Below, piece by piece: positions 1 to 64,000 of a stretch of 64,000 nucleotides of DNA. Where the stretch lies: assembly GCA_040285825.1 (NCBI GenBank), contig JAUPSS010000008.1, forward strand, positions 806,001 through 870,000, in the 5' to 3' direction. Origin of the DNA: Eukaryota sp. TZLM1-RC (Eukaryota; Protista; Metamonada: BaSk clade). Position numbers and translations under genes: made by a program. The notes beneath the pieces are model-generated. The model made no database searches, had not been told where the DNA came from, and worked only from the letters and a program-made list of their open reading frames with translations. Positions within the stretch are counted from its first letter, which is position 1. The number at the start of each line of letters is the position of its first letter.

Positions 1-43
1 TATTGAATTTTCATTATTTAAGCCAAATTTTGTGATAATTGCA

Positions 44-115
44 GTTCTCGTGGCGCAATGGAAGCGCATCAGCCTCCGGAGCTGAAGGTTTCGGGTTCGA
101 ACCCCGACGGGAACG
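44..115 (+). tRNA. tRNA-Arg(CCG)
   Basis: Cloverleaf: acceptor GTTCTCG/CGGGAAC, D arm GCGC..GCGC, anticodon arm TCAGC-CT CCG GA-GCTGA, T arm TCGGG-TTCGAAC-CCCGA; followed by a TTTT Pol III-type terminator. Confidence 0.95.
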
Positions 116-189
116 ATTTTGATGTAGTGAAAGCTACATCTCAATCTCGAATAGCATTCTGCAGTGTCAAGGTAGTGGACTTAGTTGAA

Positions 190-330
190 AATATGTATGG
201 ACGTTTTGGAACGATTGCAAAGTATCTTCTTGATGATTTTGAAAATTTTGTAAAAACAGGAATGAATTAGCGTTTTGATCGTCGTTTGTGGTTGAATCGT
301 ATTGTTTTACTTTTTCAAAACAATTCCAAA
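190..330 (+). mobile_element. Degenerate 3' fragment of a CRE-like RLE non-LTR retrotransposon
   Basis: Translates as GRFGTIAKYLLDDFENFVKTGMN*RFDRRLWLNRIV, matching the C-terminal G.L...A..FL.DF...V......F.R..W.NRI block of the other RLE elements in the window. Confidence 0.6.
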
Positions 331-384
331 AAGTAGTTGCTTTAATGGATGATATATCCCTGATTGGTTCGTTTGATTACTGTA

Positions 385-880
385 TATTTATTGAATTTGC
401 ACACTTAATTAAAATAATTCATAACCAATGGGACGAATATCATTAAACCAAGATTTCCTCTACAAAATCTTGATCTGCTTGCTGTCTAGCTAAAGCTTCT
501 CTTATTCGATTGAAAAACTGAGGTAATCTATTAATAATGGCAAATTGAATTCGAGAGCGCCATAAAAAATTATCAAATCTTTTCATTGTTTTTTCTTGAA
601 TTATTTTCGGAAGTCATTCAAAAAAGTTTCTGCTTCTACTGGTAGTCTTCCGTTTATCGAAAATGAGAAAGCAATAAAAACTAGCTGTGTATTTCAACCA
701 GCATTAGCTTCTTCGATATCTTTGTCATATTTTCTATGTTTTTCTTTTGCTTTAAAATCAAGAGCACTCACAGGATTAAGTTTTCTTCTGTAAACCAAAG
801 TATCATTTGCAACATTACATGAGACAAAGTCAACAATAGATTCAGAATTATCAATCCAATCACAGTATACATCACAACTT
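385..880 (-). mobile_element. 5'-truncated CRE-like non-LTR retrotransposon, family A (RLE domain and 3' end)
   Basis: DVYCDW..IVDFVSCNVANDTL..ALDFKAKEKHRKY (PD..D/E.K-type RLE with K..KY); near-identical to copies at 12985-13839 and 46351-47190; ends in an AATAAATA tail. Confidence 0.85.
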
Positions 881-889
881 CTCAAGTTA

Positions 890-1935
890 CAGTCCATATT
901 TGAATGAGTTATCTTGTGAACTCGATAGATTGCCGCCACAAATTTGGACCAAATGTTTTCCCCAATCAATTCAAGAAATCGCAAACCGATTTCCTTTTAC
1001 TTTGCAGTTTTGCTGTAGAAAACTTCAACAAAAATTGTCAAAGATTTTTTAAAGCTTGGATTTTGATTTTAGACTTGGCTTGTACAAGAAAAAGAATCTC
1101 GCTTTCGCAAATTTTTTACAAGATATGTGCGATAGTACATCTTCTGCCTTAGTAACAACAATTCCTCAAGTTCATGGCACTCTCTTAACCGATTCTGCTT
1201 GGACTTTGAATATGAGATTTCGTTCCTTTATCTGGCCTGATAATTTGCCCCATAATTCAATTTGAAAATGTTCTCGAACAATTACATCTACTCATTTGTT
1301 AAATTGTAAACATTTTTTTACTTTTAGAAGCAAGGTTCACGATGCTGAAAGAAACCAATTTTATTGTATGTGTAAGTCTCATAGAATTGAATCCTATTTG
1401 GAACCTCTGTTGAATCAGTTTGATACTGAAGATGATTTTCATAAGAATAATAGAGGTGAAGTCATATTACCTGGAATAGATGGAACCTTCATTTTGGTGG
1501 ATGTAGTGTCTGTTGATCCTTGTAATGCCTCAAATGAAAGGCTTGCTAATTCTGAATTTCATAATCCTCTTTCAAATGCTGAAAATTTCAAACTCAAAAA
1601 ATACAGTGAACCTTTGTCCAAATTGTCCAGCCAACAGCATGCAAAATACAATTTGTATCCAGTTGTATTTTTTCTATTTGGTTCGCTTGCTCCAACGGCT
1701 ATACGTTTTTGGCGGATTTTGAATTGATTGTAAAGAGAAGAACTAACAGAAATTACCACAGATTGTTTTGGCAAAATAGAATTGTGTTTTCTATTTTTAA
1801 GGAGATGTTGAAGATGCTTTCTGATGCTTTGCTTTTGCTTGGATCTCACTATGAGAGAGTTGTATCTAGTTGTTTTGTTTTGGACAGATTTGTGATTTAG
1901 TTGTTGATTTATAAGTTGTTTAATAAATAAATAAT
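890..1935 (+). mobile_element. 5'-truncated CRE-like non-LTR retrotransposon, family B (zinc finger and RLE), frameshifted
   Basis: HLLNCK..RSKVHDAERNQFY.MC..EPLL..RGEV..LVDV.SVDP..AENFKLKKY..WQNRIVFSIF; ends in a TAAATAAATAA tail. Confidence 0.85.
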
Positions 1936-1944
1936 GATTAAAAA

Positions 1945-2060
1945 ATTCCTAAGATGATTTCTGAAGTTCTGATGTTTGTCAGTGCACATTACGAAGACAT
2001 TGCTGTTGTACGGTTTGATGATATGGGAGCTTGCTTTGTAGATGTTGACTTCTAGATTGC
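1945..2060 (+). mobile_element. Extreme 3' fragment of another RLE retrotransposon family
   Basis: PKMISEVLMFVSAHYEDIAVVRFDDMGACFVDVDF* parallels the C-termini of families B and C (..KLISESL..FDVGESGFEDVEL*). Confidence 0.5.
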
Positions 2061-2149
2061 AATTTATTGTTTAGTTTCTCGGTTGATTATATCGAAGAAA
2101 TTTGAAAAGGTTGAAATGATTGGGATTGTTCATTACATAAGGCAAAAAA

Positions 2150-2222
2150 TACAGGCACCGGGGGTTGAACCCGGGACCGCCTCTGTGTGAGAGAGGCATC
2201 CTAACCACTAGACCATGCCTGT
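2150..2222 (-). tRNA. tRNA-Val(CAC)
   Basis: Minus-strand cloverleaf: ACAGGCA/TGCCTGT acceptor, A73, anticodon arm CCTCT-CT CAC AC-AGAGG, T arm CCGGG-TTCAACC-CCCGG; followed by a T6 terminator (A-run at 2144-2149 on +). Confidence 0.92.
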
Positions 2223-2287
2223 CTACTTGTGCACAGGGTGGGTGAAAAAATTGGCAATTGGTGTGTTTTTCAGCAAATGTTGTACTA

Positions 2288-2300
2288 TTATTTATTTAAT

Positions 2301-2343
<43 letters not shown>

Positions 2344-2360
2344 TTTTATTTTATTTATTT
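2288..2360. repeat. (TTTA)n microsatellite
   Basis: About 70 bp of imperfect TTTA repeats, read directly. Confidence 0.95.
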
Positions 2361-2929
2361 GGGTCACTGTTTTTCATAAACTGTTTTATACATTTAATAC
2401 CAATGAATGAAACTTTCTTGTTGGTTGTAATGTAATGTGGGCTATCAGTGAAAAGTCTCACAAGCTCAGTATTTCATATTGATTGTTGAAAGTACAATGA
2501 TTTGTTTGATATTAATAATTCGAATCTAAAATGTACAAAACAAGAAGTTCAATGTAAACGCCCTCGAATCAGCGTTCAAAGTCGGTGTTTTGGTGTTTCA
2601 AAATGAATTTAATTTTTGAAAAAATAATTAAAATTAACAAATATTTTATTAAATTAGCTTCAGTTAAGACTTTCATCGTCAAATGGGCTTGTAAAGGGGA
2701 AAGTTAATTTTAAAATGGACCTTGATTCTGAATATATTGCAAAGTATTGGAAGGTTCATGAAAATGATCCCTTCTCAGATTTTTCCTTATCCCAAAGAAG
2801 AACTGTAGTTGCGGTTTATTGTTTGAGCGATACAGATTTAACCATGAAATTCTTTAATCTTTTTTAACAATGACCAATTCATGGAAACTGTTAACCATAA
2901 ACCTTATGATGGTTATAAGGACAACATAA

Positions 2930-4607
2930 AAAATGTCATCATAGATCCGAAAATGATTGACGTGATCGATGAGGCAGTAATTAGGTGTCAGGAGATTTCT
3001 ATTGTTGATTTAGAATTCATTTGTGGTTATTAATTGCATCTTTTTGACTTAAACCCTAATGATAATTAACCAAAAATTGAAACGCAATTTCTTCGTGACC
3101 TTTTTATTCAGGTCACATCTCAAAATGAGGAGGAAAGTTCTCTTAACCCAAAGATAAAAACAGCTTTGCAAAATTCTCTTTGTGCGCCATTGATGGTATT
3201 CTATCACCAATTGACAAATTGATTGTGAATTTCTGAAATAACAGTCAAGAGCATTACTTTAACTGCTTCGATAGATTTGTTGATGTTTTCTATGATGCTA
3301 AGAGAAACAACAGCGTTCTGAAAAAACAGGATAAGAAAAACTTATCATTTATCAGCATAGATAAATTTCTCCTTCTACAAGGACGTAGAGATATTGATGG
3401 TAAAACATCTGCAATGAGAAACAAAGTCTCATCAATTGCTTCGCTTTTCATCAATGACCGGACCCCTCTTTTACTTTCCACTAATTCCAAAAGGGAAAAG
3501 TATTTAAAATTTGATTTTTCGTCAAAATCAAATTTGTATTTGAAAGCAATGTTTTATATTAATAATTATTTAGAAGATGAGGAGAGCAAACTCTTTCACG
3601 CTCTGCCTTTGAAGAATTCTTGTGTTCACTCGTATATCAGAATTGACAAGACAAGTTTATTGAACTTGTTCTTTAACGAATTCAAGGACATTCTTGGTCA
3701 AAAGTCGGCTTATAAATTTGATGATCAAAAGATGGGTTTGTTCTTATGGAACACCATTTTGAAAATGGACGAGATTGAAAACACTAAACTTTATTCAGAA
3801 GATTCAAAATACATCATGTCTAGCATCGAGACTGATGGAATAGCAGTATCATTCATTCAATCTAGAATTGACTTGAAAAAACTCAAGGTAACTGCAAAAG
3901 AATTGAAAGATACAGAAATCTCAAGAAATCAATATTCCCCACGAAATTGATTACTCATTAAATTTGAGAAATAATGAACAAAAACTAAATCTGTAGGAAG
4001 ATGGGAAGCAACTTTATCCCAATTCAATTCCAAAAGCTGCAGATTTGACACATTTAGGGAGTATATTAAACAAAAGAATTTTGTGAATAGTATTGTTGGT
4101 GAAGTCTATCATCAAAATTTTTTTAGGAAACTAAGATGGTGGGCTGAGATTAATCGCACAAGATCTGAGGCAAAGATGATTCAGAGCTTCAAATCAGTAA
4201 TTGGTGATCCCCGCCAAGTAGTTGTCGAAATTGGAGAAAGGGAACAACGAAAACACATGAAATTCAAAGAACCTACCAAAAGAAAAGGTTTGAGAATTCT
4301 GTTTAAGAAGGCTGGTTATAAGGTCTTTTAACTGATGAGTTTCGAACCAGTTGCGGTTGTTTCAATTGCAAGAAAGCGGAGAAAATAGTTGAAACATTTC
4401 GATAATGAAGAAAACCCTGGTCATGGAAGAGGCATGAGATGTCGATTCGTCACGGGCTTACCATGTGTAAATCATGCGAGAGATCGAAATGATTCGCTGA
4501 ATATGTTGGCAGTGATGGAAGCACGTGTAAAAGGTGGAGAGAGACCGGAATACCCACACAGAGTCAAGGTTGGTGAAGGTTCAAAGAAAATATTCTCAAA
4601 AACTTAG
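2930..4607 (+). pseudogene. Fanzor1 (eukaryotic TnpB-like RNA-guided nuclease) pseudogene, family F1
   Basis: Ordered motifs across broken frames: FHALPLK..YIRIDKTSL, SIETDGIAVS, FRKLRWWAEINRTRSEAKMI, IGDP..VVEIGE, KFKEPTK..GL..LFKKAGYKVF, DEFRTSCGC..C, HGL..C..C, RDRN..LNM, GGERPEY. Multiple stops and frameshifts; the RuvC-I DPG region is not recognisable. Confidence 0.85.
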
Positions 4608-4662
4608 TCCCTCTACATCAGTGTAAAAAGAACACTTATTTCATTGTTATAGACATCATCTG
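4560..4662 (+). ncRNA. Conserved Fanzor F1 right end / candidate omega-RNA scaffold, abutting the ARL6 ATG
   Basis: GAAGGTTCAAAGAAAA...CTCTACA..TGTAAAAAG.ACACTTAT..CATTGTTA.AGACA..ATCTGT is shared with 6420-6540, 18775-18875 and 19874-19924; RNA function is inferred from the position at the Fanzor 3' end. Confidence 0.5.
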
Positions 4663-4668
4663 TAACAA

Positions 4669-5242
4669 ATGGGCTTCTTATCTTTCCTAAAACGTGCTTT
4701 TGGTGTTCAACCTCCTTCTGGGCGAGTCTTGGTATGCGGTTTGGATGGTGTAGGCAAGAGTTCTATTCTGTCTTTCATGAAAAGTGATCCAAAAGACAAT
4801 GTTGTAGTTCCCACTGTGGGCTACTCTTTAGAAGAGTTTTCTTTCAATGGTTTTTCTTTTACGGTTTTCGACATGTCTGGCCAGTCTCGATATCGTGACC
4901 TGTGGGAGCACTATATCAAAGAATCACAGGCCATTATCTATGTTATTGATGCCACAGATAAGCTACGACTAGTAGTAGCAAAGGATGAATTAGCTAATAT
5001 TCTACAACATCCAGACCTTAAGAATGTACCATTCCTTCTGCTTGCTAATAAAATGGATCTCCAAGAGGCTTTAGCTCCCTCTGTCATAGTCACAGAGATG
5101 AATCTTTCACAGTTGCTGTCAAGTAGAAACTGGCATATAAATGGCACTTGTGCACTTGATGGAGGTTTGTCTCATCTAATTACTTACTGCAGATGGTCTT
5201 GATTCGGGATTTTCTTGGTTAGCTGATCAACTGCGGTCGTGA
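4669..5242 (+). CDS. ARL6: Arf-like small GTPase, ARL6/BBS3-like; 2 exons (4669-5164, 5193-5242)
   Basis: GLDGVGKS, PTVG, FDMSGQSRYRDLWEHY (ARL6-type), NKMD, TCA. Removing a 28-nt intron (GTTTGT..CTAAT..TGCAG, 5165-5192) restores the GDGLDSGFSWL Arf-type C-terminus. Confidence 0.85.
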
Positions 5243-5722
5243 TACGTTTGTTGGAAGGTATTTCTGTATTTTTATATTTTTTGTAGATTGGTCATAAATT
5301 ACTTAATGGGACGTATTTATTTGCTTGCTTCAATAGGACTAAGTTTTATTCTTAATTTTACCTTACTAATCTGCTACAACTTGTCTTTGCAAAAGTCTCT
5401 GATGTAAGCTATACAGATAACGCATTATTGATGTGATGGTTGCATGTGGTCGAAGGACTAGTAGATAAGTCTGTAAGAGATATAGATAAAAGAGGTGTTT
5501 ATAATGAGTAGGTGTTAGCAGAATAGCCGCTATAGTAGTAATTTTGTTTATAGTTCTTTAGTGAGTACATTTTTGAGGAAAAATATAATTCTTTCTTCCG
5601 TTTCTCTTTGTATTTCCACTTGTTATAAACACGTATTGAACCTATGTCATACAACTCGAGCTCCCAACGTTCCAAGGCTGTGTTAACATAGGGAGAAAAT
5701 TCAATGCAATAATACTATACAA

Positions 5723-5811
5723 TATCGCGTTTCCTGAAATGTTGGGCGATTTGGGCCATTAGCAAACAATCGCCCAATAAAAAGGTGCCCCACATTTTAG
5801 GAAACACGGTA
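5723..5811. mobile_element. Tiny Tc1/mariner (pogo/Tc2-like) MITE
   Basis: Imperfect inverted repeats of about 25 bp (TA-TCGCGTTTCCTGAAATGTTGGGC / GCCCCACATTTTAGGAAACACGG-TA) flanked by TA; internal hairpin TTGGGCGATT/AATCGCCCAA. Confidence 0.65.
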
Positions 5812-6209
5812 TGGTTGAAGTTTATATTTTGACGATGTGAAAAATGTCTTGACAGGCTGGAAGTTATCAGTAACAAAAATTGCAATTTGAAGAAGAAATC
5901 TCCAGTTGGGGAACAATCTTCAACAACCTAGACTTAAATAATGATATTCATGGTCAGAATTATAGATTTATTTTACAATTAATTATTGTCTTGAGGTAAT
6001 TTGCAACGAGTGAACACCCCATGCACTACTGTGATGACCTCATGACGAAATGGTTTTGAGTGTTACCTTCAACTATGATTGAAATTGGACAAGAATCAAA
6101 TTGAGTCACTGCGACATGGCACCATGTGATAACTTCAGGGCTAGGAGCCAGCTCATTGATGATTAATGAAACTACTTCAGCAAATCGTCATGTCTGTTTT
6201 AATTAACTT

Positions 6210-6540
6210 CACAGCTATACATTCAAACAGTTAAGGCTGATGCTGGTTCAACAAAAAGACCAGGTATTAAGGAGAAAAAAATCTACAAAGACAACATCAA
6301 AGTCTCGAATTCTCTCTTATCGGTTTATATTTGTAAAAATATGCCGTTGTGATGACGGAATAATATAAATAAAAATTAATAGATGATATGCACGACGCTA
6401 ATATAACTATAAAAATACAGAGAGCCAAATTCGATGAAGGTTCAAAGAAAAGGAATCAAGGAGAAAATCTTCCAAAATAGTCAGTCTCTCTACAACGGTG
6501 TAAAAAGGACACTTATTGCATTGTTACAGACAATATCTGT
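6210..6540 (+). mobile_element. Two tandem Fanzor F1 3'-end remnants (about 6210-6306 degenerate; about 6415-6540 well conserved)
   Basis: Peptides YIQTVKADAGSTK and IQRAKFDEGSKK match the F1 C-terminus YPHRVKVGEGSKK; 6436-6540 aligns with 4575-4662. Confidence 0.7.
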
Positions 6541-6544
6541 CAGA

Positions 6545-7417
6545 ATGAACCCAAATTCTCAGTCTGTTCAGGACGTAATATCAGCTGCTGATCGACTACT
6601 TACCTCCTTGCGGTCCTCACAGTTATCTTACCCTTCTAAAGTGGAACCCACTGCAGCTCCTCCCAGACTCGTGTCACAACTCATCGATTCGTTGACTTCT
6701 GCCAATGATTTCATCAACAGTTATAGGGATTCGCTAGCCCCTTGCATCGAGCACCCAGAGAATCTCCCCATACCATTTCCACTAAGTTTACCTCCTCAAC
6801 ATCTGGTTTCTTCCGTAGAGGAAGGCGCTGGGTTTAGCGAACTATGTAACATTACCTACTCTTTATTTAAGTCCGTTACATTCTTAAAATTCACAACTGA
6901 TGCGAAACTTTCAGCATTATCTAGATGCAACAAGAAAACTCAAAACGAAAATTCTTCACTTAAAACACAAATAAGAGAACTGAATGAAGCCTTGGACGAA
7001 AAAGATAAGGAAAAAAGACATTTGGAATCTGTTCATCAATCAAGTAGAAGAGAAATTAAACATGAGGTTACCGAATTACGAAATCTTTATGAAAATCACT
7101 TATACAAACTTAAACAGCAGCTGGAACAAACCCAGCTTGAGAATTCAGAGCTTGTGAATAATATAGCTGAGTCAGAAAGGGTTAGAAGAAGTCTTGAAAG
7201 TGATGTTGCAAAAGGTCATAAAGAAATCGACTCTCTCAGACGGGAACTCTCTTTTAATGAACAAACGAGAGCTCAACTTTCTAAAGAAGTCAATCTACTT
7301 CGTTCAAAGCTAGCTTCTCTCAATATTGATCCTAATGAAGATTTCTCTTTTGGGGAAGAAGATTTATCAAAGTCAAGTCTTTGTGAGCACTTCTCACGGC
7401 ATGGTTTGGATTTGTAA
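6545..7417 (+). CDS. Hypothetical coiled-coil protein (about 290 aa)
   Basis: Long ORF with a heptad-rich C-terminal half. Start moved to ATG 6545 because the first 37 codons of the predicted ORF are Fanzor right-end sequence. Confidence 0.75.
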   Translation: MNPNSQSVQDVISAADRLLTSLRSSQLSYPSKVEPTAAPPRLVSQLIDSLTSANDFINSYRDSLAPCIEHPENLPIPFPLSLPPQHLVSSVEEGAGFSELCNITYSLFKSVTFLKFTTDAKLSALSRCNKKTQNENSSLKTQIRELNEALDEKDKEKRHLESVHQSSRREIKHEVTELRNLYENHLYKLKQQLEQTQLENSELVNNIAESERVRRSLESDVAKGHKEIDSLRRELSFNEQTRAQLSKEVNLLRSKLASLNIDPNEDFSFGEEDLSKSSLCEHFSRHGLDL

Positions 7418-7465
7418 TTTAATTGTAAAATAAAATAAGTAGGAAAAAAGTTTTTATTTACATGG

Positions 7466-9124
7466 TCACTCTAACGGTATTGGCTTGACTATACCATTAT
7501 CAAGGACCTTTTCTGACTTTTCATGTGATTTCTGATTGGTTTCCGGAAGTTCTGTACCACAAAACTCAGCTAATCCTCTAATAAGGATGCTTAAATCACC
7601 TAATAAGGGACGTTCCTTTTTCAGAAGTTTGTTTTCTTCTAATAATTCAGAATTTTCAACGCGAATTGAATTCAAGTCTTGGCATAGTGTGGAATTTTTG
7701 GTAAAAAGTTCATTTTCTCGGATTGTCAATCGATCCACATCATCAGTGAGCTGTTTTTTGATTGACTGAAGATCCGTGACATGCTGTTCTAAAATATTGG
7801 CCTTGTCACTCAACCTTGACAATTCACTTTTTAAATCTGCTATTTCATGTAAAGAATTCTTTAATTTAGATTGATTTTCCTCAAGTTTTGACTTCAAAAC
7901 TCTATTTTCTGAATTTAAATTCTGATTTACAACTAAAATGTCATCAACATTTCTGGTATTGGCATTTAAAATTTTGAAATTTTGAGCAGCTCGCACAATA
8001 ACATCATCGACTAACTGATAATGATCTCCTCTCTGCCCCTGCGAAATATTGGAACAAGAGAGGCGTAATACAATTTCAAAACAAAGAATATTTAGTTCTT
8101 CCCCTTTGGAAATTGGTAAATGTGGAGCAAGAAATTTAAATATTTCCTGAGAAATTTCCAAGGTCAATGGAAAATAACAAACTTGCTTCAAAATACTTAG
8201 GACAGTTACCAAAACACTAGGTTCTTTGTATAGAAATTCCACTAAAATGTTTAAAAATTCAACACTTTCGGATAAGAGTTCAGCAATGGCATTTCTATTT
8301 GTTTTTTCAACCAGAAATTTTATGCAATCCAACCAGCAAAGTTGACTAGCCTTGTCAAAATGCTGAAAATTTGTCAAGAGAAGGTTCAAAGTGTCGATAA
8401 AGAGATCAGGTTGGAAAATTTGAGCCAATTCGACACCCAACACACTAGATTCAACAATCAAACCCTTGATTGATTGATTAAGCAGGTTAAAAACTGTTTC
8501 CTCTTTCACACTGCACTTATCCACAAGAATTGCATCCTTAACCAGACAACAGAAAAACTTCATCAATAAAGGCTCTTCCCTAAACTCAAGCTCGTCCAAC
8601 TGAGCAACTACCCCCTTTACCACACTAGAGTTGGAAAGAACACATGAGGGAGAGAGATCGTACACAAGTTTTAGTATTGAGCAAACGTTGGAAGGAGAAC
8701 AGTGGAGATGTGGTATGGAGTGAGAGATTATGGGAGAGAGGGTGGATGACGGTATGTGGGAAGAAAATGAGGTTAGTATAAGCAAAGAATGATCAGAAGG
8801 AACGTGTTTGATTGCAAGATTTAATAAATAGCTAGTAAGTTCTGAGGGAATACAGGTAGGGTCCAGTTGAGAGGTGGCGAGAGAAATGGGAGCAAGACAT
8901 AATGAAGAATTAGGTATTGAACTAAGCACAGAGAGGACTTCTATAAGAGAGTTAGCTGAAAAGGAGGAAGTTTGAAGCAAGGGATATAGCACATCAAGGC
9001 ACTGACTAAGATCCGATTCAGAGGAAAAAGATTTCAGCTTGTAAAGTAAGGTAGTAAGTAACTTACTGGCTTGTTGCTCCGTGAGAGGGAAAAGAGAAGG
9101 GAGAGCATTAAGCAGGTCAAGCAT
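7466..9124 (-). CDS. Hypothetical protein, helical-repeat-like N-terminus and C-terminal coiled coil
   Basis: 552-aa ATG-started ORF; Leu/Ser-rich helical region followed by a clear coiled coil. Confidence 0.8.
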   Translation of the reverse strand: MLDLLNALPSLFPLTEQQASKLLTTLLYKLKSFSSESDLSQCLDVLYPLLQTSSFSANSLIEVLSVLSSIPNSSLCLAPISLATSQLDPTCIPSELTSYLLNLAIKHVPSDHSLLILTSFSSHIPSSTLSPIISHSIPHLHCSPSNVCSILKLVYDLSPSCVLSNSSVVKGVVAQLDELEFREEPLLMKFFCCLVKDAILVDKCSVKEETVFNLLNQSIKGLIVESSVLGVELAQIFQPDLFIDTLNLLLTNFQHFDKASQLCWLDCIKFLVEKTNRNAIAELLSESVEFLNILVEFLYKEPSVLVTVLSILKQVCYFPLTLEISQEIFKFLAPHLPISKGEELNILCFEIVLRLSCSNISQGQRGDHYQLVDDVIVRAAQNFKILNANTRNVDDILVVNQNLNSENRVLKSKLEENQSKLKNSLHEIADLKSELSRLSDKANILEQHVTDLQSIKKQLTDDVDRLTIRENELFTKNSTLCQDLNSIRVENSELLEENKLLKKERPLLGDLSILIRGLAEFCGTELPETNQKSHEKSEKVLDNGIVKPIPLE

Positions 9125-9130
9125 CTGATT

Positions 9131-9260
9131 CTGAGAATTTCACACAAAGTGAATATTGAATAAATATCTCTAATAATTGTGTAAACTTCTCAGCACCAAG
9201 GGTTAGTATACACTAAACACCTTGGAAATACGTTGATTAAAACAGATACTGCTGTCTTCT
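9131..9260 (-). ncRNA. Structured RNA candidate (omega-RNA-like) between the Fanzor F2 stop and the host ATG
   Basis: Hairpin CCAAGG..TTAGT-GTAT-ACTAA..CCTTGG (9196-9225) and a 16-bp stem CTGAGAA-TTTACACAA/TTGTGTGAA-TTCTCAG (9131-9193) ending 6 nt before the ATG at 9124. Confidence 0.5.
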
Positions 9261-11060
9261 TAGACGTCTCACACGCCTTGGCCTTCTGAATGGTTCTGGC
9301 CTAGTACCAGTGAAATACTCACTAATTGCAATCTCCAGCTGGTTTCTGGAGGCTGAGATGTCCCTAGATCAGTTGGTCTGACATCGAGGGCAATCGAACT
9401 TAGTGTTATTTACCCTTCCGTCATCATGATAGATCTTTCTATGAAAGTCCTTACAGCAATTCACTTTTGCTGAGGTCATAAACTCATCCCGACTTTGACG
9501 CTTTCAAAGTGTTTTTTTTTTGATTTGTTTGAGAAATCTCTTTCGGGGGGATTTCACAGATTGACCAGAAGGACCTCCACCACCATTGCCGAACCATACT
9601 ATAGTGTTTCTTCCTTCAGACAAGCGTTTAATTTTGTTAATAAAACTAGTTATTCTCTTTTGCCTTCGTATGAGGAAATCAAACTTATTTCTTCTAAGTT
9701 TTTTTTCTTACATCACGCTGCAAATTTCCAGAGATAGTTGAAGCATATTCAGGCTCTTCCTCAGATTCAGGAACATAAGGTAAACTTATTTCAATCAGAT
9801 ACTCTTGGAAGCTCTGAGCGGAATAAGTGTTAGGAGTTGCTTGAGTCAGAGGAGGAGGGTGATTTAGTCTTCGTTCTTTTGGATTCAGTAGCAGTCCAAC
9901 ACGTTCAAAAACAGTAGCAGAATTTTGGAAAGAACCAGCAGTGTTAACCACAAAGATTGCTGTGGTTGGGATCAATGGCTACAAAAAACAAATTTTCATC
10001 AGGATCTCTGTAATTGGGCTGTCGTTCCACTGGTAACCGCGATCTTCGTTGTGGATTTGCTTTTCTATGGACATTGGATTTTCGTTTCCTTTCAGCGTTA
10101 TGAAGATCATAATTTCCAGAGGCTCGCCTGGGCTCAAATTCCGTTTTACATGGCTTAATATAAGTTTTTCTTTCCTTCTGGGTAAACGGAAACCGCAAGG
10201 AATCACCATTTGAAAAAATTGTGTAGTTAATAAATTTGGATTTATTAAAAAACCGATAAGGGTTGTTCAGAAGCTCTTTGTTTTCATTTAGCTTTGTGAA
10301 ATAAGCTTCTGCTTCTTTAATCAAGCTGCAGAAGCATGGAGACCAACTGGACAGTGGAGAGAGAGTGTGCCTTTTCATCACATCAGGGAAGTTATCTTCT
10401 AAAAAGGTAAAATATTCAAGACAGATTAAAAGATTGTTGCTGCAGACTCCATACTGATGGGGAATAGTTCGTTTCTTATTGAATTTTGAACAAATTTTCA
10501 CCACCACCAATATAGGCGTTGGCTGTCATATTGAGCCAATGGACCAAGATTTGCTGGTGTATTTCTTGATACCATTGCAAAATTGACTCATCTGGCTGAA
10601 TCAATTGAAGTACACAGTCGGCGTACTTCTTGGGCCAGGGGCAATTTAGAAATTGAGCACAGCCCTTGAAAAATTGCGTTTCCAGACAACAAAACCGTCA
10701 GCGAGCAACTGACAAAAGACTTCTCGCAGATGGATGGCTCGACTGCCAAGAAGAGTGGCAAGACACCAAAATCCATCACCGTCGGCTGAGGTGGTTTCAT
10801 TCAGCGGTCGCCAGGGCCAAAAGTGCTGAACAAGGTGTTGCAGCGCTTGGTAAACCAAAGGATGGTTCTCAAATGGCCTCCTTTGTTTAGGCTCACTTTG
10901 ACAAACAAAGTCGAAACAGAGGCTCCAGCATGTGCCTCTGAGTCGAAAAACTGGTTGACCAACGCTCCCACAGTTGTAGTTTGTAGGACGTTATCCATGG
11001 CCGTCAACACAGTCGGAAACAGTCAGAAATGATTGAAAATTTGTTTCCTAAAATTGACAT
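9237..11060 (-). pseudogene. Fanzor pseudogene, family F2
   Basis: IFSNGDSLRF, FFVAIDPNH (RuvC-I), DEFMTSAKVNCCK (RuvC-II and Zn), CPRC..SRDISASRNQL (RuvC-III), GTRPEPFRRP; clearly homologous to 50070-51066. The 5' boundary (10510-11060) is tentative. Confidence 0.8.
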
Positions 11061-11297
11061 TTTGTTGAAATCAATCAATTTTATAGTTGTCAATTCAAAA
11101 TAAAGTTAGTTAGAAGTGTTTATTAATGATACATATCGTTCAAGATTGCTTTCTGAATGTTTTCCTTTCCTCAGACAAGAACTACATGCTGCAAAAGTTG
11201 GTTAGTGGAGTTTGGTTGGGTTGTCATCATTCCCCAGATTTGCAATTGAATTTCATTTCATCACTTATACCTTTCGTTCACCTTTAGTAATTTAGTT

Positions 11298-11505
11298 TTG
11301 ACTAAATTTTCATCTTCGACAACCTCCCCTTTTGACTCTCGACAACCTGGAAAACCTTCAGTAGTTGCATCTCCATTTGGTCAACAGACAAGTCATCCTT
11401 CTACAACAGGAGCTTTTAAGGCTCAGAAAATTGGTCAAAGTTCAGGAGGTGTATCGTCTTTTGGTCAAGGAACAAACCCACCTTCTACTACAGGAGCTTG
11501 TGTCC
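11298..11505 (+). pseudogene. FG-repeat (nucleoporin-like) fragment
   Basis: SPFGQQTSHPSTTGAF...SSFGQGTNPPSTTGA duplicated unit; no ATG and a short ORF. Confidence 0.35.
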
Positions 11506-11779
11506 GACATCTTGTGTCCGAATGGCTTTCTTTCTATGGGTCCGACAATCTGCTTCAGTTCTGAAAGCTGAGGCCGCTCTACAAGACACCTTTTCCGGAG
11601 ATGATCTCATTTCAACCTATTCGTTGAAAAGTTCACCATCTGAGCTTCGTGGGATGTAGATTCAAGAAATCAATTTTTATTTATTTTTAATTTTTTGGAG
11701 CTTTACTGTGTATTAACATCTTCCCAAAAGTCTTCTCTCTCTGCAGCATCAATTGTTGATGATCAACTATGTTCTTCTG

Positions 11780-11950
11780 TTGAATATGAATATGGGAATA
11801 AGTAATATTGTAGAAATCAATTGCACTATTGTTATCTCTCTTCCAGTAGATGCCACATTCACTGTTTTGACAGCGTAGCAATCTATGACAGGTAACCCAT
11901 TTTGCCTTTTGTTCCACTTTTTCAAATTCTCTCTTTTTCCTTGGGTTGGT
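11780..11950 (-). pseudogene. Fanzor C-terminal remnant
   Basis: WVTCHRLLRCQNSECGIYWKRDNNSAIDFYNI = H.LL.C...C...W.RD.N.A.N (Zn finger and RuvC-III). Confidence 0.75.
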
Positions 11951-12244
11951 CTAGTTGTTTGTTCAGTTCTTCTTTCTTTTCTTTCTTCCTTTTCTCATCC
12001 TGCTCATCATGAATATAAACATTTCAATTTCTTTTCTTAACACACGAATATCACTGTTGATTTCTCTATCCATCTTCCTCTTGCTTCTTACATAAGCATT
12101 TGGATCAGGTACTTATAACTTGCTCATCGTAATACCTTTTCGATCATCGCACGCACATTGCACGCAGTATTTCTATATTCATCTATTAAATATAACTTGA
12201 AACTAGCCTTTCGTAACGTTTTTCGTTAATGTACAAAAGATCAA

Positions 12245-12850
12245 TTTTACACAGGGCTTCTCTTATTCTATGTAAGAACTGATGCTGTTTGTTTGTTATG
12301 GCAAATTGAATTCGAAAGCGCCATAAAAAGATATCGAATCTCTTCATTGTTCTTTCTTGAACCATTTTTTGGAAACATTCAAAAAGGTTCTTGCTTCTAC
12401 TGATAGTCTTCCGTTTATAGCAAATGGGAAAGCAAGAAAAACAAGTGGTCTGTTTCTATCAGCATTAGCTTCTTCAATATATCTGTCATATTTTCCATGT
12501 TTCTTTTTGGCTTTAAATTCAAGAGCTTCTACTGGATTAAGTTTTCTTCTTAAATGGAATGTGCTATTTGCAATACTGCAGTAGACAAATTTAACAACAA
12601 CTTCAAAGTTATCAATCCAGTCTTAGTATACATTACCTCTGTCGTCAGAACCAAAATTATTCAATGATAGTGTTTCTTTCAGCAGAGGCTTTTTGACACA
12701 CGAAATTCTTGCATTTCCTGCCATACTGAAAACAGTGTCTCTAACAGCATCATGTAATGAAGATCGATAAGTTATCAGTTTGTAACAATTCAGAGCATGA
12801 CGCAAAGTGAGCTGTGGTGAATTCGAACAAGTACATTTTTCTTTAACTAC
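12245..12850 (-). mobile_element. Diverged family-A RLE retrotransposon fragment
   Basis: LRHALNC.KLITYRSSLHDAVRD..SCVKKPLLKETLSLNNFGSDDRG; has stops; older than neighbouring copies. Confidence 0.85.
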
Positions 12851-12984
12851 AAGTTAAAAAATCATCTGGAACTGAACAATAATACTGAGCTGTTGGACGT
12901 AAATAGTGCATTTTGAACAGTAATATAAGTTTTGAAAAGAGGTCTAATGTAAGATTTAGTTATACAACATTACAATAGCTATTG

Positions 12985-13839
12985 TATTTATTGAATTTGC
13001 ACACTTAATTAAATTAACTCATAACTAATGGGACGACTATCATTGAACCAAGATTTTCTCTACAAAATCTTGATCTGTTTGCTGTCTAGCTAAAGCTCCT
13101 CTTATTCGATTGAAAAACCTAGGTAGTCTATTAATAATGGCAAGTTGAATTCGAGAGCGCCATAAAAAATTATCAAATCTTTTCATTGTTTTTTCTTGAA
13201 CCATTTTTTAGAAGTCACTCAAAAAAGTTTCTGCTTCAACTGATAATCTTCCCTTTATCGAAAATTGAGAAGCAATAAGAACTGGTTTTGTATTTCTACC
13301 AGCTCTAGCTTCTTCAATATCTTTATCACATTTTCTATGTTTTTCTTTTGCTTTAAAATCAAGAGCACTTACAGGATTAAGTTTTCTTCTGTGAACCAAA
13401 GTATTATTTGCAACATTACATGAGACAAAGTCAACAATAGCTTCAGAATTATCAATCCAATCACAGTATACATCCCTCTATCATCAGAACCAAAATTATT
13501 CAGAGAAAGTGTTTCCTTCAGCAGGGGCTCCTTGATACACGACATTCTTGCAGTTTGTGCCATATTGAAATCAATGTCTCTCATAGCATCATGTTATGAA
13601 AAACGATAAGTTATCAATTTAGAACAATTCAGAGCATGGCGCAAAGTGAGTTGAGGTGAATTCGAACAAATACATTTTTCTTTTGATAATAATTGATTAA
13701 TGGGGATGTTCAAATATAATCTCATTTTTGTTACATTAGTGGCACACAATCCAAATCTTCGTGGTACAATGGTTACAAAAAGTGAAGAATCTGATGACTT
13801 GTTTTCACAAACACCCTTTTCCAACAACAATGAGTGTTG
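12985..13839 (-). mobile_element. Family-A RLE retrotransposon, 5'-truncated, with 15-bp TSD
   Basis: TTACAATAGCTATTG is duplicated at 12970-12984 and 13840-13854; contains CICSNS..HALNC and the RLE motifs. Confidence 0.9.
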
Positions 13840-14078
13840 TTACAATAGCTATTGATTTAACAATATTAATAGTATCGTCATCCAACCAATTAAAAGTTTG
13901 TATCTTATGACTCATCAGCCAAATTTTGCATAATTTCAAATGAACTTTTCTGAACTGGCCTTCTTTTGGTAAAATACTAAGGTTTAATCGAAATAATCAG
14001 CATGAGGTGATTGATTACACCAAAAGTAAAACTAAAACTAAATCAGAGTAATATACACTTTATTATCACCATCCTTGT

Positions 14079-15008
14079 TCACCTCCTAATAACTGTTCTT
14101 GGAGTCCTTGGAGTTCTGATTAAAGGACAAGTTTGTGGTCTAGGAGTATCTAAACGATTAATTAATCTTCTACTACCACTATTGTTATAATAAGGCAAAG
14201 CATCAACAAATCTTTTTGCAATCTGTTGGTGTCTAGTTTGTTTTAATAGTTCCTTTTCTTCTTTTATTTTACGCTCATTCTTCATCTTTACTTGAAAAAT
14301 CATATCTTTGGCTAACACAGCCTTAGAAAGTGCCAACGATTCGAATAACATTTCCTGTTTGCTGTTGGTAGGCTTACTATTCACTGAATTAAGTTGCAAA
14401 GAATTACTCAGCCCTTCTCGTCTAAGTCGACATATATTACCCCGGGACTTAAAAACTGCTACAACATTTATAACAATCCAAAGCTTCCTCCAAACCTTTC
14501 TACGCCTCATTGGTGTCAACAAAGATGCCCTTGACTTCTTTGGGCTGGATGGAGGAGATGCGATCACAGACCAAGATCGTTCCTTAAAAGCTGGAGGAAC
14601 GAACGGTCTGACTTTATGAAGGGGCCGGGCAGAAGGTGGATTTGAAGGTGGAGGGTTAAGGACATCGATTATAGGTCTTGATGAGATACGAGCTGAATTG
14701 AGACGGGAAATACGTGTAATTCTGGGTGAAGGGACATTAAAAGGAGTACTTGGCTGACGCGAAAGTGGTTGGTTGTCGTTTTTACTATTTTGTAAATCAA
14801 GTTTGGGTATTGAGGGTATAGGATTTGTTGAAGGTGTACTTGGAGGTTCAAGTTCAGATTTTCTGTAACTGTCAAATAAATTAGTCATTGAGCTTTGAAG
14901 TCTGAGCCTCGAACGAGAATACTTTTTATTTGTTTGATTAAGATGATGGATGTGAGACTCAAGTTGAACTGTTGTACTATCGATGGAAGTAAGAAGTTCA
15001 TTAGACAT
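14079..15008 (-). CDS. Hypothetical basic Pro/Ser-rich protein
   Basis: 309-aa ATG ORF; RRKVWRKLWIVINVVAVFK resembles a calmodulin-binding-type amphipathic helix (inference). Confidence 0.7.
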   Translation of the reverse strand: MSNELLTSIDSTTVQLESHIHHLNQTNKKYSRSRLRLQSSMTNLFDSYRKSELEPPSTPSTNPIPSIPKLDLQNSKNDNQPLSRQPSTPFNVPSPRITRISRLNSARISSRPIIDVLNPPPSNPPSARPLHKVRPFVPPAFKERSWSVIASPPSSPKKSRASLLTPMRRRKVWRKLWIVINVVAVFKSRGNICRLRREGLSNSLQLNSVNSKPTNSKQEMLFESLALSKAVLAKDMIFQVKMKNERKIKEEKELLKQTRHQQIAKRFVDALPYYNNSGSRRLINRLDTPRPQTCPLIRTPRTPRTVIRR

Positions 15009-15105
15009 CAGCTAATAGCACAAAAATGGCAAAAAGTGGTAACCTGTTGAGAGTACTGGAATATGAAGATGAAAAGAATCGAGTTGCTGGTTTCAAAACT
15101 TGAAG

Positions 15106-15701
15106 CAATGTTAGAATTCCGAACGTTCGCAACCCTTACGAACGTTCGGCCGAACGTACGCCGAACTAGTTTTTGTTCATTTACACGTGTCAACACAGTT
15201 TTGTTTAAAAATGTTTTCCCAAATCCCTATTTCAACTACTACAATAGATTTCACTGTTTAAAAATCTGTATTCATAGATAAATCCCCTTCTTTACATCAA
15301 CTTTCTTCAATGCCAAAGCACCCTGTTTACAAACTTCTAGACAACGTTAATTACGATAAAGTGTCCAAAAATATTACTTCACAGTGCCGCTGCTGCAGTA
15401 AGATGCTAAAAGGTTCAGCCCGTCGCTTTTCCTCCCATTTCATTAAGGAGTATAGAGCTGGATATGCCTTATGTACTCAATTATCCACCATTTCTGTCAA
15501 GGATATAAACACTGTCCTAGGTTAATGACCTAGATTTAGATGTTGTAGAACTTTCTGAATAAAAGTTTACTTTGTTGGTTGATAGTGAGTATAATAGTAT
15601 AGGGAAGGAGAAGATAAACAGCGTTTTGATATTAATGAATCAAAACGAGATACCGAACTAACCGAACGTTCGGCCGAACTAGTTCTGTAATTCTAACATT
15701 G
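15106..15701 (+). mobile_element. Non-autonomous hAT DNA transposon (internally deleted), both ends intact
   Basis: 13-bp TIR CAATGTTAGAATT/AATTCTAACATTG; perfect 8-bp TSD ACTTGAAG (15098-15105, 15702-15709); subterminal CCGAAC repeats; BED-finger-like start MPKHPVY..CRCC..GSARRFSSH..C at 15310-15525. Confidence 0.92.
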
Positions 15702-15709
15702 ACTTGAAG

Positions 15710-16460
15710 TCTTTCTACTACATGAATCATATCATGAACAGCATTGACTCTACAATTCCATAGACATCCACACTTCCTGCAAGTGAGTAATCCATGTCTA
15801 AGGACCGTTGGAGTCTTTGCTCTCCTGTAAGGTCTTTGGTTAGGTACTCGATGCTTCCTTACATTTTCGCCTTCTTTTCCCTCGAGTACACATGCATGAC
15901 ATCGACAACTTGTTCTATATTCGTCCAGCAGCAATAGACGTAAGTTACGTTTTTTAAACATCTTTCGATAAGCAACATTCTTTGTAGGGGCTTGGTGTTT
16001 AAAATTGGTTTGCTTGCAATCAACCATCACTACAATATTATCTTCTGGACGTCCAAACCTATTTTCAAATTCATTCATCCATTTTGCTTCAAACCTCTCT
16101 GTGGCCCTGAATCTTCGCAGTTTCATAAATCTTTGTCAAAGTAAAAAGCTCCAACATGGAGAGAAAAGTTGTTTTTTGCCTTGCAGTAATATATGAATAC
16201 TTCATGATCTAGAGTTTTTTTTTGAAAATTTTTTAATTCTTCTTCCCATCCCTTTACAGTTTTGTTTTGATAAATCTGTGATTCTTTGGCATTTTTATAG
16301 AATTTTTGATGGTCTTTGTTCAGAGTTTCGCTTCTCCTTTGAGGAGCAGTGAGCCTCTTGAATTCCTTTAGTTTTGCTTTATTGTTTTCATTTGCAGGAG
16401 GATTTTGTTTTGGCCTGAAGTCTAGAATCTTTTGTTTTGTCTTTTTGTTTTTTTTCATTC
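15710..16460 (-). pseudogene. Fanzor1 pseudogene (3' half)
   Basis: LKEFKRLTAPQRRSET, KLRRFRATERFEAKW..FG.PED..VVMVD, KHQAPTK, LLDEYRTSCRCHAC, HGLLTCRKCGCLWN; cut by the hAT at its 3' end and by a retrotransposon at its 5' side. Confidence 0.88.
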
Positions 16461-17240
16461 TGTTGTTTTCTATGGCCAAACAATTTGCCCAATCATTCGA
16501 TATGTAATAGTGGCAAACCTCTTTTGTTTTCTCATCTTTTTAACTGTAGACATTTTTTATTTTTAGAAGTAAAATACATAATAATGTCAGGGACCAAATT
16601 TATGTAATGTGTAAATCATATCGAGTAGATTCCTTTTTAGAGCCTTTGTTATCAAAATTAATTCTTAATGACCCCAATATTGATAGTACGCGCTACAGCA
16701 GAGCTTCTATGGATCTGAAAAAAGGTGACTTGGTTGTTTCCGGCTTAAATGGTAGTTTCACTATTTTAGACGCCATGTCCTTGACCCTTGTAATTCTTTT
16801 AACGAACATTTCATCAACTCGGATGTAAATAATCGTCTTCTTGCTGGCGAAAAATATAAAATTGCTAAATATGCGAAACCTGTTTCTTCTGTTAATGAAA
16901 ATTCTCATGTCCAATATAATTATGTCCCTTGGCTTTTTCCTTGCTTGGATCCTTAGGTAAGGCTGCTATGGCTTTCCTTGAGGACTTTGATGTAGTTCTA
17001 AAGGAAAGAACTGGAAGATTTTTTAATCGTGTTTACCGGCAAAACAGGATTGTATTTTCTATCCTTAAGGGAATGGTGAAATTAATTTCTGAGTCACTCT
17101 CTTCTTTTGGTAAATTTTCTGAATCTTTGGCAATTAATTGTTTTGATGTAGGGGAATCAGGTTTTGAGGATGTGGAGCTTTAGTTTTGTATTTGATTATT
17201 TTATTCTTTATTTGATCAGAAACGCTTTTGTAAATAAAAG
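16460..17240 (+). mobile_element. Family-C RLE retrotransposon, 5'-truncated, frameshifted
   Basis: Near-identical to 28985-29745 and 44660-45280 (MCKSYRVDSFLEPLL..GDL..ILDAMS..GEKYKIAKY..QNRIVFSI). Confidence 0.88.
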
Positions 17241-17409
17241 TTCTGTCAATACGACCTCTATTTCTTCCTTTGTTTTCTTAATGACGCCATTCGTCCCATT
17301 CTACTCTTAAATATGTTGGGGTTGAGTGTGGTTCAGTTAACATTTTGGGATTTGGGCAATTTAATTTCCCGGACATCAATTGGTCCCTAATCCCAGGGTC
17401 AATTACTGT

Positions 17410-17700
17410 GAAGCTAATATTTATCAGCTCATCTCGTGAAATTTCAGTCAAGTACGGATCCTTTTCACCTTCCTATGGCTTCTTAAAGAAACTCTGCCCT
17501 GCTTTATCTTTTCTCATAAGGTGTAAGGAGCAACTTACACCATCAGTCCTTATGGAAATTTTGAAACAGTAATCTTGCTTTTCAAAAGCCCTTTTACTTG
17601 TTGGAAAAATCTATTTCTAATATTGATGTCAGAATTTTCCAATATTTCCTCCAAGAACAGTTTCAGAATTTCCCGGGTAATTGGATTCATTTGGAATCAA
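17410..17700 (-). pseudogene. Fanzor1 middle fragment (possibly the upstream part of the 15710-16460 copy)
   Basis: IFPTSKRAFEKQDYCFKISIRTDGVSCSLHLMRKD..PYLTEI, the conserved Y.F..I.TDG.S block. Confidence 0.7.
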
Positions 17701-18334
17701 AACTATGTAAATTACCTGTGTGTCCCAGAAAGCCCAGGTATTTTAGAGATCTGAAGTGGAAATAAATTTTTCTTAAATGGAAATGTCTTTGGCAGTTGCA
17801 AATAGCAACTTGCCCTATATGAGCAGAAACAACAGCCTAAACATTTCAAAGAATCATCCATTAAACTATATATATTGTATTAAATGTATTAAATTAAACG
17901 CAAATATACCGTTACATTGGGTAAAAATAAATGTAGATTGTGAAATAAATATAAAGTTCTAGCCAACAATAACTGTTTCAATTCATCAATAAGCTGGTAT
18001 TGACTTGGAACATGTTTTCAGCTTATAAAAGTATCAACTGAAACAAATCTGATATGAACAGATGAATAGAATCCCTTTCGAAGAAGTTGAATAAAGGTTC
18101 AATAATATATGGGAATTCGCAAAAAAACTCATTCAATTGTGTTTGACAGAAATAAAGGTCGAGAAATTCATTCAATAATTCTTTGAAGTTATTTTTTACT
18201 GAAAGTGCAAATGAGCAAATGCTAATCTCAATAATTTGAAACACTATATTCTGTGATCCTTTCCATAAATTGAGGATATAAATTTGGAACCCCTTCAGGT
18301 ACTGCATGAAAATAAATTTTTTTGGAAATTATCC

Positions 18335-18490
18335 TTAACTTTGTTGAATTGGAACAAATACCTTTTTCTTCTGATAATAATTGATTAATGGGGATATTCA
18401 AATATAATTTCATTTTTGTTACAAACGCTTCATTAGCAGCACACAGTCCAAATCTCTGTGGTACAATGGTTACAAGCAGTGAAGAATCTT
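18335..18490 (-). mobile_element. Family-A retrotransposon internal fragment
   Basis: DSSLLVTIVP..FGLCAANEAFVTKMKLYLNIPINQLL matches 13660-13800 and 44540-44647. Confidence 0.75.
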
Positions 18491-18719
18491 TATTGAGTCT
18501 TTATTGAATATCAGATTTAGATAAAGTCATTCCCAATTTTGGGTACATCATCATGAGCATTAACCCTGTGAACTTGACGAATTTCAGTACTAATGGATTT
18601 TATTAAAAGTACTATCGAAAAACGATCCAATGTTGCGGAGGGTATTATGGTTACAGGATAGAGCTAATTCATGAATTAATCGAACGCATACTGCATTGAA
18701 CACATTGACGGTGAGGGAA

Positions 18720-18875
18720 CCTCAATAATTGATGGAGAAATGCCTGAATATTTACAAAGATGGATTGGTATTGCAAGTTCAAAAAAGGAATCCCATGTAT
18801 AGTGAGGAAAAAAACTCAGTTCTGCAAACATTAGCACTAAAGGACACTTATTCCATTGTTATAGAGATTATCTCT
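18720..18875 (+). mobile_element. Fanzor F1 C-terminal remnant and right end abutting the NOP16 ATG
   Basis: SIIDGEMPEYLQRWIGIASSKK resembles GGERPEYPHRVKVGEGSKK; then AAAGGACACTTATTCCATTGTTATAGAGATTATCTCTACGA-ATG. Confidence 0.72.
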
Positions 18876-18879
18876 ACGA

Positions 18880-19344
18880 ATGGTGTCGAAACCCCGTAAA
18901 AAGCATCCCAAGAAAGTAGCAATACAACATCCTCTTTTGAAAAAGCACTATGATCCTAAGCGTACTATGAAGCAAAACATGGCAAAACTTGGACTTCAAG
19001 TTCGTCCAGGTGCTATTCCCAGCCAAAAACCTACTGCTGTTAGTCTTGGTAAGAAACCATCTCAGCCCCCACAAGAAATTGAGCAATCGCTTTTTACTAC
19101 TCCTCCCTCTGCAACGCCTCACAAAATTATGCCACCTGGCGATGTTTCGTTTGTTGAACGAATGGTAAAGAAACACAAACTTGACTTTGCAAAGATGTTC
19201 CGTGATATAGACATTAATGTTTACCAGCACACAGCAACTGTTATCCGTAAAAAAATAATTTTATTTGTCAGGTTGTTTCCAGAAAGGGCTGCTGAACTGG
19301 GAATTCCGACAGAAGTAGACCAAATTCCAGAAATTGATTTTTAG
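18880..19344 (+). CDS. NOP16: Nucleolar protein 16
   Basis: YDPKRTMKQNMAKLGL and MVKKHKLDFAKMFRDIDINVYQHT motifs typical of Nop16. Confidence 0.85.
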   Translation: MVSKPRKKHPKKVAIQHPLLKKHYDPKRTMKQNMAKLGLQVRPGAIPSQKPTAVSLGKKPSQPPQEIEQSLFTTPPSATPHKIMPPGDVSFVERMVKKHKLDFAKMFRDIDINVYQHTATVIRKKIILFVRLFPERAAELGIPTEVDQIPEIDF

Positions 19345-19476
19345 TATTTATATAGTCATTTTTTAGTTGTATAGTTAATAGTACACTTTTAAATAAATTA
19401 ATTTATCTACCCATAAAAGAATTTCCAAAAGTCTCTTATGGATCATTATGTGTACATAAGCAATGGGATCAAAAAA

Positions 19477-19776
19477 TCACTGAGAATAAGTGAGAGGTCT
19501 ACGGAACCTAGAGTTAACTAACAAGGATCGCAATACAATAGAATATGGGGCTCGGGCTTATGGATTGCAAAGTGTTCCCAACCACGGGACTGGCGGACAC
19601 CAAGACGGCGCCATTCGGCCTCGGTCATAAGACGATCTCTTGGGATACGACTAGCTGCTTCCTTGGTGAGGACTACATTACTGAGATGAAAGACCGATCG
19701 TGACCACATACCGATACTCATAATGATCATCAAAGTACTTATTGGAGTAGCGAGATACAACAGTGTCAACGTCCAT
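19477..19776 (-). CDS. CKS1: Cyclin-dependent kinase regulatory subunit Cks1; 3 exons
   Basis: YSNKYFDDHYEYR|NVVL..LMTEAEWRRLGVRQSRGWEH..HKPEPHILL|FRRP. Introns 19681-19711 (31 nt) and 19508-19536 (29 nt) restore the canonical sequence. Confidence 0.95.
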
Positions 19777-19873
19777 ATTGAAGAAAGCTAAATGGTAAGT
19801 AACACAAACGTTTTCACCCCAAATTCCAGATTCAATCGAGAAAACCAACAAAATCATTAATCGTTCCCACAAA

Positions 19874-19924
19874 CTCTACATCATTTCAAAGGGCATTTAT
19901 ATCGTTGAAGCAGAAAAGATCTGT
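19874..19924 (+). promoter_or_regulatory. Degenerate Fanzor F1 right-end motif inside the 152-bp CKS1/SSU72 divergent promoter
   Basis: CTCTACATCA (10/10 with 4611-4620), then 25/37 ungapped identity to the AAAGAACACTTAT...ATCTGT block, ending just before ATG 19929. Confidence 0.5.
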
Positions 19925-19928
19925 GCCA

Positions 19929-20507
19929 ATGGCCAATTTGAAGATTGCTTTAGTTTGTTCATCAAATCAAAATAGATCAATGGCTGCTCATGAAGCTCTT
20001 GCATCTTCTGGATTTGACGTCTACTCTTATGGAACCGGGATCAGTGTTAAGCTTCCAGGGCCTTCTCTAGAGGAGCCTGTCGTCTATGACTTCGGTGTTT
20101 CTTACCAAAACATGTACAATGACCTCAAGAACAAGGACCCTGAGCTGTATGCAAGTAATGGTGTTCTTTCCATGCTTGAGAGAAATGCAAAGATAAAGCC
20201 TGCACCCGAGAGGTTTTTAAACTGTACTGTTGATCTTGACATTATTATCACTTTTGAAGCACGTGTTTTTGACCAAGTCTTGGATTTCTATTTCAATCGT
20301 CCAAATACAGCGATGAAACTCTTACATGTATTTAATCTAGAGACTATGGATACCCACACTGACGCACAAGAAGGTGCCAGAAGAGTCTCTGAACTTGTAC
20401 GAATGTTATCAAATTCTGATCTCTGTAATGACTTGGGCAGTGTGCTCTCGGAGTTTGAACATCGTGCAAGTTCCAAACCTTTGCTTTACACCTCTTGTTT
20501 TAGTTGA
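19929..20507 (+). CDS. SSU72: RNA polymerase II CTD phosphatase Ssu72
   Basis: VCSSNQNRSM active site, SYGTG..VKLPG, LERN.KIK.APERF, DTH..A..GA. Confidence 0.95.
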   Translation: MANLKIALVCSSNQNRSMAAHEALASSGFDVYSYGTGISVKLPGPSLEEPVVYDFGVSYQNMYNDLKNKDPELYASNGVLSMLERNAKIKPAPERFLNCTVDLDIIITFEARVFDQVLDFYFNRPNTAMKLLHVFNLETMDTHTDAQEGARRVSELVRMLSNSDLCNDLGSVLSEFEHRASSKPLLYTSCFS

Positions 20508-20778
20508 TAAGTTTGTTTCATTTTGTGTTTCATTTGTATCATGAAAATGGCAATTCCTTTTGAAACTATGTGGAGCTTTTTCTCTTGGTCGGTTCCCAAG
20601 TTTTTTGGACAATCACATTAACTTTTAGCATTATTGATCTTTATTCTTTTTTTTAATAAAGTGCTGCTCAAAAATCATAAATTGTTAAGATTGAGACACA
20701 GTTATGATTTTAATGAATTATTTTGACAGACTTACTAAGACAACAATTACTTATACATATTACACCTCGCAAATCACC

Positions 20779-23661
20779 TTAACCAAAACTGAAACGACTA
20801 ACTAAAGCTTTAACCCCTTGCTTTAAATCAGGAGTGACTGAATTATTATCAAATCCATTGTGTAACACTTGAATAAATCCTTGTGTTTCTTGAACTGAAA
20901 CTTTATAATATAACAAACACTCTTTAAGATGTTCTTCCAACCAAGTTTTATTTAATTGATTCTTCTTGGAGAATATTATCACAAAGAACCTGGAAAGTTC
21001 ACCAATTATTGAATCAGCAACAGGATCTCTTTCTGGTAATTTGGGAGTAAATGGATAGACTGCAAAGGATGAAAAGAAAAGTGAAACAAATTTGCAACAA
21101 AATTGTTGTAAATCATTTGAAAAAAGTCCACGACCAAGCGTTACCTTGATAAATTCAACCAAAAATCTGAAAACTCCTTTTCTTAAAATTAAATCCTGAG
21201 AATTAATCAACTCAAAGCTAGTCGGGATCATGACATTAGAAATATTGTAAAGACAATTTAAATCAAAACTATTTTGTGTACCTAAAAAGCACAAAAAAGG
21301 GTTCAAAAAGGAATAAACTTGCTTCCGAATAGTGTGAAACTCTTTAAATTCATCTGATATTGGATCAAAATTAGTGGAAGAAAATTGATGACCAAGAGTT
21401 TTTTGATCTAACACCACATTAATTAAAACCAAGAACAGTCGACTTAATTCAGGAATTAATTCAGCTTTCTTTAATGAAGTTCCTTTTTCCAGAATTTTCA
21501 AAAGTCCACAAAAGTCTTTCGGATTTTGACACTTAGTTATTAAAACGGGAAAAAACATTGATAATAAAACTTGAGGTTTAGGAGTGCATTCAATTACTAA
21601 ATTAATCATTGTAATGACCACAGAAACAGAATCAGCTACTGATGTACAATCAAATGAAAGAAACTCCGAGACTTTTAGCAAAAAGGAGTCAAAAATACCG
21701 TAATACTTGAGAAGAGCATTCCTAACATTAATTGAGAGACCCTTAATTAAAAAAGAAAACCGTTCAATAAACATTGGTGGTGAATTGGTAAAATTGACAC
21801 AAAGGTAGTTTATGGCCTTTTCAAGTAGAGAAATGTTATTGAATTTAACAATCCGCCCAAAACAAGAAAATATTTGACAAGAAAGAGAATTGTCAAGGCC
21901 ACAAACTTGAATTAGAGAAATTAATTGATTTCCTAATTGTTCTGATTGGTTTTGGTTAAGGCTGGGTTGTTTTGAAAGGGTCCTGTTCAACAGACTAATC
22001 AATTTTAAAGAAGTTTTCTTGTTTTTGTTTGAAAATACCACTGAATTTGACAATATTAAGCCGATAGCCATGGAGTAATCTTTAAATAAACCTGCATAGG
22101 AAATTAATAAAGAAACTAAAGCCACTGTAAGGAAAGGAGTGTCCAACTTTGCAACAACTGAAACAAAATCAGTGAAAAGCGATAAGACACTCGAAATGTT
22201 GTCCGATTTGTGGAAAATCTCTAGAAAACAATTCATCAAATAAATGACTGATTCCATAGAAACAATCAGTTGACACGTATCACTCTTGACTTCTAAGGAT
22301 TTCTTGAGCTCCAATAGAGACCATTCCATAAATCTAAAAGCTGGATCCTTACAGACTTTAAATATTGATTTGATGACAGACGCCAACTGATTTCTGGCAG
22401 TCAAAAACTCATCGTAATCACTTTCACAATCATAAACATCATCAATCAAATCGACTTTCCAATCGAAATTTGATGGTATAAGTGACGATGGCAATTGAAA
22501 CCTAGATAATATATTAATCAATAAAGTTGACACCATGTTCGTTTCGATTGTTGAATCCTTAATCAAATTAATTTTTAAGGCAGACAAAACACAAAAAAGT
22601 CCTTGGATCATGCTTGAACTGGTATTTGAATTGTAAAATTTTAAATATTTGATCAACTTGTCCACAGTGGCAAGGAAAAGATTGATACCATTTTCCACAA
22701 AAATTTCACTTTTAATTAAATAAAATATTTGATGAACAAACTCAGCTATTAACAAACAAACTGCCGAGATTAAACCTTCACTATGATTACTAAATCCTTC
22801 AAATAAATTAAAGGCTTTGAATATTAAACAAGAAACTTTAATTAAAACATTACTCTTAACCAAGTCGTCAGCGCTTTTGTGAACCAACTCATACAGGCAG
22901 TTAAAAACTCCAATCAAAACGTCATCATTTGATTGATTTGATGCCATCTCACTAACAAACCGATCTAAAGGAGCAATAACAATGTCAATCGACACCTCAA
23001 CATCAAGCCAGCCAAGAAAGAGAGATAAGGTGTGCAGAGAGGAGGAGACGATGGAGGGATTGGTGGCGTAGGACAAGGGAACAGAAGAAAGGAAAGTAAG
23101 GATTGATCGTGACATTGATTGCTCTTTTACTATATTCTTTAATTCAACATTGACTTTAACTTCATTAGCACTTCTTCGTTCATCATAAGCAACAACAATG
23201 TCGTCTAGAATGTTGTAGAAAGTCAGGTACATGTAGATAGCACTTGGACTAGGGGTAGCATCAACTATGGATTGGATGAAGAGGAAAGGATTGGACGAGA
23301 AAGACAGGGAGAATCGAATGGTCAGGATCAAAAGCAGGCAGACCTTAGATGAGATGTGCCTGGATGCTTGTACTGTACAAAAGTGTTGAAAAAGGTGCTG
23401 GGAAAGACGGTGGAGAGAGTCAATATCAGAGTAAATACCTTTTTCAAGACGTTGACAAAGACATTGTAGGCAAAAGAAGAAAAGACTTTCAGATGCCTGG
23501 TTGTAGGGCTTAGAGAGGTGGGAAACACAGAAGGATTCACATAGTGAAGACTGTTTAAAAGTTTCTAATTGTGTGAGAGCCTCAGCTTGTTCATTGGAAG
23601 ATATATAAGGTCGGACAGCAATTGACAGGAAATGAGTCAATTGTTGCTCTACATCATCCAT
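20779..23661 (-). CDS. Importin-beta family HEAT-repeat karyopherin, probably exportin-T (Los1/XPOT)
   Basis: 960-aa helical protein with A...LE.FK N-terminus, FFCLQ.L, N..LK..VKE and EFL..R.QL blocks reminiscent of exportin-T; subfamily not certain. Confidence 0.6.
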   Translation of the reverse strand: MDDVEQQLTHFLSIAVRPYISSNEQAEALTQLETFKQSSLCESFCVSHLSKPYNQASESLFFFCLQCLCQRLEKGIYSDIDSLHRLSQHLFQHFCTVQASRHISSKVCLLLILTIRFSLSFSSNPFLFIQSIVDATPSPSAIYMYLTFYNILDDIVVAYDERRSANEVKVNVELKNIVKEQSMSRSILTFLSSVPLSYATNPSIVSSSLHTLSLFLGWLDVEVSIDIVIAPLDRFVSEMASNQSNDDVLIGVFNCLYELVHKSADDLVKSNVLIKVSCLIFKAFNLFEGFSNHSEGLISAVCLLIAEFVHQIFYLIKSEIFVENGINLFLATVDKLIKYLKFYNSNTSSSMIQGLFCVLSALKINLIKDSTIETNMVSTLLINILSRFQLPSSLIPSNFDWKVDLIDDVYDCESDYDEFLTARNQLASVIKSIFKVCKDPAFRFMEWSLLELKKSLEVKSDTCQLIVSMESVIYLMNCFLEIFHKSDNISSVLSLFTDFVSVVAKLDTPFLTVALVSLLISYAGLFKDYSMAIGLILSNSVVFSNKNKKTSLKLISLLNRTLSKQPSLNQNQSEQLGNQLISLIQVCGLDNSLSCQIFSCFGRIVKFNNISLLEKAINYLCVNFTNSPPMFIERFSFLIKGLSINVRNALLKYYGIFDSFLLKVSEFLSFDCTSVADSVSVVITMINLVIECTPKPQVLLSMFFPVLITKCQNPKDFCGLLKILEKGTSLKKAELIPELSRLFLVLINVVLDQKTLGHQFSSTNFDPISDEFKEFHTIRKQVYSFLNPFLCFLGTQNSFDLNCLYNISNVMIPTSFELINSQDLILRKGVFRFLVEFIKVTLGRGLFSNDLQQFCCKFVSLFFSSFAVYPFTPKLPERDPVADSIIGELSRFFVIIFSKKNQLNKTWLEEHLKECLLYYKVSVQETQGFIQVLHNGFDNNSVTPDLKQGVKALVSRFSFG

Positions 23662-23744
23662 TAGTGAAGAAGGTTACTTATATTCAGGGTTAGGGAAATT
23701 CCCATAAATACACGATCAATTTTCGTGTGGAATAATTACAAAAA

Positions 23745-25934
23745 CTATCTACTACACAGATACTGAGGCCTTTCATTACCACTCATTCTGGCTTCAGCAA
23801 TTGCAAACATATTCAGACAAGCCAGCTTATTTCTATTGAAAAGCTTTGTTGAGCCTTTGTTACTGAGTTTGCAACTTTGACTGTTACAAGCTAATAAACC
23901 ATGACATGTAGTAACTGGAGTCTTTTCTCTTCTATACACTCTGGGATTTGTTACTCTCAAAAACGTAGCAACCTTTTCAAAACAAACAGGACATTTTGCT
24001 GAAGTGAAAGCTTCATTAATCATCAATACTTCAAATCCATTTCTCTTCAGAAATTGAATCCATCCAATGCCTCGAGTAGGTCTCTGATGTTTCAAATTTT
24101 TAAAACCTTTTTTACCATAATCACCCATTAGTATTAAAGTGTCTTTCGGGTTGCCAAACTGCTGAACAAGGCTTTTTAACAACCAACTTTCAGTCTTTTG
24201 CTTGTGAATAAAAGCTTGCATTTTATGAATGCTCCACAAGTCAAGACTGTAAAAGTCAATTGTCAAAAAAACTTGCCGAAGTTTGGCAACCACAAAGTTG
24301 GAAAAATCTATAAAAGTTGCTGAATTGGCAGCAAACGCGGATAATTCGGTGTTTGCATCTTCAATTGTCATTTCGTTAGACTCTATCATTTGGTTTCTGT
24401 CGTAATCTACCTCAGTATACTTTATCGCCCATCGTTTTTGCTTTTCATTCATCCTACTTTTCAAAGACCAGGACATCTGAGTCATTCTTAACCATTTGTA
24501 CTTCTTGTCTTGATTCATCACCCGACTATTTCTTTGCTGTTCAGTTTCATGTTCAGGCACCATGGCTAGTTCTTGATCAGTCTTTTTACTCCCAAAGTAT
24601 AATAAATCACGTTTTCCAGGATCACAAACAACAAGACGTTTGTCTTGAAAAGCATCAACATCAACATCATCAATATATAAATCAGAAATACTGGCCTTGT
24701 TGTCTGGCTTACATTTCTGACCTTGTAAATCCCGACGAACAAATTCTACTGCAATATTAAATCCGTCTGTGTGGATAATGTTGTTGAATTTATAGCTCTT
24801 CTGTTTGAACATTGGTTGATTTAAATCGAGAATATTAGACCAAAAGGCAAATTGTTGAGGTGGTTTGAATCTATGAACTTGGGCTCGTGTATTAACCATT
24901 TTTAATCTCTGATCAGGCAACAAATCGTCCATCAATGTTTGTCTTATAATTGTCCATATTGTTCTTGTATCAATGGGAAAATATCCAGGACCTACAGTGG
25001 TTGAAACAGGAGAAATATGATATGGTTTTTTCTCTCTACTGGAAATATATTGGGCAATTGTAATTGCTGGTTTTAGGAATATTTGAGGATCTTTTTCAAC
25101 AGCGTCTGCAAGAAAATGTATATCCACTGGAAATATGTTATCAACTAAATTCTCATCAGTGACCAAATTCTCAATTTGGCAAGTAAAAGGCTCAATGAGA
25201 CCTTCAAATATGTCTCTAAGTTCATTATTTCTTATATCATGTTGTTCACATAAAGCGAAAAATTCATCATTCAGAAGGTCTGAAATATTTTCAGGATGAT
25301 GAAACAAAGAACGCAAGCAATCTCTATCATCAACTAAAAACAAGTTTTTGCATTGACGAAGCCTAAATCTATATAGTGAAATAATTGTAGACAATGGCGT
25401 TGAGTATCCACCCAGCTTGTGCATTTCTGCTAACACATTTTCCACATCTACTTTGTCAAAGTAAACATTAATAAATCGATTAATATGTTTTTCATAATTT
25501 AGTTTCAAATTATTCTCAAAATTGGCAAACATTACTGGGGCTATGTACTCAGGTGGTCTACTGAATCCGTCAGTTGGAAATCGTGGAAAAAACTCAGCTC
25601 TATATCGCAGATGGTCTACATAACTCAATGTTTTGTTCAACTTTTGTTGTTCAAAGGTGTTCGATAATCTATAATCTCCTTCACCATAAACAAAGTTTTC
25701 AAAATCCTGTGGAAATGCACTTTTTGGTTTCAGCATTTCTTGCTCATAATACTCAGCTGAAATATAACGAATTCTGGCCATTAATGATTCATATAATTGG
25801 GCAGATATTCGTGGTAATGACAAATTACGTTCAAAACAAGACTGTAAATACAGCTTTAAGCAACAAGTGGTGTGAATACGTAACTGTTGAAATTTTAAAG
25901 CAGTTTCTCTCAATTTGAGTGTGGAATCAGAAAT
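23745..25934 (-). CDS. Fanzor1 with uninterrupted ORF (729 codons from stop to stop), RuvC-III D->N, N-terminus lacking an ATG
   Basis: YFPIDT, YKFNNIIHTDG, VVCDPGKRD (RuvC-I), FGNPKD.LILMGDYG, HQRPTRG, INEAFTSAKCPVC (rearranged RuvC-II E), CHGLLAC...C, FNRNKLACLNM (NRD expected), ERPQYL. First in-frame ATG is at 25781. Confidence 0.9.
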   Translation of the reverse strand: MSDSTLKLRETALKFQQLRIHTTCCLKLYLQSCFERNLSLPRISAQLYESLMARIRYISAEYYEQEMLKPKSAFPQDFENFVYGEGDYRLSNTFEQQKLNKTLSYVDHLRYRAEFFPRFPTDGFSRPPEYIAPVMFANFENNLKLNYEKHINRFINVYFDKVDVENVLAEMHKLGGYSTPLSTIISLYRFRLRQCKNLFLVDDRDCLRSLFHHPENISDLLNDEFFALCEQHDIRNNELRDIFEGLIEPFTCQIENLVTDENLVDNIFPVDIHFLADAVEKDPQIFLKPAITIAQYISSREKKPYHISPVSTTVGPGYFPIDTRTIWTIIRQTLMDDLLPDQRLKMVNTRAQVHRFKPPQQFAFWSNILDLNQPMFKQKSYKFNNIIHTDGFNIAVEFVRRDLQGQKCKPDNKASISDLYIDDVDVDAFQDKRLVVCDPGKRDLLYFGSKKTDQELAMVPEHETEQQRNSRVMNQDKKYKWLRMTQMSWSLKSRMNEKQKRWAIKYTEVDYDRNQMIESNEMTIEDANTELSAFAANSATFIDFSNFVVAKLRQVFLTIDFYSLDLWSIHKMQAFIHKQKTESWLLKSLVQQFGNPKDTLILMGDYGKKGFKNLKHQRPTRGIGWIQFLKRNGFEVLMINEAFTSAKCPVCFEKVATFLRVTNPRVYRREKTPVTTCHGLLACNSQSCKLSNKGSTKLFNRNKLACLNMFAIAEARMSGNERPQYLCSR

Positions 25935-25951
25935 TCAGATGTTTACAAAGC

Positions 25952-26112
25952 AGTTTATTTGACAATTGAATTTAACAATCTTGACTTGTGGAGCATTTAT
26001 AAAAAGCAAGCTTTTATTCACAAGCAGAAGACTGAATGTTGGTTGTTAAAAAACCTTGTTCAAGAATTTGGCTATCCATAAGACACTTTAGTACTAATGG
26101 GTGATTATGGTA
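25952..26112 (+). repeat. Inverted, diverged copy of Fanzor segment 24115-24275
   Basis: GACAATTGA..CTTGACTTGTGGAGCATT..CAAGCTTTTATTCACAAGCA..GGTTGTTAAAAA..CTAATGGGTGATTATGGTA, roughly 85% identical by eye, on the opposite strand. Confidence 0.88.
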
Positions 26113-26689
26113 CAATGTTATTACTAATTATGTTTGATAATAGTATGTTTACACAAAAAATAACTCTTTATTTACACAATCAACAGTAGTGTAATCGAAA
26201 ACTATTATAATTCATCAAAGTCATCTTGTAGGGACTAATGTGAAACAACATTCCATTTAAGCAAATATTGATAGCCTTTATAGATATGCAATGCAGCACA
26301 AAATTACGTATTAAAGCCATTTAACAAAGCCATTTTTATAATATAGTACAACCTTGTTTCCGCTTGCAAGAAGGAAGAGTGACCACATTAAATAGTTTAA
26401 AGTCAAAACACTTGATGAGGAAATAGGTAATGGCACTTCTGCAAAAGAAATATTTGTTTTACAATGACCTGATGTAAGTGATATTCCATGTTTAGCATTA
26501 ACTAAATTCCGTTTCTCAACGTCTTTAATAAAATTACCATTTCAGATAGTTGCTTTGATAAAAGATAGAGAATGGGTTTGTATAATCAGAAGAATTCAAA
26601 CTTTTTTCCTATCCTTATGATCAAAATCATATATTCGACATAAGTTTCTATCTATCTACATCAGTGTTTTTCAATAGTCAGCAACATCA

Positions 26690-29600
26690 ATATATTTTCA
26701 ATTTGGATTTAAAAAATGCTTTTGATTCCGTAAAGCGTAATTGTATTTATGATGTGCTTGTTCAAGAATTTCCTTAACTTTCTGCATTTTTTTTTAAAAG
26801 AAATTTATTCTACGAAGAATCAAATAAAAACAAAACAAACTAAAACACATAAGAAACTAAATTCTCCACGCCATCTCTTGATGAATCCTTATAAAGTTTG
26901 GACATCATTAAACTCAAGTACTTGGGAACACTTCTGTACAAAGCGAAAATGATACGATTTTTCCATAAATTCTCTGCAAAATTCTTACCACTTGAACGAC
27001 ATAAATTACCAGAATCATTGATGAAATCCAAGGCGGATTGTCGAATGTTGCCAAAAATCGAGAAGGCAAACGGAACAAACGAAAACTTCAAATAAAGGTT
27101 CTTATTTAAATCATTTAATATCTCAGTATATTTATCTCTCTTACGATCTTCAGCCTTGTTTAAATGACCATTAATACTAAGTAAAACATCATCGCGATAA
27201 ACAAAAGCAAAGGGATCAACTGTAGTGAAATCAACAACAACTTGAGAGGAATCCACAAAAGGAGCAATTAAATCACCTCGACGTGAATTAAACAGATTAT
27301 CATCACTATAATGCTTCAACAAAGGTTCTACTTTGCAACTAAAATTGTAACACTTAAACATTTCATATGTCACATCACGAACGGCATTATGAAGAACTGA
27401 CCTATATTGGAGAAATTTCTTACAGCTCACAATATGACGGAAATTGGCAGTAGGTTTTTTGTTACAAATACAATAAGAATTGTCCAAAAGACCACTTGGA
27501 TACATCCCTAATCTCAACCGCATGTTTTGTTTCCAAGCTTCATTTGTTAAGTGAAGACCAAATGGCCTTGGTTGCTGAGATATTAAACTAGTACAGTTCT
27601 GAATGTCTGATAAAAAGGCAGCAAAGAGGGGATTATTAATCTTAGTCACACTAAGTCGTTTAGAAAAATCCAGGTCTTCAAAACCAATAAGAACAGACTT
27701 CTGTAATTTCACAACAGCAAGATGAAGATTGGAGAAAGATCTCAAAGGTACAGCAGGCAAACTTGAAGGAAAACTCCTATTCCAAACATCAACAGGTAGT
27801 TCTTGCACCATTTTTTCAAGAGAAATTAATAAAGGATGTGATTCATTCAAAGGAATATGATTCTGCATTTTTTTATTTGTTTAATGGAAAAAAGTCGGAC
27901 TTAATTTTTGACACCTTTACCCTTGAATCTTCTTCTGGTGTGAAACAAGGTGACCCTCTTGGCCCTTTTTTATTTGGCTATTTATAATATTATTGAGATG
28001 ACCCAAAAAGAATATTCTGAATTGCGTATTGTTGCTTATATGGATGAAATTTCTATTATCGGTTTTCTTGAAAGCATTTGTAGGGTTTCTGAAGGCATTG
28101 CAGCGAAATACAAACAAAACGGATTAGCTTTGAATCCATCTAAATTTCTCTTGATTGATAGAAAAACAATCTTTAATGATTGATGGTGTTCAGCTTCCTA
28201 GTATTAATGATGACCAACAAGCGTTCAATTTTCTTGGATGTTGGCTTGGTAATTTGGATGAAATTTATTCCCAGTTAAACAATTTATTGGAGAAATTTGA
28301 CAAGGTTCTTAGTTTTACTGCTGAAAGTGACATTGAAAAATACATCAAATTTTTTATTTTGAAAGTTTGATATTCTAAAAACTTCACTCATATTGTAAGG
28401 TCAACGCCCCTTCCTTATATTTCAATCTTTGCAAACCTTTCAACAAACTTCTGGTTAAATTTTTTTCTTTATTAGAAGTAAATGCATCTTTGATACGAAG
28501 TCTTTTATTTTGTTCTGCTGCTTTGGGTGAAATAGGTTTCACTAAATCTGTCATTTTTGTGTTAAGCAGATTTTTTGGGAGGTGGTAAAAAAATTTTGTT
28601 TTGAACTTCTCCAAAGGTTTCCTTATGACGTTCATCTGATCCATGGTGAATTAAATTTTTTATTTAAATCAACATCAATTTTAATTAGACCATTTGCCCA
28701 ATGATTTCTGGATTCAGTGTTTTCCTCAGAATGTTCAAGAAGTTCCCAACCGATCATTTTCAAATTTACGTTTTAGCCTGAAAAAGCTTCAGCACCATCT
28801 GGTGAAATTATATGGATGCTTGGTTTATAGAGTAAGATTTGGCTTGGAGAAATCTGAAAATCCCGCTTTCGGAAATGTTTTAAAGGAAATTCATAATAGT
28901 TCTGCTGCTGTAGTAGTTACTCAAATTCACTCTGTTTATAAACTTTTGTTAGAAAACAATGAATGGCCTTTAAACATGCATTTTCGTTGTTTTCTATGGC
29001 CAAACAATTTGCCCAATCATTCAATATGTAATAGTGGTAAACCTCTTTTGTTTTCTCATCTTTTGAACTGTAGAAATTTTATTACATTTAGAAGTAAAAT
29101 ACATAATTATGTCAGGGACCAAATTTATGTAATGTGTAAATCATATCGAGTAGATTCCTTTTTAGAGCCTTGGTTATCAAAATTAATTCTGGTTGACCCC
29201 AATATTGATAGTATTCGTTACAAAAGAGCTTCTATGGATCTGACAAGAGGTGATTTGTTTGTTCCCGGCTTAAATGGTAGTTTTACTATTTTAGACACCA
29301 TGTCCATAGACCCTTGAAATTCTTCTAACGAACATTTCATTAACTCAGATGTCAATAATGCTCTTCCTACTGGCGAAAAATACAAAATTGCTAAATATGC
29401 GAAACCTGTTTCTTCTGTCAATGAAAATTCTCATGTCCAATATAATTTATGTCTCTTGGCTTTTTCCTTGCTTGGATCTCTAGGTAAGGCTGCTATGGCT
29501 TTCCTCGAGGACTTTGATGTAGTTGTAAAGAAAAGAACTGGAAGAATTTTTAATCGTGTTTACTGGCAAAGCAGGATTGTATTTTCCATCCTTAAGGCAA

Positions 29601-29745
29601 GGGTGAAATTAATTTCTGATTCACTCTCTTCTTTTGGTAATTTTTCTGAATCTTTTGTCATTATTTGTTTTGATGTAGGGGAATCAGGTTTTGAGGATGT
29701 AGAGCTTTAGTTTTGTATTTGATTATTTTATTCTTTATTAGATAA
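26690..29745 (+). mobile_element. Family-C CRE-like non-LTR retrotransposon retaining part of the RT domain; degenerate; interrupted by family D
   Basis: LDLKNAFDSVKR, GVKQGDPLGPFLF, VAYMDEISI, GLALNPSK, FLG (RT motifs), then zinc finger and RLE; many stops and frameshifts. Confidence 0.9.
26794..27860 (-). mobile_element. Family-D RLE retrotransposon, 5'-truncated with open ORF, nested in the family-C RT
   Basis: CIC..HIVSC..HNAVRD..VEP..RRGDL..VVDFT..AEDRKRDKY; 14-bp TSD TTCTGCATTTTTTT at 26780-26793 and 27861-27874. Confidence 0.9.
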
Positions 29746-30069
29746 ATACACAAAAAGTATAAAATTTTTATACATAAGTTTCTTGAGGTTCTTCTGAAAT
29801 GATCAATTGTTCAGACGTCTTTAGATGCATCATGAAACCAAGTCTTAAACATACAACAGTGTCAAATCATGTTAGAGCTGAGTAAATTCGCATCCAGTCA
29901 GCTTCTAACATCAATGACTATTAGAATTGGAAATTAATAAAACATGACATATATGAAACATTCCTTCTTCAACTACATTTCTGATTCCTTAGGTTGGTGG
30001 ATTTAAATGTAACTTTTTTTAACCAGTGGTTTTAATTTTAAAATTATAAAGTAATTATCACTATTTACA

Positions 30070-33000
30070 CTAACTTTCAACAACTTCTCGAGGCTTTGCA
30101 CTCCTACTTCTAACATACTTGACCAGACCAATAACCACAGAAAGACTAACAACAACTATAATAACCCAAAACCAGAAACCAATACGCGAAGGAGAGAACA
30201 CAAAAAAAGTTTCTTGACCACCGATAATAAGGGTTAATTCCCCACTCTCAAAGGCACTACTGACTTCACAAGAAATCTCAGCATGGGGTGATGGCATCTT
30301 GACATTTCTACATTCTCTATCATTGATACGAACCAGGTCAACATGGCTAATGTCTGGACCAAAATCATCCCCTTTGATTAAAAACTTGGTGAGATCAGAA
30401 TCTTCATCAACGAAAACATCTAGTTTAGCTACTTTTGGTGGCTTATAATTAAAGGTAAAAAGCTCTGAAGAAAAAGAATTCACAAGTACCTGCACTCCAA
30501 TACCCTTTCCACTACCTTCATCTACCTTTAGTGTAAACAATGTGTTTGAAACAAAGGCAAAATCAGGAGCGCTGAAAAACTGATTACCAAAGGAAATTTG
30601 TAGTATAGAAGATTTGTCAAAGTTACCCCCTTCTACCGCAATTTCACCGCCTCGAGTTGAAGGTGATTCCACAGATTTGATGAAAGGTCCATCATAATTA
30701 ACATTGTAAGGATCAGCATCAATACCACAATAGCTAAGTACAAGACCACTATCCCCCTCAAAGGGAGGAACTACCAGTTTAAGAGTTCTACTGGACGATT
30801 CAAGAATTTCAACCGATTTCTTTCCAATTTTGGCCGATATTTGACCTGTCCATTTTGAGCTTCCAAACATTCCAGTGACTGAAACAATTGTTTCCTTGCT
30901 GAACGATGGAGAAGGAGCTAAACTAGAGATAAAAAGAGGAGAAAGGGTGAAGGGAATCAGGTCAGAAGCAACTCCATCACCAAAGAATTGAAGCACGTGA
31001 TCATTTTGGGCCGATTCACAATCAATGATATCATCACTTAAGTTACATTCAATTCTAGTATCAGATAGCAGTTCACAATCCCATCGACCAACAGAGCGAG
31101 AGTTAACCAAGATATACCAATCGTTTGATAGTAAATTGACTCCTCTAATAGTGAAAGGTTCACCAATAAAGATGCGTTCCGATAAAGATTCAATAAATGG
31201 AGCTGTATAAAGAAATTCACTTTCAAAGATGGGCAATTCGTTGAGTAATAGCACAACTGGTAATTTTGTTGAATATTGACGTTCTGGAATCTCGAAAACA
31301 ACATTATCATTTGTCGAGAGGTCATAATCAATGTCTACAGTGTCTTGCCCAACCACGACTTCTACGTGACCGAGTGAGAAAATGTCTATTCTAGCACTGA
31401 TTGAACCTTTAGAACCACCGTTGATAGATATTGTTTCTGGTAAAGTTAGCAAAAAACGTGAGTCCACATTCTTAACTGACTCGATTGTAATAAATTCAGA
31501 TTGATTAGCTATTTTGATTGAAAGCTCAGAACTTCCAGTAAAAAAGACATCAGAGGCGAATTGAGCAGTAATTACTGAAAAATTGAATACTGTGAATGCT
31601 TCAGGTGCATAATCATTAATGGTAAGTTCAATTTCAGATTCCCTATTTCCAAGATTGTTTCCTCTTAATATAACTAAATTGTTGAAAAATAACAGTTCTG
31701 GAATCGAATCTAGTTCAAAAGGGTCATATCTAAGTAGGAAATTGTTGGAAAAAACGTCACCAAAAAAGATTTGAATGAATACTTGGCCAATACCTTCTTT
31801 TAAAGTAAACAAAGCATGGTCCTCTTCCCAATAATCAACTTCAATCACATGGTCATCAATCAAAATCAAAGGATCAGGAATTTTGGAGCAATTGAAAGCT
31901 TCACAATTCGGTAGGTTCTTTGCATTTAGTTCAACAGATACGCCACCAATAGTAGGAAATCCCTCGGTAGAAACAATAGCTTTAATCAAAGGTATGTCAT
32001 AATCAAAAGAAAAAGGAAGACCAATGACACCATCGACAATAGGTAAAATATTACCAAAACCGAAACCAACCGGAAGTATAAATTCGTGATTACCTGTTGA
32101 TTCAACAATGATTGAATCAATTTGATTACTCCTATCCTTTGAAAAAAAGGTATCAATTTGAAACGAAACATTACAACCAAGCTCCTTCCCTAAATCTCTT
32201 CCAAAAACAACAACAGAAACCCCACCATTTAAGGGAAAGCCATCTTGTGAGTGTATTCTGGAAATATTGGCTTCTTGGTAATTGGAATAAAAGTAAAAAT
32301 TCTCGTTTTCGTAAAACAGAGAGATCTTAAAAGATCCACAACCAGGTGTTGATTCGAATGAAATTTTGGAATTTTGGGTGGGGGAAGCCCTCACTGGAAT
32401 AGAATTAATAGTGAGAGTGAATGAATTGGATAAATCTATCTGAAAAACCTCCAAAAAACACAACGAACTGGTTCTAGTCGAGGGTTTCTTAGTTCTTGTA
32501 TTACATTCAAGATCAATGATAAAAGGTGAAATTTTCACAGATTTAGTAGAAGTGAGATCATCTACTGTAACGACAAGTTCCGACGTGTCAAGAAATCGGA
32601 TACTATCATTTTTGATTGATTGTAAAAGTCCAACACACTGAATTGTGTTGTGGTTTTTTAATACTTCGACCATTGGACAATCAAATGGACCCAGGCGAAC
32701 AGAGATCAAGGAGGGATCAATTCCAAAATTTGCCCCTTGTATGACAAGCTCGTTAGTAACAGCAACATCCATCTCTGGATGAATAATCACAGGAGGGTCA
32801 TAAGAAAGCATCATTGTGTAATTGAAGAATTCAGTGAAAAGTTCTACTGTACAATACCCAGTTCCTGCAGGTAAATTAAAGGAAACAGTAGAAACATTGA
32901 GTTGAAAGGAGTTGACAATTGAATCGTTGACTGATAAACTGATTGATTGATTAAGTGGTCCAAAACCTGTTGAAACTATCAGAACTTCAACACCCCCACT

Positions 33001-34956
33001 TGTCGAAAATTTTCCACTTGTTGAGACCAGCTTTTCAATTTTTGGTTCACTAGGAGTAAGTTGCCAAATATTAGATTCTTGACCGTCAACAACAACAGAC
33101 AGATTGACATCACGAAAAGAGCTCAATTCAGGTGTCAGACACCTCAACTCATCATCATCGACATAATCACAATCAATCACTTGCTGGTCTAATAAAACTT
33201 TGACAAGGCTGAGCTCGGTACCAAAATTTCTGCCTTTCATGACTACTAAATCACCTCCTCTTAAATACATCCCTTTTGGTGTAGAGACATTCAAAATTTC
33301 AGGAGAATCATATAAAAACTTAACACTGTCACTCCTTCCACCACTCCATTCAATCCACACTTCCTGTTCTCCAACACCTGGTGGAAGTTCAACTGTCAAT
33401 GCAGAACTGGAAAAAGAAGAAGGCGAAAGGGGTAGAGAACGATGCGAAAAGTGAATGGTGGGAGACAAACTTTGTAAAGAACTGAGGGCAATACCTCTAA
33501 TTGAAACAACAGACCCCCCAACTGTAGAGAAATTTCCCTCAATTTTGTAAATTGATGGAGCAAAGGATACCAAGTAATTTTCACTACGGACGCCAGAAAC
33601 AAAAACTGCCACGTAAGCACGTGATGTCAAATCCAAATAAGGCAAGTTGTGACAAGTGATTGAGTAATGATTGGTGTTGATAGAGACAGACTGGCAACGA
33701 TTAGACCCAAAGAAAATAGAGATCAAAGAGCTGTTCGTGCCAAAATTTTCACCTGTAAGGATAATTTCTGACGAATATTTCAGTGGTTCGTCAATAACTA
33801 ATTTAGGTTTGTCATAATCAAAATATAAAAAGTTGTTACTAGACAAACCCCCTATAACCACTAATAATTCACAACTCCCTTCCCCAGGAGGCAACTCAGT
33901 AGTAATCAGATGGCTCGATTCGACTGTAGAGGGGCAATAATGTCCACAAATGTAAACGTCAGCTTCTGCTTGATTTCCGTAGAATTCTGAACCTTCTATT
34001 TGAATTCTGACTCCTCCAGCTGTTGGAAATTCAGACGATATGACCTCCTCTAAAACAGGGGAGTTGAAGTGATGAGAGATGGTGTTTGAGAAAGTAAAAT
34101 TACCAACCTTCAAACCAACCTTGAATTGCCCAAAACCAGAAGGTAAATGTGCTGTTATGAGTGAGTCAGATTCAATGACACCCTCTACGTCTAATGTAGA
34201 CCCAAGGTTATCCAACTCAAACGTCACCAATGAAACCATCACGTCATCAAAACTTGTTTCGAACCCAAACCCTATGATTCCAATCCTTACTCCACCACTT
34301 GTTGGAAAGCCTTCGCCATCAACATCACGGACGTCAAACAAAGAAGGGAGAACGTCAACATGTAAGGATCCTTCCTGGCGCTGTGTGGCAACGGAAATTG
34401 AGAGTGATGGAGGAGAGGGAATTCCGTGAAGAATAGCAGTATTGGTTATTTCAAAGGAATCACATTTGATTGAACGGTGGTCAGTCAAAATGGTGATTTT
34501 TGAGCACTTGAATTGACCAATTGAGACCTGAATAAACTTTGATTCAGTGTAAAAATTTCGTCCATTAATCGCGAATGAGCTCGTCATGTCAATCACATCG
34601 GTTGACAAGGAAGAAATCACTGGCCGATCATAATCAATTGTGAACAACTGATCATTCATAACTCCATCAGCTGTAACATGCACAGCATGACCAGTGCCGA
34701 CACCAGAGGGAAGAATGCAAGAAATCCAAGTAGAATTATGCTGTCGAACAGATGGACAAGGGCGTTGAGAAATGAGAACAGAAATCGAAGAAGTCGAAGG
34801 AACATTAGAAACCTGGATGAAGATACGAGAGTTGCCACTTGTTGGCCTAGGTCCCTCTATCTTGTGAATAACAGGAAATAGACTATACGTATGAAGGGGA
34901 TCAACAGAAGTGACAACTACTACTGAGACCAGGACATACAACAACCAATGGAGCAT
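30070..34956 (-). CDS. IPT/TIG-repeat type-I membrane (cell-surface) protein
   Basis: Signal peptide MLHWLLYVLVSVVVVTS, many P.I..i....pT.GG..v.I.G.nF..C..P.G.G repeats, C-terminal TM helix FWFWVIIVVVSLSVVIGLV and a short basic tail. Confidence 0.9.
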   Translation of the reverse strand: MLHWLLYVLVSVVVVTSVDPLHTYSLFPVIHKIEGPRPTSGNSRIFIQVSNVPSTSSISVLISQRPCPSVRQHNSTWISCILPSGVGTGHAVHVTADGVMNDQLFTIDYDRPVISSLSTDVIDMTSSFAINGRNFYTESKFIQVSIGQFKCSKITILTDHRSIKCDSFEITNTAILHGIPSPPSLSISVATQRQEGSLHVDVLPSLFDVRDVDGEGFPTSGGVRIGIIGFGFETSFDDVMVSLVTFELDNLGSTLDVEGVIESDSLITAHLPSGFGQFKVGLKVGNFTFSNTISHHFNSPVLEEVISSEFPTAGGVRIQIEGSEFYGNQAEADVYICGHYCPSTVESSHLITTELPPGEGSCELLVVIGGLSSNNFLYFDYDKPKLVIDEPLKYSSEIILTGENFGTNSSLISIFFGSNRCQSVSINTNHYSITCHNLPYLDLTSRAYVAVFVSGVRSENYLVSFAPSIYKIEGNFSTVGGSVVSIRGIALSSLQSLSPTIHFSHRSLPLSPSSFSSSALTVELPPGVGEQEVWIEWSGGRSDSVKFLYDSPEILNVSTPKGMYLRGGDLVVMKGRNFGTELSLVKVLLDQQVIDCDYVDDDELRCLTPELSSFRDVNLSVVVDGQESNIWQLTPSEPKIEKLVSTSGKFSTSGGVEVLIVSTGFGPLNQSISLSVNDSIVNSFQLNVSTVSFNLPAGTGYCTVELFTEFFNYTMMLSYDPPVIIHPEMDVAVTNELVIQGANFGIDPSLISVRLGPFDCPMVEVLKNHNTIQCVGLLQSIKNDSIRFLDTSELVVTVDDLTSTKSVKISPFIIDLECNTRTKKPSTRTSSLCFLEVFQIDLSNSFTLTINSIPVRASPTQNSKISFESTPGCGSFKISLFYENENFYFYSNYQEANISRIHSQDGFPLNGGVSVVVFGRDLGKELGCNVSFQIDTFFSKDRSNQIDSIIVESTGNHEFILPVGFGFGNILPIVDGVIGLPFSFDYDIPLIKAIVSTEGFPTIGGVSVELNAKNLPNCEAFNCSKIPDPLILIDDHVIEVDYWEEDHALFTLKEGIGQVFIQIFFGDVFSNNFLLRYDPFELDSIPELLFFNNLVILRGNNLGNRESEIELTINDYAPEAFTVFNFSVITAQFASDVFFTGSSELSIKIANQSEFITIESVKNVDSRFLLTLPETISINGGSKGSISARIDIFSLGHVEVVVGQDTVDIDYDLSTNDNVVFEIPERQYSTKLPVVLLLNELPIFESEFLYTAPFIESLSERIFIGEPFTIRGVNLLSNDWYILVNSRSVGRWDCELLSDTRIECNLSDDIIDCESAQNDHVLQFFGDGVASDLIPFTLSPLFISSLAPSPSFSKETIVSVTGMFGSSKWTGQISAKIGKKSVEILESSSRTLKLVVPPFEGDSGLVLSYCGIDADPYNVNYDGPFIKSVESPSTRGGEIAVEGGNFDKSSILQISFGNQFFSAPDFAFVSNTLFTLKVDEGSGKGIGVQVLVNSFSSELFTFNYKPPKVAKLDVFVDEDSDLTKFLIKGDDFGPDISHVDLVRINDRECRNVKMPSPHAEISCEVSSAFESGELTLIIGGQETFFVFSPSRIGFWFWVIIVVVSLSVVIGLVKYVRSRSAKPREVVES

Positions 34957-35844
34957 CGTTGCAAGAAAATGATGCAAGACAAACGAGTACCTCCTTCACA
35001 GATATCTATATACAAAAAATGAGATATCATAATGGTTACAGTATTTGTTAATAAGAGCTTATGTGCACAAAGAATTGTTCAAGAGCGATGAAGACTGTGT
35101 TTATGGTGACGTAGAAATAATTCAAAGCAAAGGCATCTGAATGCAGAGCTTCAGACCACAGACATGTGGGTCCGAGCCACAGGTACAGTGGAGAGACCCT
35201 AACCCTGACCCCCAATTACCACAAAAATGGTTTAATGACTCCCATAATGCCACTGGGAATGCACAGGCATATCAGTCATTCTGGTGAACATCAAATCTTT
35301 ATTGTAATATTTGTGCTTAATTTGTAAAGGTTGGTTACTGGAAAGGTTTTAAACCAAAATACCATGAATACAAACACAAATACATGAAGAACAAGGATCA
35401 AATAAATACAGCATTTGTATTGAACAGTTGTGTTGTGCCATGCCTATTGAAAAGAGGAAAGCATTCCCCCCCATATGTTCTGCTGAAAAAAGACTTATTA
35501 AAGAGTTTATTGAAACCAAAACGGATACTACTACTTTCTAAGCACAAGCTACCATGATTACGAGATGGTTGTCAAAGGACGTAGTAATCCACAATGCTTG
35601 TGGCAAATTCTATAAGAAGCAAGGCAGCATGGGAAGAAGCTTGTGAAATGTATTTATTTATAGAATTTGGTTTGTTTTAACACCCGAGGTCTTTGAACCA
35701 CACTGAGTACACCAGAGAAAATTTAACATGGTTTCTTCTGCTATAGTGATGTTTAAAACAGTGAATGATGACAGTAATAAATAATCAAAAAGAGTTTAAA
35801 TAAATCAAATTATCAAAAAATAAACTAGATGCAAAAAACAAAAA

Positions 35845-36609
35845 CTATTTGAAATCAGGAAATCTACATTGCACATCATCAGGTCTAAAGGTGTAAAACA
35901 AGTACTCCTCCTCCCGTTGTCCTGTATTAAATTCTCCAAAGCAATAGTCAGGTGGAGGATTTACTTTACATGACCACCCATTATCTTCCACCAAATCAAT
36001 AAAGTTGGAAACACCATCCCGATCAGTGGACAGAACTTCATAAAAAGCAGAATGTGGATGAGCATAAAGTGTCAGAGTTTTCATTAAATCATTAATAAAC
36101 AAATTGGAATAGGTTAGCTCTGAGCCGATGATGATATCACACTTGGGAACTGTCGAATCTAAAGGGGTGGTCCAATCAAGTTTTTGAGCGAAACAGCGTT
36201 CTTTTATATTATGGTTACCCCTCACCTTTGGCGGTATGTCAACTGAATCAGAAGATAGAACATCTGAATTAAGTTGCACGTTATAGTTGATATTATCAAT
36301 AACACTGTCAATGTAATCGGTGATGTAAACTTTGTTAGCGAAGCGGGCACATGTCAAGCCACAAGAACCTACACCAGCTCCTAATTCTAAAACATCTTGA
36401 CCTGAAAAGATGTCTGAGTTGTGGTATATCCATCTAGAGAAGAGAATAGCAGCATCCCACAAGGCACAACCAAACCCTCCATCTACAATTGAAAGTTCTC
36501 TTATGTAGATTTCGTCATCAAAAAGTCTGTCTTTCTTATTATAGTTTCCAAAACCAATAGTTTTCCGACGGTATTTACCCTTTCCAAAAGCGTGTTGCCA
36601 ATCGATCAT
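35845..36609 (-). CDS. Methyltransf_16-family protein lysine methyltransferase (METTL21/22-like)
   Basis: G..LWDAA..FSRWI, VLELGAGVG, TDY, LDW, DIIIGSELTY. Confidence 0.88.
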   Translation of the reverse strand: MIDWQHAFGKGKYRRKTIGFGNYNKKDRLFDDEIYIRELSIVDGGFGCALWDAAILFSRWIYHNSDIFSGQDVLELGAGVGSCGLTCARFANKVYITDYIDSVIDNINYNVQLNSDVLSSDSVDIPPKVRGNHNIKERCFAQKLDWTTPLDSTVPKCDIIIGSELTYSNLFINDLMKTLTLYAHPHSAFYEVLSTDRDGVSNFIDLVEDNGWSCKVNPPPDYCFGEFNTGQREEEYLFYTFRPDDVQCRFPDFK

Positions 36610-36713
36610 GAGATGAGATACTGTGACTGTTAAGTTGAAGGTTTTAAGTTGAGAAACTTTTAACTATTGAAAATGAATGGATTCCGTTAAACTATTTTTT
36701 CACCCATATTGAG

Positions 36714-38435
36714 ATGTATGACTGGAAGAACATTACCTCTGTGCCCTCTGGGTCTGAATTCATTGATGCAGTTCTACGTAAGACTATCAGAGGAACTCCT
36801 ACAGTGATACACAAGAGTTACCCCATTGCACGTATCAGACAGTTTTATATGCGCAAGGTCCGCTTTACTGCACAGAACTTTTTTGATAGAATCTCCCTTA
36901 TTCTGGAACAGTTTCCAAAAATAGAAGAAGTCCATCCATTCTATGCCGATCTTCTAAATATCCTTTATGACAAGGATCACTACAAAATCGCTCTCGGACA
37001 GCTCAACACTTGTCGCCACATTATTGACAACCTCGCAAAGGACTATGTTCGCTTCCTCAAGTATGGAGACTCTCTTTACCGATGCAAACAACTTAAGATC
37101 GCTGCTCTCGGTCGCATGTGTACTACCCTCAAGAAACGCTCTGATTCACTTGCCTTCCTTGAACGTATCCGGCAGCACATGTCTCGTCTACCCTCAATTG
37201 ACCCCAACACTCGTACTCTCATCCTCTGTGGATACCCAAATGTTGGTAAGTCAAGCTTTATGAACAAAGTCACCAACGCAAATGTAGAGGTCCAACCCTT
37301 TGCTTTTACCACAAAGTCTTTGTTTACTGGTCACTTTGATTACCAGTACCTCCGCTTCCAAGTCATTGATACCCCTGGAATTCTAGATCATCCCCTTGAA
37401 GACAGGAACACTATTGAGATGCAGGCTATTACCGCTTTGGCTCATCTTCGGGCAGCAATTCTTTACTTGGTTGACGTCTCTGAACAATGTGGAAGGTCCA
37501 TTAGCGAGCAGGTTGCTCTTTTCCATTCAATTAAACCTCTATTTACAAATAAGCCAGTCATTGTTGTTTTAAATAAGATTGACATTATCAAACCTGAAAA
37601 TCTTAGTGATGAACAACGTTCTGATTTAGAATCTCTGTCCCTTCCTGGAGTGGATGTCATCCACACTTCAACTGTAACTGATGATGGTATTCTTACTGTG
37701 AAGGAAACTTCTTGTAACCGACTTATTGATATGAGAGCTGATATAAAGGTTGCTTCTAAGAAATTCGACAGATTTGCAAACAGAATCCACGTGGCAGTTC
37801 CTGAACCAAGGGATGACGTTGTGAGAGCCCCCTGTATACCCGAAAGAGTGACGAAGGGTCTTCCCAAGGCTGTAAAGGAAACCCAAAAGGAGATTCAAAT
37901 CAAATCTGGTGGGACCGGTCTCTATGCTATGGATCATAGAGAACATTACGACTTGGAACAAGATGACTGGAAGTATGATGCAGTTCCAGAAATTCTAAGT
38001 GGAAAGAACATTGCTGATTACTTTGATCAAGATATTGCTGAGAAACTTGCTCAGCTGGAAGCAGAGGAAGACGAACGACTTAAAAACTTTGATGATTCAG
38101 AACTTGTTAGATTTGAGGAGGATCCTGTTAATGAGGGTAGTATTTATCCAAAAGAAACAGATCTTTCCAAGAAAAGAAAGAGAAGAGTTGATAATGAATT
38201 TGATAGTAAAAAGATGAGAGAGGAAGAGCAGAGTGAGGAGGAAAGTGAAGTAGATGAACAAGAAGTGTTAAAGATTGAAACAGAAAAGCAAAAGATTAAG
38301 AAAATTAAAAAGAAGACTCAAGCTAAAATGTTCCAAAAAGGTAAGTTCGGAGAGGCAGATAGACATGTTTATGATCTCAAGCCTAAGCATTTGTATTCTG
38401 GTAGAAGGGGAATCGGATCTAACGATAGAAGGTAG
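36714..38435 (+). CDS. NOG1: Nucleolar GTP-binding protein 1
   Basis: TPTVIH, RIRQFYMRKV, GYPNVGKSS, PFAFTTKS, DTPG, NKID, C-terminal KPKHLYSG.RG.G.NDRR. Confidence 0.97.
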   Translation: MYDWKNITSVPSGSEFIDAVLRKTIRGTPTVIHKSYPIARIRQFYMRKVRFTAQNFFDRISLILEQFPKIEEVHPFYADLLNILYDKDHYKIALGQLNTCRHIIDNLAKDYVRFLKYGDSLYRCKQLKIAALGRMCTTLKKRSDSLAFLERIRQHMSRLPSIDPNTRTLILCGYPNVGKSSFMNKVTNANVEVQPFAFTTKSLFTGHFDYQYLRFQVIDTPGILDHPLEDRNTIEMQAITALAHLRAAILYLVDVSEQCGRSISEQVALFHSIKPLFTNKPVIVVLNKIDIIKPENLSDEQRSDLESLSLPGVDVIHTSTVTDDGILTVKETSCNRLIDMRADIKVASKKFDRFANRIHVAVPEPRDDVVRAPCIPERVTKGLPKAVKETQKEIQIKSGGTGLYAMDHREHYDLEQDDWKYDAVPEILSGKNIADYFDQDIAEKLAQLEAEEDERLKNFDDSELVRFEEDPVNEGSIYPKETDLSKKRKRRVDNEFDSKKMREEEQSEEESEVDEQEVLKIETEKQKIKKIKKKTQAKMFQKGKFGEADRHVYDLKPKHLYSGRRGIGSNDRR

Positions 38436-38592
38436 GTTTAGTTTTATTAGTATTTTTTTTAGTTTTTTAATTCATTAAATAGATATTAATCGTTGAAAAT
38501 TTAATCTTTTTATTGTAAGGAAATGACTAAAACACTATTAAAATACTATTTTCAAATTATTAATCTATTATTTTACAAAACTAATATACAAA

Positions 38593-40005
38593 TCATCTAT
38601 TTAACACTAAAAAATGAGCTGAATGTGGCCTCTTTAAGTTTTTAACTGTCTTCGCTCTTGGTTTGACTCGTCTTGACTGCTTCCTGCTAGCTGATTCCTC
38701 TCTTCCAGTGCTTCGTAACCCACTTCTTGTGGACATATTAGACCTGGAAGTCAATCTACTAGTGTTTATCTCCGTGTTGAAGCCTTGTTCGGAGATGGAA
38801 GAACAGACGCTTTGGGAAAGATTTAAACGTGGAATTTCCAAAAACTCGTTCTCCTGTCCTATTCCCTGAAAATCCACGTCAGTTCGCATTCCTTCAAGTC
38901 TTTTTCTTGCTTTTTGACTTCGAAACTGTACACTTGACAGCAACCCGGGAGATAAAGGTCCTGGTTTAGTCCTGGAGAGTTCTTCATGACCAAAAGCAGG
39001 CTCTAACAGAGTTTTTACACCTTTTGAATTACCTTCTTCCCTTGTGGTTGGTAGCACATTCACATAGAGACCAGACTGACACCTAGCAACATTATTTCGA
39101 ACTGTTCTGGTCGCAATTTCATGAATCCTGGAATGTCCTTTACCCTGACGTTCCCTTCTTGAGGTCCTACACTGTCTTGGTGAGGGTTCCATTCTGGGGG
39201 AGGAACAAGTAGACCTTGGCGTACATGGAGCACTAAGACAGAATTGGGAGTGGGATGGGGGTATTGGAGAGGGGGAAGGCTCATAGTTGTGCTTTACATA
39301 TGATTCATGGACAATTGCCGAAACCAAAGAGCTTGGTCGTACACTAGACAAAGTGGAGTTCAAAAGGGGTTTGGCAGGAATAGAGAGGCCGAGACGAGAC
39401 GAACAAGGACGGTGGTGGTCAACAGAATCATAAACTGATGGAGAGACTGAAGGGTTGGATTTGAAAGAGGAACGAAAGGCGATAAGAGAGTACTTGGGAT
39501 CTGGGAAAGGGTAGGCAAATGAGGAGAGAATGTCATAAATGGGGAACGTGGGTGGATAGATGTAGATGCTGGTGGGGGACAAAGAGTGACCATATGTGGT
39601 TTCGATAAGTGATTTAATGAAGAGTTGCACATCGTAAGAGTTGGAAGAGGAGAGAGAAGATGAGGCAAGGGGATGGTCCAGAGAAAGCTGGCGAAGACCA
39701 TCTTCAAAAGTTGATTTAATAAAGCGAGGAATTGATAGACAACACCAGCCATTAATGAACAGAGATTGGTTATCTAGAAAAAGTAATTCTTGCAGTTGTT
39801 CGTTAAAAGGAGCAGTTGAGCATAGAAGAAGGGCACCAGCTGTACGAATACTCTTGTCAGAATCATGGATTAAGGAAACTAGTTCCCTTTCGGTTATAGT
39901 TTGATGAATAATAGAGGGTAGTATGTGTAACAATTCGTCATGACTCAACGTTTTAAGATGACTAATGACGCTTTGTAATGACTTGAACAAAGTCTTCTTA
40001 TACAT
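38593..40005 (-). CDS. Hypothetical Ser/Pro/Arg-rich protein
   Basis: 470-aa ORF from ATG 40005; no recognised domain. Confidence 0.7.
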   Translation of the reverse strand: MYKKTLFKSLQSVISHLKTLSHDELLHILPSIIHQTITERELVSLIHDSDKSIRTAGALLLCSTAPFNEQLQELLFLDNQSLFINGWCCLSIPRFIKSTFEDGLRQLSLDHPLASSSLSSSNSYDVQLFIKSLIETTYGHSLSPTSIYIYPPTFPIYDILSSFAYPFPDPKYSLIAFRSSFKSNPSVSPSVYDSVDHHRPCSSRLGLSIPAKPLLNSTLSSVRPSSLVSAIVHESYVKHNYEPSPSPIPPSHSQFCLSAPCTPRSTCSSPRMEPSPRQCRTSRRERQGKGHSRIHEIATRTVRNNVARCQSGLYVNVLPTTREEGNSKGVKTLLEPAFGHEELSRTKPGPLSPGLLSSVQFRSQKARKRLEGMRTDVDFQGIGQENEFLEIPRLNLSQSVCSSISEQGFNTEINTSRLTSRSNMSTRSGLRSTGREESASRKQSRRVKPRAKTVKNLKRPHSAHFLVLNR

Positions 40006-40764
40006 CAACTCTCATAGTAACACCAATCAAAGTTGAGTTAAACAAAATTAAGTGGGGTTCCTAGTCTGTTTTTCTCATCAAGTGGATATTGAATAATTAT
40101 CACCAACACTAATGTAAACTTCAAGTAATTTCAGGCGATTTCCTCACACTAACTTTATTACGTGGAATAATTTCTCAATTATCGCTAATTGAGTCTCCAT
40201 TTATTAACCAAGTCGACATTTCCCCTATTCAGCATGTTTACCGTTTTGAAAGTTTACTAAAAGTATTTTATTTTTTTATATGGTTTCAGTCAGAATCCCT
40301 TTGGCCTTATTCTTTCAATTTATGTTGCTCCGATCGTCGATCTTTCTGTCAACTCCCTCTACTTATGGGGTTTAGCAAAATTCAACTAGATTTCCACTTC
40401 GTAATGCACGAAAGTGTAGTGATTCAGCTAGTGCATTTACTCAAGCTAAATCAATTAAATCATAGTTTTTTTGGAAAGCATTTTGAATTCACAAACTTCA
40501 ACTACACTACAAAACTAGTTTATTTTGTGAAAAAATGGGAATATTCTCAAAGTAATAGTGATTGCAATAGTTAATATACAACTCTGTCCTACATTACACA
40601 TTCCTATTTATTATTCAAATAATCATGATGATGGACAACATCATTTACGATGATCAGAATAAAGGGATTTAGGGTGAGTGAAACAATTGTGATAAGAAGG
40701 GAATCAACTGCAGGTGTAATGTTAAAAAGGGTCAAAGATGAGAAAAAAACACACAAATAGTACA

Positions 40765-40995
40765 GGGGGATCCCTAAGGCTCAGAAAAGGAGGTAAGTGA
40801 GGGAAATAAGAATGGAGGAGAAAAGGACAATCCATAAAAACCACACAAGAGACCAAAATAAGACAGAGTATTGAGAACAAAACGGGGGATCCCTAAGGCT
40901 CAGAAAAGGAGGTAAGTGAGGGAAATAAGAATAGAGGAGAAAAGGACAATCCATAAAAACCACACAAGAGACCAAAACAAGATAGAATATTGAGA
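40765..40995. repeat. 119-bp tandem duplication (about 2 copies)
   Basis: GGGGGATCCCTAAGGCTCAGAAAAGG... starts at 40765 and 40884 with few differences. Confidence 0.92.
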
Positions 40996-42529
40996 GAAAA
41001 ACACTTGTTGCGCAAGGAGGTATATTCAAGGTTCTGTTGTGACATAACGAGAACCTAGTTTATGAAGTGAGGGAAAAGTTCCAAAACCAAGTTGAAGGTT
41101 AAAAACCTGCCAGAACAGGCAGGAAAAACCACAAGTGAAGAAAAACCATAAGTGGAAAATGGGGTGACAAGTGTAAAATTTGATAGATGAGCTGTTTATT
41201 CTCACTACATGTCAGACACCCCCCCCCCCCCTGTCACGTGTATTCACTAGGTCATTTGCACTTAACTCACTACTAACGCCTGCTGCAGTGAAACAAATTC
41301 GGTTTATCATTCCTTTGGTCAACGAGATTTGTCATGAAGCTTCTTTATTGCTTCAGTCTCTTCTTTTGAATTTTCCGTTGCATCTAGAGCTTTGGTGGAA
41401 GAAGATGTGTGGTATTTTTTATGACCGTAACCACCACTGGTTCTTTTCCAAACCCATGCACCTCCAAAGGACAAACCAAATTACTAGATATCTAATACGG
41501 TGGGTTTCTACCTAAAAGCCTACAAGACAGGTGTCATGTTTCCACATGGGAAAATTCTCTAGTTCCCTGTAGAAGTTCATTCAATATTTTCGTCAATAAT
41601 TGGCCGCAGTCAAAGAGATGCAATTTTACTCTTGAGAAAGGATTTTCTCCTTATCTTGCTTCTCGGGCTCGTCAATTGAAATCTATTGTCAAGACGAGTT
41701 TACCCAAGATTTGTAAATCCTGGACACAAAAAATTCACTCGTGCACATTGTAGAGCTCTTGCCAAATATCTTCTCTCTCTTATACCAGATGAACCCTTAG
41801 CAGCTCTGTAAGCTGGCGAACCATAAGGAGGTGAGCAACCCGAAGAAGTAGTTATTTATTCTATTCTCAAGCTCTACATCAATTTCCATCTTAATAAATC
41901 AAGAGAAAGGTTCTTTTAATTAAATGTATGTAATTTTATCTTGAATCTTTTTCGAAGATTTTCTGCCACTGTTTTTTCACTATCGTGCAATGATAACAAC
42001 ACCTTTTCATCAAAAGAAATTGGTGAGCTTTTTCGCTTTGATACAAAAATCTCGCAATATTTACATTTTTTTCTCATTTACATTGTTGTAAGAAATTTAG
42101 AATAATACCATTACCTTTTCTCACAAAGGTCTTAAATTTCTTGCGGTACCTTCACAAATTTGTCAAAGCAAGAAGAATTTCCCACATACAGCACGAACAA
42201 ATTCCAAAACAAAATTCATCAAAAATCAATGTTGCAAACAACTTTTCAAACAATTCCCTTCTCAAAAATTCAATATAAACAAGAATAGTTTGAAAAAAAA
42301 TTTAAAATTTTTCTTGAAAACTAACGTTAATGAACTGCTTTTGACATTTGAAGGTGAAAATAATGATTCAAAAAACACAGATGAGCTGGAGGAACCACCG
42401 AAAAAGAAAAGAAAATCAAAAAAGAAATAAAGAATGACCCTGATTGCCAACAAAACCAAAGAACTAGTGTTCACGGGTACTAAAAATGCCCCCTCGAATA
42501 ATAATACTCGATATTTTACCTGAAAGGCC

Positions 42530-43075
42530 CCTTATTGGCGTTGATCTGGGCCAATCTAGATAATGTGGTTACTTCTTAAATGATTACCATTGTGGAGTTA
42601 TCCCCTGTCCAACTGACAGAATATATATGACAAAACCTTCCCCCAGTAAACACTTTCCCAACCAGAAAAAAAATTGCTAACTGCAGACGAAAAGAGAGAC
42701 TGTTCCGAGAGGGCCTCAACAAATTTCAAAGGCTGGCTGCACATCCAGAAAGACTGTACCTTGCTGAAGGCTCTGCTAATTTCCCTTCTCATTGCCGAAA
42801 AATCAATCGATATGGATCAGATAAGGCTTTCAAAAAATGGTTGTGTTATCAGAAGGACGTCAAGCACTTGTCAACCAATGAGTAATACAAGCAAACTGTC
42901 CAGTTGTTGCGAGGCCGAGAATATTCAAGCAGGCTCATGGCAGACGCGTATTTGTATTGAGTGTCAAATAGTATATGAAAGAGATATTGCCGCTGCAAAA
43001 AATACTCCAATTAAGAAGAAAGCGGAATTGTGGCCGGAAACATACATTCTACCAGAAGCTCTGTTGAGGAGATGA
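42530..43075 (+). pseudogene. Degenerate TnpB/Fanzor remnant (distinct family)
   Basis: IGVDLG (RuvC-I-like, about 42534), (E)NTSKLSSCC, W..RIC.EC..VYERDIAAAKN (Zn finger and RuvC-III). Confidence 0.7.
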
Positions 43076-43261
43076 ATGAGGAAGCTGAATGAACAGAAAC
43101 TAAAACTTTTGAAAAAAAAATTTATTTTATTTTGATTTTTTTTATTGTTTTTAAATAGATCTGGTTCTGTTGATTACAATTGTCTCAAATTGATGTTATC
43201 CATCTAACATTTAGTCACCTAAAACATCTAAAACATTCGACACTACTTTATCCATTGAAAT

Positions 43262-44009
43262 CTATTGGGCCCTATTTAGTGCAGCAGGGAAAAGAAGGGA
43301 CTGTTCTTCAGACACATGGTCAAAAATATTGCGTTCCATTGTTTTTAACTTTTCCAATAGAATTTTGAATGATACACATGCACCTTCTGGAGGCTCATAG
43401 TCATGCATAGTTTTACGTAACACATCAAGTAACTCACCAACCTCATAGTGATCCGTTTGGATCGATTCAACATCAGCCTTTGTATAGTCCCCAAATTCTA
43501 ATTGAGGGAACACTGGATTTAATACAAATGAAACATTACATACCAGTTCGCTCTTCAAGCTCTAAGTGTTGAATCAATTCCTCATGTAGCTTGTTAAACA
43601 TGTCTGCTGCAGAATTTAAGTAAGAATGCTTATTGCCGTGCACATTCTTTACTTTCTGAAAAAGGTAGGAGATTCTGGGCAAATTAGCATATAGGTAGGA
43701 GTGGTGATACTGGAGTAAGAAAACAGATTCTAACCATACCTGGTAGATGTGATCCACTAGTTCAGGCAGTGCTAAATTACTGACATCAGGATGTTCAGGA
43801 TGCTGTTCGAGTGTGGAGCATTGTGTCTTTAGCTCTTTACGTAAATCAGCCAATAGATGCGTAAGTAATGCTCCACTCTTTTCACATGCTTGTTTCAGAG
43901 TATCTTCTCCCCCACAACAGAAATCGATGCCATAATTGTGGAAGACGGTGGATGTTCTTGAAGACTTACGTAGAACGTCACTAATTTTATAACTTTCAGT
44001 GATATCCAT
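43262..44009 (-). CDS. Repair-of-iron-centres di-iron protein (RIC/YtfE/ScdA family); 3 exons
   Basis: GIDFCCGG (ScdA N-domain); hemerythrin ligands HH, H.E.EE..FP, H, H..EE..LFP; introns 43710-43739 (30 nt, in frame) and 43513-43543 (31 nt). Confidence 0.9.
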
Positions 44010-44178
44010 TAATGATGTTAAAGATATAAAAGAGTATGGCCATTACTGACAGATATCAACATGATATCCCATTAATTGATACCTTTCTTGGACCTGATCT
44101 GAAAAATTACTGACCGTTTGTTCTCATAACAAAACATCTTTCACATCATCACTACAAGGTTCTAAGATATCATAATCT

Positions 44179-44305
44179 TTACTCGTCTCTACCACACCAG
44201 TCCTTCGACAGTGTCAACGAAGTGAATGAATCATGATCGAGCATGTTTCTTTTCTTACTGTCAATGTGACTTGTAATGGAGAAATTTCGCTCACAAAATA
44301 CAGTT
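44179..44305 (-). pseudogene. hAT transposase C-terminal dimerization-domain remnant
   Basis: VFCERNFSITSHIDSKKRNMLDHDSFTSLTLSKDW = ER.FS....R..L.....W motif. Confidence 0.65.
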
Positions 44306-44361
44306 TTCTTGTTCATGTGAGTAAAAGATCACAGAATTTATACTCTATACTTCTATTTGGC

Positions 44362-46005
44362 TCAGAAGTTTAATGAGTTACGTGCAAAAGTTCTGTCACA
44401 CTCTTCAAACATTACAGAAACGATTGACTGGAATGTATGAAAAAGATCTTTATAATAATATATGCAGCTCGGCTGTTTTAAATCAAGATCTTCACTCATT
44501 GTTTTTGGAAAAGGGTGTTTGTGAAAACAAGTCAACAGATTCTTCACTTTTTGTAACCATTGTACCACGAAGATTTGGATTGTGTGCCACTAATGAAGCA
44601 TTTGTAACAAAAATGAAATTATATTTCAATATCCCCATTATTCAATTGTAATTATTCATTGTAATGTGCAAATCATATCGAGTAGATTCCTTTTTTAGAA
44701 CCGCTGTTATCAAAATTAATTCTCGATGATCCCAATATTAATAGTACGCGTTACAACAGAGCTTCTATGGGTCTGACTAGAGGTGATCTAGTTGTTCCTG
44801 GTTTAAATGGTAGTTTTACTATTTTGGACGCCATGTCTATTGACCCTTGTAATTCCTCTAACGAACATTTCATTAACTCGGATGTAAATAATCCTCTTCT
44901 TGCAGGCGAAAAATATAAAATTGCTAAATATGCGAAACCCATTTCCTCGGTTAATGAAAATTTTCATGCGCAATTTAATTTATGTCCATTTGTTTTTTCT
45001 TTGCTTGGATCTCCAGGTAAGGCTGCTATGGCTTTCCTTGAGGATTTTGTTGTAGTTGTAATGGAAAGCACTGGAAGAATTTTCAATCGTGTTTACTGGC
45101 AAAACAGGATTGTATTTTCTATATTTAAGGGAATGGTAACACTAATTTCTGATTCACTATCTTCTTTTGGGAAATTTTCTGAATCTTTAGCGATTAATTG
45201 TTTTGATGTAGGGGAGGCAGGTTTTGAGGATGTGGAGTTTTAATTGTGTATTTCATATTTGTTGTTGAATAAAAATAAATAAGGTAAAAAAAATTATTCA
45301 ATTATTATCAAAAGAAAAAATGTATTTATTCCAACTCATCTCAACTCACTTTGCGCCATGCTCTGAATTGTTCTAAATTGATAACTTATCGTTCTTCATT
45401 ACATGATGCTGTTAGAGACACTGTTTTCAATATGGCACAAACTGCAAGAATGTCGTGTATCAAAGAGCCTCTGCTGAGGGAAACACTTTCTCTGAATAAT
45501 TTTGGTTCTGATGATAGAGATGATGTATACTGTGATTGGATTGATAATTCTGAAGCTATTGTTGACTTTGTCTCATGTAATGTTGCAAATGATACTTTGG
45601 TTCACAGAAGAAAACTTAATCCTGTGGCTGCTCTGGATTTTAAAGCAAAAGAAAAACATAGAAAATATGATAAAGATATTGAAGACGCTACTGCTGGTAG
45701 AAATACACAGGTAGTTTTTATTGCTTTCCCATTTTCGATAAACGGAAGATTGTCAGTTGAAGCAGAAACTTTTTGAATGACTTCCAAAAAATGGTCCAAG
45801 AAAAAACAATGAAAAGATTTGATATTTTTTTATGGCGTTCTCGAATTCAATTTGCCATTATTAATAGATTACCTCAGTTTTTGAATCGAATAAGAGGAGC
45901 TTTAGCTAGACAGCAAGCAGATCAAGATTTTGTAGAGGAAATCTTGGTTTAATGATATTCGTCCCATTAGTTATGAGTTAATTTAATTAAGTGTGCAAAT
46001 TCAAT
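44362..46005 (+). mobile_element. Family-A RLE retrotransposon interrupted by a family-C insertion
   Basis: Family-A sequence stops at ..NIPIIQL (44647) and resumes at 45304; ATTATTCAATT is duplicated at 44637-44647 and 45293-45303. Confidence 0.88.
44650..45292 (+). mobile_element. Family-C RLE retrotransposon 3' fragment nested in family A
   Basis: RGDLVVPG..ILDAMSIDP..AGEKYKIAKY..WQNRIVFSIF; A-rich tail; TSD of about 11 bp. Confidence 0.88.
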
Positions 46006-46350
46006 TAATTAAAAATACTTCTATGTAAGTTTAAACAGATAAGGTTTTACATGAGTCAAACTGAACAAATGAAAGACAAACTATAAAACCAGAAAAATAG
46101 TACATTTCACATACTTATTCAAGTTTATATTCCAAAATATCTAAAATTCCCGGTGTACTTGAACCAAAACTTTGGTATCAAAAAATCATAAGTGGTTGAA
46201 ATGTCTTTAAGTTGAATTTATCATTTTTTCTACTATGATTTGCTCTTAACATTTTAAAATTGTAGTCACGTGGTCTATCGTAAATTCAATCGTGGTTATC
46301 AATAGTAGTTAAATTTGGAACAATATACTGAATTGGGATTAGCATGTGTT

Positions 46351-47190
46351 TGTGAAAATAAGTCATCAGATTCTTCACTTTTTGTAACCATTGTACCACG
46401 AAGATTTGGATTGTGTGCCACTAATGAAGCAGTTATAACAAAAATGAGATTATATTTGAATATCCCCATTAATCAATTGTTATCAAAAGAAAAATGTATT
46501 TGTTCGAATTCATCTCAACTCACTTTGCGCCATGCTCTGAATTGTTCTAAATTGATAACTTATCGTTCTTCATTACATGATGCTGTTAGAGACATTGTTT
46601 TCAATATGGCACAAACTGCAAGAATGTCGTGTATCAAAGAGCCTCTGCTGAAGGAAACACTTTCTCTGAATAATTTTGGTTCTGATGATAGAGATGATGT
46701 ATACTGTGATTGGATTGATAATTCTGAAGCTATTGTTGACTTTGTCTCATGTAATGTTGCAAATGATACTTTGGTTCACAGAAGAAAACTTAATGCTGTG
46801 AGTGCTCTTGATTTCAAAGCAAAAGAAAAACATAGAAAATATGATAAAGATATTGAAGAAGCTACTGCTGGTAGAAATACACAGGTAGTTTTTATTGCTT
46901 TCCCATTTTCGATAAACGGAAGATTGTCAGTTGAAGCAGAAACTTTTTTGAATGACTTCCAAAAAATGGTCCAAGAAAAAACAATGAAAAGATTTGATAT
47001 TTTTTTATGGCGTTCTCGAATTCAATTTGCCATTATTAATAGATTACCTCAGTTTTTGAATCGAATAAGAGGAGCTTTAGCTAGACAATAAGCAGACCAA
47101 GATTTTGTAGAGGAAATCTTGGTTCAATGATATTCGTCCCATTAGTTATGACTTAATTTAAATAAGTGTGCATGTTCAATAAATATTTAC
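46351..47190 (+). mobile_element. Family-A RLE retrotransposon, 5'-truncated, with 14-bp TSD
   Basis: GATTAGCATGTGTT at 46337-46350 and 47191-47204; open zinc finger and RLE frame. Confidence 0.9.
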
Positions 47191-47649
47191 GATTAGCATG
47201 TGTTAAGAATTTCAATTAATTTTCCACTATGTAGAAGTTCAAAAGATTACAGAGCGATTCTCAATCTCTAGTTGAAAACCCATATACACTCTAATCATGG
47301 TTAAACCACATTTTTGAGGTAAGTGTAAAGAAAAAGAAAAAGACAAATGTGTTGTAAAAATGCACAAAAGGGGATATAAATTTTGATTGAACTAATCTTT
47401 TTTTGAAATCAAGGCTGTTGTGAACCCTGACAAATTTGGTGGAAAGTTAATCTTCACACAAAGAAAATGATTCAACTAGTAATTGCGAAATTTCGGGCAA
47501 CAAGGGGAAATAGTGGAGATTTCCCTTCAAAACCCTTGTGCAGGTTGAAACCGACAGAATTGTTGATCTTAATAGACGTAAAGCTTGGTCAGAATCCATA
47601 TGTATTACAAATACCCGTTCCAATGCCAGAAATACAAATATTGCTGCCA

Positions 47650-47705
47650 AAACTTGCTATAGATGTCATAAAACTGGTCATATTGCTGTTAGTTGCCCTC
47701 TCCGC
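47650..47705 (+). other. Isolated CCHC zinc knuckle, probably a transposon remnant
   Basis: CYRCHKTGHIAVSCP (C-X2-C-X4-H-X4-C) in a short ORF surrounded by degenerate sequence. Confidence 0.55.
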
Positions 47706-50069
47706 AATGTCAATGTCCAAACTTACAATGGCAAATGATCCGCTCATGTTCACAGTATTATAGAACTAGAACAAGTGAACACTGTTGTTTGTACTGTTAG
47801 TCAAACAGTTGTCAATGGTTGTTCCAACTCATGGCTTATAAACGTGCTCGTTGTTCACGATAATTGATTTCCAGATGAGAAGCTGTATGAAGTTGTACTC
47901 AATCCTCTAACAAGGAATTTGTTATCACTAAAGAAAAGAAGTAAAGAAGGGGTAGTGTTAGTTGTTGGCTAAGATCAAATTACGTGTGATGACGTGATAA
48001 TAGTTCAAATTTAGTTTTTGTTAATTAATCAAGCTGTTTCTTTGGTCACTGCAGTGGAACCCAACACATCTTTCAAACAATGCAATAATGAACTATTTAT
48101 TAGTTATCTAGCTTTTGAAAAACCGGTGCCAATTAATTTGATAGCATTAAAAGCAGTACTATGAATAGTAGAATTTGTTTTTTGTTCTAATTAAAATAAC
48201 GTTGATGAAAAATAACGAATTCAACTGGGAAAAATTTTCTCCGAAAATAGTAAATTTTTACAGCAAGCCAATCTTGTAACATGACCAATGATACATATTT
48301 TCCGAGTTCGACTTCCAGTTATTGTGTCAACTTAGCTTGAATGGAAAGCGATTAACATTTTATTGGGCATTGATTGAACTTAGACGTTATATTTCAAGTA
48401 GGAAAAATTTGCTTGTCAAAGTTCTCCAGCCACTGTTCAAATCCAAACAGCTACACAAGTTTGTGTCATAAATGTTAGCCTTTAAAATGATTTGTGCTTT
48501 AGTTCGTACATTAATTTGTAGTTAGTGTAATGTAGAAGCGCATTATTGCACTGAAGTTCGAAGGATATCATTTACCTCTTTAAATGTTAGCCTTTGATAG
48601 TTTTTGCGTATAGTTTATATTTTATAGTTCATTGTAAATTTGTATGTTTGCACTTCACCTGAAAGGAGTGTATTTCCTTTCCTCATAGATTTCACTATAG
48701 TATGTCTAATTTCCCACAGATCATCATAGAAAGTTTACGTTTGTCTTTTTTTGAAAACGTCTAACTTCTCAAGAAAGTACTCCTCCTCGACGTGGCTACT
48801 CTGGATTTGCTATTGGTGTGGGGATATTATTCGAGGAAAGATCAGACAGTCAACAATGAAGTCCATCACTGTAACTGATTTTGAAGATCTTTTATACTAT
48901 AATTCTCTCTAAAAGTCTGAATAAAACGTTTGTGGTTTTTGCTGGAAATTGATTAAACTATACAATCGATAGAATAATCTGTACTTTAACAGTATACTTT
49001 AGATCAGCTATCTAGATTAAGGATGATGAAATTTGTTTTATTGTTGTAAACAGTATCTTCCACAATTATTATTTTATTACAATTATTATTTTATTGAATC
49101 TACAAACACCCTTGAATAAACGAACAACTGCTTTGACTAACGACAATTCCATCAAATTTCACATCAGTTTACTATTTCTGGAAAAGAAAAAGCTTGAAGC
49201 CGGTCCAGTATTTATTATAAAGGTGTCTGTATATCAGTATGTCCATGTTTTATTGTTTTGTGGATGTAAGAAGTTGAATAAACCAAATTTTAAAAGTAAC
49301 TGAAACTGAGAAATCAAACATTTGTGATTGTATGTGCACCTTCCGTTTTCAGTAAGGTTCCTGCAGTCATGGACACGTGCTTGCTCCATTCATCAGTTTT
49401 TTGAGCGGCCAGTTTATCATTATATTGATGGACAGCTGACCAGAGTTTTTACTGTGCGCTTCCTTGAAGACAGTCATTTCCTGACTCAGCATCAATCCTG
49501 GATCCAATGTCTTGATTTTATGGCGGTCTGTGAGCCAAGAGTCAGACATCCATTCAACAGACCTGGCAAAGGCCATGTGTATGAGAAATTTTAGCGAATC
49601 TCTACATCATTGCCGTTTGCTGTCTTGTTCTTGTCAAGAACAAGAGTAATCATGCACTACCCACAAGTATGCCTTTACAACAACTAGTGGATGCAAAATG
49701 CCGCCAGCTGCAAGGCAACCACCAGCAGCTTTTTGCTGATGGTCTCGTGTCGTGGAAGCTTAACTTCTTCCGCTCGTATGCAATTGGACATAACTGCCCT
49801 GCACCAGTCACTTATGCTGGCTCTGTACTTCACAACAACACGAACATTCGGGAACCTCTTCTTTCTTCTCGAACAGTGACTCTTAATCAAGGGAACAGTA
49901 CCTACATCTTTCTTTGCCGATTAACAATCCAAAACCACCTGGAGCAAGCCTTTCCACATACCTTCAGACACAGAGACTCACCGCTATCGCTAGTTTGAAG
50001 CCTGCTTTTGGTCCCTTTTCCACATGAATTCTCAACCATTTTATCTCCAAAAACACATTACAAACAATT

Positions 50070-51066
50070 TTGAAAAACCCTTATTTATTTTTTAGAACAA
50101 AAGCTAATGAATACACCATGTCTTCTAATGGTGATAGTGTCCGTATAACTTTCAAATCCCACCCAAAAGCAACACGAGTGAGAATGTCTGGAGAAGCCTT
50201 GGCTAAAAAGAGATCCAGAGGGGAACTTGACTACTACGAAATCACTCAAAATAGAAAACATACCTTGCAAACCAAGGTTGAACGGCCACGACCTCGCCAG
50301 AAACCAAAAGCTACTGAGTGGCAGGCACCTGATGATGAGACGGAAATGGTGTTCTATACCATCGACCCCAACCACTGAAATCTTTGGGGTTCCAGCATTG
50401 GAACACGTTCAGGACTGACCGTATCCAATATCTTCTTGGCACCAAAGCAACGAAAAATCAATCACTCTGCTTCACTGACCCACTCATCAATAGATGTTTA
50501 TGACGTGCAGAAATTGAACCTTTATCTGCTTGAAATAACAACTATCGGTGACTATAAGGACTATGAAGGTAATAACGTGAGACGATCATTGCTAAAGCAG
50601 CAATTATATCTGAGTACTCGAATAGCATTGAGTAGAAATACATTTGACTTCTCTATAAGAGAACAGAGAAGATTCAGCTCAATTATCAACAAAGTGAAAA
50701 AAATTTGCAGACGGTCGAGAAGTAAAGGTGTGGTTTGGCATGGAGGTTATGGTACATCACGTCAAAAAGTGAAAACAGTACGTAAGGCGTTTCTCAAGTT
50801 GTTACAACGTTCATTTGATAATGTCAAGATCGGAGATGAATATATGACATCTGCAAAGGTGAACTGCTGCAAGATGCTACACCAAAAGATCTATCGAGAA
50901 GTTGATGGTGAAGTTAAAGTTGACAATGTCTATTTCAGTTGTCCGAAAATGTAACCAAGTTTGGTCTAGAGACATTTCTGAATCACTAAATCAGCTAGAA
51001 ATTGCAATTAGTGAGCACTACTATGGAACAAGACCAGAAGCGTTCCAGAGACCACAAAGAAACTAG
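50070..51066 (+). pseudogene. Fanzor pseudogene, family F2
   Basis: MSSNGDSVRITF, FYTIDPNH* (RuvC-I), GDEYMTSAKVNCCK, CP../CNQVWSRDISESLNQLEIAISEHYYGTRPEAFQRP; has stops and frameshifts; homologous to 9237-10510. Confidence 0.85.
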
Positions 51067-51245
51067 CTTCAAAGCTACGTATTGTTCTAGAGGAGAAATG
51101 GGCTCACTGAGATTGGTGGCCAATTATTTTCGAGGATTCTAGAACGTCTGTGGACGATCTCACCAAGGATGAAAGTTCTTGGAATAAGTTTGAATGATGC
51201 TTGACGAAAGTATGCATTTCAAAGGAAAACAACAGACAGTTGTAG
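51064..51245 (+). ncRNA. Hairpin-dense candidate omega-RNA downstream of Fanzor F2
   Basis: Stems TAGCT/AGCTA, GTTCTAGA/TCTAGAAC, CGTC/GACG, CCAAGG/TCTTGG, TTTGAA..ATGC..AC-GAAA-GT..GCAT.TTCAAA, ACAAC/GTTGT in about 180 nt directly after the stop codon. Confidence 0.55.
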
Positions 51246-51321
51246 TGAAATAATTGATTTTTTTGAAAAGAATTTACTATCCCTGCAGAGTACTGTGTTA
51301 GGTCTTAGATCTCTGTCCAGC

Positions 51322-51846
51322 ATGAACAGCACACCATCATCGCCCCACAAATCAGTTTCTCCACAGGCTTCGCCTAAGAGATCTCGCTCCAATTCGATGA
51401 AAGGTTCTATTTATGCCCCATCATTTATCAACAAAGCAAAGTACAAGACAGAAATTTGTCGTCAGTATCTTGAAAAAGGGTGTTGTAGTTATGGATCAAA
51501 GTGTCAGTTTGCTCATAGTCTTTCGGAACTTCAAACCAGTCCTACGGCCTCTAGATATAAGGTTGAAATTTGTAGACAGTTTGTTGCAACAGGTCTTTGT
51601 CAATATGGATCCAGATGTCGTTTTCTTCATCCCCGCGCGAGTATAACTCCAGCAGATGATGAGAAGGTGTTACTCGACCTTGTTGATACTTTAGCTGTGT
51701 CACGCAGATCAATGTCCACTAGTGAACATGTTTCTGTTGGGTCTGGGTATTCTGATCCACCTGGAAGACAGAGGTCATACTCTTGTAGTGCCACGATGTC
51801 TTCAACCCAACGACTACCTATATTCCGTAAATTGACGGATAATTAG
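51322..51846 (+). CDS. Tandem CCCH zinc-finger protein (tristetraprolin/ZFP36-like)
   Basis: KYKTEIC-X8-C-X5-C-X3-H and RYKVEIC..C..C.FLH; C-terminal RLPIF.KL (NOT1-binding motif). Confidence 0.92.
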   Translation: MNSTPSSPHKSVSPQASPKRSRSNSMKGSIYAPSFINKAKYKTEICRQYLEKGCCSYGSKCQFAHSLSELQTSPTASRYKVEICRQFVATGLCQYGSRCRFLHPRASITPADDEKVLLDLVDTLAVSRRSMSTSEHVSVGSGYSDPPGRQRSYSCSATMSSTQRLPIFRKLTDN

Positions 51847-51923
51847 GTATAATTTGCGGTTTTTTGTGTTTTTTGTGTATAGTCGGTTTATTTTTTTTGC
51901 TATAAAGTTATTGTTTTCAACAT

Positions 51924-52589
51924 TTAATCAATTTTTTTCAAAATAAATGATACACGAGAATTTCCTGTAATTCCACCAAAGGAAAAGCTTGAATGGCGCA
52001 TTTGACTGACAACTTCGAACAAGGATGCAGAACAAAATCCGGAAATCAATTCATCCGCAGTGAAATTACTGCTGGTAATACAGAAATAGCCGCCAGGTTT
52101 AAGAATGTATGTTATAGCTTTGATATACTGCTCAAAATAGTCAGATATACCAGATAACATAATTGCATCCAAGGTTCCCTTATCGTGGATTAAAGAAAAC
52201 GATGAGGATGGAAGCTGAGTATTGAGAATATCATCTTGGATAATTCTGGCATTAACCTTGTTTTGACTGAGTATTATTTTACTTAGTTTGACAGATTGCG
52301 GAGCATAGTCAGTTCCTAGTAAATTAGTGAAGTTCATGTTAAAAAGAGTTACTAGAAAACTGGCATTTCCAGTTCCAACATCAAGAATAGGCTCTGATTT
52401 CGTAAGGGGAAGATTGACAATCATCTGTAGGACCCCTTCTAACGTTTCCTCATACCAGCATTCTAAATCACCACCCGTTGCACTATATGATGTCTCCTGT
52501 TCATAGAAGGAGTTCCAATAGTTAATACACCCAAGCTGGGAAGATTGGAAAGCAACTGTAGGTACAGATAAAGTAGTGGAAACCGTCAT
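51924..52589 (-). CDS. EFM4: eEF1A lysine methyltransferase Efm4/METTL10-like
   Basis: S.LG..NYW..FY..E, ILDVGTGN, GTDY, HDKGTLDAI, ITSSNFT.DEL, F.FGG..G. Confidence 0.85.
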   Translation of the reverse strand: MTVSTTLSVPTVAFQSSQLGCINYWNSFYEQETSYSATGGDLECWYEETLEGVLQMIVNLPLTKSEPILDVGTGNASFLVTLFNMNFTNLLGTDYAPQSVKLSKIILSQNKVNARIIQDDILNTQLPSSSFSLIHDKGTLDAIMLSGISDYFEQYIKAITYILKPGGYFCITSSNFTADELISGFCSASLFEVVSQMRHSSFSFGGITGNSRVSFILKKID

Positions 52590-52894
52590 AATTGATAGTA
52601 GATTTGACAGAGATGTCTAATATCAATCACTTTTGATAGTTCAAGGCTATACATTTTGTTTCAACTTTTGCTTTCGCTACTCGTGATAATGCAATGCGCT
52701 GAATCGGACTCATTAGTGTACCATAACTTTCAGGATCTTTTCTCAACAGCTCCAGGCTTTCATCAATTTCATCATTCAATAACTTTGAATGGTTTCTATT
52801 TCTAATTAGCTGGTACTTTCTAATTATTTACTTTTTCTCTATCGCTAGTTGTCTTTATTCATACTTACTGATAACTGTCACTGTGTTTTCTCTT

Positions 52895-53165
52895 AGACAA
52901 GGTAATTGGCTTTTCTCTAGACCTTTTCTATAATTGTACCCTTAGATGGATACTAATACTACTTATATTCTTTACCACAATCACCAATCAGTATAGTGCA
53001 GTCACCAGGATCATCAAAATTTGGTTTAACTTTGTAAATTAACCTCATGTCGGCTTTGCTGTACCTTTTGTTCAGACAACCTTTGATTTTGTTAATGTAT
53101 TTGGTTAATTAAATTCCAAGTGTTCGGTCTTAATTAATCTTTTACTTTAATATATTCACAAAATC
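52895..53165 (-). pseudogene. Fanzor1 internal remnant
   Basis: EYIKVK..KIKGCLNKRYSKADMRLIYKVKPNFDDPGDCTILIGDCGK..PSKG..RKANYLV parallels the KFG.P.D..ILIGD.G..PT.G..K.GY.V block of other copies. Confidence 0.6.
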
Positions 53166-53814
53166 CATCTCAATTGGTTGATTTCAATTGTTTTTTGCTT
53201 GTGAATCAATTTTTTTTCCAAAATTTCCAAGTCACATGTTCACATTATTTTCAAAGAGGTATTCATGTTGCCGCTTTTTTCAGGTTTTCGATGTTTCAAA
53301 AAACCTAATGGAAAATTACGTTAACCTTGAATGAAAGACATCAAATCATTACTTTCTAAATTTGCTTCCCAAATTTGTTCCTGTATTGTTGTTACTGCGC
53401 ATGGTTTCAAGTCAAGCTAACATTTGCAAACATTATTTTCTTAGAATAATATAAAATCAGGTTCGAATGGCTATGTACAGGCTAAACACAATATTGTCTT
53501 GTGAGTCTATTTTTAACCCTAAGATAAGATGTTAGTACAAAATGCTTTCTGTGCAACGGAAAATGAAGTCAAATGCACTATCGCAATAATTTGCAACATA
53601 TAGTGTAAGATTGTTACTTTCTTTTTTGAGCTAAGCATACCCTCGGTTATTCACTTGTTTCTTGATTCAATACATTTTCTTATGAAGTCAATCAACTGAA
53701 GTAACAACACTTTAGTTGTATCAAAACATGATCCAATAAAGTCAAGTTGAGAAAATTCAATTAAAACAATGATTATAAATTCTTTACAAACACAATAAAA
53801 TTGAATAGAAGAAA

Positions 53815-54403
53815 CTAAGCCATTTTGTATATGCGATATCCCACAATATTGTTGTAATTGTACGAATCATCAGCGTAGGCGGGTTCTAAAACGTGGAACT
53901 TGTTCAAGTCAGAAGAATAGCCGTCAATAAGAACATAGTGAGATCCTGAGCGGACATGTCCGATAACTGCGTATTTCTTGGAGTCGAGGTAGTTCTTAAT
54001 AGTGTTTCTAGAAACTGATCCTACACCCTTATACATTCCTACAAATGTGATTTTTGGGTTGATTTTGCAAACAGCAGCATAGACTAAAAGTTGATTTCCA
54101 ACGTACCCACCATTCTTTTGAAGGAAAGTGTTCAACGTAGAGGGGTTAGCAGTTTTTCCATTGATCTTATATCCAAAACCGTTAAGTGCCATAGCAACAC
54201 TTGACATGAGACAACCAACCTTGCAGATGGTTTTATTGACCATGATTTCATGTCCCCTGTGGTTACTGATAAATTACAACAAACCAACGGCTGTCACATT
54301 GGCGGAACTTAGGGAATGACTTTGGAATTGTCCATCCATTCACCTCGCTGGCGTAAGTGAAGGAAACGAGCAGAAGAACGGTGATAAGAGTCTTTTTGAA
54401 CAT
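53815..54403 (-). CDS. Secreted peptidase C39-like (papain-fold) protein; 2 exons
   Basis: Signal peptide MFKKTLITVLLLVSFTYA; QCDSRW|G..TICKVGCLMSSVAM (catalytic Cys), GSHYVL (His), VLEP; 28-nt intron 54257-54284. Confidence 0.8.
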
Positions 54404-54452
54404 TGGGGGTGTGAAATGGATCCATTTTTCACCTGTGGTTTTCGATTTGTAT

Positions 54453-54807
54453 CAATGTCAGAATTCCGAACGTTCGGCCGAACGTACGCCGAACTAGTTT
54501 TTGTTCATTTACACGTGTCAACACAGTTTTGTTTTCCCAAATCCCTATTTCAACTATTGCAATAGATTTCATTGTTTAAAAATCTGTATTCATACATAAA
54601 TCCCCTTTTTTACATCAACTTTCTTCAATGCCAAAGCACCCTGTTTACGAACTTCTGGACAACGTTAATTACGATAAGTGGTTGATAGTGAGTGTAATAG
54701 TGTAAGGAAGGAGGAGATAAACAGCGTTTTGATATTAATGAATCAAAACGAGATGCCGAACTAACCGAACATATCAGTAGGTGCCGAACGTTCGGCCGAA
54801 CTAGTTC
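54453..54807 (+). mobile_element. Second, more deleted copy of the hAT element; right TIR missing
   Basis: Starts CAATGTCAGAATTCCGAACGTTCGG; near-identical to 15106-15360 and 15577-15685. Confidence 0.88.
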
Positions 54808-55062
54808 AAATTAAGATCAAAAGTCTTTTGATTCCTGATTTGAGAAATTTTTTTGCAATAATAAAACAAGAAGGTATATGCGGAAGCGGAAATTTAATCC
54901 AATTGAAAAGTTGGAGAAATAGTCCTTATCGATTGAAGAAAGAAATCGATTGACAAATTAATAAATTCATAAGAAAAACATTTCCAAATTTAAAAAATGA
55001 AGAATTTCAAAGAAGAATTGATACATTCATGGAGTAAAAAGTACAGTCTTCAATGAACCATG

Positions 55063-55198
55063 TGTTGTACTGTGGACAATTAGTCTAGTACATTTATGTT
55101 TTTCTAACATAGTTCACTAGTGATGTCCTTTATAAGGGCCGGTGAAATTCTAATAAATTATTCCTTATTCTTTGTTATCATATATGGATAAAGCATCA
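55063..55198 (+). repeat. 5' LTR (136 bp, TG...CA) of Gypsy copy 1
   Basis: TGTTGTAC...GCATCA; 4 differences from the inverted LTR at 61015-61150; contains TATAA and AATAAA. Confidence 0.92.
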
Positions 55199-56548
55199 TT
55201 AATTAATGGCCTGAAAAGCCACAATGATAACCCTCCTTCCTCTCTGAGGAAGAGTAATGTCCCTTCTTTGAAGGAGAACAATCCACCACCCACGGTGAGT
55301 AATCCTCCACCTACGGAGAGTAATCCTTCCTTCGGGAAGAGTAATCCTCCTAAGGAGAGTGAGCTTTCCGCTGAGAAGAGCCTTGCCTCTCAGAAAGAAA
55401 GCCACCTCCCCAATAAGGAGAGTGAACTTCACACTGAGGAGAGCCCTTCCTCCCAGAAAGGAAGTCACCTCCCTAATAAGGAGAGAGGTAACCACGTTGT
55501 GGATGTGACAGAACTGTACACATATCCCAATAACTCCTCGGAGCTCCTTCCTTGTAGGAAGAGTTTTCTCACTCCGAGTGAGCAACGGAGATTCAAAGCG
55601 TTTGTTGTAAGTAATAAATCTGACGCTTGTAAAGAAGGTGAAGGAGGCGAAGGCGAGCAACAGTCTACGACTAGCTCCTCACGTAAAACTCCCTCCTCAC
55701 CTACTTCTGACATCAGCTCAAGTGAGGAACCTCAAAGTGATTCCAGAAGATCCTTTAATCAGAACTACAGCAGGAGAGGGGATCAGAGCGATGATGAACC
55801 ACCTCATACACCCAATCCTCCTAATCCAACTCCTAGTTTCCCATCTACGGAAAAGACTTCTCAGGGTCTTTACCGAAGGAAATTAACAAAGGCAGTTGAG
55901 GCTGTAACTAGAGATTTCTTATTGGACCTCATCGCCAATCCTCCCGAAGATGTAATGGATTGGAGTGATGACGAATTATTAAAAATGGCTGAGAATGAGT
56001 CAGAGCGTCTTGCGGGAGACGTAGACCCAGCCGAATGTGAGAAGGTCCGACGTGACTATTTAGCGAAACGTTGGCCCATCCTCTTTGGGGAAGCCCACGG
56101 CAAAACACTTGACGACGTCGTCTACGAGAGTCATGATCAGAGTCCAAATCTTTTGAAGAGATTGGATGATCTTACCGATTCGGCAGTCTCGTGTGGGATG
56201 AGTGCAGTCGAGAATTGCTATTTCAGCGCTCCTCGTTCAAAGTATCAAGCTGCTACTTCCAGGCCTGCCAAATGGCATAGGGATGCAATTGATGACCACA
56301 AAATATATTTTAGTGGAAATCAAGAAGCTTACGACAGACTATTTTGGATAGCTAAAATGTATCCTCATAATCAACAAGGTAGAAACCTTAGAGGCGTCGT
56401 AAGGCATTTCCTAGTGGAGAACGTACACCCAAAAGATTCTATTGCGGACATTTTTATTATGCTTGGGGCAGATTCGATGAATCTCGAGGTGACACCCTTC
56501 AATTTCATACCAAAGAGTCCTATATTAGAGAAATCGGCACAAGGGTAA
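55185..56548 (+). CDS. Gypsy ORF1 (low-complexity N-terminal region; gag-like or accessory)
   Basis: Open frame from an ATG inside the LTR; SNPP and KESELH repeats; overlaps ORF2 in the -1 frame. Confidence 0.65.
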
Positions 56549-59500
56549 TTGAATTGAAAGAGCAACGTGTTGGCCCCAACAAGTTAAAACTAGTATACCC
56601 TGATGCATGGATGGCTAAACTTAAGGCATGGGTTGATAGCTCGCCCGACCAAAATGTTTTTGAGAATGTCTTAATAAAGAGCAGTTGCCTTCCATATGAT
56701 CATAAACTAGCAGGGGTCCCTAGAGGATCTAAAGATGCACCAGATTGGGTGGATTTAAGGCCACCAGCCCAGACCGTACCTGTGCAGGAGGAACCTCCTA
56801 AGACAAGATTTATCATTAAGTTGGGCGAAACATTGCCTTCAGAAGAGAGGAATATGAACCTATTTAGTACACCTTCTGTAGGGCCTCTGGCATCTAGGAG
56901 AGCTTCTTGTGAAGCAACTCCTACACAAGCATCTGTTATAAAATCATCTATACCCACGCAACCCCTAGGAACGAATGCTCCTAGAGATTCTCTCGTCGAC
57001 ACCCTCGGTCTTTATAGAACTCCTGTAACAGACGAGGAGAAATTGAGGAAAAGAATAGACGACAAACTGAGATGCCTAGTTAAGTTAAATGAAGCGATTG
57101 ACGCCAAGAAGATCTTCTACTTCGTTCTTAACTTTGGCAATTGGGCTAAAACAGTTAGGGATCGCGATGGACCCACCAGAGCATTTACGCCGATCACCAA
57201 ATACGGTCAACCTGTTCATCAGTACGACTTCGTTAGATCTATGTTCTTCGAAGTGGACCCTTTGTATTTGAGATTTATGATGGAGGGTAAGGTGATCGCA
57301 GAATGGCAGAGTTTGTATGGAGGCCGAACAAACGTGTTAGGCAACAACCCATCTGACGCCGAAATCTGGAAATATTTGCTACTCAGCACCCAGTACAAAT
57401 ACCCTACCGATGTTGAGAAGGCTTTAAGGTCTGTAAGACCACCTGAGATCAGTCGCAAAATGACTGCTGAATCTTCATGGACAGCCTTCATGGAGCAGAT
57501 CATATATATATTTCGACGCTCTACAATTATGCCTGGAACGGATGGTAATCCGTCTGTCGTCTACCCAGCAAACAGATTTCTCGAAACTATTAACTGCAAA
57601 ACAAACAATCAATTGATGGACACATATATCATTTGGATTGGCAAGTTTGATTCAAGTAACGAGAAACTGGGCGATGCGATTTACGATTTAGGTAACGCAT
57701 TTGTTAACAAGGTCAATAGCCGTGAATCCTCGATCAAAGACATGCATTTGATAAGAACAGCTTTTGGTGCTCACGCTCCTGCGCAAAAAGGACGAAGCCA
57801 GTCAAAAGGTCCTTTTAAGAACCCTAGAGTAAGCAGTCGACCCATCCCTTCAGAGCAATGGTGTAACTTATGTAAAACCAATAAACATCCTGAAGAGAAA
57901 TGTTTTAAATTAGTGGGAAGACCTGGTTCAAAAAAGCGTCAAGGAGGTGAAAGACGTGATAGAAAACGTAAAAGTAGTAGTAATAAATCAGATGATTATA
58001 CATCTTTTAACAATAACCTTACAAATAATTCAATCAAATCCATTCATAAAATGAGCAAAACAGATTCGAATTATAATCACCTAAATCCATTCAAAAGATT
58101 TAGAGAGTCATCCAATCCTGTGGGTTCTATCCACAGTGTTAGACTATCCAGGGTAGCAGAGGACCAAGAAAGTTCTAACGGGGAACTTTGGTTAACCTGC
58201 ACCATAAATAACGTGGAAGTACAAGGCGAAATTGATAATGGAGCTGCATTTTCAGCATTATCAATGGATTTAGCCTCTAAATGTAATATGACAGTTAATG
58301 ACAATAAGACTGTCGAATACTTATCGGCAAATGGTATTCGCTCCACAACCCTGGGATGTGCAAGTGGTGTTCTTGCTCTAAATGTGGGTAGCTTGGCCAC
58401 TCAAGTGTTTTTAAGGATCGAATTCCAGATCATTCCTGGTACCAATAATTTTTTGATCGGAAGAGACTTATTACAAACCTTGGGGCTACGCACGGAGCAC
58501 GGTTTTAATATTAATTTGGATCGCAAACATCGCACCATCTTAAATGCTGAATGTGAGTTCGATAATAGAATTTGTCAACCAATTAGATTCATTGAACAAT
58601 TGAGTAATAAATCAGACTTAGGTAATGATTTTGGGCATTCCACATTTAGACATGAATTAGATGAGTTGGGCTGCAGAATATGCCTGGATGACATTAGGGA
58701 CGAGGAACGCCTAGTCGTGCTACTCGAAAAATATAGAAATGTATTTAGTGGGCTACCTCACCCGGATGGAATTGATTGTCAGCCGATGACCATTCCATTT
58801 TATGACGAAAGTAAGGTCGTCAAAAGGAAACCTCGAAGATTAAACCCAGAAAAACAACGGGTAGCCGAGGAAATTTTTAACGAATTGATCCGTAATGGAT
58901 TTGCTGTGCCCGCAAAGTCTCAATTCAGTAGTCCCATCTGTCTTGTGATTTACCCTGATCACAGGAAACCACGATTAACTGGCGATTTTAGTGGTATTGG
59001 TGGAGTAAATGATTTAACTAAACCTGTAGAGGCAAATTTGCCCAGGATTAGCGACATTTCAGAGTTTCTAAGTAAAGCTAATTATATAGCAACTCTAGAT
59101 TTACCTAAGGCATTTTGGCAGCTCAAAATTGCAGAAGAGGATATTGATAAAACTACCGTATCAATTCCCGGGATGTCGATCAGTTTTAAAAGGGCTTGTT
59201 TTGGTTTGAAGAACGTTCCTGCAGTCTTCCAAAACATGATGATGGAAATATTTGATTCTGAGGGCGTATTTATTTATATCGATGATATAATAATAGTAGC
59301 TTCGACCCTGGATGAATTTCTATCTAGAGAAGGTACGGTCCTAGAATGCGCCAAACGTTTTAGAGTTAACCTTGGCCTACCCAAGTGTAGCTTTACCACT
59401 TGCAAACATGAAATAAAAATTCTAGGTAGTATTTTTGTAAACAAAACCCGTTATATAGATGAATCTAGGATTGAGGGACTGATCAACCTACCCAAACCCA

Positions 59501-61017
59501 GGACATTACCTGAAGTTAGGAGTTTTATAGGATCGATCAATTATATACGTGACTGGTTGCCAAATTTGTCTGACTTGATAGAACCAATCAACAAATTAAC
59601 CAGAAACAAACCGTCAAAAATCAAGTGGACTCCTGATGATGACGAGGCTTTTGGTAAGATTATAAATCTTATCAAAGCAAATATCCCTCTTGAATTGCCC
59701 TCAGAAGACAAGCATATTTTAATAAGTGCTGACGCGTCCGATGTGGCTGTAGGTGGAGTAATATGGCAAGAAGCTAACCCACCTAAAGCTCCTACGACTC
59801 CGCTAATTAAGAGAAAGGTTGTACCTATTGCCTTCTTTAGCAGATTATTAACAACTTCACAAAAGAATTGGTCTGTACTTCAGAAAGAGTTGTATGCAAT
59901 TTTACTAATTCTCACTGACAGTAGTTTAGAAAATTATTTAATTTCGAGGAAATTAACTATTTTCACTGATCATAGAAATTTAGCATACCTCATATCAGCT
60001 CCTGAAAAGAACAGAATTGTGAAGAGGTGGCTACCAATATTGTCAGAATTCAATTTTGATGTAGTCCACACTGCAGGCGAGGAGAATTATTGGGCAGACA
60101 TGTTGTGTAGATTGGTTGACACCAAACCCAAAACTCCTCGAGTCCAACAAGTGAGAAACTTGGCACCTCACAGAGTTGAAGAACAATTACCCTATTTAAA
60201 TTTATTAACTAGAGTTAATTTGTTAAGGGATGATATTATTCAACCGTCCACAATTGAGCTACCCACGATCAATAGCTTATCTGCACTGAAAGAAGCAGTT
60301 GAGGATACTAAATTTGATTTATTTGACACTCGGATCTCAAAGATTAGGCAAGAACAACTTATAGATGTTGATTCAAATCCTGATTATTATAAAGATTACA
60401 ATTATAATTCAGATATTCAATTGTATACCAACAATCGTGGGAAGATTGTCATCCCAGATAGTTTAAAGAAGCAGACTTTAACTATCATTCATGGACATGC
60501 AAATGTTGGCCATCCTAGTGTGACGACTAGCGTAAAGAAATTACTTAATAGTGATTACTTTTGGCCCGACATGCGCAAAGACATGATTAACCATATTAAG
60601 AGATGCCCAGCATGTCAAAAGACGGCACATGTGCCTAAAAATGTCATTGAATCATCTGGCTCTCTTTGGGCTGATCGACCTTTTGCACGATTAAACGCAG
60701 ATACTATTGGACCATTACAACAAGATGATAATGGATTCAAATATTTAATAGTTTTTGTAGACTCGTTCACCAGGTATACGATCATTTGCCCTGTAAAGGA
60801 ATTGAATGCAGTGGAGGCAACCAATCACCTCCTATGGAGTGTAGTATCAATTTTTGGTATCCCACTGTTGATTCATAGTGACAATGGTATTGAATTTGCA
60901 AATGCCATATTCAAAGGGTTATGCGATTTATTAAACATTGAAGTAAGTCGTTCACTAACTAGCTTTTCACAAAGCAATGGTTTAGTAGAAAGACGACACA
61001 GAGACATTTTACAATGA
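56392..61017 (+). CDS. Gypsy Gag-Pol polyprotein (truncated by the nested insertion)
   Basis: Frame open from 56392; motifs as above; ends at a TGA supplied by the inserted LTR. Confidence 0.9.
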   Translation, partial: RRRKAFPSGERTPKRFYCGHFYYAWGRFDESRGDTLQFHTKESYIREIGTRVIELKEQRVGPNKLKLVYPDAWMAKLKAWVDSSPDQNVFENVLIKSSCLPYDHKLAGVPRGSKDAPDWVDLRPPAQTVPVQEEPPKTRFIIKLGETLPSEERNMNLFSTPSVGPLASRRASCEATPTQASVIKSSIPTQPLGTNAPRDSLVDTLGLYRTPVTDEEKLRKRIDDKLRCLVKLNEAIDAKKIFYFVLNFGNWAKTVRDRDGPTRAFTPITKYGQPVHQYDFVRSMFFEVDPLYLRFMMEGKVIAEWQSLYGGRTNVLGNNPSDAEIWKYLLLSTQYKYPTDVEKALRSVRPPEISRKMTAESSWTAFMEQIIYIFRRSTIMPGTDGNPSVVYPANRFLETINCKTNNQLMDTYIIWIGKFDSSNEKLGDAIYDLGNAFVNKVNSRESSIKDMHLIRTAFGAHAPAQKGRSQSKGPFKNPRVSSRPIPSEQWCNLCKTNKHPEEKCFKLVGRPGSKKRQGGERRDRKRKSSSNKSDDYTSFNNNLTNNSIKSIHKMSKTDSNYNHLNPFKRFRESSNPVGSIHSVRLSRVAEDQESSNGELWLTCTINNVEVQGEIDNGAAFSALSMDLASKCNMTVNDNKTVEYLSANGIRSTTLGCASGVLALNVGSLATQVFLRIEFQIIPGTNNFLIGRDLLQTLGLRTEHGFNINLDRKHRTILNAECEFDNRICQPIRFIEQLSNKSDLGNDFGHSTFRHELDELGCRICLDDIRDEERLVVLLEKYRNVFSGLPHPDGIDCQPMTIPFYDESKVVKRKPRRLNPEKQRVAEEIFNELIRNGFAVPAKSQFSSPICLVIYPDHRKPRLTGDFSGIGGVNDLTKPVEANLPRISDISEFLSKANYIATLDLPKAFWQLKIAEEDIDKTTVSIPGMSISFKRACFGLKNVPAVFQNMMMEIFDSEGVFIYIDDIIIVASTLDEFLSREGTVLECAKRFRVNLGLPKCSFTTCKHEIKILGSIFVNKTRYIDESRIEGLINLPKPRTLPEVRSFIGSINYIRDWLPNLSDLIEPINKLTRNKPSKIKWTPDDDEAFGKIINLIKANIPLELPSEDKHILISADASDVAVGGVIWQEANPPKAPTTPLIKRKVVPIAFFSRLLTTSQKNWSVLQKELYAILLILTDSSLENYLISRKLTIFTDHRNLAYLISAPEKNRIVKRWLPILSEFNFDVVHTAGEENYWADMLCRLVDTKPKTPRVQQVRNLAPHRVEEQLPYLNLLTRVNLLRDDIIQPSTIELPTINSLSALKEAVEDTKFDLFDTRISKIRQEQLIDVDSNPDYYKDYNYNSDIQLYTNNRGKIVIPDSLKKQTLTIIHGHANVGHPSVTTSVKKLLNSDYFWPDMRKDMINHIKRCPACQKTAHVPKNVIESSGSLWADRPFARLNADTIGPLQQDDNGFKYLIVFVDSFTRYTIICPVKELNAVEATNHLLWSVVSIFGIPLLIHSDNGIEFANAIFKGLCDLLNIEVSRSLTSFSQSNGLVERRHRDILQ

Positions 61018-61150
61018 TGCTTTATCCATATATGATAACAAAGAATACGGAATAATTTATTAGAATTTCACCGGCCCTTATAAAGGCCATCACTAGTGAA
61101 CTATGTTATATAAACATAAATGTACTAGACTAATTGTCCACAGTACAACA
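61015..61150 (-). repeat. 3' LTR of Gypsy copy 2, preceded by the polypurine tract AAGAGAGGGAAAAGGTAG (61151-61168)
   Basis: Reverse complement of 55063-55198; the PPT abuts the TG start and contains the integrase stop codon. Confidence 0.93.
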
Positions 61151-64000
61151 CTACCTTTTCCCTCTCTTAGGTCTCGAACGAGAGCTACGAGTACTGACTG
61201 CAGGGGAATTAGTCTTAGATTTGGAATTAGAAGATGCCTTCCGTTTCCTGGTAGTGTGAGGACTAATTGAGCGCAAATATGTTTGATATGCCTCAGTGCT
61301 TTTGACGTCAGCAACTGGGACAGACGAAGTCTCGCCGCCATACCAAACTGCGGTACAATAAGGAACTTTATTATTGTTCGAATCTACGTAATCAAAGTGA
61401 TCTATAATTTTAACGATTACAGATTCTTCCATATCACCAGCAGCAATATTGTTATGCCAATCAAGATCATCTTTAGGGAAGTCTGAAAGGTATAGTTTAC
61501 AATGATTTATACTTGCCGTAGACATCGAACCAGTGACAAGATTCTTGAGTAATAAAATTTTATTGGATTTAACTTCTTCAACGAGAAAAGGGCCAGCGAA
61601 GCAACCATGGAGTTTACCATTAGTCTTTAATCGCAAAACTAAGTCACCTTTATTAAAAGGGTTCCTATGTTTGTTAACTTCAGGCAGTTGTTGAGCTTGC
61701 CTGAGCTCTGCCTCTTCTCTCTTCTTTGAAATCCTTTCAAGTTTTGTTTCAAGATCTTTAACAAAGGGAATATTAACATTAGCTGATTTTATTAATTCAA
61801 ACATATTACTAGGATCAGCTCTAGGGCTGTGGTCGCTACCAAACATTAAATTGTAGGGCGAATGACCAGTAACTCTACTAATAGTTGAATTGATTTGAAG
61901 TTGTACAATTGGGATATATTCACTCCAATTGCTATAATCGCCAGAGTCCACCAAAATCTTTCTTAGACTTTGTAAAATGTCTCTGTGTCGTCTTTCTACT
62001 AAACCATTGCTTTGTGAAAAGCTAGTTAGTGAACGACTTACTACAATGTTTAATAAATCGCATAACCCTTTGAATATGGCATTTGCAAATTCAATACCAT
62101 TGTCACTATGAATCAACAGTGGGATACCAAAAATTGATACTACACTCCATAGGAGGTGATTGGTTGCCTCCACTGCATTCAATTCCTTTACAGGGCAAAT
62201 GATCGTATACCTGGTGAACGAGTCTACAAAAACTATTAAATATTTGAATCCATTATCATCTTGTTGTAATGGTCCAATAGTATCTGCGTTTAATCGTGCA
62301 AAAGGTCGATCAGCCCAAAGAGAGCCAGATGATTCAATGACATTTTTAGGCACATGTGCCGTCTTTTTGACATGCTGGGCATCTCTTAATATGGTTAATC
62401 ATGTCTTTGCGCATGTCGGGCCAAAAGTAATCACTATTAAGTAATTTCTTTACGCTAGTCGTCACACTAGGATGGCCAACATTTGCATGTCCATGAATGA
62501 TAGTTAAAGTCTGCTTCTTTAAACTATCTGGGATGACAATCTTCCCACGATTGTTGGTATACAATTGAATATCTGAATTATAATTGTAATCTTTATAATA
62601 ATCAGGATTTGAATCAACATCTATAAGTTGTTCTTGCCTAATCTTTGAGATCCGAGTGTCAAATAAATCAAATTTAGTATCCTCAACTGCTTCTTTCAGT
62701 GCAGATAAGCTATTGATCGTGGGTAGCTCAATTGTGGACGGTTGAGTAATATCATCCCTTAACAAATTAACTCTAGTTAATAAATTTAAATAGGGTAATT
62801 GTTCTTCAACTCTGTGAGGTGCCAAGTTTCTCACTTGTTGGACTCGAGGAGTTTTGGGTTTGGCGTCAACCAATCTACACAACATGTCTGCCCAATAATT
62901 CTCCTCGCCTGCAGTGTGGACTACATCAAAATTGAATTCTGACAATATTAGTAGCCACCTCTTCACAATTCTGTTCTTTTCAGGAGCTGATATGAGGTAT
63001 GCTAAATTTCTATGATCAGTGAAAATAGTTAATTTCCTCGAAATTAAATAATTTTCTAAACTACTGTCAGTGAGAATTAGTAAAATTGCATACAACTCTT
63101 TCTGAAGTACAGACCAATTCTTTTGTGAAGTTGTTAATAATCTGCTAAAGAAGGCAATAGGTACAACCTTTCTCTTAATTAGCGGAGTCGTAGGATCTTT
63201 AGGTGGGTTAGCTTCTTGCCATATTACTCCACCTACAGCCACATCGGACGCGTCAGCACTTATTAAAATATGCTTGTCTTCTCAGGGCAATTCAAGAGGG
63301 ATATTTGCTTTGATAAGATTTATAATCTTACCGAAAGCCTCGTCATGATCAGGAGTCCACTTGATTTTTGACGGTTTGTTTCTGGTTAATTTGTTGATTG
63401 GTTCTATCAAGTCAGACAAATTTGGCAACCAGTCACGTATATAATTGATCGATCCTTTAAAACTCCTAACTTCAGGTAATGTCCTGGGTTTGGGTAAATT
63501 GATCAGTCACTCAATCCTAGATTCATCTATATAACGGGTTTTGTTTACAAAAATACTACCTAGAATTTTTATTTCATGTTTGCAAGTGGTAAAGCTACAC
63601 TTGGGTAGGCCAAGGTTAACTCTAAAACGTTTGGCGCGTTCTAGGACCGTACCTACTCTAGATAGAAATTCATCCAGGGTCGAAGCTACTATTATTATAT
63701 CATCGATATAAATAAATACGCCCTCAGAATCAAATATTTCCATCATCATGTTTTGGAAGACTGCAGGAACGTTCTTCAAACCAAAACAAGCCCTTTTAAA
63801 ACTGATCGACATCCCGGGAATTGATACGGTAGTTTTATCAATATCCTCTTCTGCAATTTTGAGCTGCCAAAATGCCTTAGGTAAATCTAGAGTTGCTATA
63901 TAATTAGCTTTACTTAGAAACTCTAAAATGTCGCTAATCCTGGGCAAATTTGCCTCTACAGGTTTAGTTAAATCATTTACTCCACCAATACCACTAAAAT
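61015..64000 (-). mobile_element. Ty3/Gypsy copy 2 (RT-RH-IN, chromodomain-like tail), defective, runs off the window
   Basis: Near-identical to copy 1 but with stops at about 63508 and 63283 and a +1 A frameshift at about 62365; GPF motif; C-terminal IVKIIDH..YCTAVWYG. Confidence 0.95.

Follow-up and report, generated by a model that had tools for sequence, protein, structure and literature searches.

In the soda-lake protist Skoliomonas litria, the source of the 64-kb stretch of DNA analysed here (the window), the right ends of one family of Fanzor elements (family A) lie at a fixed distance from host start codons. All 11 family A copies stop 4 nt (in one case 5 nt) upstream of a host ATG, and all 11 have the orientation of the gene to which they are docked. 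We infer, with a probability of about one half, that short base pairing directs the in-place insertion of a remodelled Fanzor1 element at start codons, that the intermediate is probably an RNA which host retrotransposon enzymes copy, and that the element end afterwards acts as promoter or leader of the host gene.

Family A right ends and host start codons

The original prediction placed a conserved block directly upstream of four ATGs in the window. These blocks are present and mutually related (n = 4; Table 1), and they terminate 5 nt before the ATG of ARL6 and 4 nt before those of a coiled-coil gene, NOP16 and SSU72. In leave-one-out nhmmer searches the four copies obtained E-values of 2e-10, 8e-11, 1.5e-6 and 0.014, and a fifth copy was absent from the window. 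Because of its E-value of 0.014 the SSU72 copy is weak when taken singly; with a ten-copy profile in which it is included it scored 39.8 bits. A profile of the four window copies, run on further contigs, yielded seven extra copies, all at -4/-5 and in gene orientation. Seven of the 11 docked copies were recovered independently of the motif definition, and the placement is as precise and general as had been proposed. The block was also correctly taken to be element-derived, as the C-terminal peptide of Fanzor enters it at ARL6 and is found decayed at the coiled-coil gene and NOP16. At SSU72 the block is kept while the peptide is gone, in line with the expectation that the end outlasts the ORF.

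Table 1. Fanzor-derived features and adjoining host genes, in window coordinates
Position	Strand	Feature	Remark
2680..2690	+	Candidate left copy of 11-nt target-site duplication	Second copy 4666-4676, spanning ARL6 ATG; p 0.0016, one of eight copies tested
2711..4663	+	Family A element, 5'-truncated and internally deleted	Contains the end of a PolB exonuclease remnant, a broken Fanzor1 ORF and the right end
4539..4607	+	Fanzor C-terminal peptide entering right end	
4607..4627	+	Relic of ancestral right terminal inverted repeat (ancestral element/scaffold end)	8 nt lost internally
4628..4663	+	Derived 36-nt extension	Hairpin 5' arm 4639-4653 pairs over junction with 4659-4672, ATG included
4669..5202	+	Host ARL6-like Arf GTPase gene	Native Met-Gly start; apparent 28-nt intron 5165-5192
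6215..6350	+	Older decayed family A-like end, upstream of newer one in stack	Sequence reading, under profile threshold
6402..6540	+	Family A right end	Repeat relic 6484-6504, arm 6517-6530; ATG 4 nt on
6545..7417	+	Host coiled-coil gene	
9131..10510	-	Family C Fanzor remnant	Well-folded end, 6 nt from ATG at 9124
15009..16479	-	Family D Fanzor element, split by another insertion	End adjoins ATG at 15008
18713..18875	+	Decayed family A right end	Arm 18851-18866; ATG 4 nt on
18880..19344	+	Host NOP16 gene	
19477..19776	-	Host CKS gene	Divergent to SSU72
19830..19924	+	Most decayed family A end	Arm 19901-19914; occupies most of 152-nt CKS/SSU72 head-to-head gap
19929..20507	+	Host SSU72 gene	
23693..25913	-	Family B Fanzor	722-aa ORF, RuvC-III Asp to Asn; end 31 nt before ATG at 23661
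52619..53060	-	Family E remnant	End ~29 nt before ATG at 52589

The start codons themselves share a short context. C/G-A precedes the ATG in 11/11 docked genes versus 4/31 other genes (p 3e-7), with A at -1 in every docked gene, and a purine is found at +4 in 11/11 versus 24/38 (p 0.014). Position -2 is G in 6/11 docked genes and T, a possible wobble, in 0/11. The same short context occurs at 634 places in 190 kb, and insertions were found at gene starts only. No fixed motif, TAM-like motifs included, was detected upstream of the host ATGs. If elements landed near promoters without targeting and selection kept those whose ends lie at a gene-driving distance, both the persistence of ends after ORF decay and the variable end-to-ATG distance of families B and E (10-80 nt) would be explained. 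However, young copies with long ORF remains likewise all lie at -4/-5, 0/11 copies lie in the neutral junk that makes up more than half of the genome, and the +4/+5 bias is family-specific, which makes this scenario very improbable.

Ancestral terminus, extension and hairpin arm

In 38 relatives from giant viruses and metagenomes the element end is a conserved inverted-repeat terminus, whose terminal bases pair with a partner ~80 nt upstream. The terminal 16-mer has its best match at the element end in 27/38 relatives, and the closing duplex has 7/8 pairs in 23/38 (null ~10%). These relatives are undocked (ATG within 6 nt in 1/38), and no exact match to the motif was found in viral or metagenome contigs. 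In family A the homologous terminus lies ~40 nt before the ATG, broken and element-internal, and its pairing partner is lost. Therefore, the ancestral guide position reads constant, element-internal sequence.

These observations bear on the proposal that the block forms an omega-RNA scaffold right up to the junction, with the host leader and start codon as guide. This is doubtful: the ancestral end lies upstream, the duplex that should close just before the guide is reduced to 4-5/8 pairs with nil covariation, and if a guide began at the junction, its first eight bases would pair with the element's own arm and thus be sequestered. For trans-acting guides against host genes, which had also been suggested, support was nil. 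A remodelled omega-RNA scaffold in family A is possible. An Rfam search of the window returned two tRNAs only, and the right end matched no known RNA family.

The same features weigh against ectopic homing, in which the RNA would end at the junction, the guide would consist of host leader and first codons, and an active Fanzor would cut guide-like start regions that are repaired from the element. The RuvC D-E-D triad is intact in family A, the two closest copies have 10 nt of flank in common, and five pairs have the same 4-nt spacer (p 0.06). Still, besides the displaced scaffold end and the sequestered seed, spacer identity showed no relation to end identity (rho -0.04, p 0.54), Fanzor cleaves far from the TAM and not at the junction (PMC10530073), a fixed TAM-like motif is missing, and the RuvC-III residue is Asn in families B and R. 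We therefore consider ectopic homing quite unlikely. By the same correlation, inheritance of the 4-nt spacer with the lineage was unsupported.

The extension ends in a hairpin that crosses the junction; in register, the hairpin arm is complementary to the start-codon context. This register fits the spacing of 4 nt as well as the A at -1 and the +4 purine. In 8/11 family A copies the minimum-energy fold is this hairpin over the AUG, and 86% of arm-target cells are paired versus 34-44% on sliding the register. The arm offers no pairing partner to the G at -2, and in one copy (L010) it has been lost. Family D carries a different arm, and its targets start with ATG-TC in 3/3 cases versus 2/49 (p 4.5e-4). 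Divergence is 2.5% in the final 40 nt versus 9% in the 90 nt upstream; compared with the ORF body, the extension was not significantly better conserved. The compensatory stem variation that had been read from the four blocks was not borne out: pairs changed on both sides were no more frequent than in shuffles (2 observed versus 1.6 expected, 257/500 shuffles), RNAalifold gave zero compensatory pairs in the right-end block, and the hairpin at NOP16 reflects a shifted register instead of a compensatory pair. Folding of the block was no better than that of shuffled sequence (z -1.4 to +2.0). The arm-target match could be a founder-site fossil rather than an active targeting device.

Alternatively, the last 36 nt might be a pre-existing host core promoter common to many genes, to which Fanzor homes with a constant guide. 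The ancestral guide position leads directly into the extension, and a fixed position relative to the ATG is also known for a Spironucleus promoter motif (PMC3916229). We nevertheless regard this as highly improbable, since element sequence lies upstream in 11/11 copies with no bare copy in ~190 kb, the family A end is lacking both upstream of SSU72 orthologs and in ~110 kb of sequence from two sister species, and 97% identity across 36-40 nt exceeds what a promoter motif would show. At the SSU72 locus neither a shared insertion nor synteny was found in the two sister species, and the missing synteny leaves the empty site unreadable. A bacterial promoter scan, whose model is not applicable to a eukaryote, found nothing.

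Element content and mode of insertion

Family A retains remains of a Ulp1 protease, a PolB 3'-5' exonuclease and Fanzor; broken ORFs were searched in pieces or with X at stops, and spliced models were not joined. Two proteins (P0028 and P0179) matched PF07282 above the cut-off and carry DPG, DEF and NRD motifs; the RuvC triad and the zinc finger close to its Glu, which together with a TnpB C-terminal domain define Fanzor1, are kept. The family A protein groups with Fanzor1-type proteins of eukaryotes and giant viruses in a tree in which an out-of-frame family B row was disregarded, and is nested among the giant-virus proteins, to which it is 40-56% identical. Homologs of the exonuclease-Fanzor fusion among the matches listed were Skoliomonas proteins only. 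Structure prediction of the exonuclease region gave a pLDDT of 34.

Family A probably descends from a Tc1/IS630 inverted-repeat Fanzor1 element of the giant-virus type, whose original ends are no longer present. Inverted repeats at both ends with a TA duplication, which the viral relatives have, were not seen in family A; only the internally deleted right relic remains, and neither a left end nor a left repeat was recovered. No DDE transposase was found in the family A copies seen, all of which are truncated; a DDE_3 domain adjoins the viral locus L026. The 36-nt extension would represent the leader or promoter of a founder gene, captured into the mobile unit. New copies may then be joined in place when the 3' end of the element base-pairs with single-stranded sequence exposed at transcription starts, most likely through reverse transcription of element RNA in trans by host non-LTR retrotransposon enzymes. 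In SART1 and R1Bm, RNA-target annealing fixes precise 3' junctions (PMC7265360). The retained end would supply promoter or leader, so that a host gene could withstand the insertion and the end would persist longer than the ORF; such exaptation, part of the original prediction, is plausible. In Giardia, of the sister clade, leaders are mostly <20 nt (PMC3792122). Fanzor itself would act here as cargo or helper and not as a guide against host genes.

Insertion in place is argued because ARL6 keeps its apparent intron and neighbours stand head-to-head. A processed-retrocopy model was rejected on account of this intron and of several copies in head-to-head gaps. A spliced-leader or intron model was likewise rejected, as the junction has no splice acceptor and the ends are kilobases long.

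Against the preferred reading stand several observations. Family A has no reverse transcriptase of its own and no poly(A) or A-rich tail at any end, and reverse transcriptase genes near copies are separate insertions with their own duplications. A target-site duplication is clear in one of eight copies (11 nt, over the ATG; in length similar to a LINE duplication in locus L007), marginal in another (p 0.058) and missing in six. Two-sided covariation is lacking, a related full-length element of Skoliomonas sp. RCL is undocked at called ATGs, and retrotransposon-borne Fanzor is not known according to a 2026 review (PMC13565253).

Docking at the DNA level would avoid an RNA intermediate: a single-stranded copy, formed by a rolling-circle or helicase-assisted process, would pair with coding strand exposed where a promoter is open, followed by strand transfer, possibly with the RuvC fold of Fanzor joining and the exonuclease trimming the ends. 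Family A 5' ends differ between copies even at 97% identity, while the 3' end is precise and carries the terminal hairpin; variable 5' truncation is also found in Helitron2-borne Fanzors (PMC10312701), the RCL element encodes an Upf1-type SF1 helicase, and an arm complementing the coding strand would account for orientation as well. However, no HUH or Rep domain was found in any locus examined, none of which holds a full-length family A copy, the helicase was seen in the RCL family only, and staggered nicks fit the 11-nt duplication better, so that DNA-level docking appears unlikely.

With a probability somewhat below one half, these ends may define a new class of eukaryotic mobile elements, with an anti-start-codon arm in their own end, base-precise insertion at the ATG of protein genes, retargeting by arm change (A versus D) and replacement of promoters or leaders of hundreds of host genes, in which the exonuclease-Fanzor fusion may do the joining.

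Comparison with known systems

Element-internal sequence chooses the target by pairing in group II introns (EBS/IBS), IS200/IS605 elements (guide tetranucleotides) and IS110 (bridge RNA); family A is without ribozyme, TnpA or recombinase and resembles them in logic only. Like family A, the host-tolerated Ty3, Tf1 and Dictyostelium TRE5 insert at positions set relative to transcription starts, by protein tethering to transcription factors and with base precision at Pol III genes only. To our knowledge none of them is fixed to a protein-gene ATG.

Giant-virus Tc1/mariner (IS630-like) Fanzor1 elements have the same terminal 16-mer, RuvC triad and zinc finger as family A, in which the scaffold duplex is lost and Ulp1 and PolB-exonuclease domains as well as start-codon docking are added. 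TnpB/Fanzor OMEGA systems also have a conserved non-coding right end behind the nuclease gene; their restorative homing brings a copy back to the site that it occupied before and does not create insertions at a class of new host sites (PMC13565253). In R1Bm and SART1, too, short pairing between RNA and target makes the 3' junction precise and 5' truncation is variable, but they encode reverse transcriptase and endonuclease and target one repeated sequence (PMC7265360), whereas family A targets unrelated single-copy genes. Helitron2-borne Fanzors of Chlamydomonas have a conserved 3' end, variable 5' ends and many solo copies of the RNA region; start-codon docking is unreported for them (PMC10312701), and no RepHel, an HUH nuclease with a Pif1 helicase, was found in the truncated family A copies.

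No published element fixed to protein-gene start codons came up in our literature search. If short base pairing does the targeting, a eukaryote would possess a naturally programmable rule of insertion and Fanzor ends would have a new role, and the system allows a direct test of Fanzor RNA function where restorative homing is irrelevant. Three copies were found in ~126 kb of unselected loci and four in the window, where a Fanzor end of some family lies immediately upstream of 8 of ~17 host genes; together, these figures would imply large-scale promoter replacement. Roughly extrapolated, the copy density would correspond to several hundred to two thousand copies per 31.9 Mb genome.

Docking of family A ends at host start codons

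The organism, listed as Eukaryota sp. TZLM1-RC, is Skoliomonas litria (PMC11603281), with a genome of 31.9 Mb that is 55% repetitive (PMC11316075). This free-living metamonad belongs to a group that is sister to Fornicata. As stated in the original prediction, the window harbors four right ends of a Fanzor element, here called family A, at ARL6, a coiled-coil gene, NOP16 and SSU72; their measured distances to the respective ATGs are 5, 4, 4 and 4 nt. Identities and native N-termini of ARL6-like, NOP16 and SSU72 were supported by Pfam. In leave-one-out profiles, the claimed relatedness of the blocks held strongly for three copies and weakly for the SSU72 copy. Further loci were retrieved via Fanzor proteins, independently of the right-end motif, and the right-end profile was run on them. 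Seven new copies were obtained, and in all of them four bases separate the end from a gene's ATG (genes include epsin, ApbA and a WD40 gene); six lie at called starts, and the start at L003 falls within a merged gene model. In these loci, no family A end was found away from an ATG and none was reverse-oriented. As gene starts occur about once per several kb per strand, chance placement is excluded; docking is real and genome-wide. No precedent for start-codon targeting by a mobile element was found in the literature; Fanzor1 and the Tc1-type end are already known, unlike the targeting.

Fanzor1 ORF remains sit upstream of ARL6, and the D-E-D motifs are intact in the best-preserved relatives. 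Family A copies show 83-93% identity and a common 3' end, with differing start points; the element at the comparison locus L007 continues upstream into a PolB exonuclease and Ulp1 protease remnant. In every copy the last 25-55 nt persist, while at least six have lost the sequence upstream or carry interruptions in it. At L007 and L009, later insertions cut through the right end about 90 nt short of the ATG without displacing its terminal part. Young copies diverge by 2.5% over the last 40 nt, compared with 9% in the sequence immediately upstream and 4.8% within the ORF. Since the element occupies the former promoter position and the host genes are conserved, the family A end most likely supplies a promoter or leader to the host gene, but it could also be retained passively, shielded by its nearness to the ATG. 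The SSU72 surroundings, compared among three Skoliomonas genomes, showed no synteny.

Ancestral terminus and the guide question

The nearest outside relatives of family A are Fanzors of giant viruses and metagenome contigs. Inverted repeats, each about 30 nt long and with the terminal sequence GGTGTAAA, flank them, and a DDE_3 transposase adjoins one of them. A partner sequence 74-91 nt upstream pairs with this terminus, and the duplex shows compensatory variants, as would be expected of a Fanzor1 scaffold that takes in the duplication (PMC13565253). In family A the homologous terminus, minus eight bases, lies about 40 nt ahead of the ATG. The best match to its 16-mer coincides precisely with the element end in 27 of the 38 relatives, and the upstream pairing partner is absent from family A. 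Viral ends are undocked: the gene that follows shares the strand of the element in 39/70 cases, and an ATG lies within 6 nt of the viral or metagenome element end in 1/38. As the ancestral terminus lies upstream and viral ends are undocked, the final 36 nt were added in Skoliomonas; their simplest source would be the sequence upstream of a founder gene. With the ancestral end about 40 nt before the ATG and its partner gone, homology does not imply the proposed guide of host leader plus start codon. The family C end is far more stably folded than shuffled sequence (z -3.5), which makes it a stronger omega-RNA candidate than the family A end. The viral inverted-repeat Fanzor1 elements (L013-L118), with a covarying scaffold duplex and a predicted TTTA-like TAM, can serve directly as a pool of candidate active systems.

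Arm pairing and choice of target sites

The family A terminal hairpin extends across the junction into host sequence. Its 5' strand, the arm, consists of CAT, TGTT and ATAGA, which face the ATG, the four spacer bases and TCTGT, respectively; arm bases opposite the spacer equal it in number, and in L007 the pairing is one continuous helix of 14 pairs. The arm predicts A at -1 (seen in 11/11; background 12/38) and a purine at +4 (11/11; background 24/38, p 0.014), a position within host coding sequence, e.g. the Gly2 codon of ARL6. All three changes at paired positions of the SSU72 copy, the oldest, preserve the pair. The compensatory stem variation proposed earlier was not borne out, as two-sided covariation was not seen among family A copies; G at -2 stays unpaired in six of them, and the arm is lost in the L010 copy. 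In family D, an unrelated Fanzor in the window, the arm is GACAT and host genes start with ATG-TC in 3/3 cases versus 2/49 elsewhere (p 4.5e-4, three copies only). From these sequences we infer that arm pairing in register with the ATG would fix the 4-nt spacing.

In 190 kb there are 634 instances of the short target context, so sequence alone is insufficient and gene starts must leave the target exposed. In the sister species Skoliomonas sp. RCL, gaps of 21 and 31 nt separate head-to-head genes, and most Giardia leaders measure <20 nt (PMC3792122), which suggests that transcription probably starts near the ATG in Skoliomonas. The ends of other families are co-oriented too, at distances to the ATG of 6 nt in family C, 10-80 nt in family B and 29-60 nt in family E. 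This looks like a general preference for promoters that became base-precise in A and D. Of two copies of one RCL family, one stops 3 nt ahead of an ATG; another RCL family showed no docking at called genes.

Mobility and neighboring elements

Insertion appears to occur in place, since ARL6 retains an apparent intron and copies occupy divergent gene gaps. An exact 11-nt repeat across the ARL6 ATG recurs 20 nt before the left boundary of the copy (p 0.0016; about 0.013 after eight tests). A 2A-type DVEANPGP motif, known in non-LTR retrotransposons (PMC3708506), starts families B and R ahead of the exonuclease. From these features, we infer that the element would be copied by reverse transcription in trans, with its RNA annealing to the target in the manner of SART1 and R1Bm (PMC7265360). 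Movement might instead follow a DNA-level route, in line with the helicase carried by the RCL element.

Features in the window and at comparison loci
Feature	Locus	Position (strand)	Remark
Retrotransposon 3' fragments	window	116-2149	between tRNA genes 44-115 (+) and 2150-2222 (-)
Two ends stacked ahead of one gene	window	6215-6540	family B fragment at 6155-6200
Family C end	window	9131-9260 (-)	
Family D element	window	15100-15700	split by insertion; inverted ends near 15160 and 15680
Family B Fanzor	window	23693-25913 (-)	Asn replaces RuvC-III Asp; behind 2A motif and PolB exonuclease; Asn-bearing fusion likewise at L003, L008, L010
Internal Fanzor segment	window	24110-24273, 25952-26115	inversely repeated near family B 5' end
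ORF	window	43536-44009 (-)	by eye like bacterial ScdA/Ric iron-sulfur repair proteins; possibly acquired laterally
Gypsy-type LTR retrotransposon	window	55062-64000	2-kb inverted duplicate, 99% identity (58985-61014 vs 61970-64000)
Family B copy within a family A end	L008	9477	
SSU72 comparison	L001, L011, L012		
Head-to-head genes	L002 (RCL)	210/232, 19936/19968	
Young RCL family, 14 members	L004, L002, L005	6056-13670 (L004), 9546-13665 (L002)	divergent SF1 helicase and 2A-exonuclease-Fanzor
Internal deletion	L002 (RCL)		10-nt repeat about 20 nt outside left end, geometry as at ARL6
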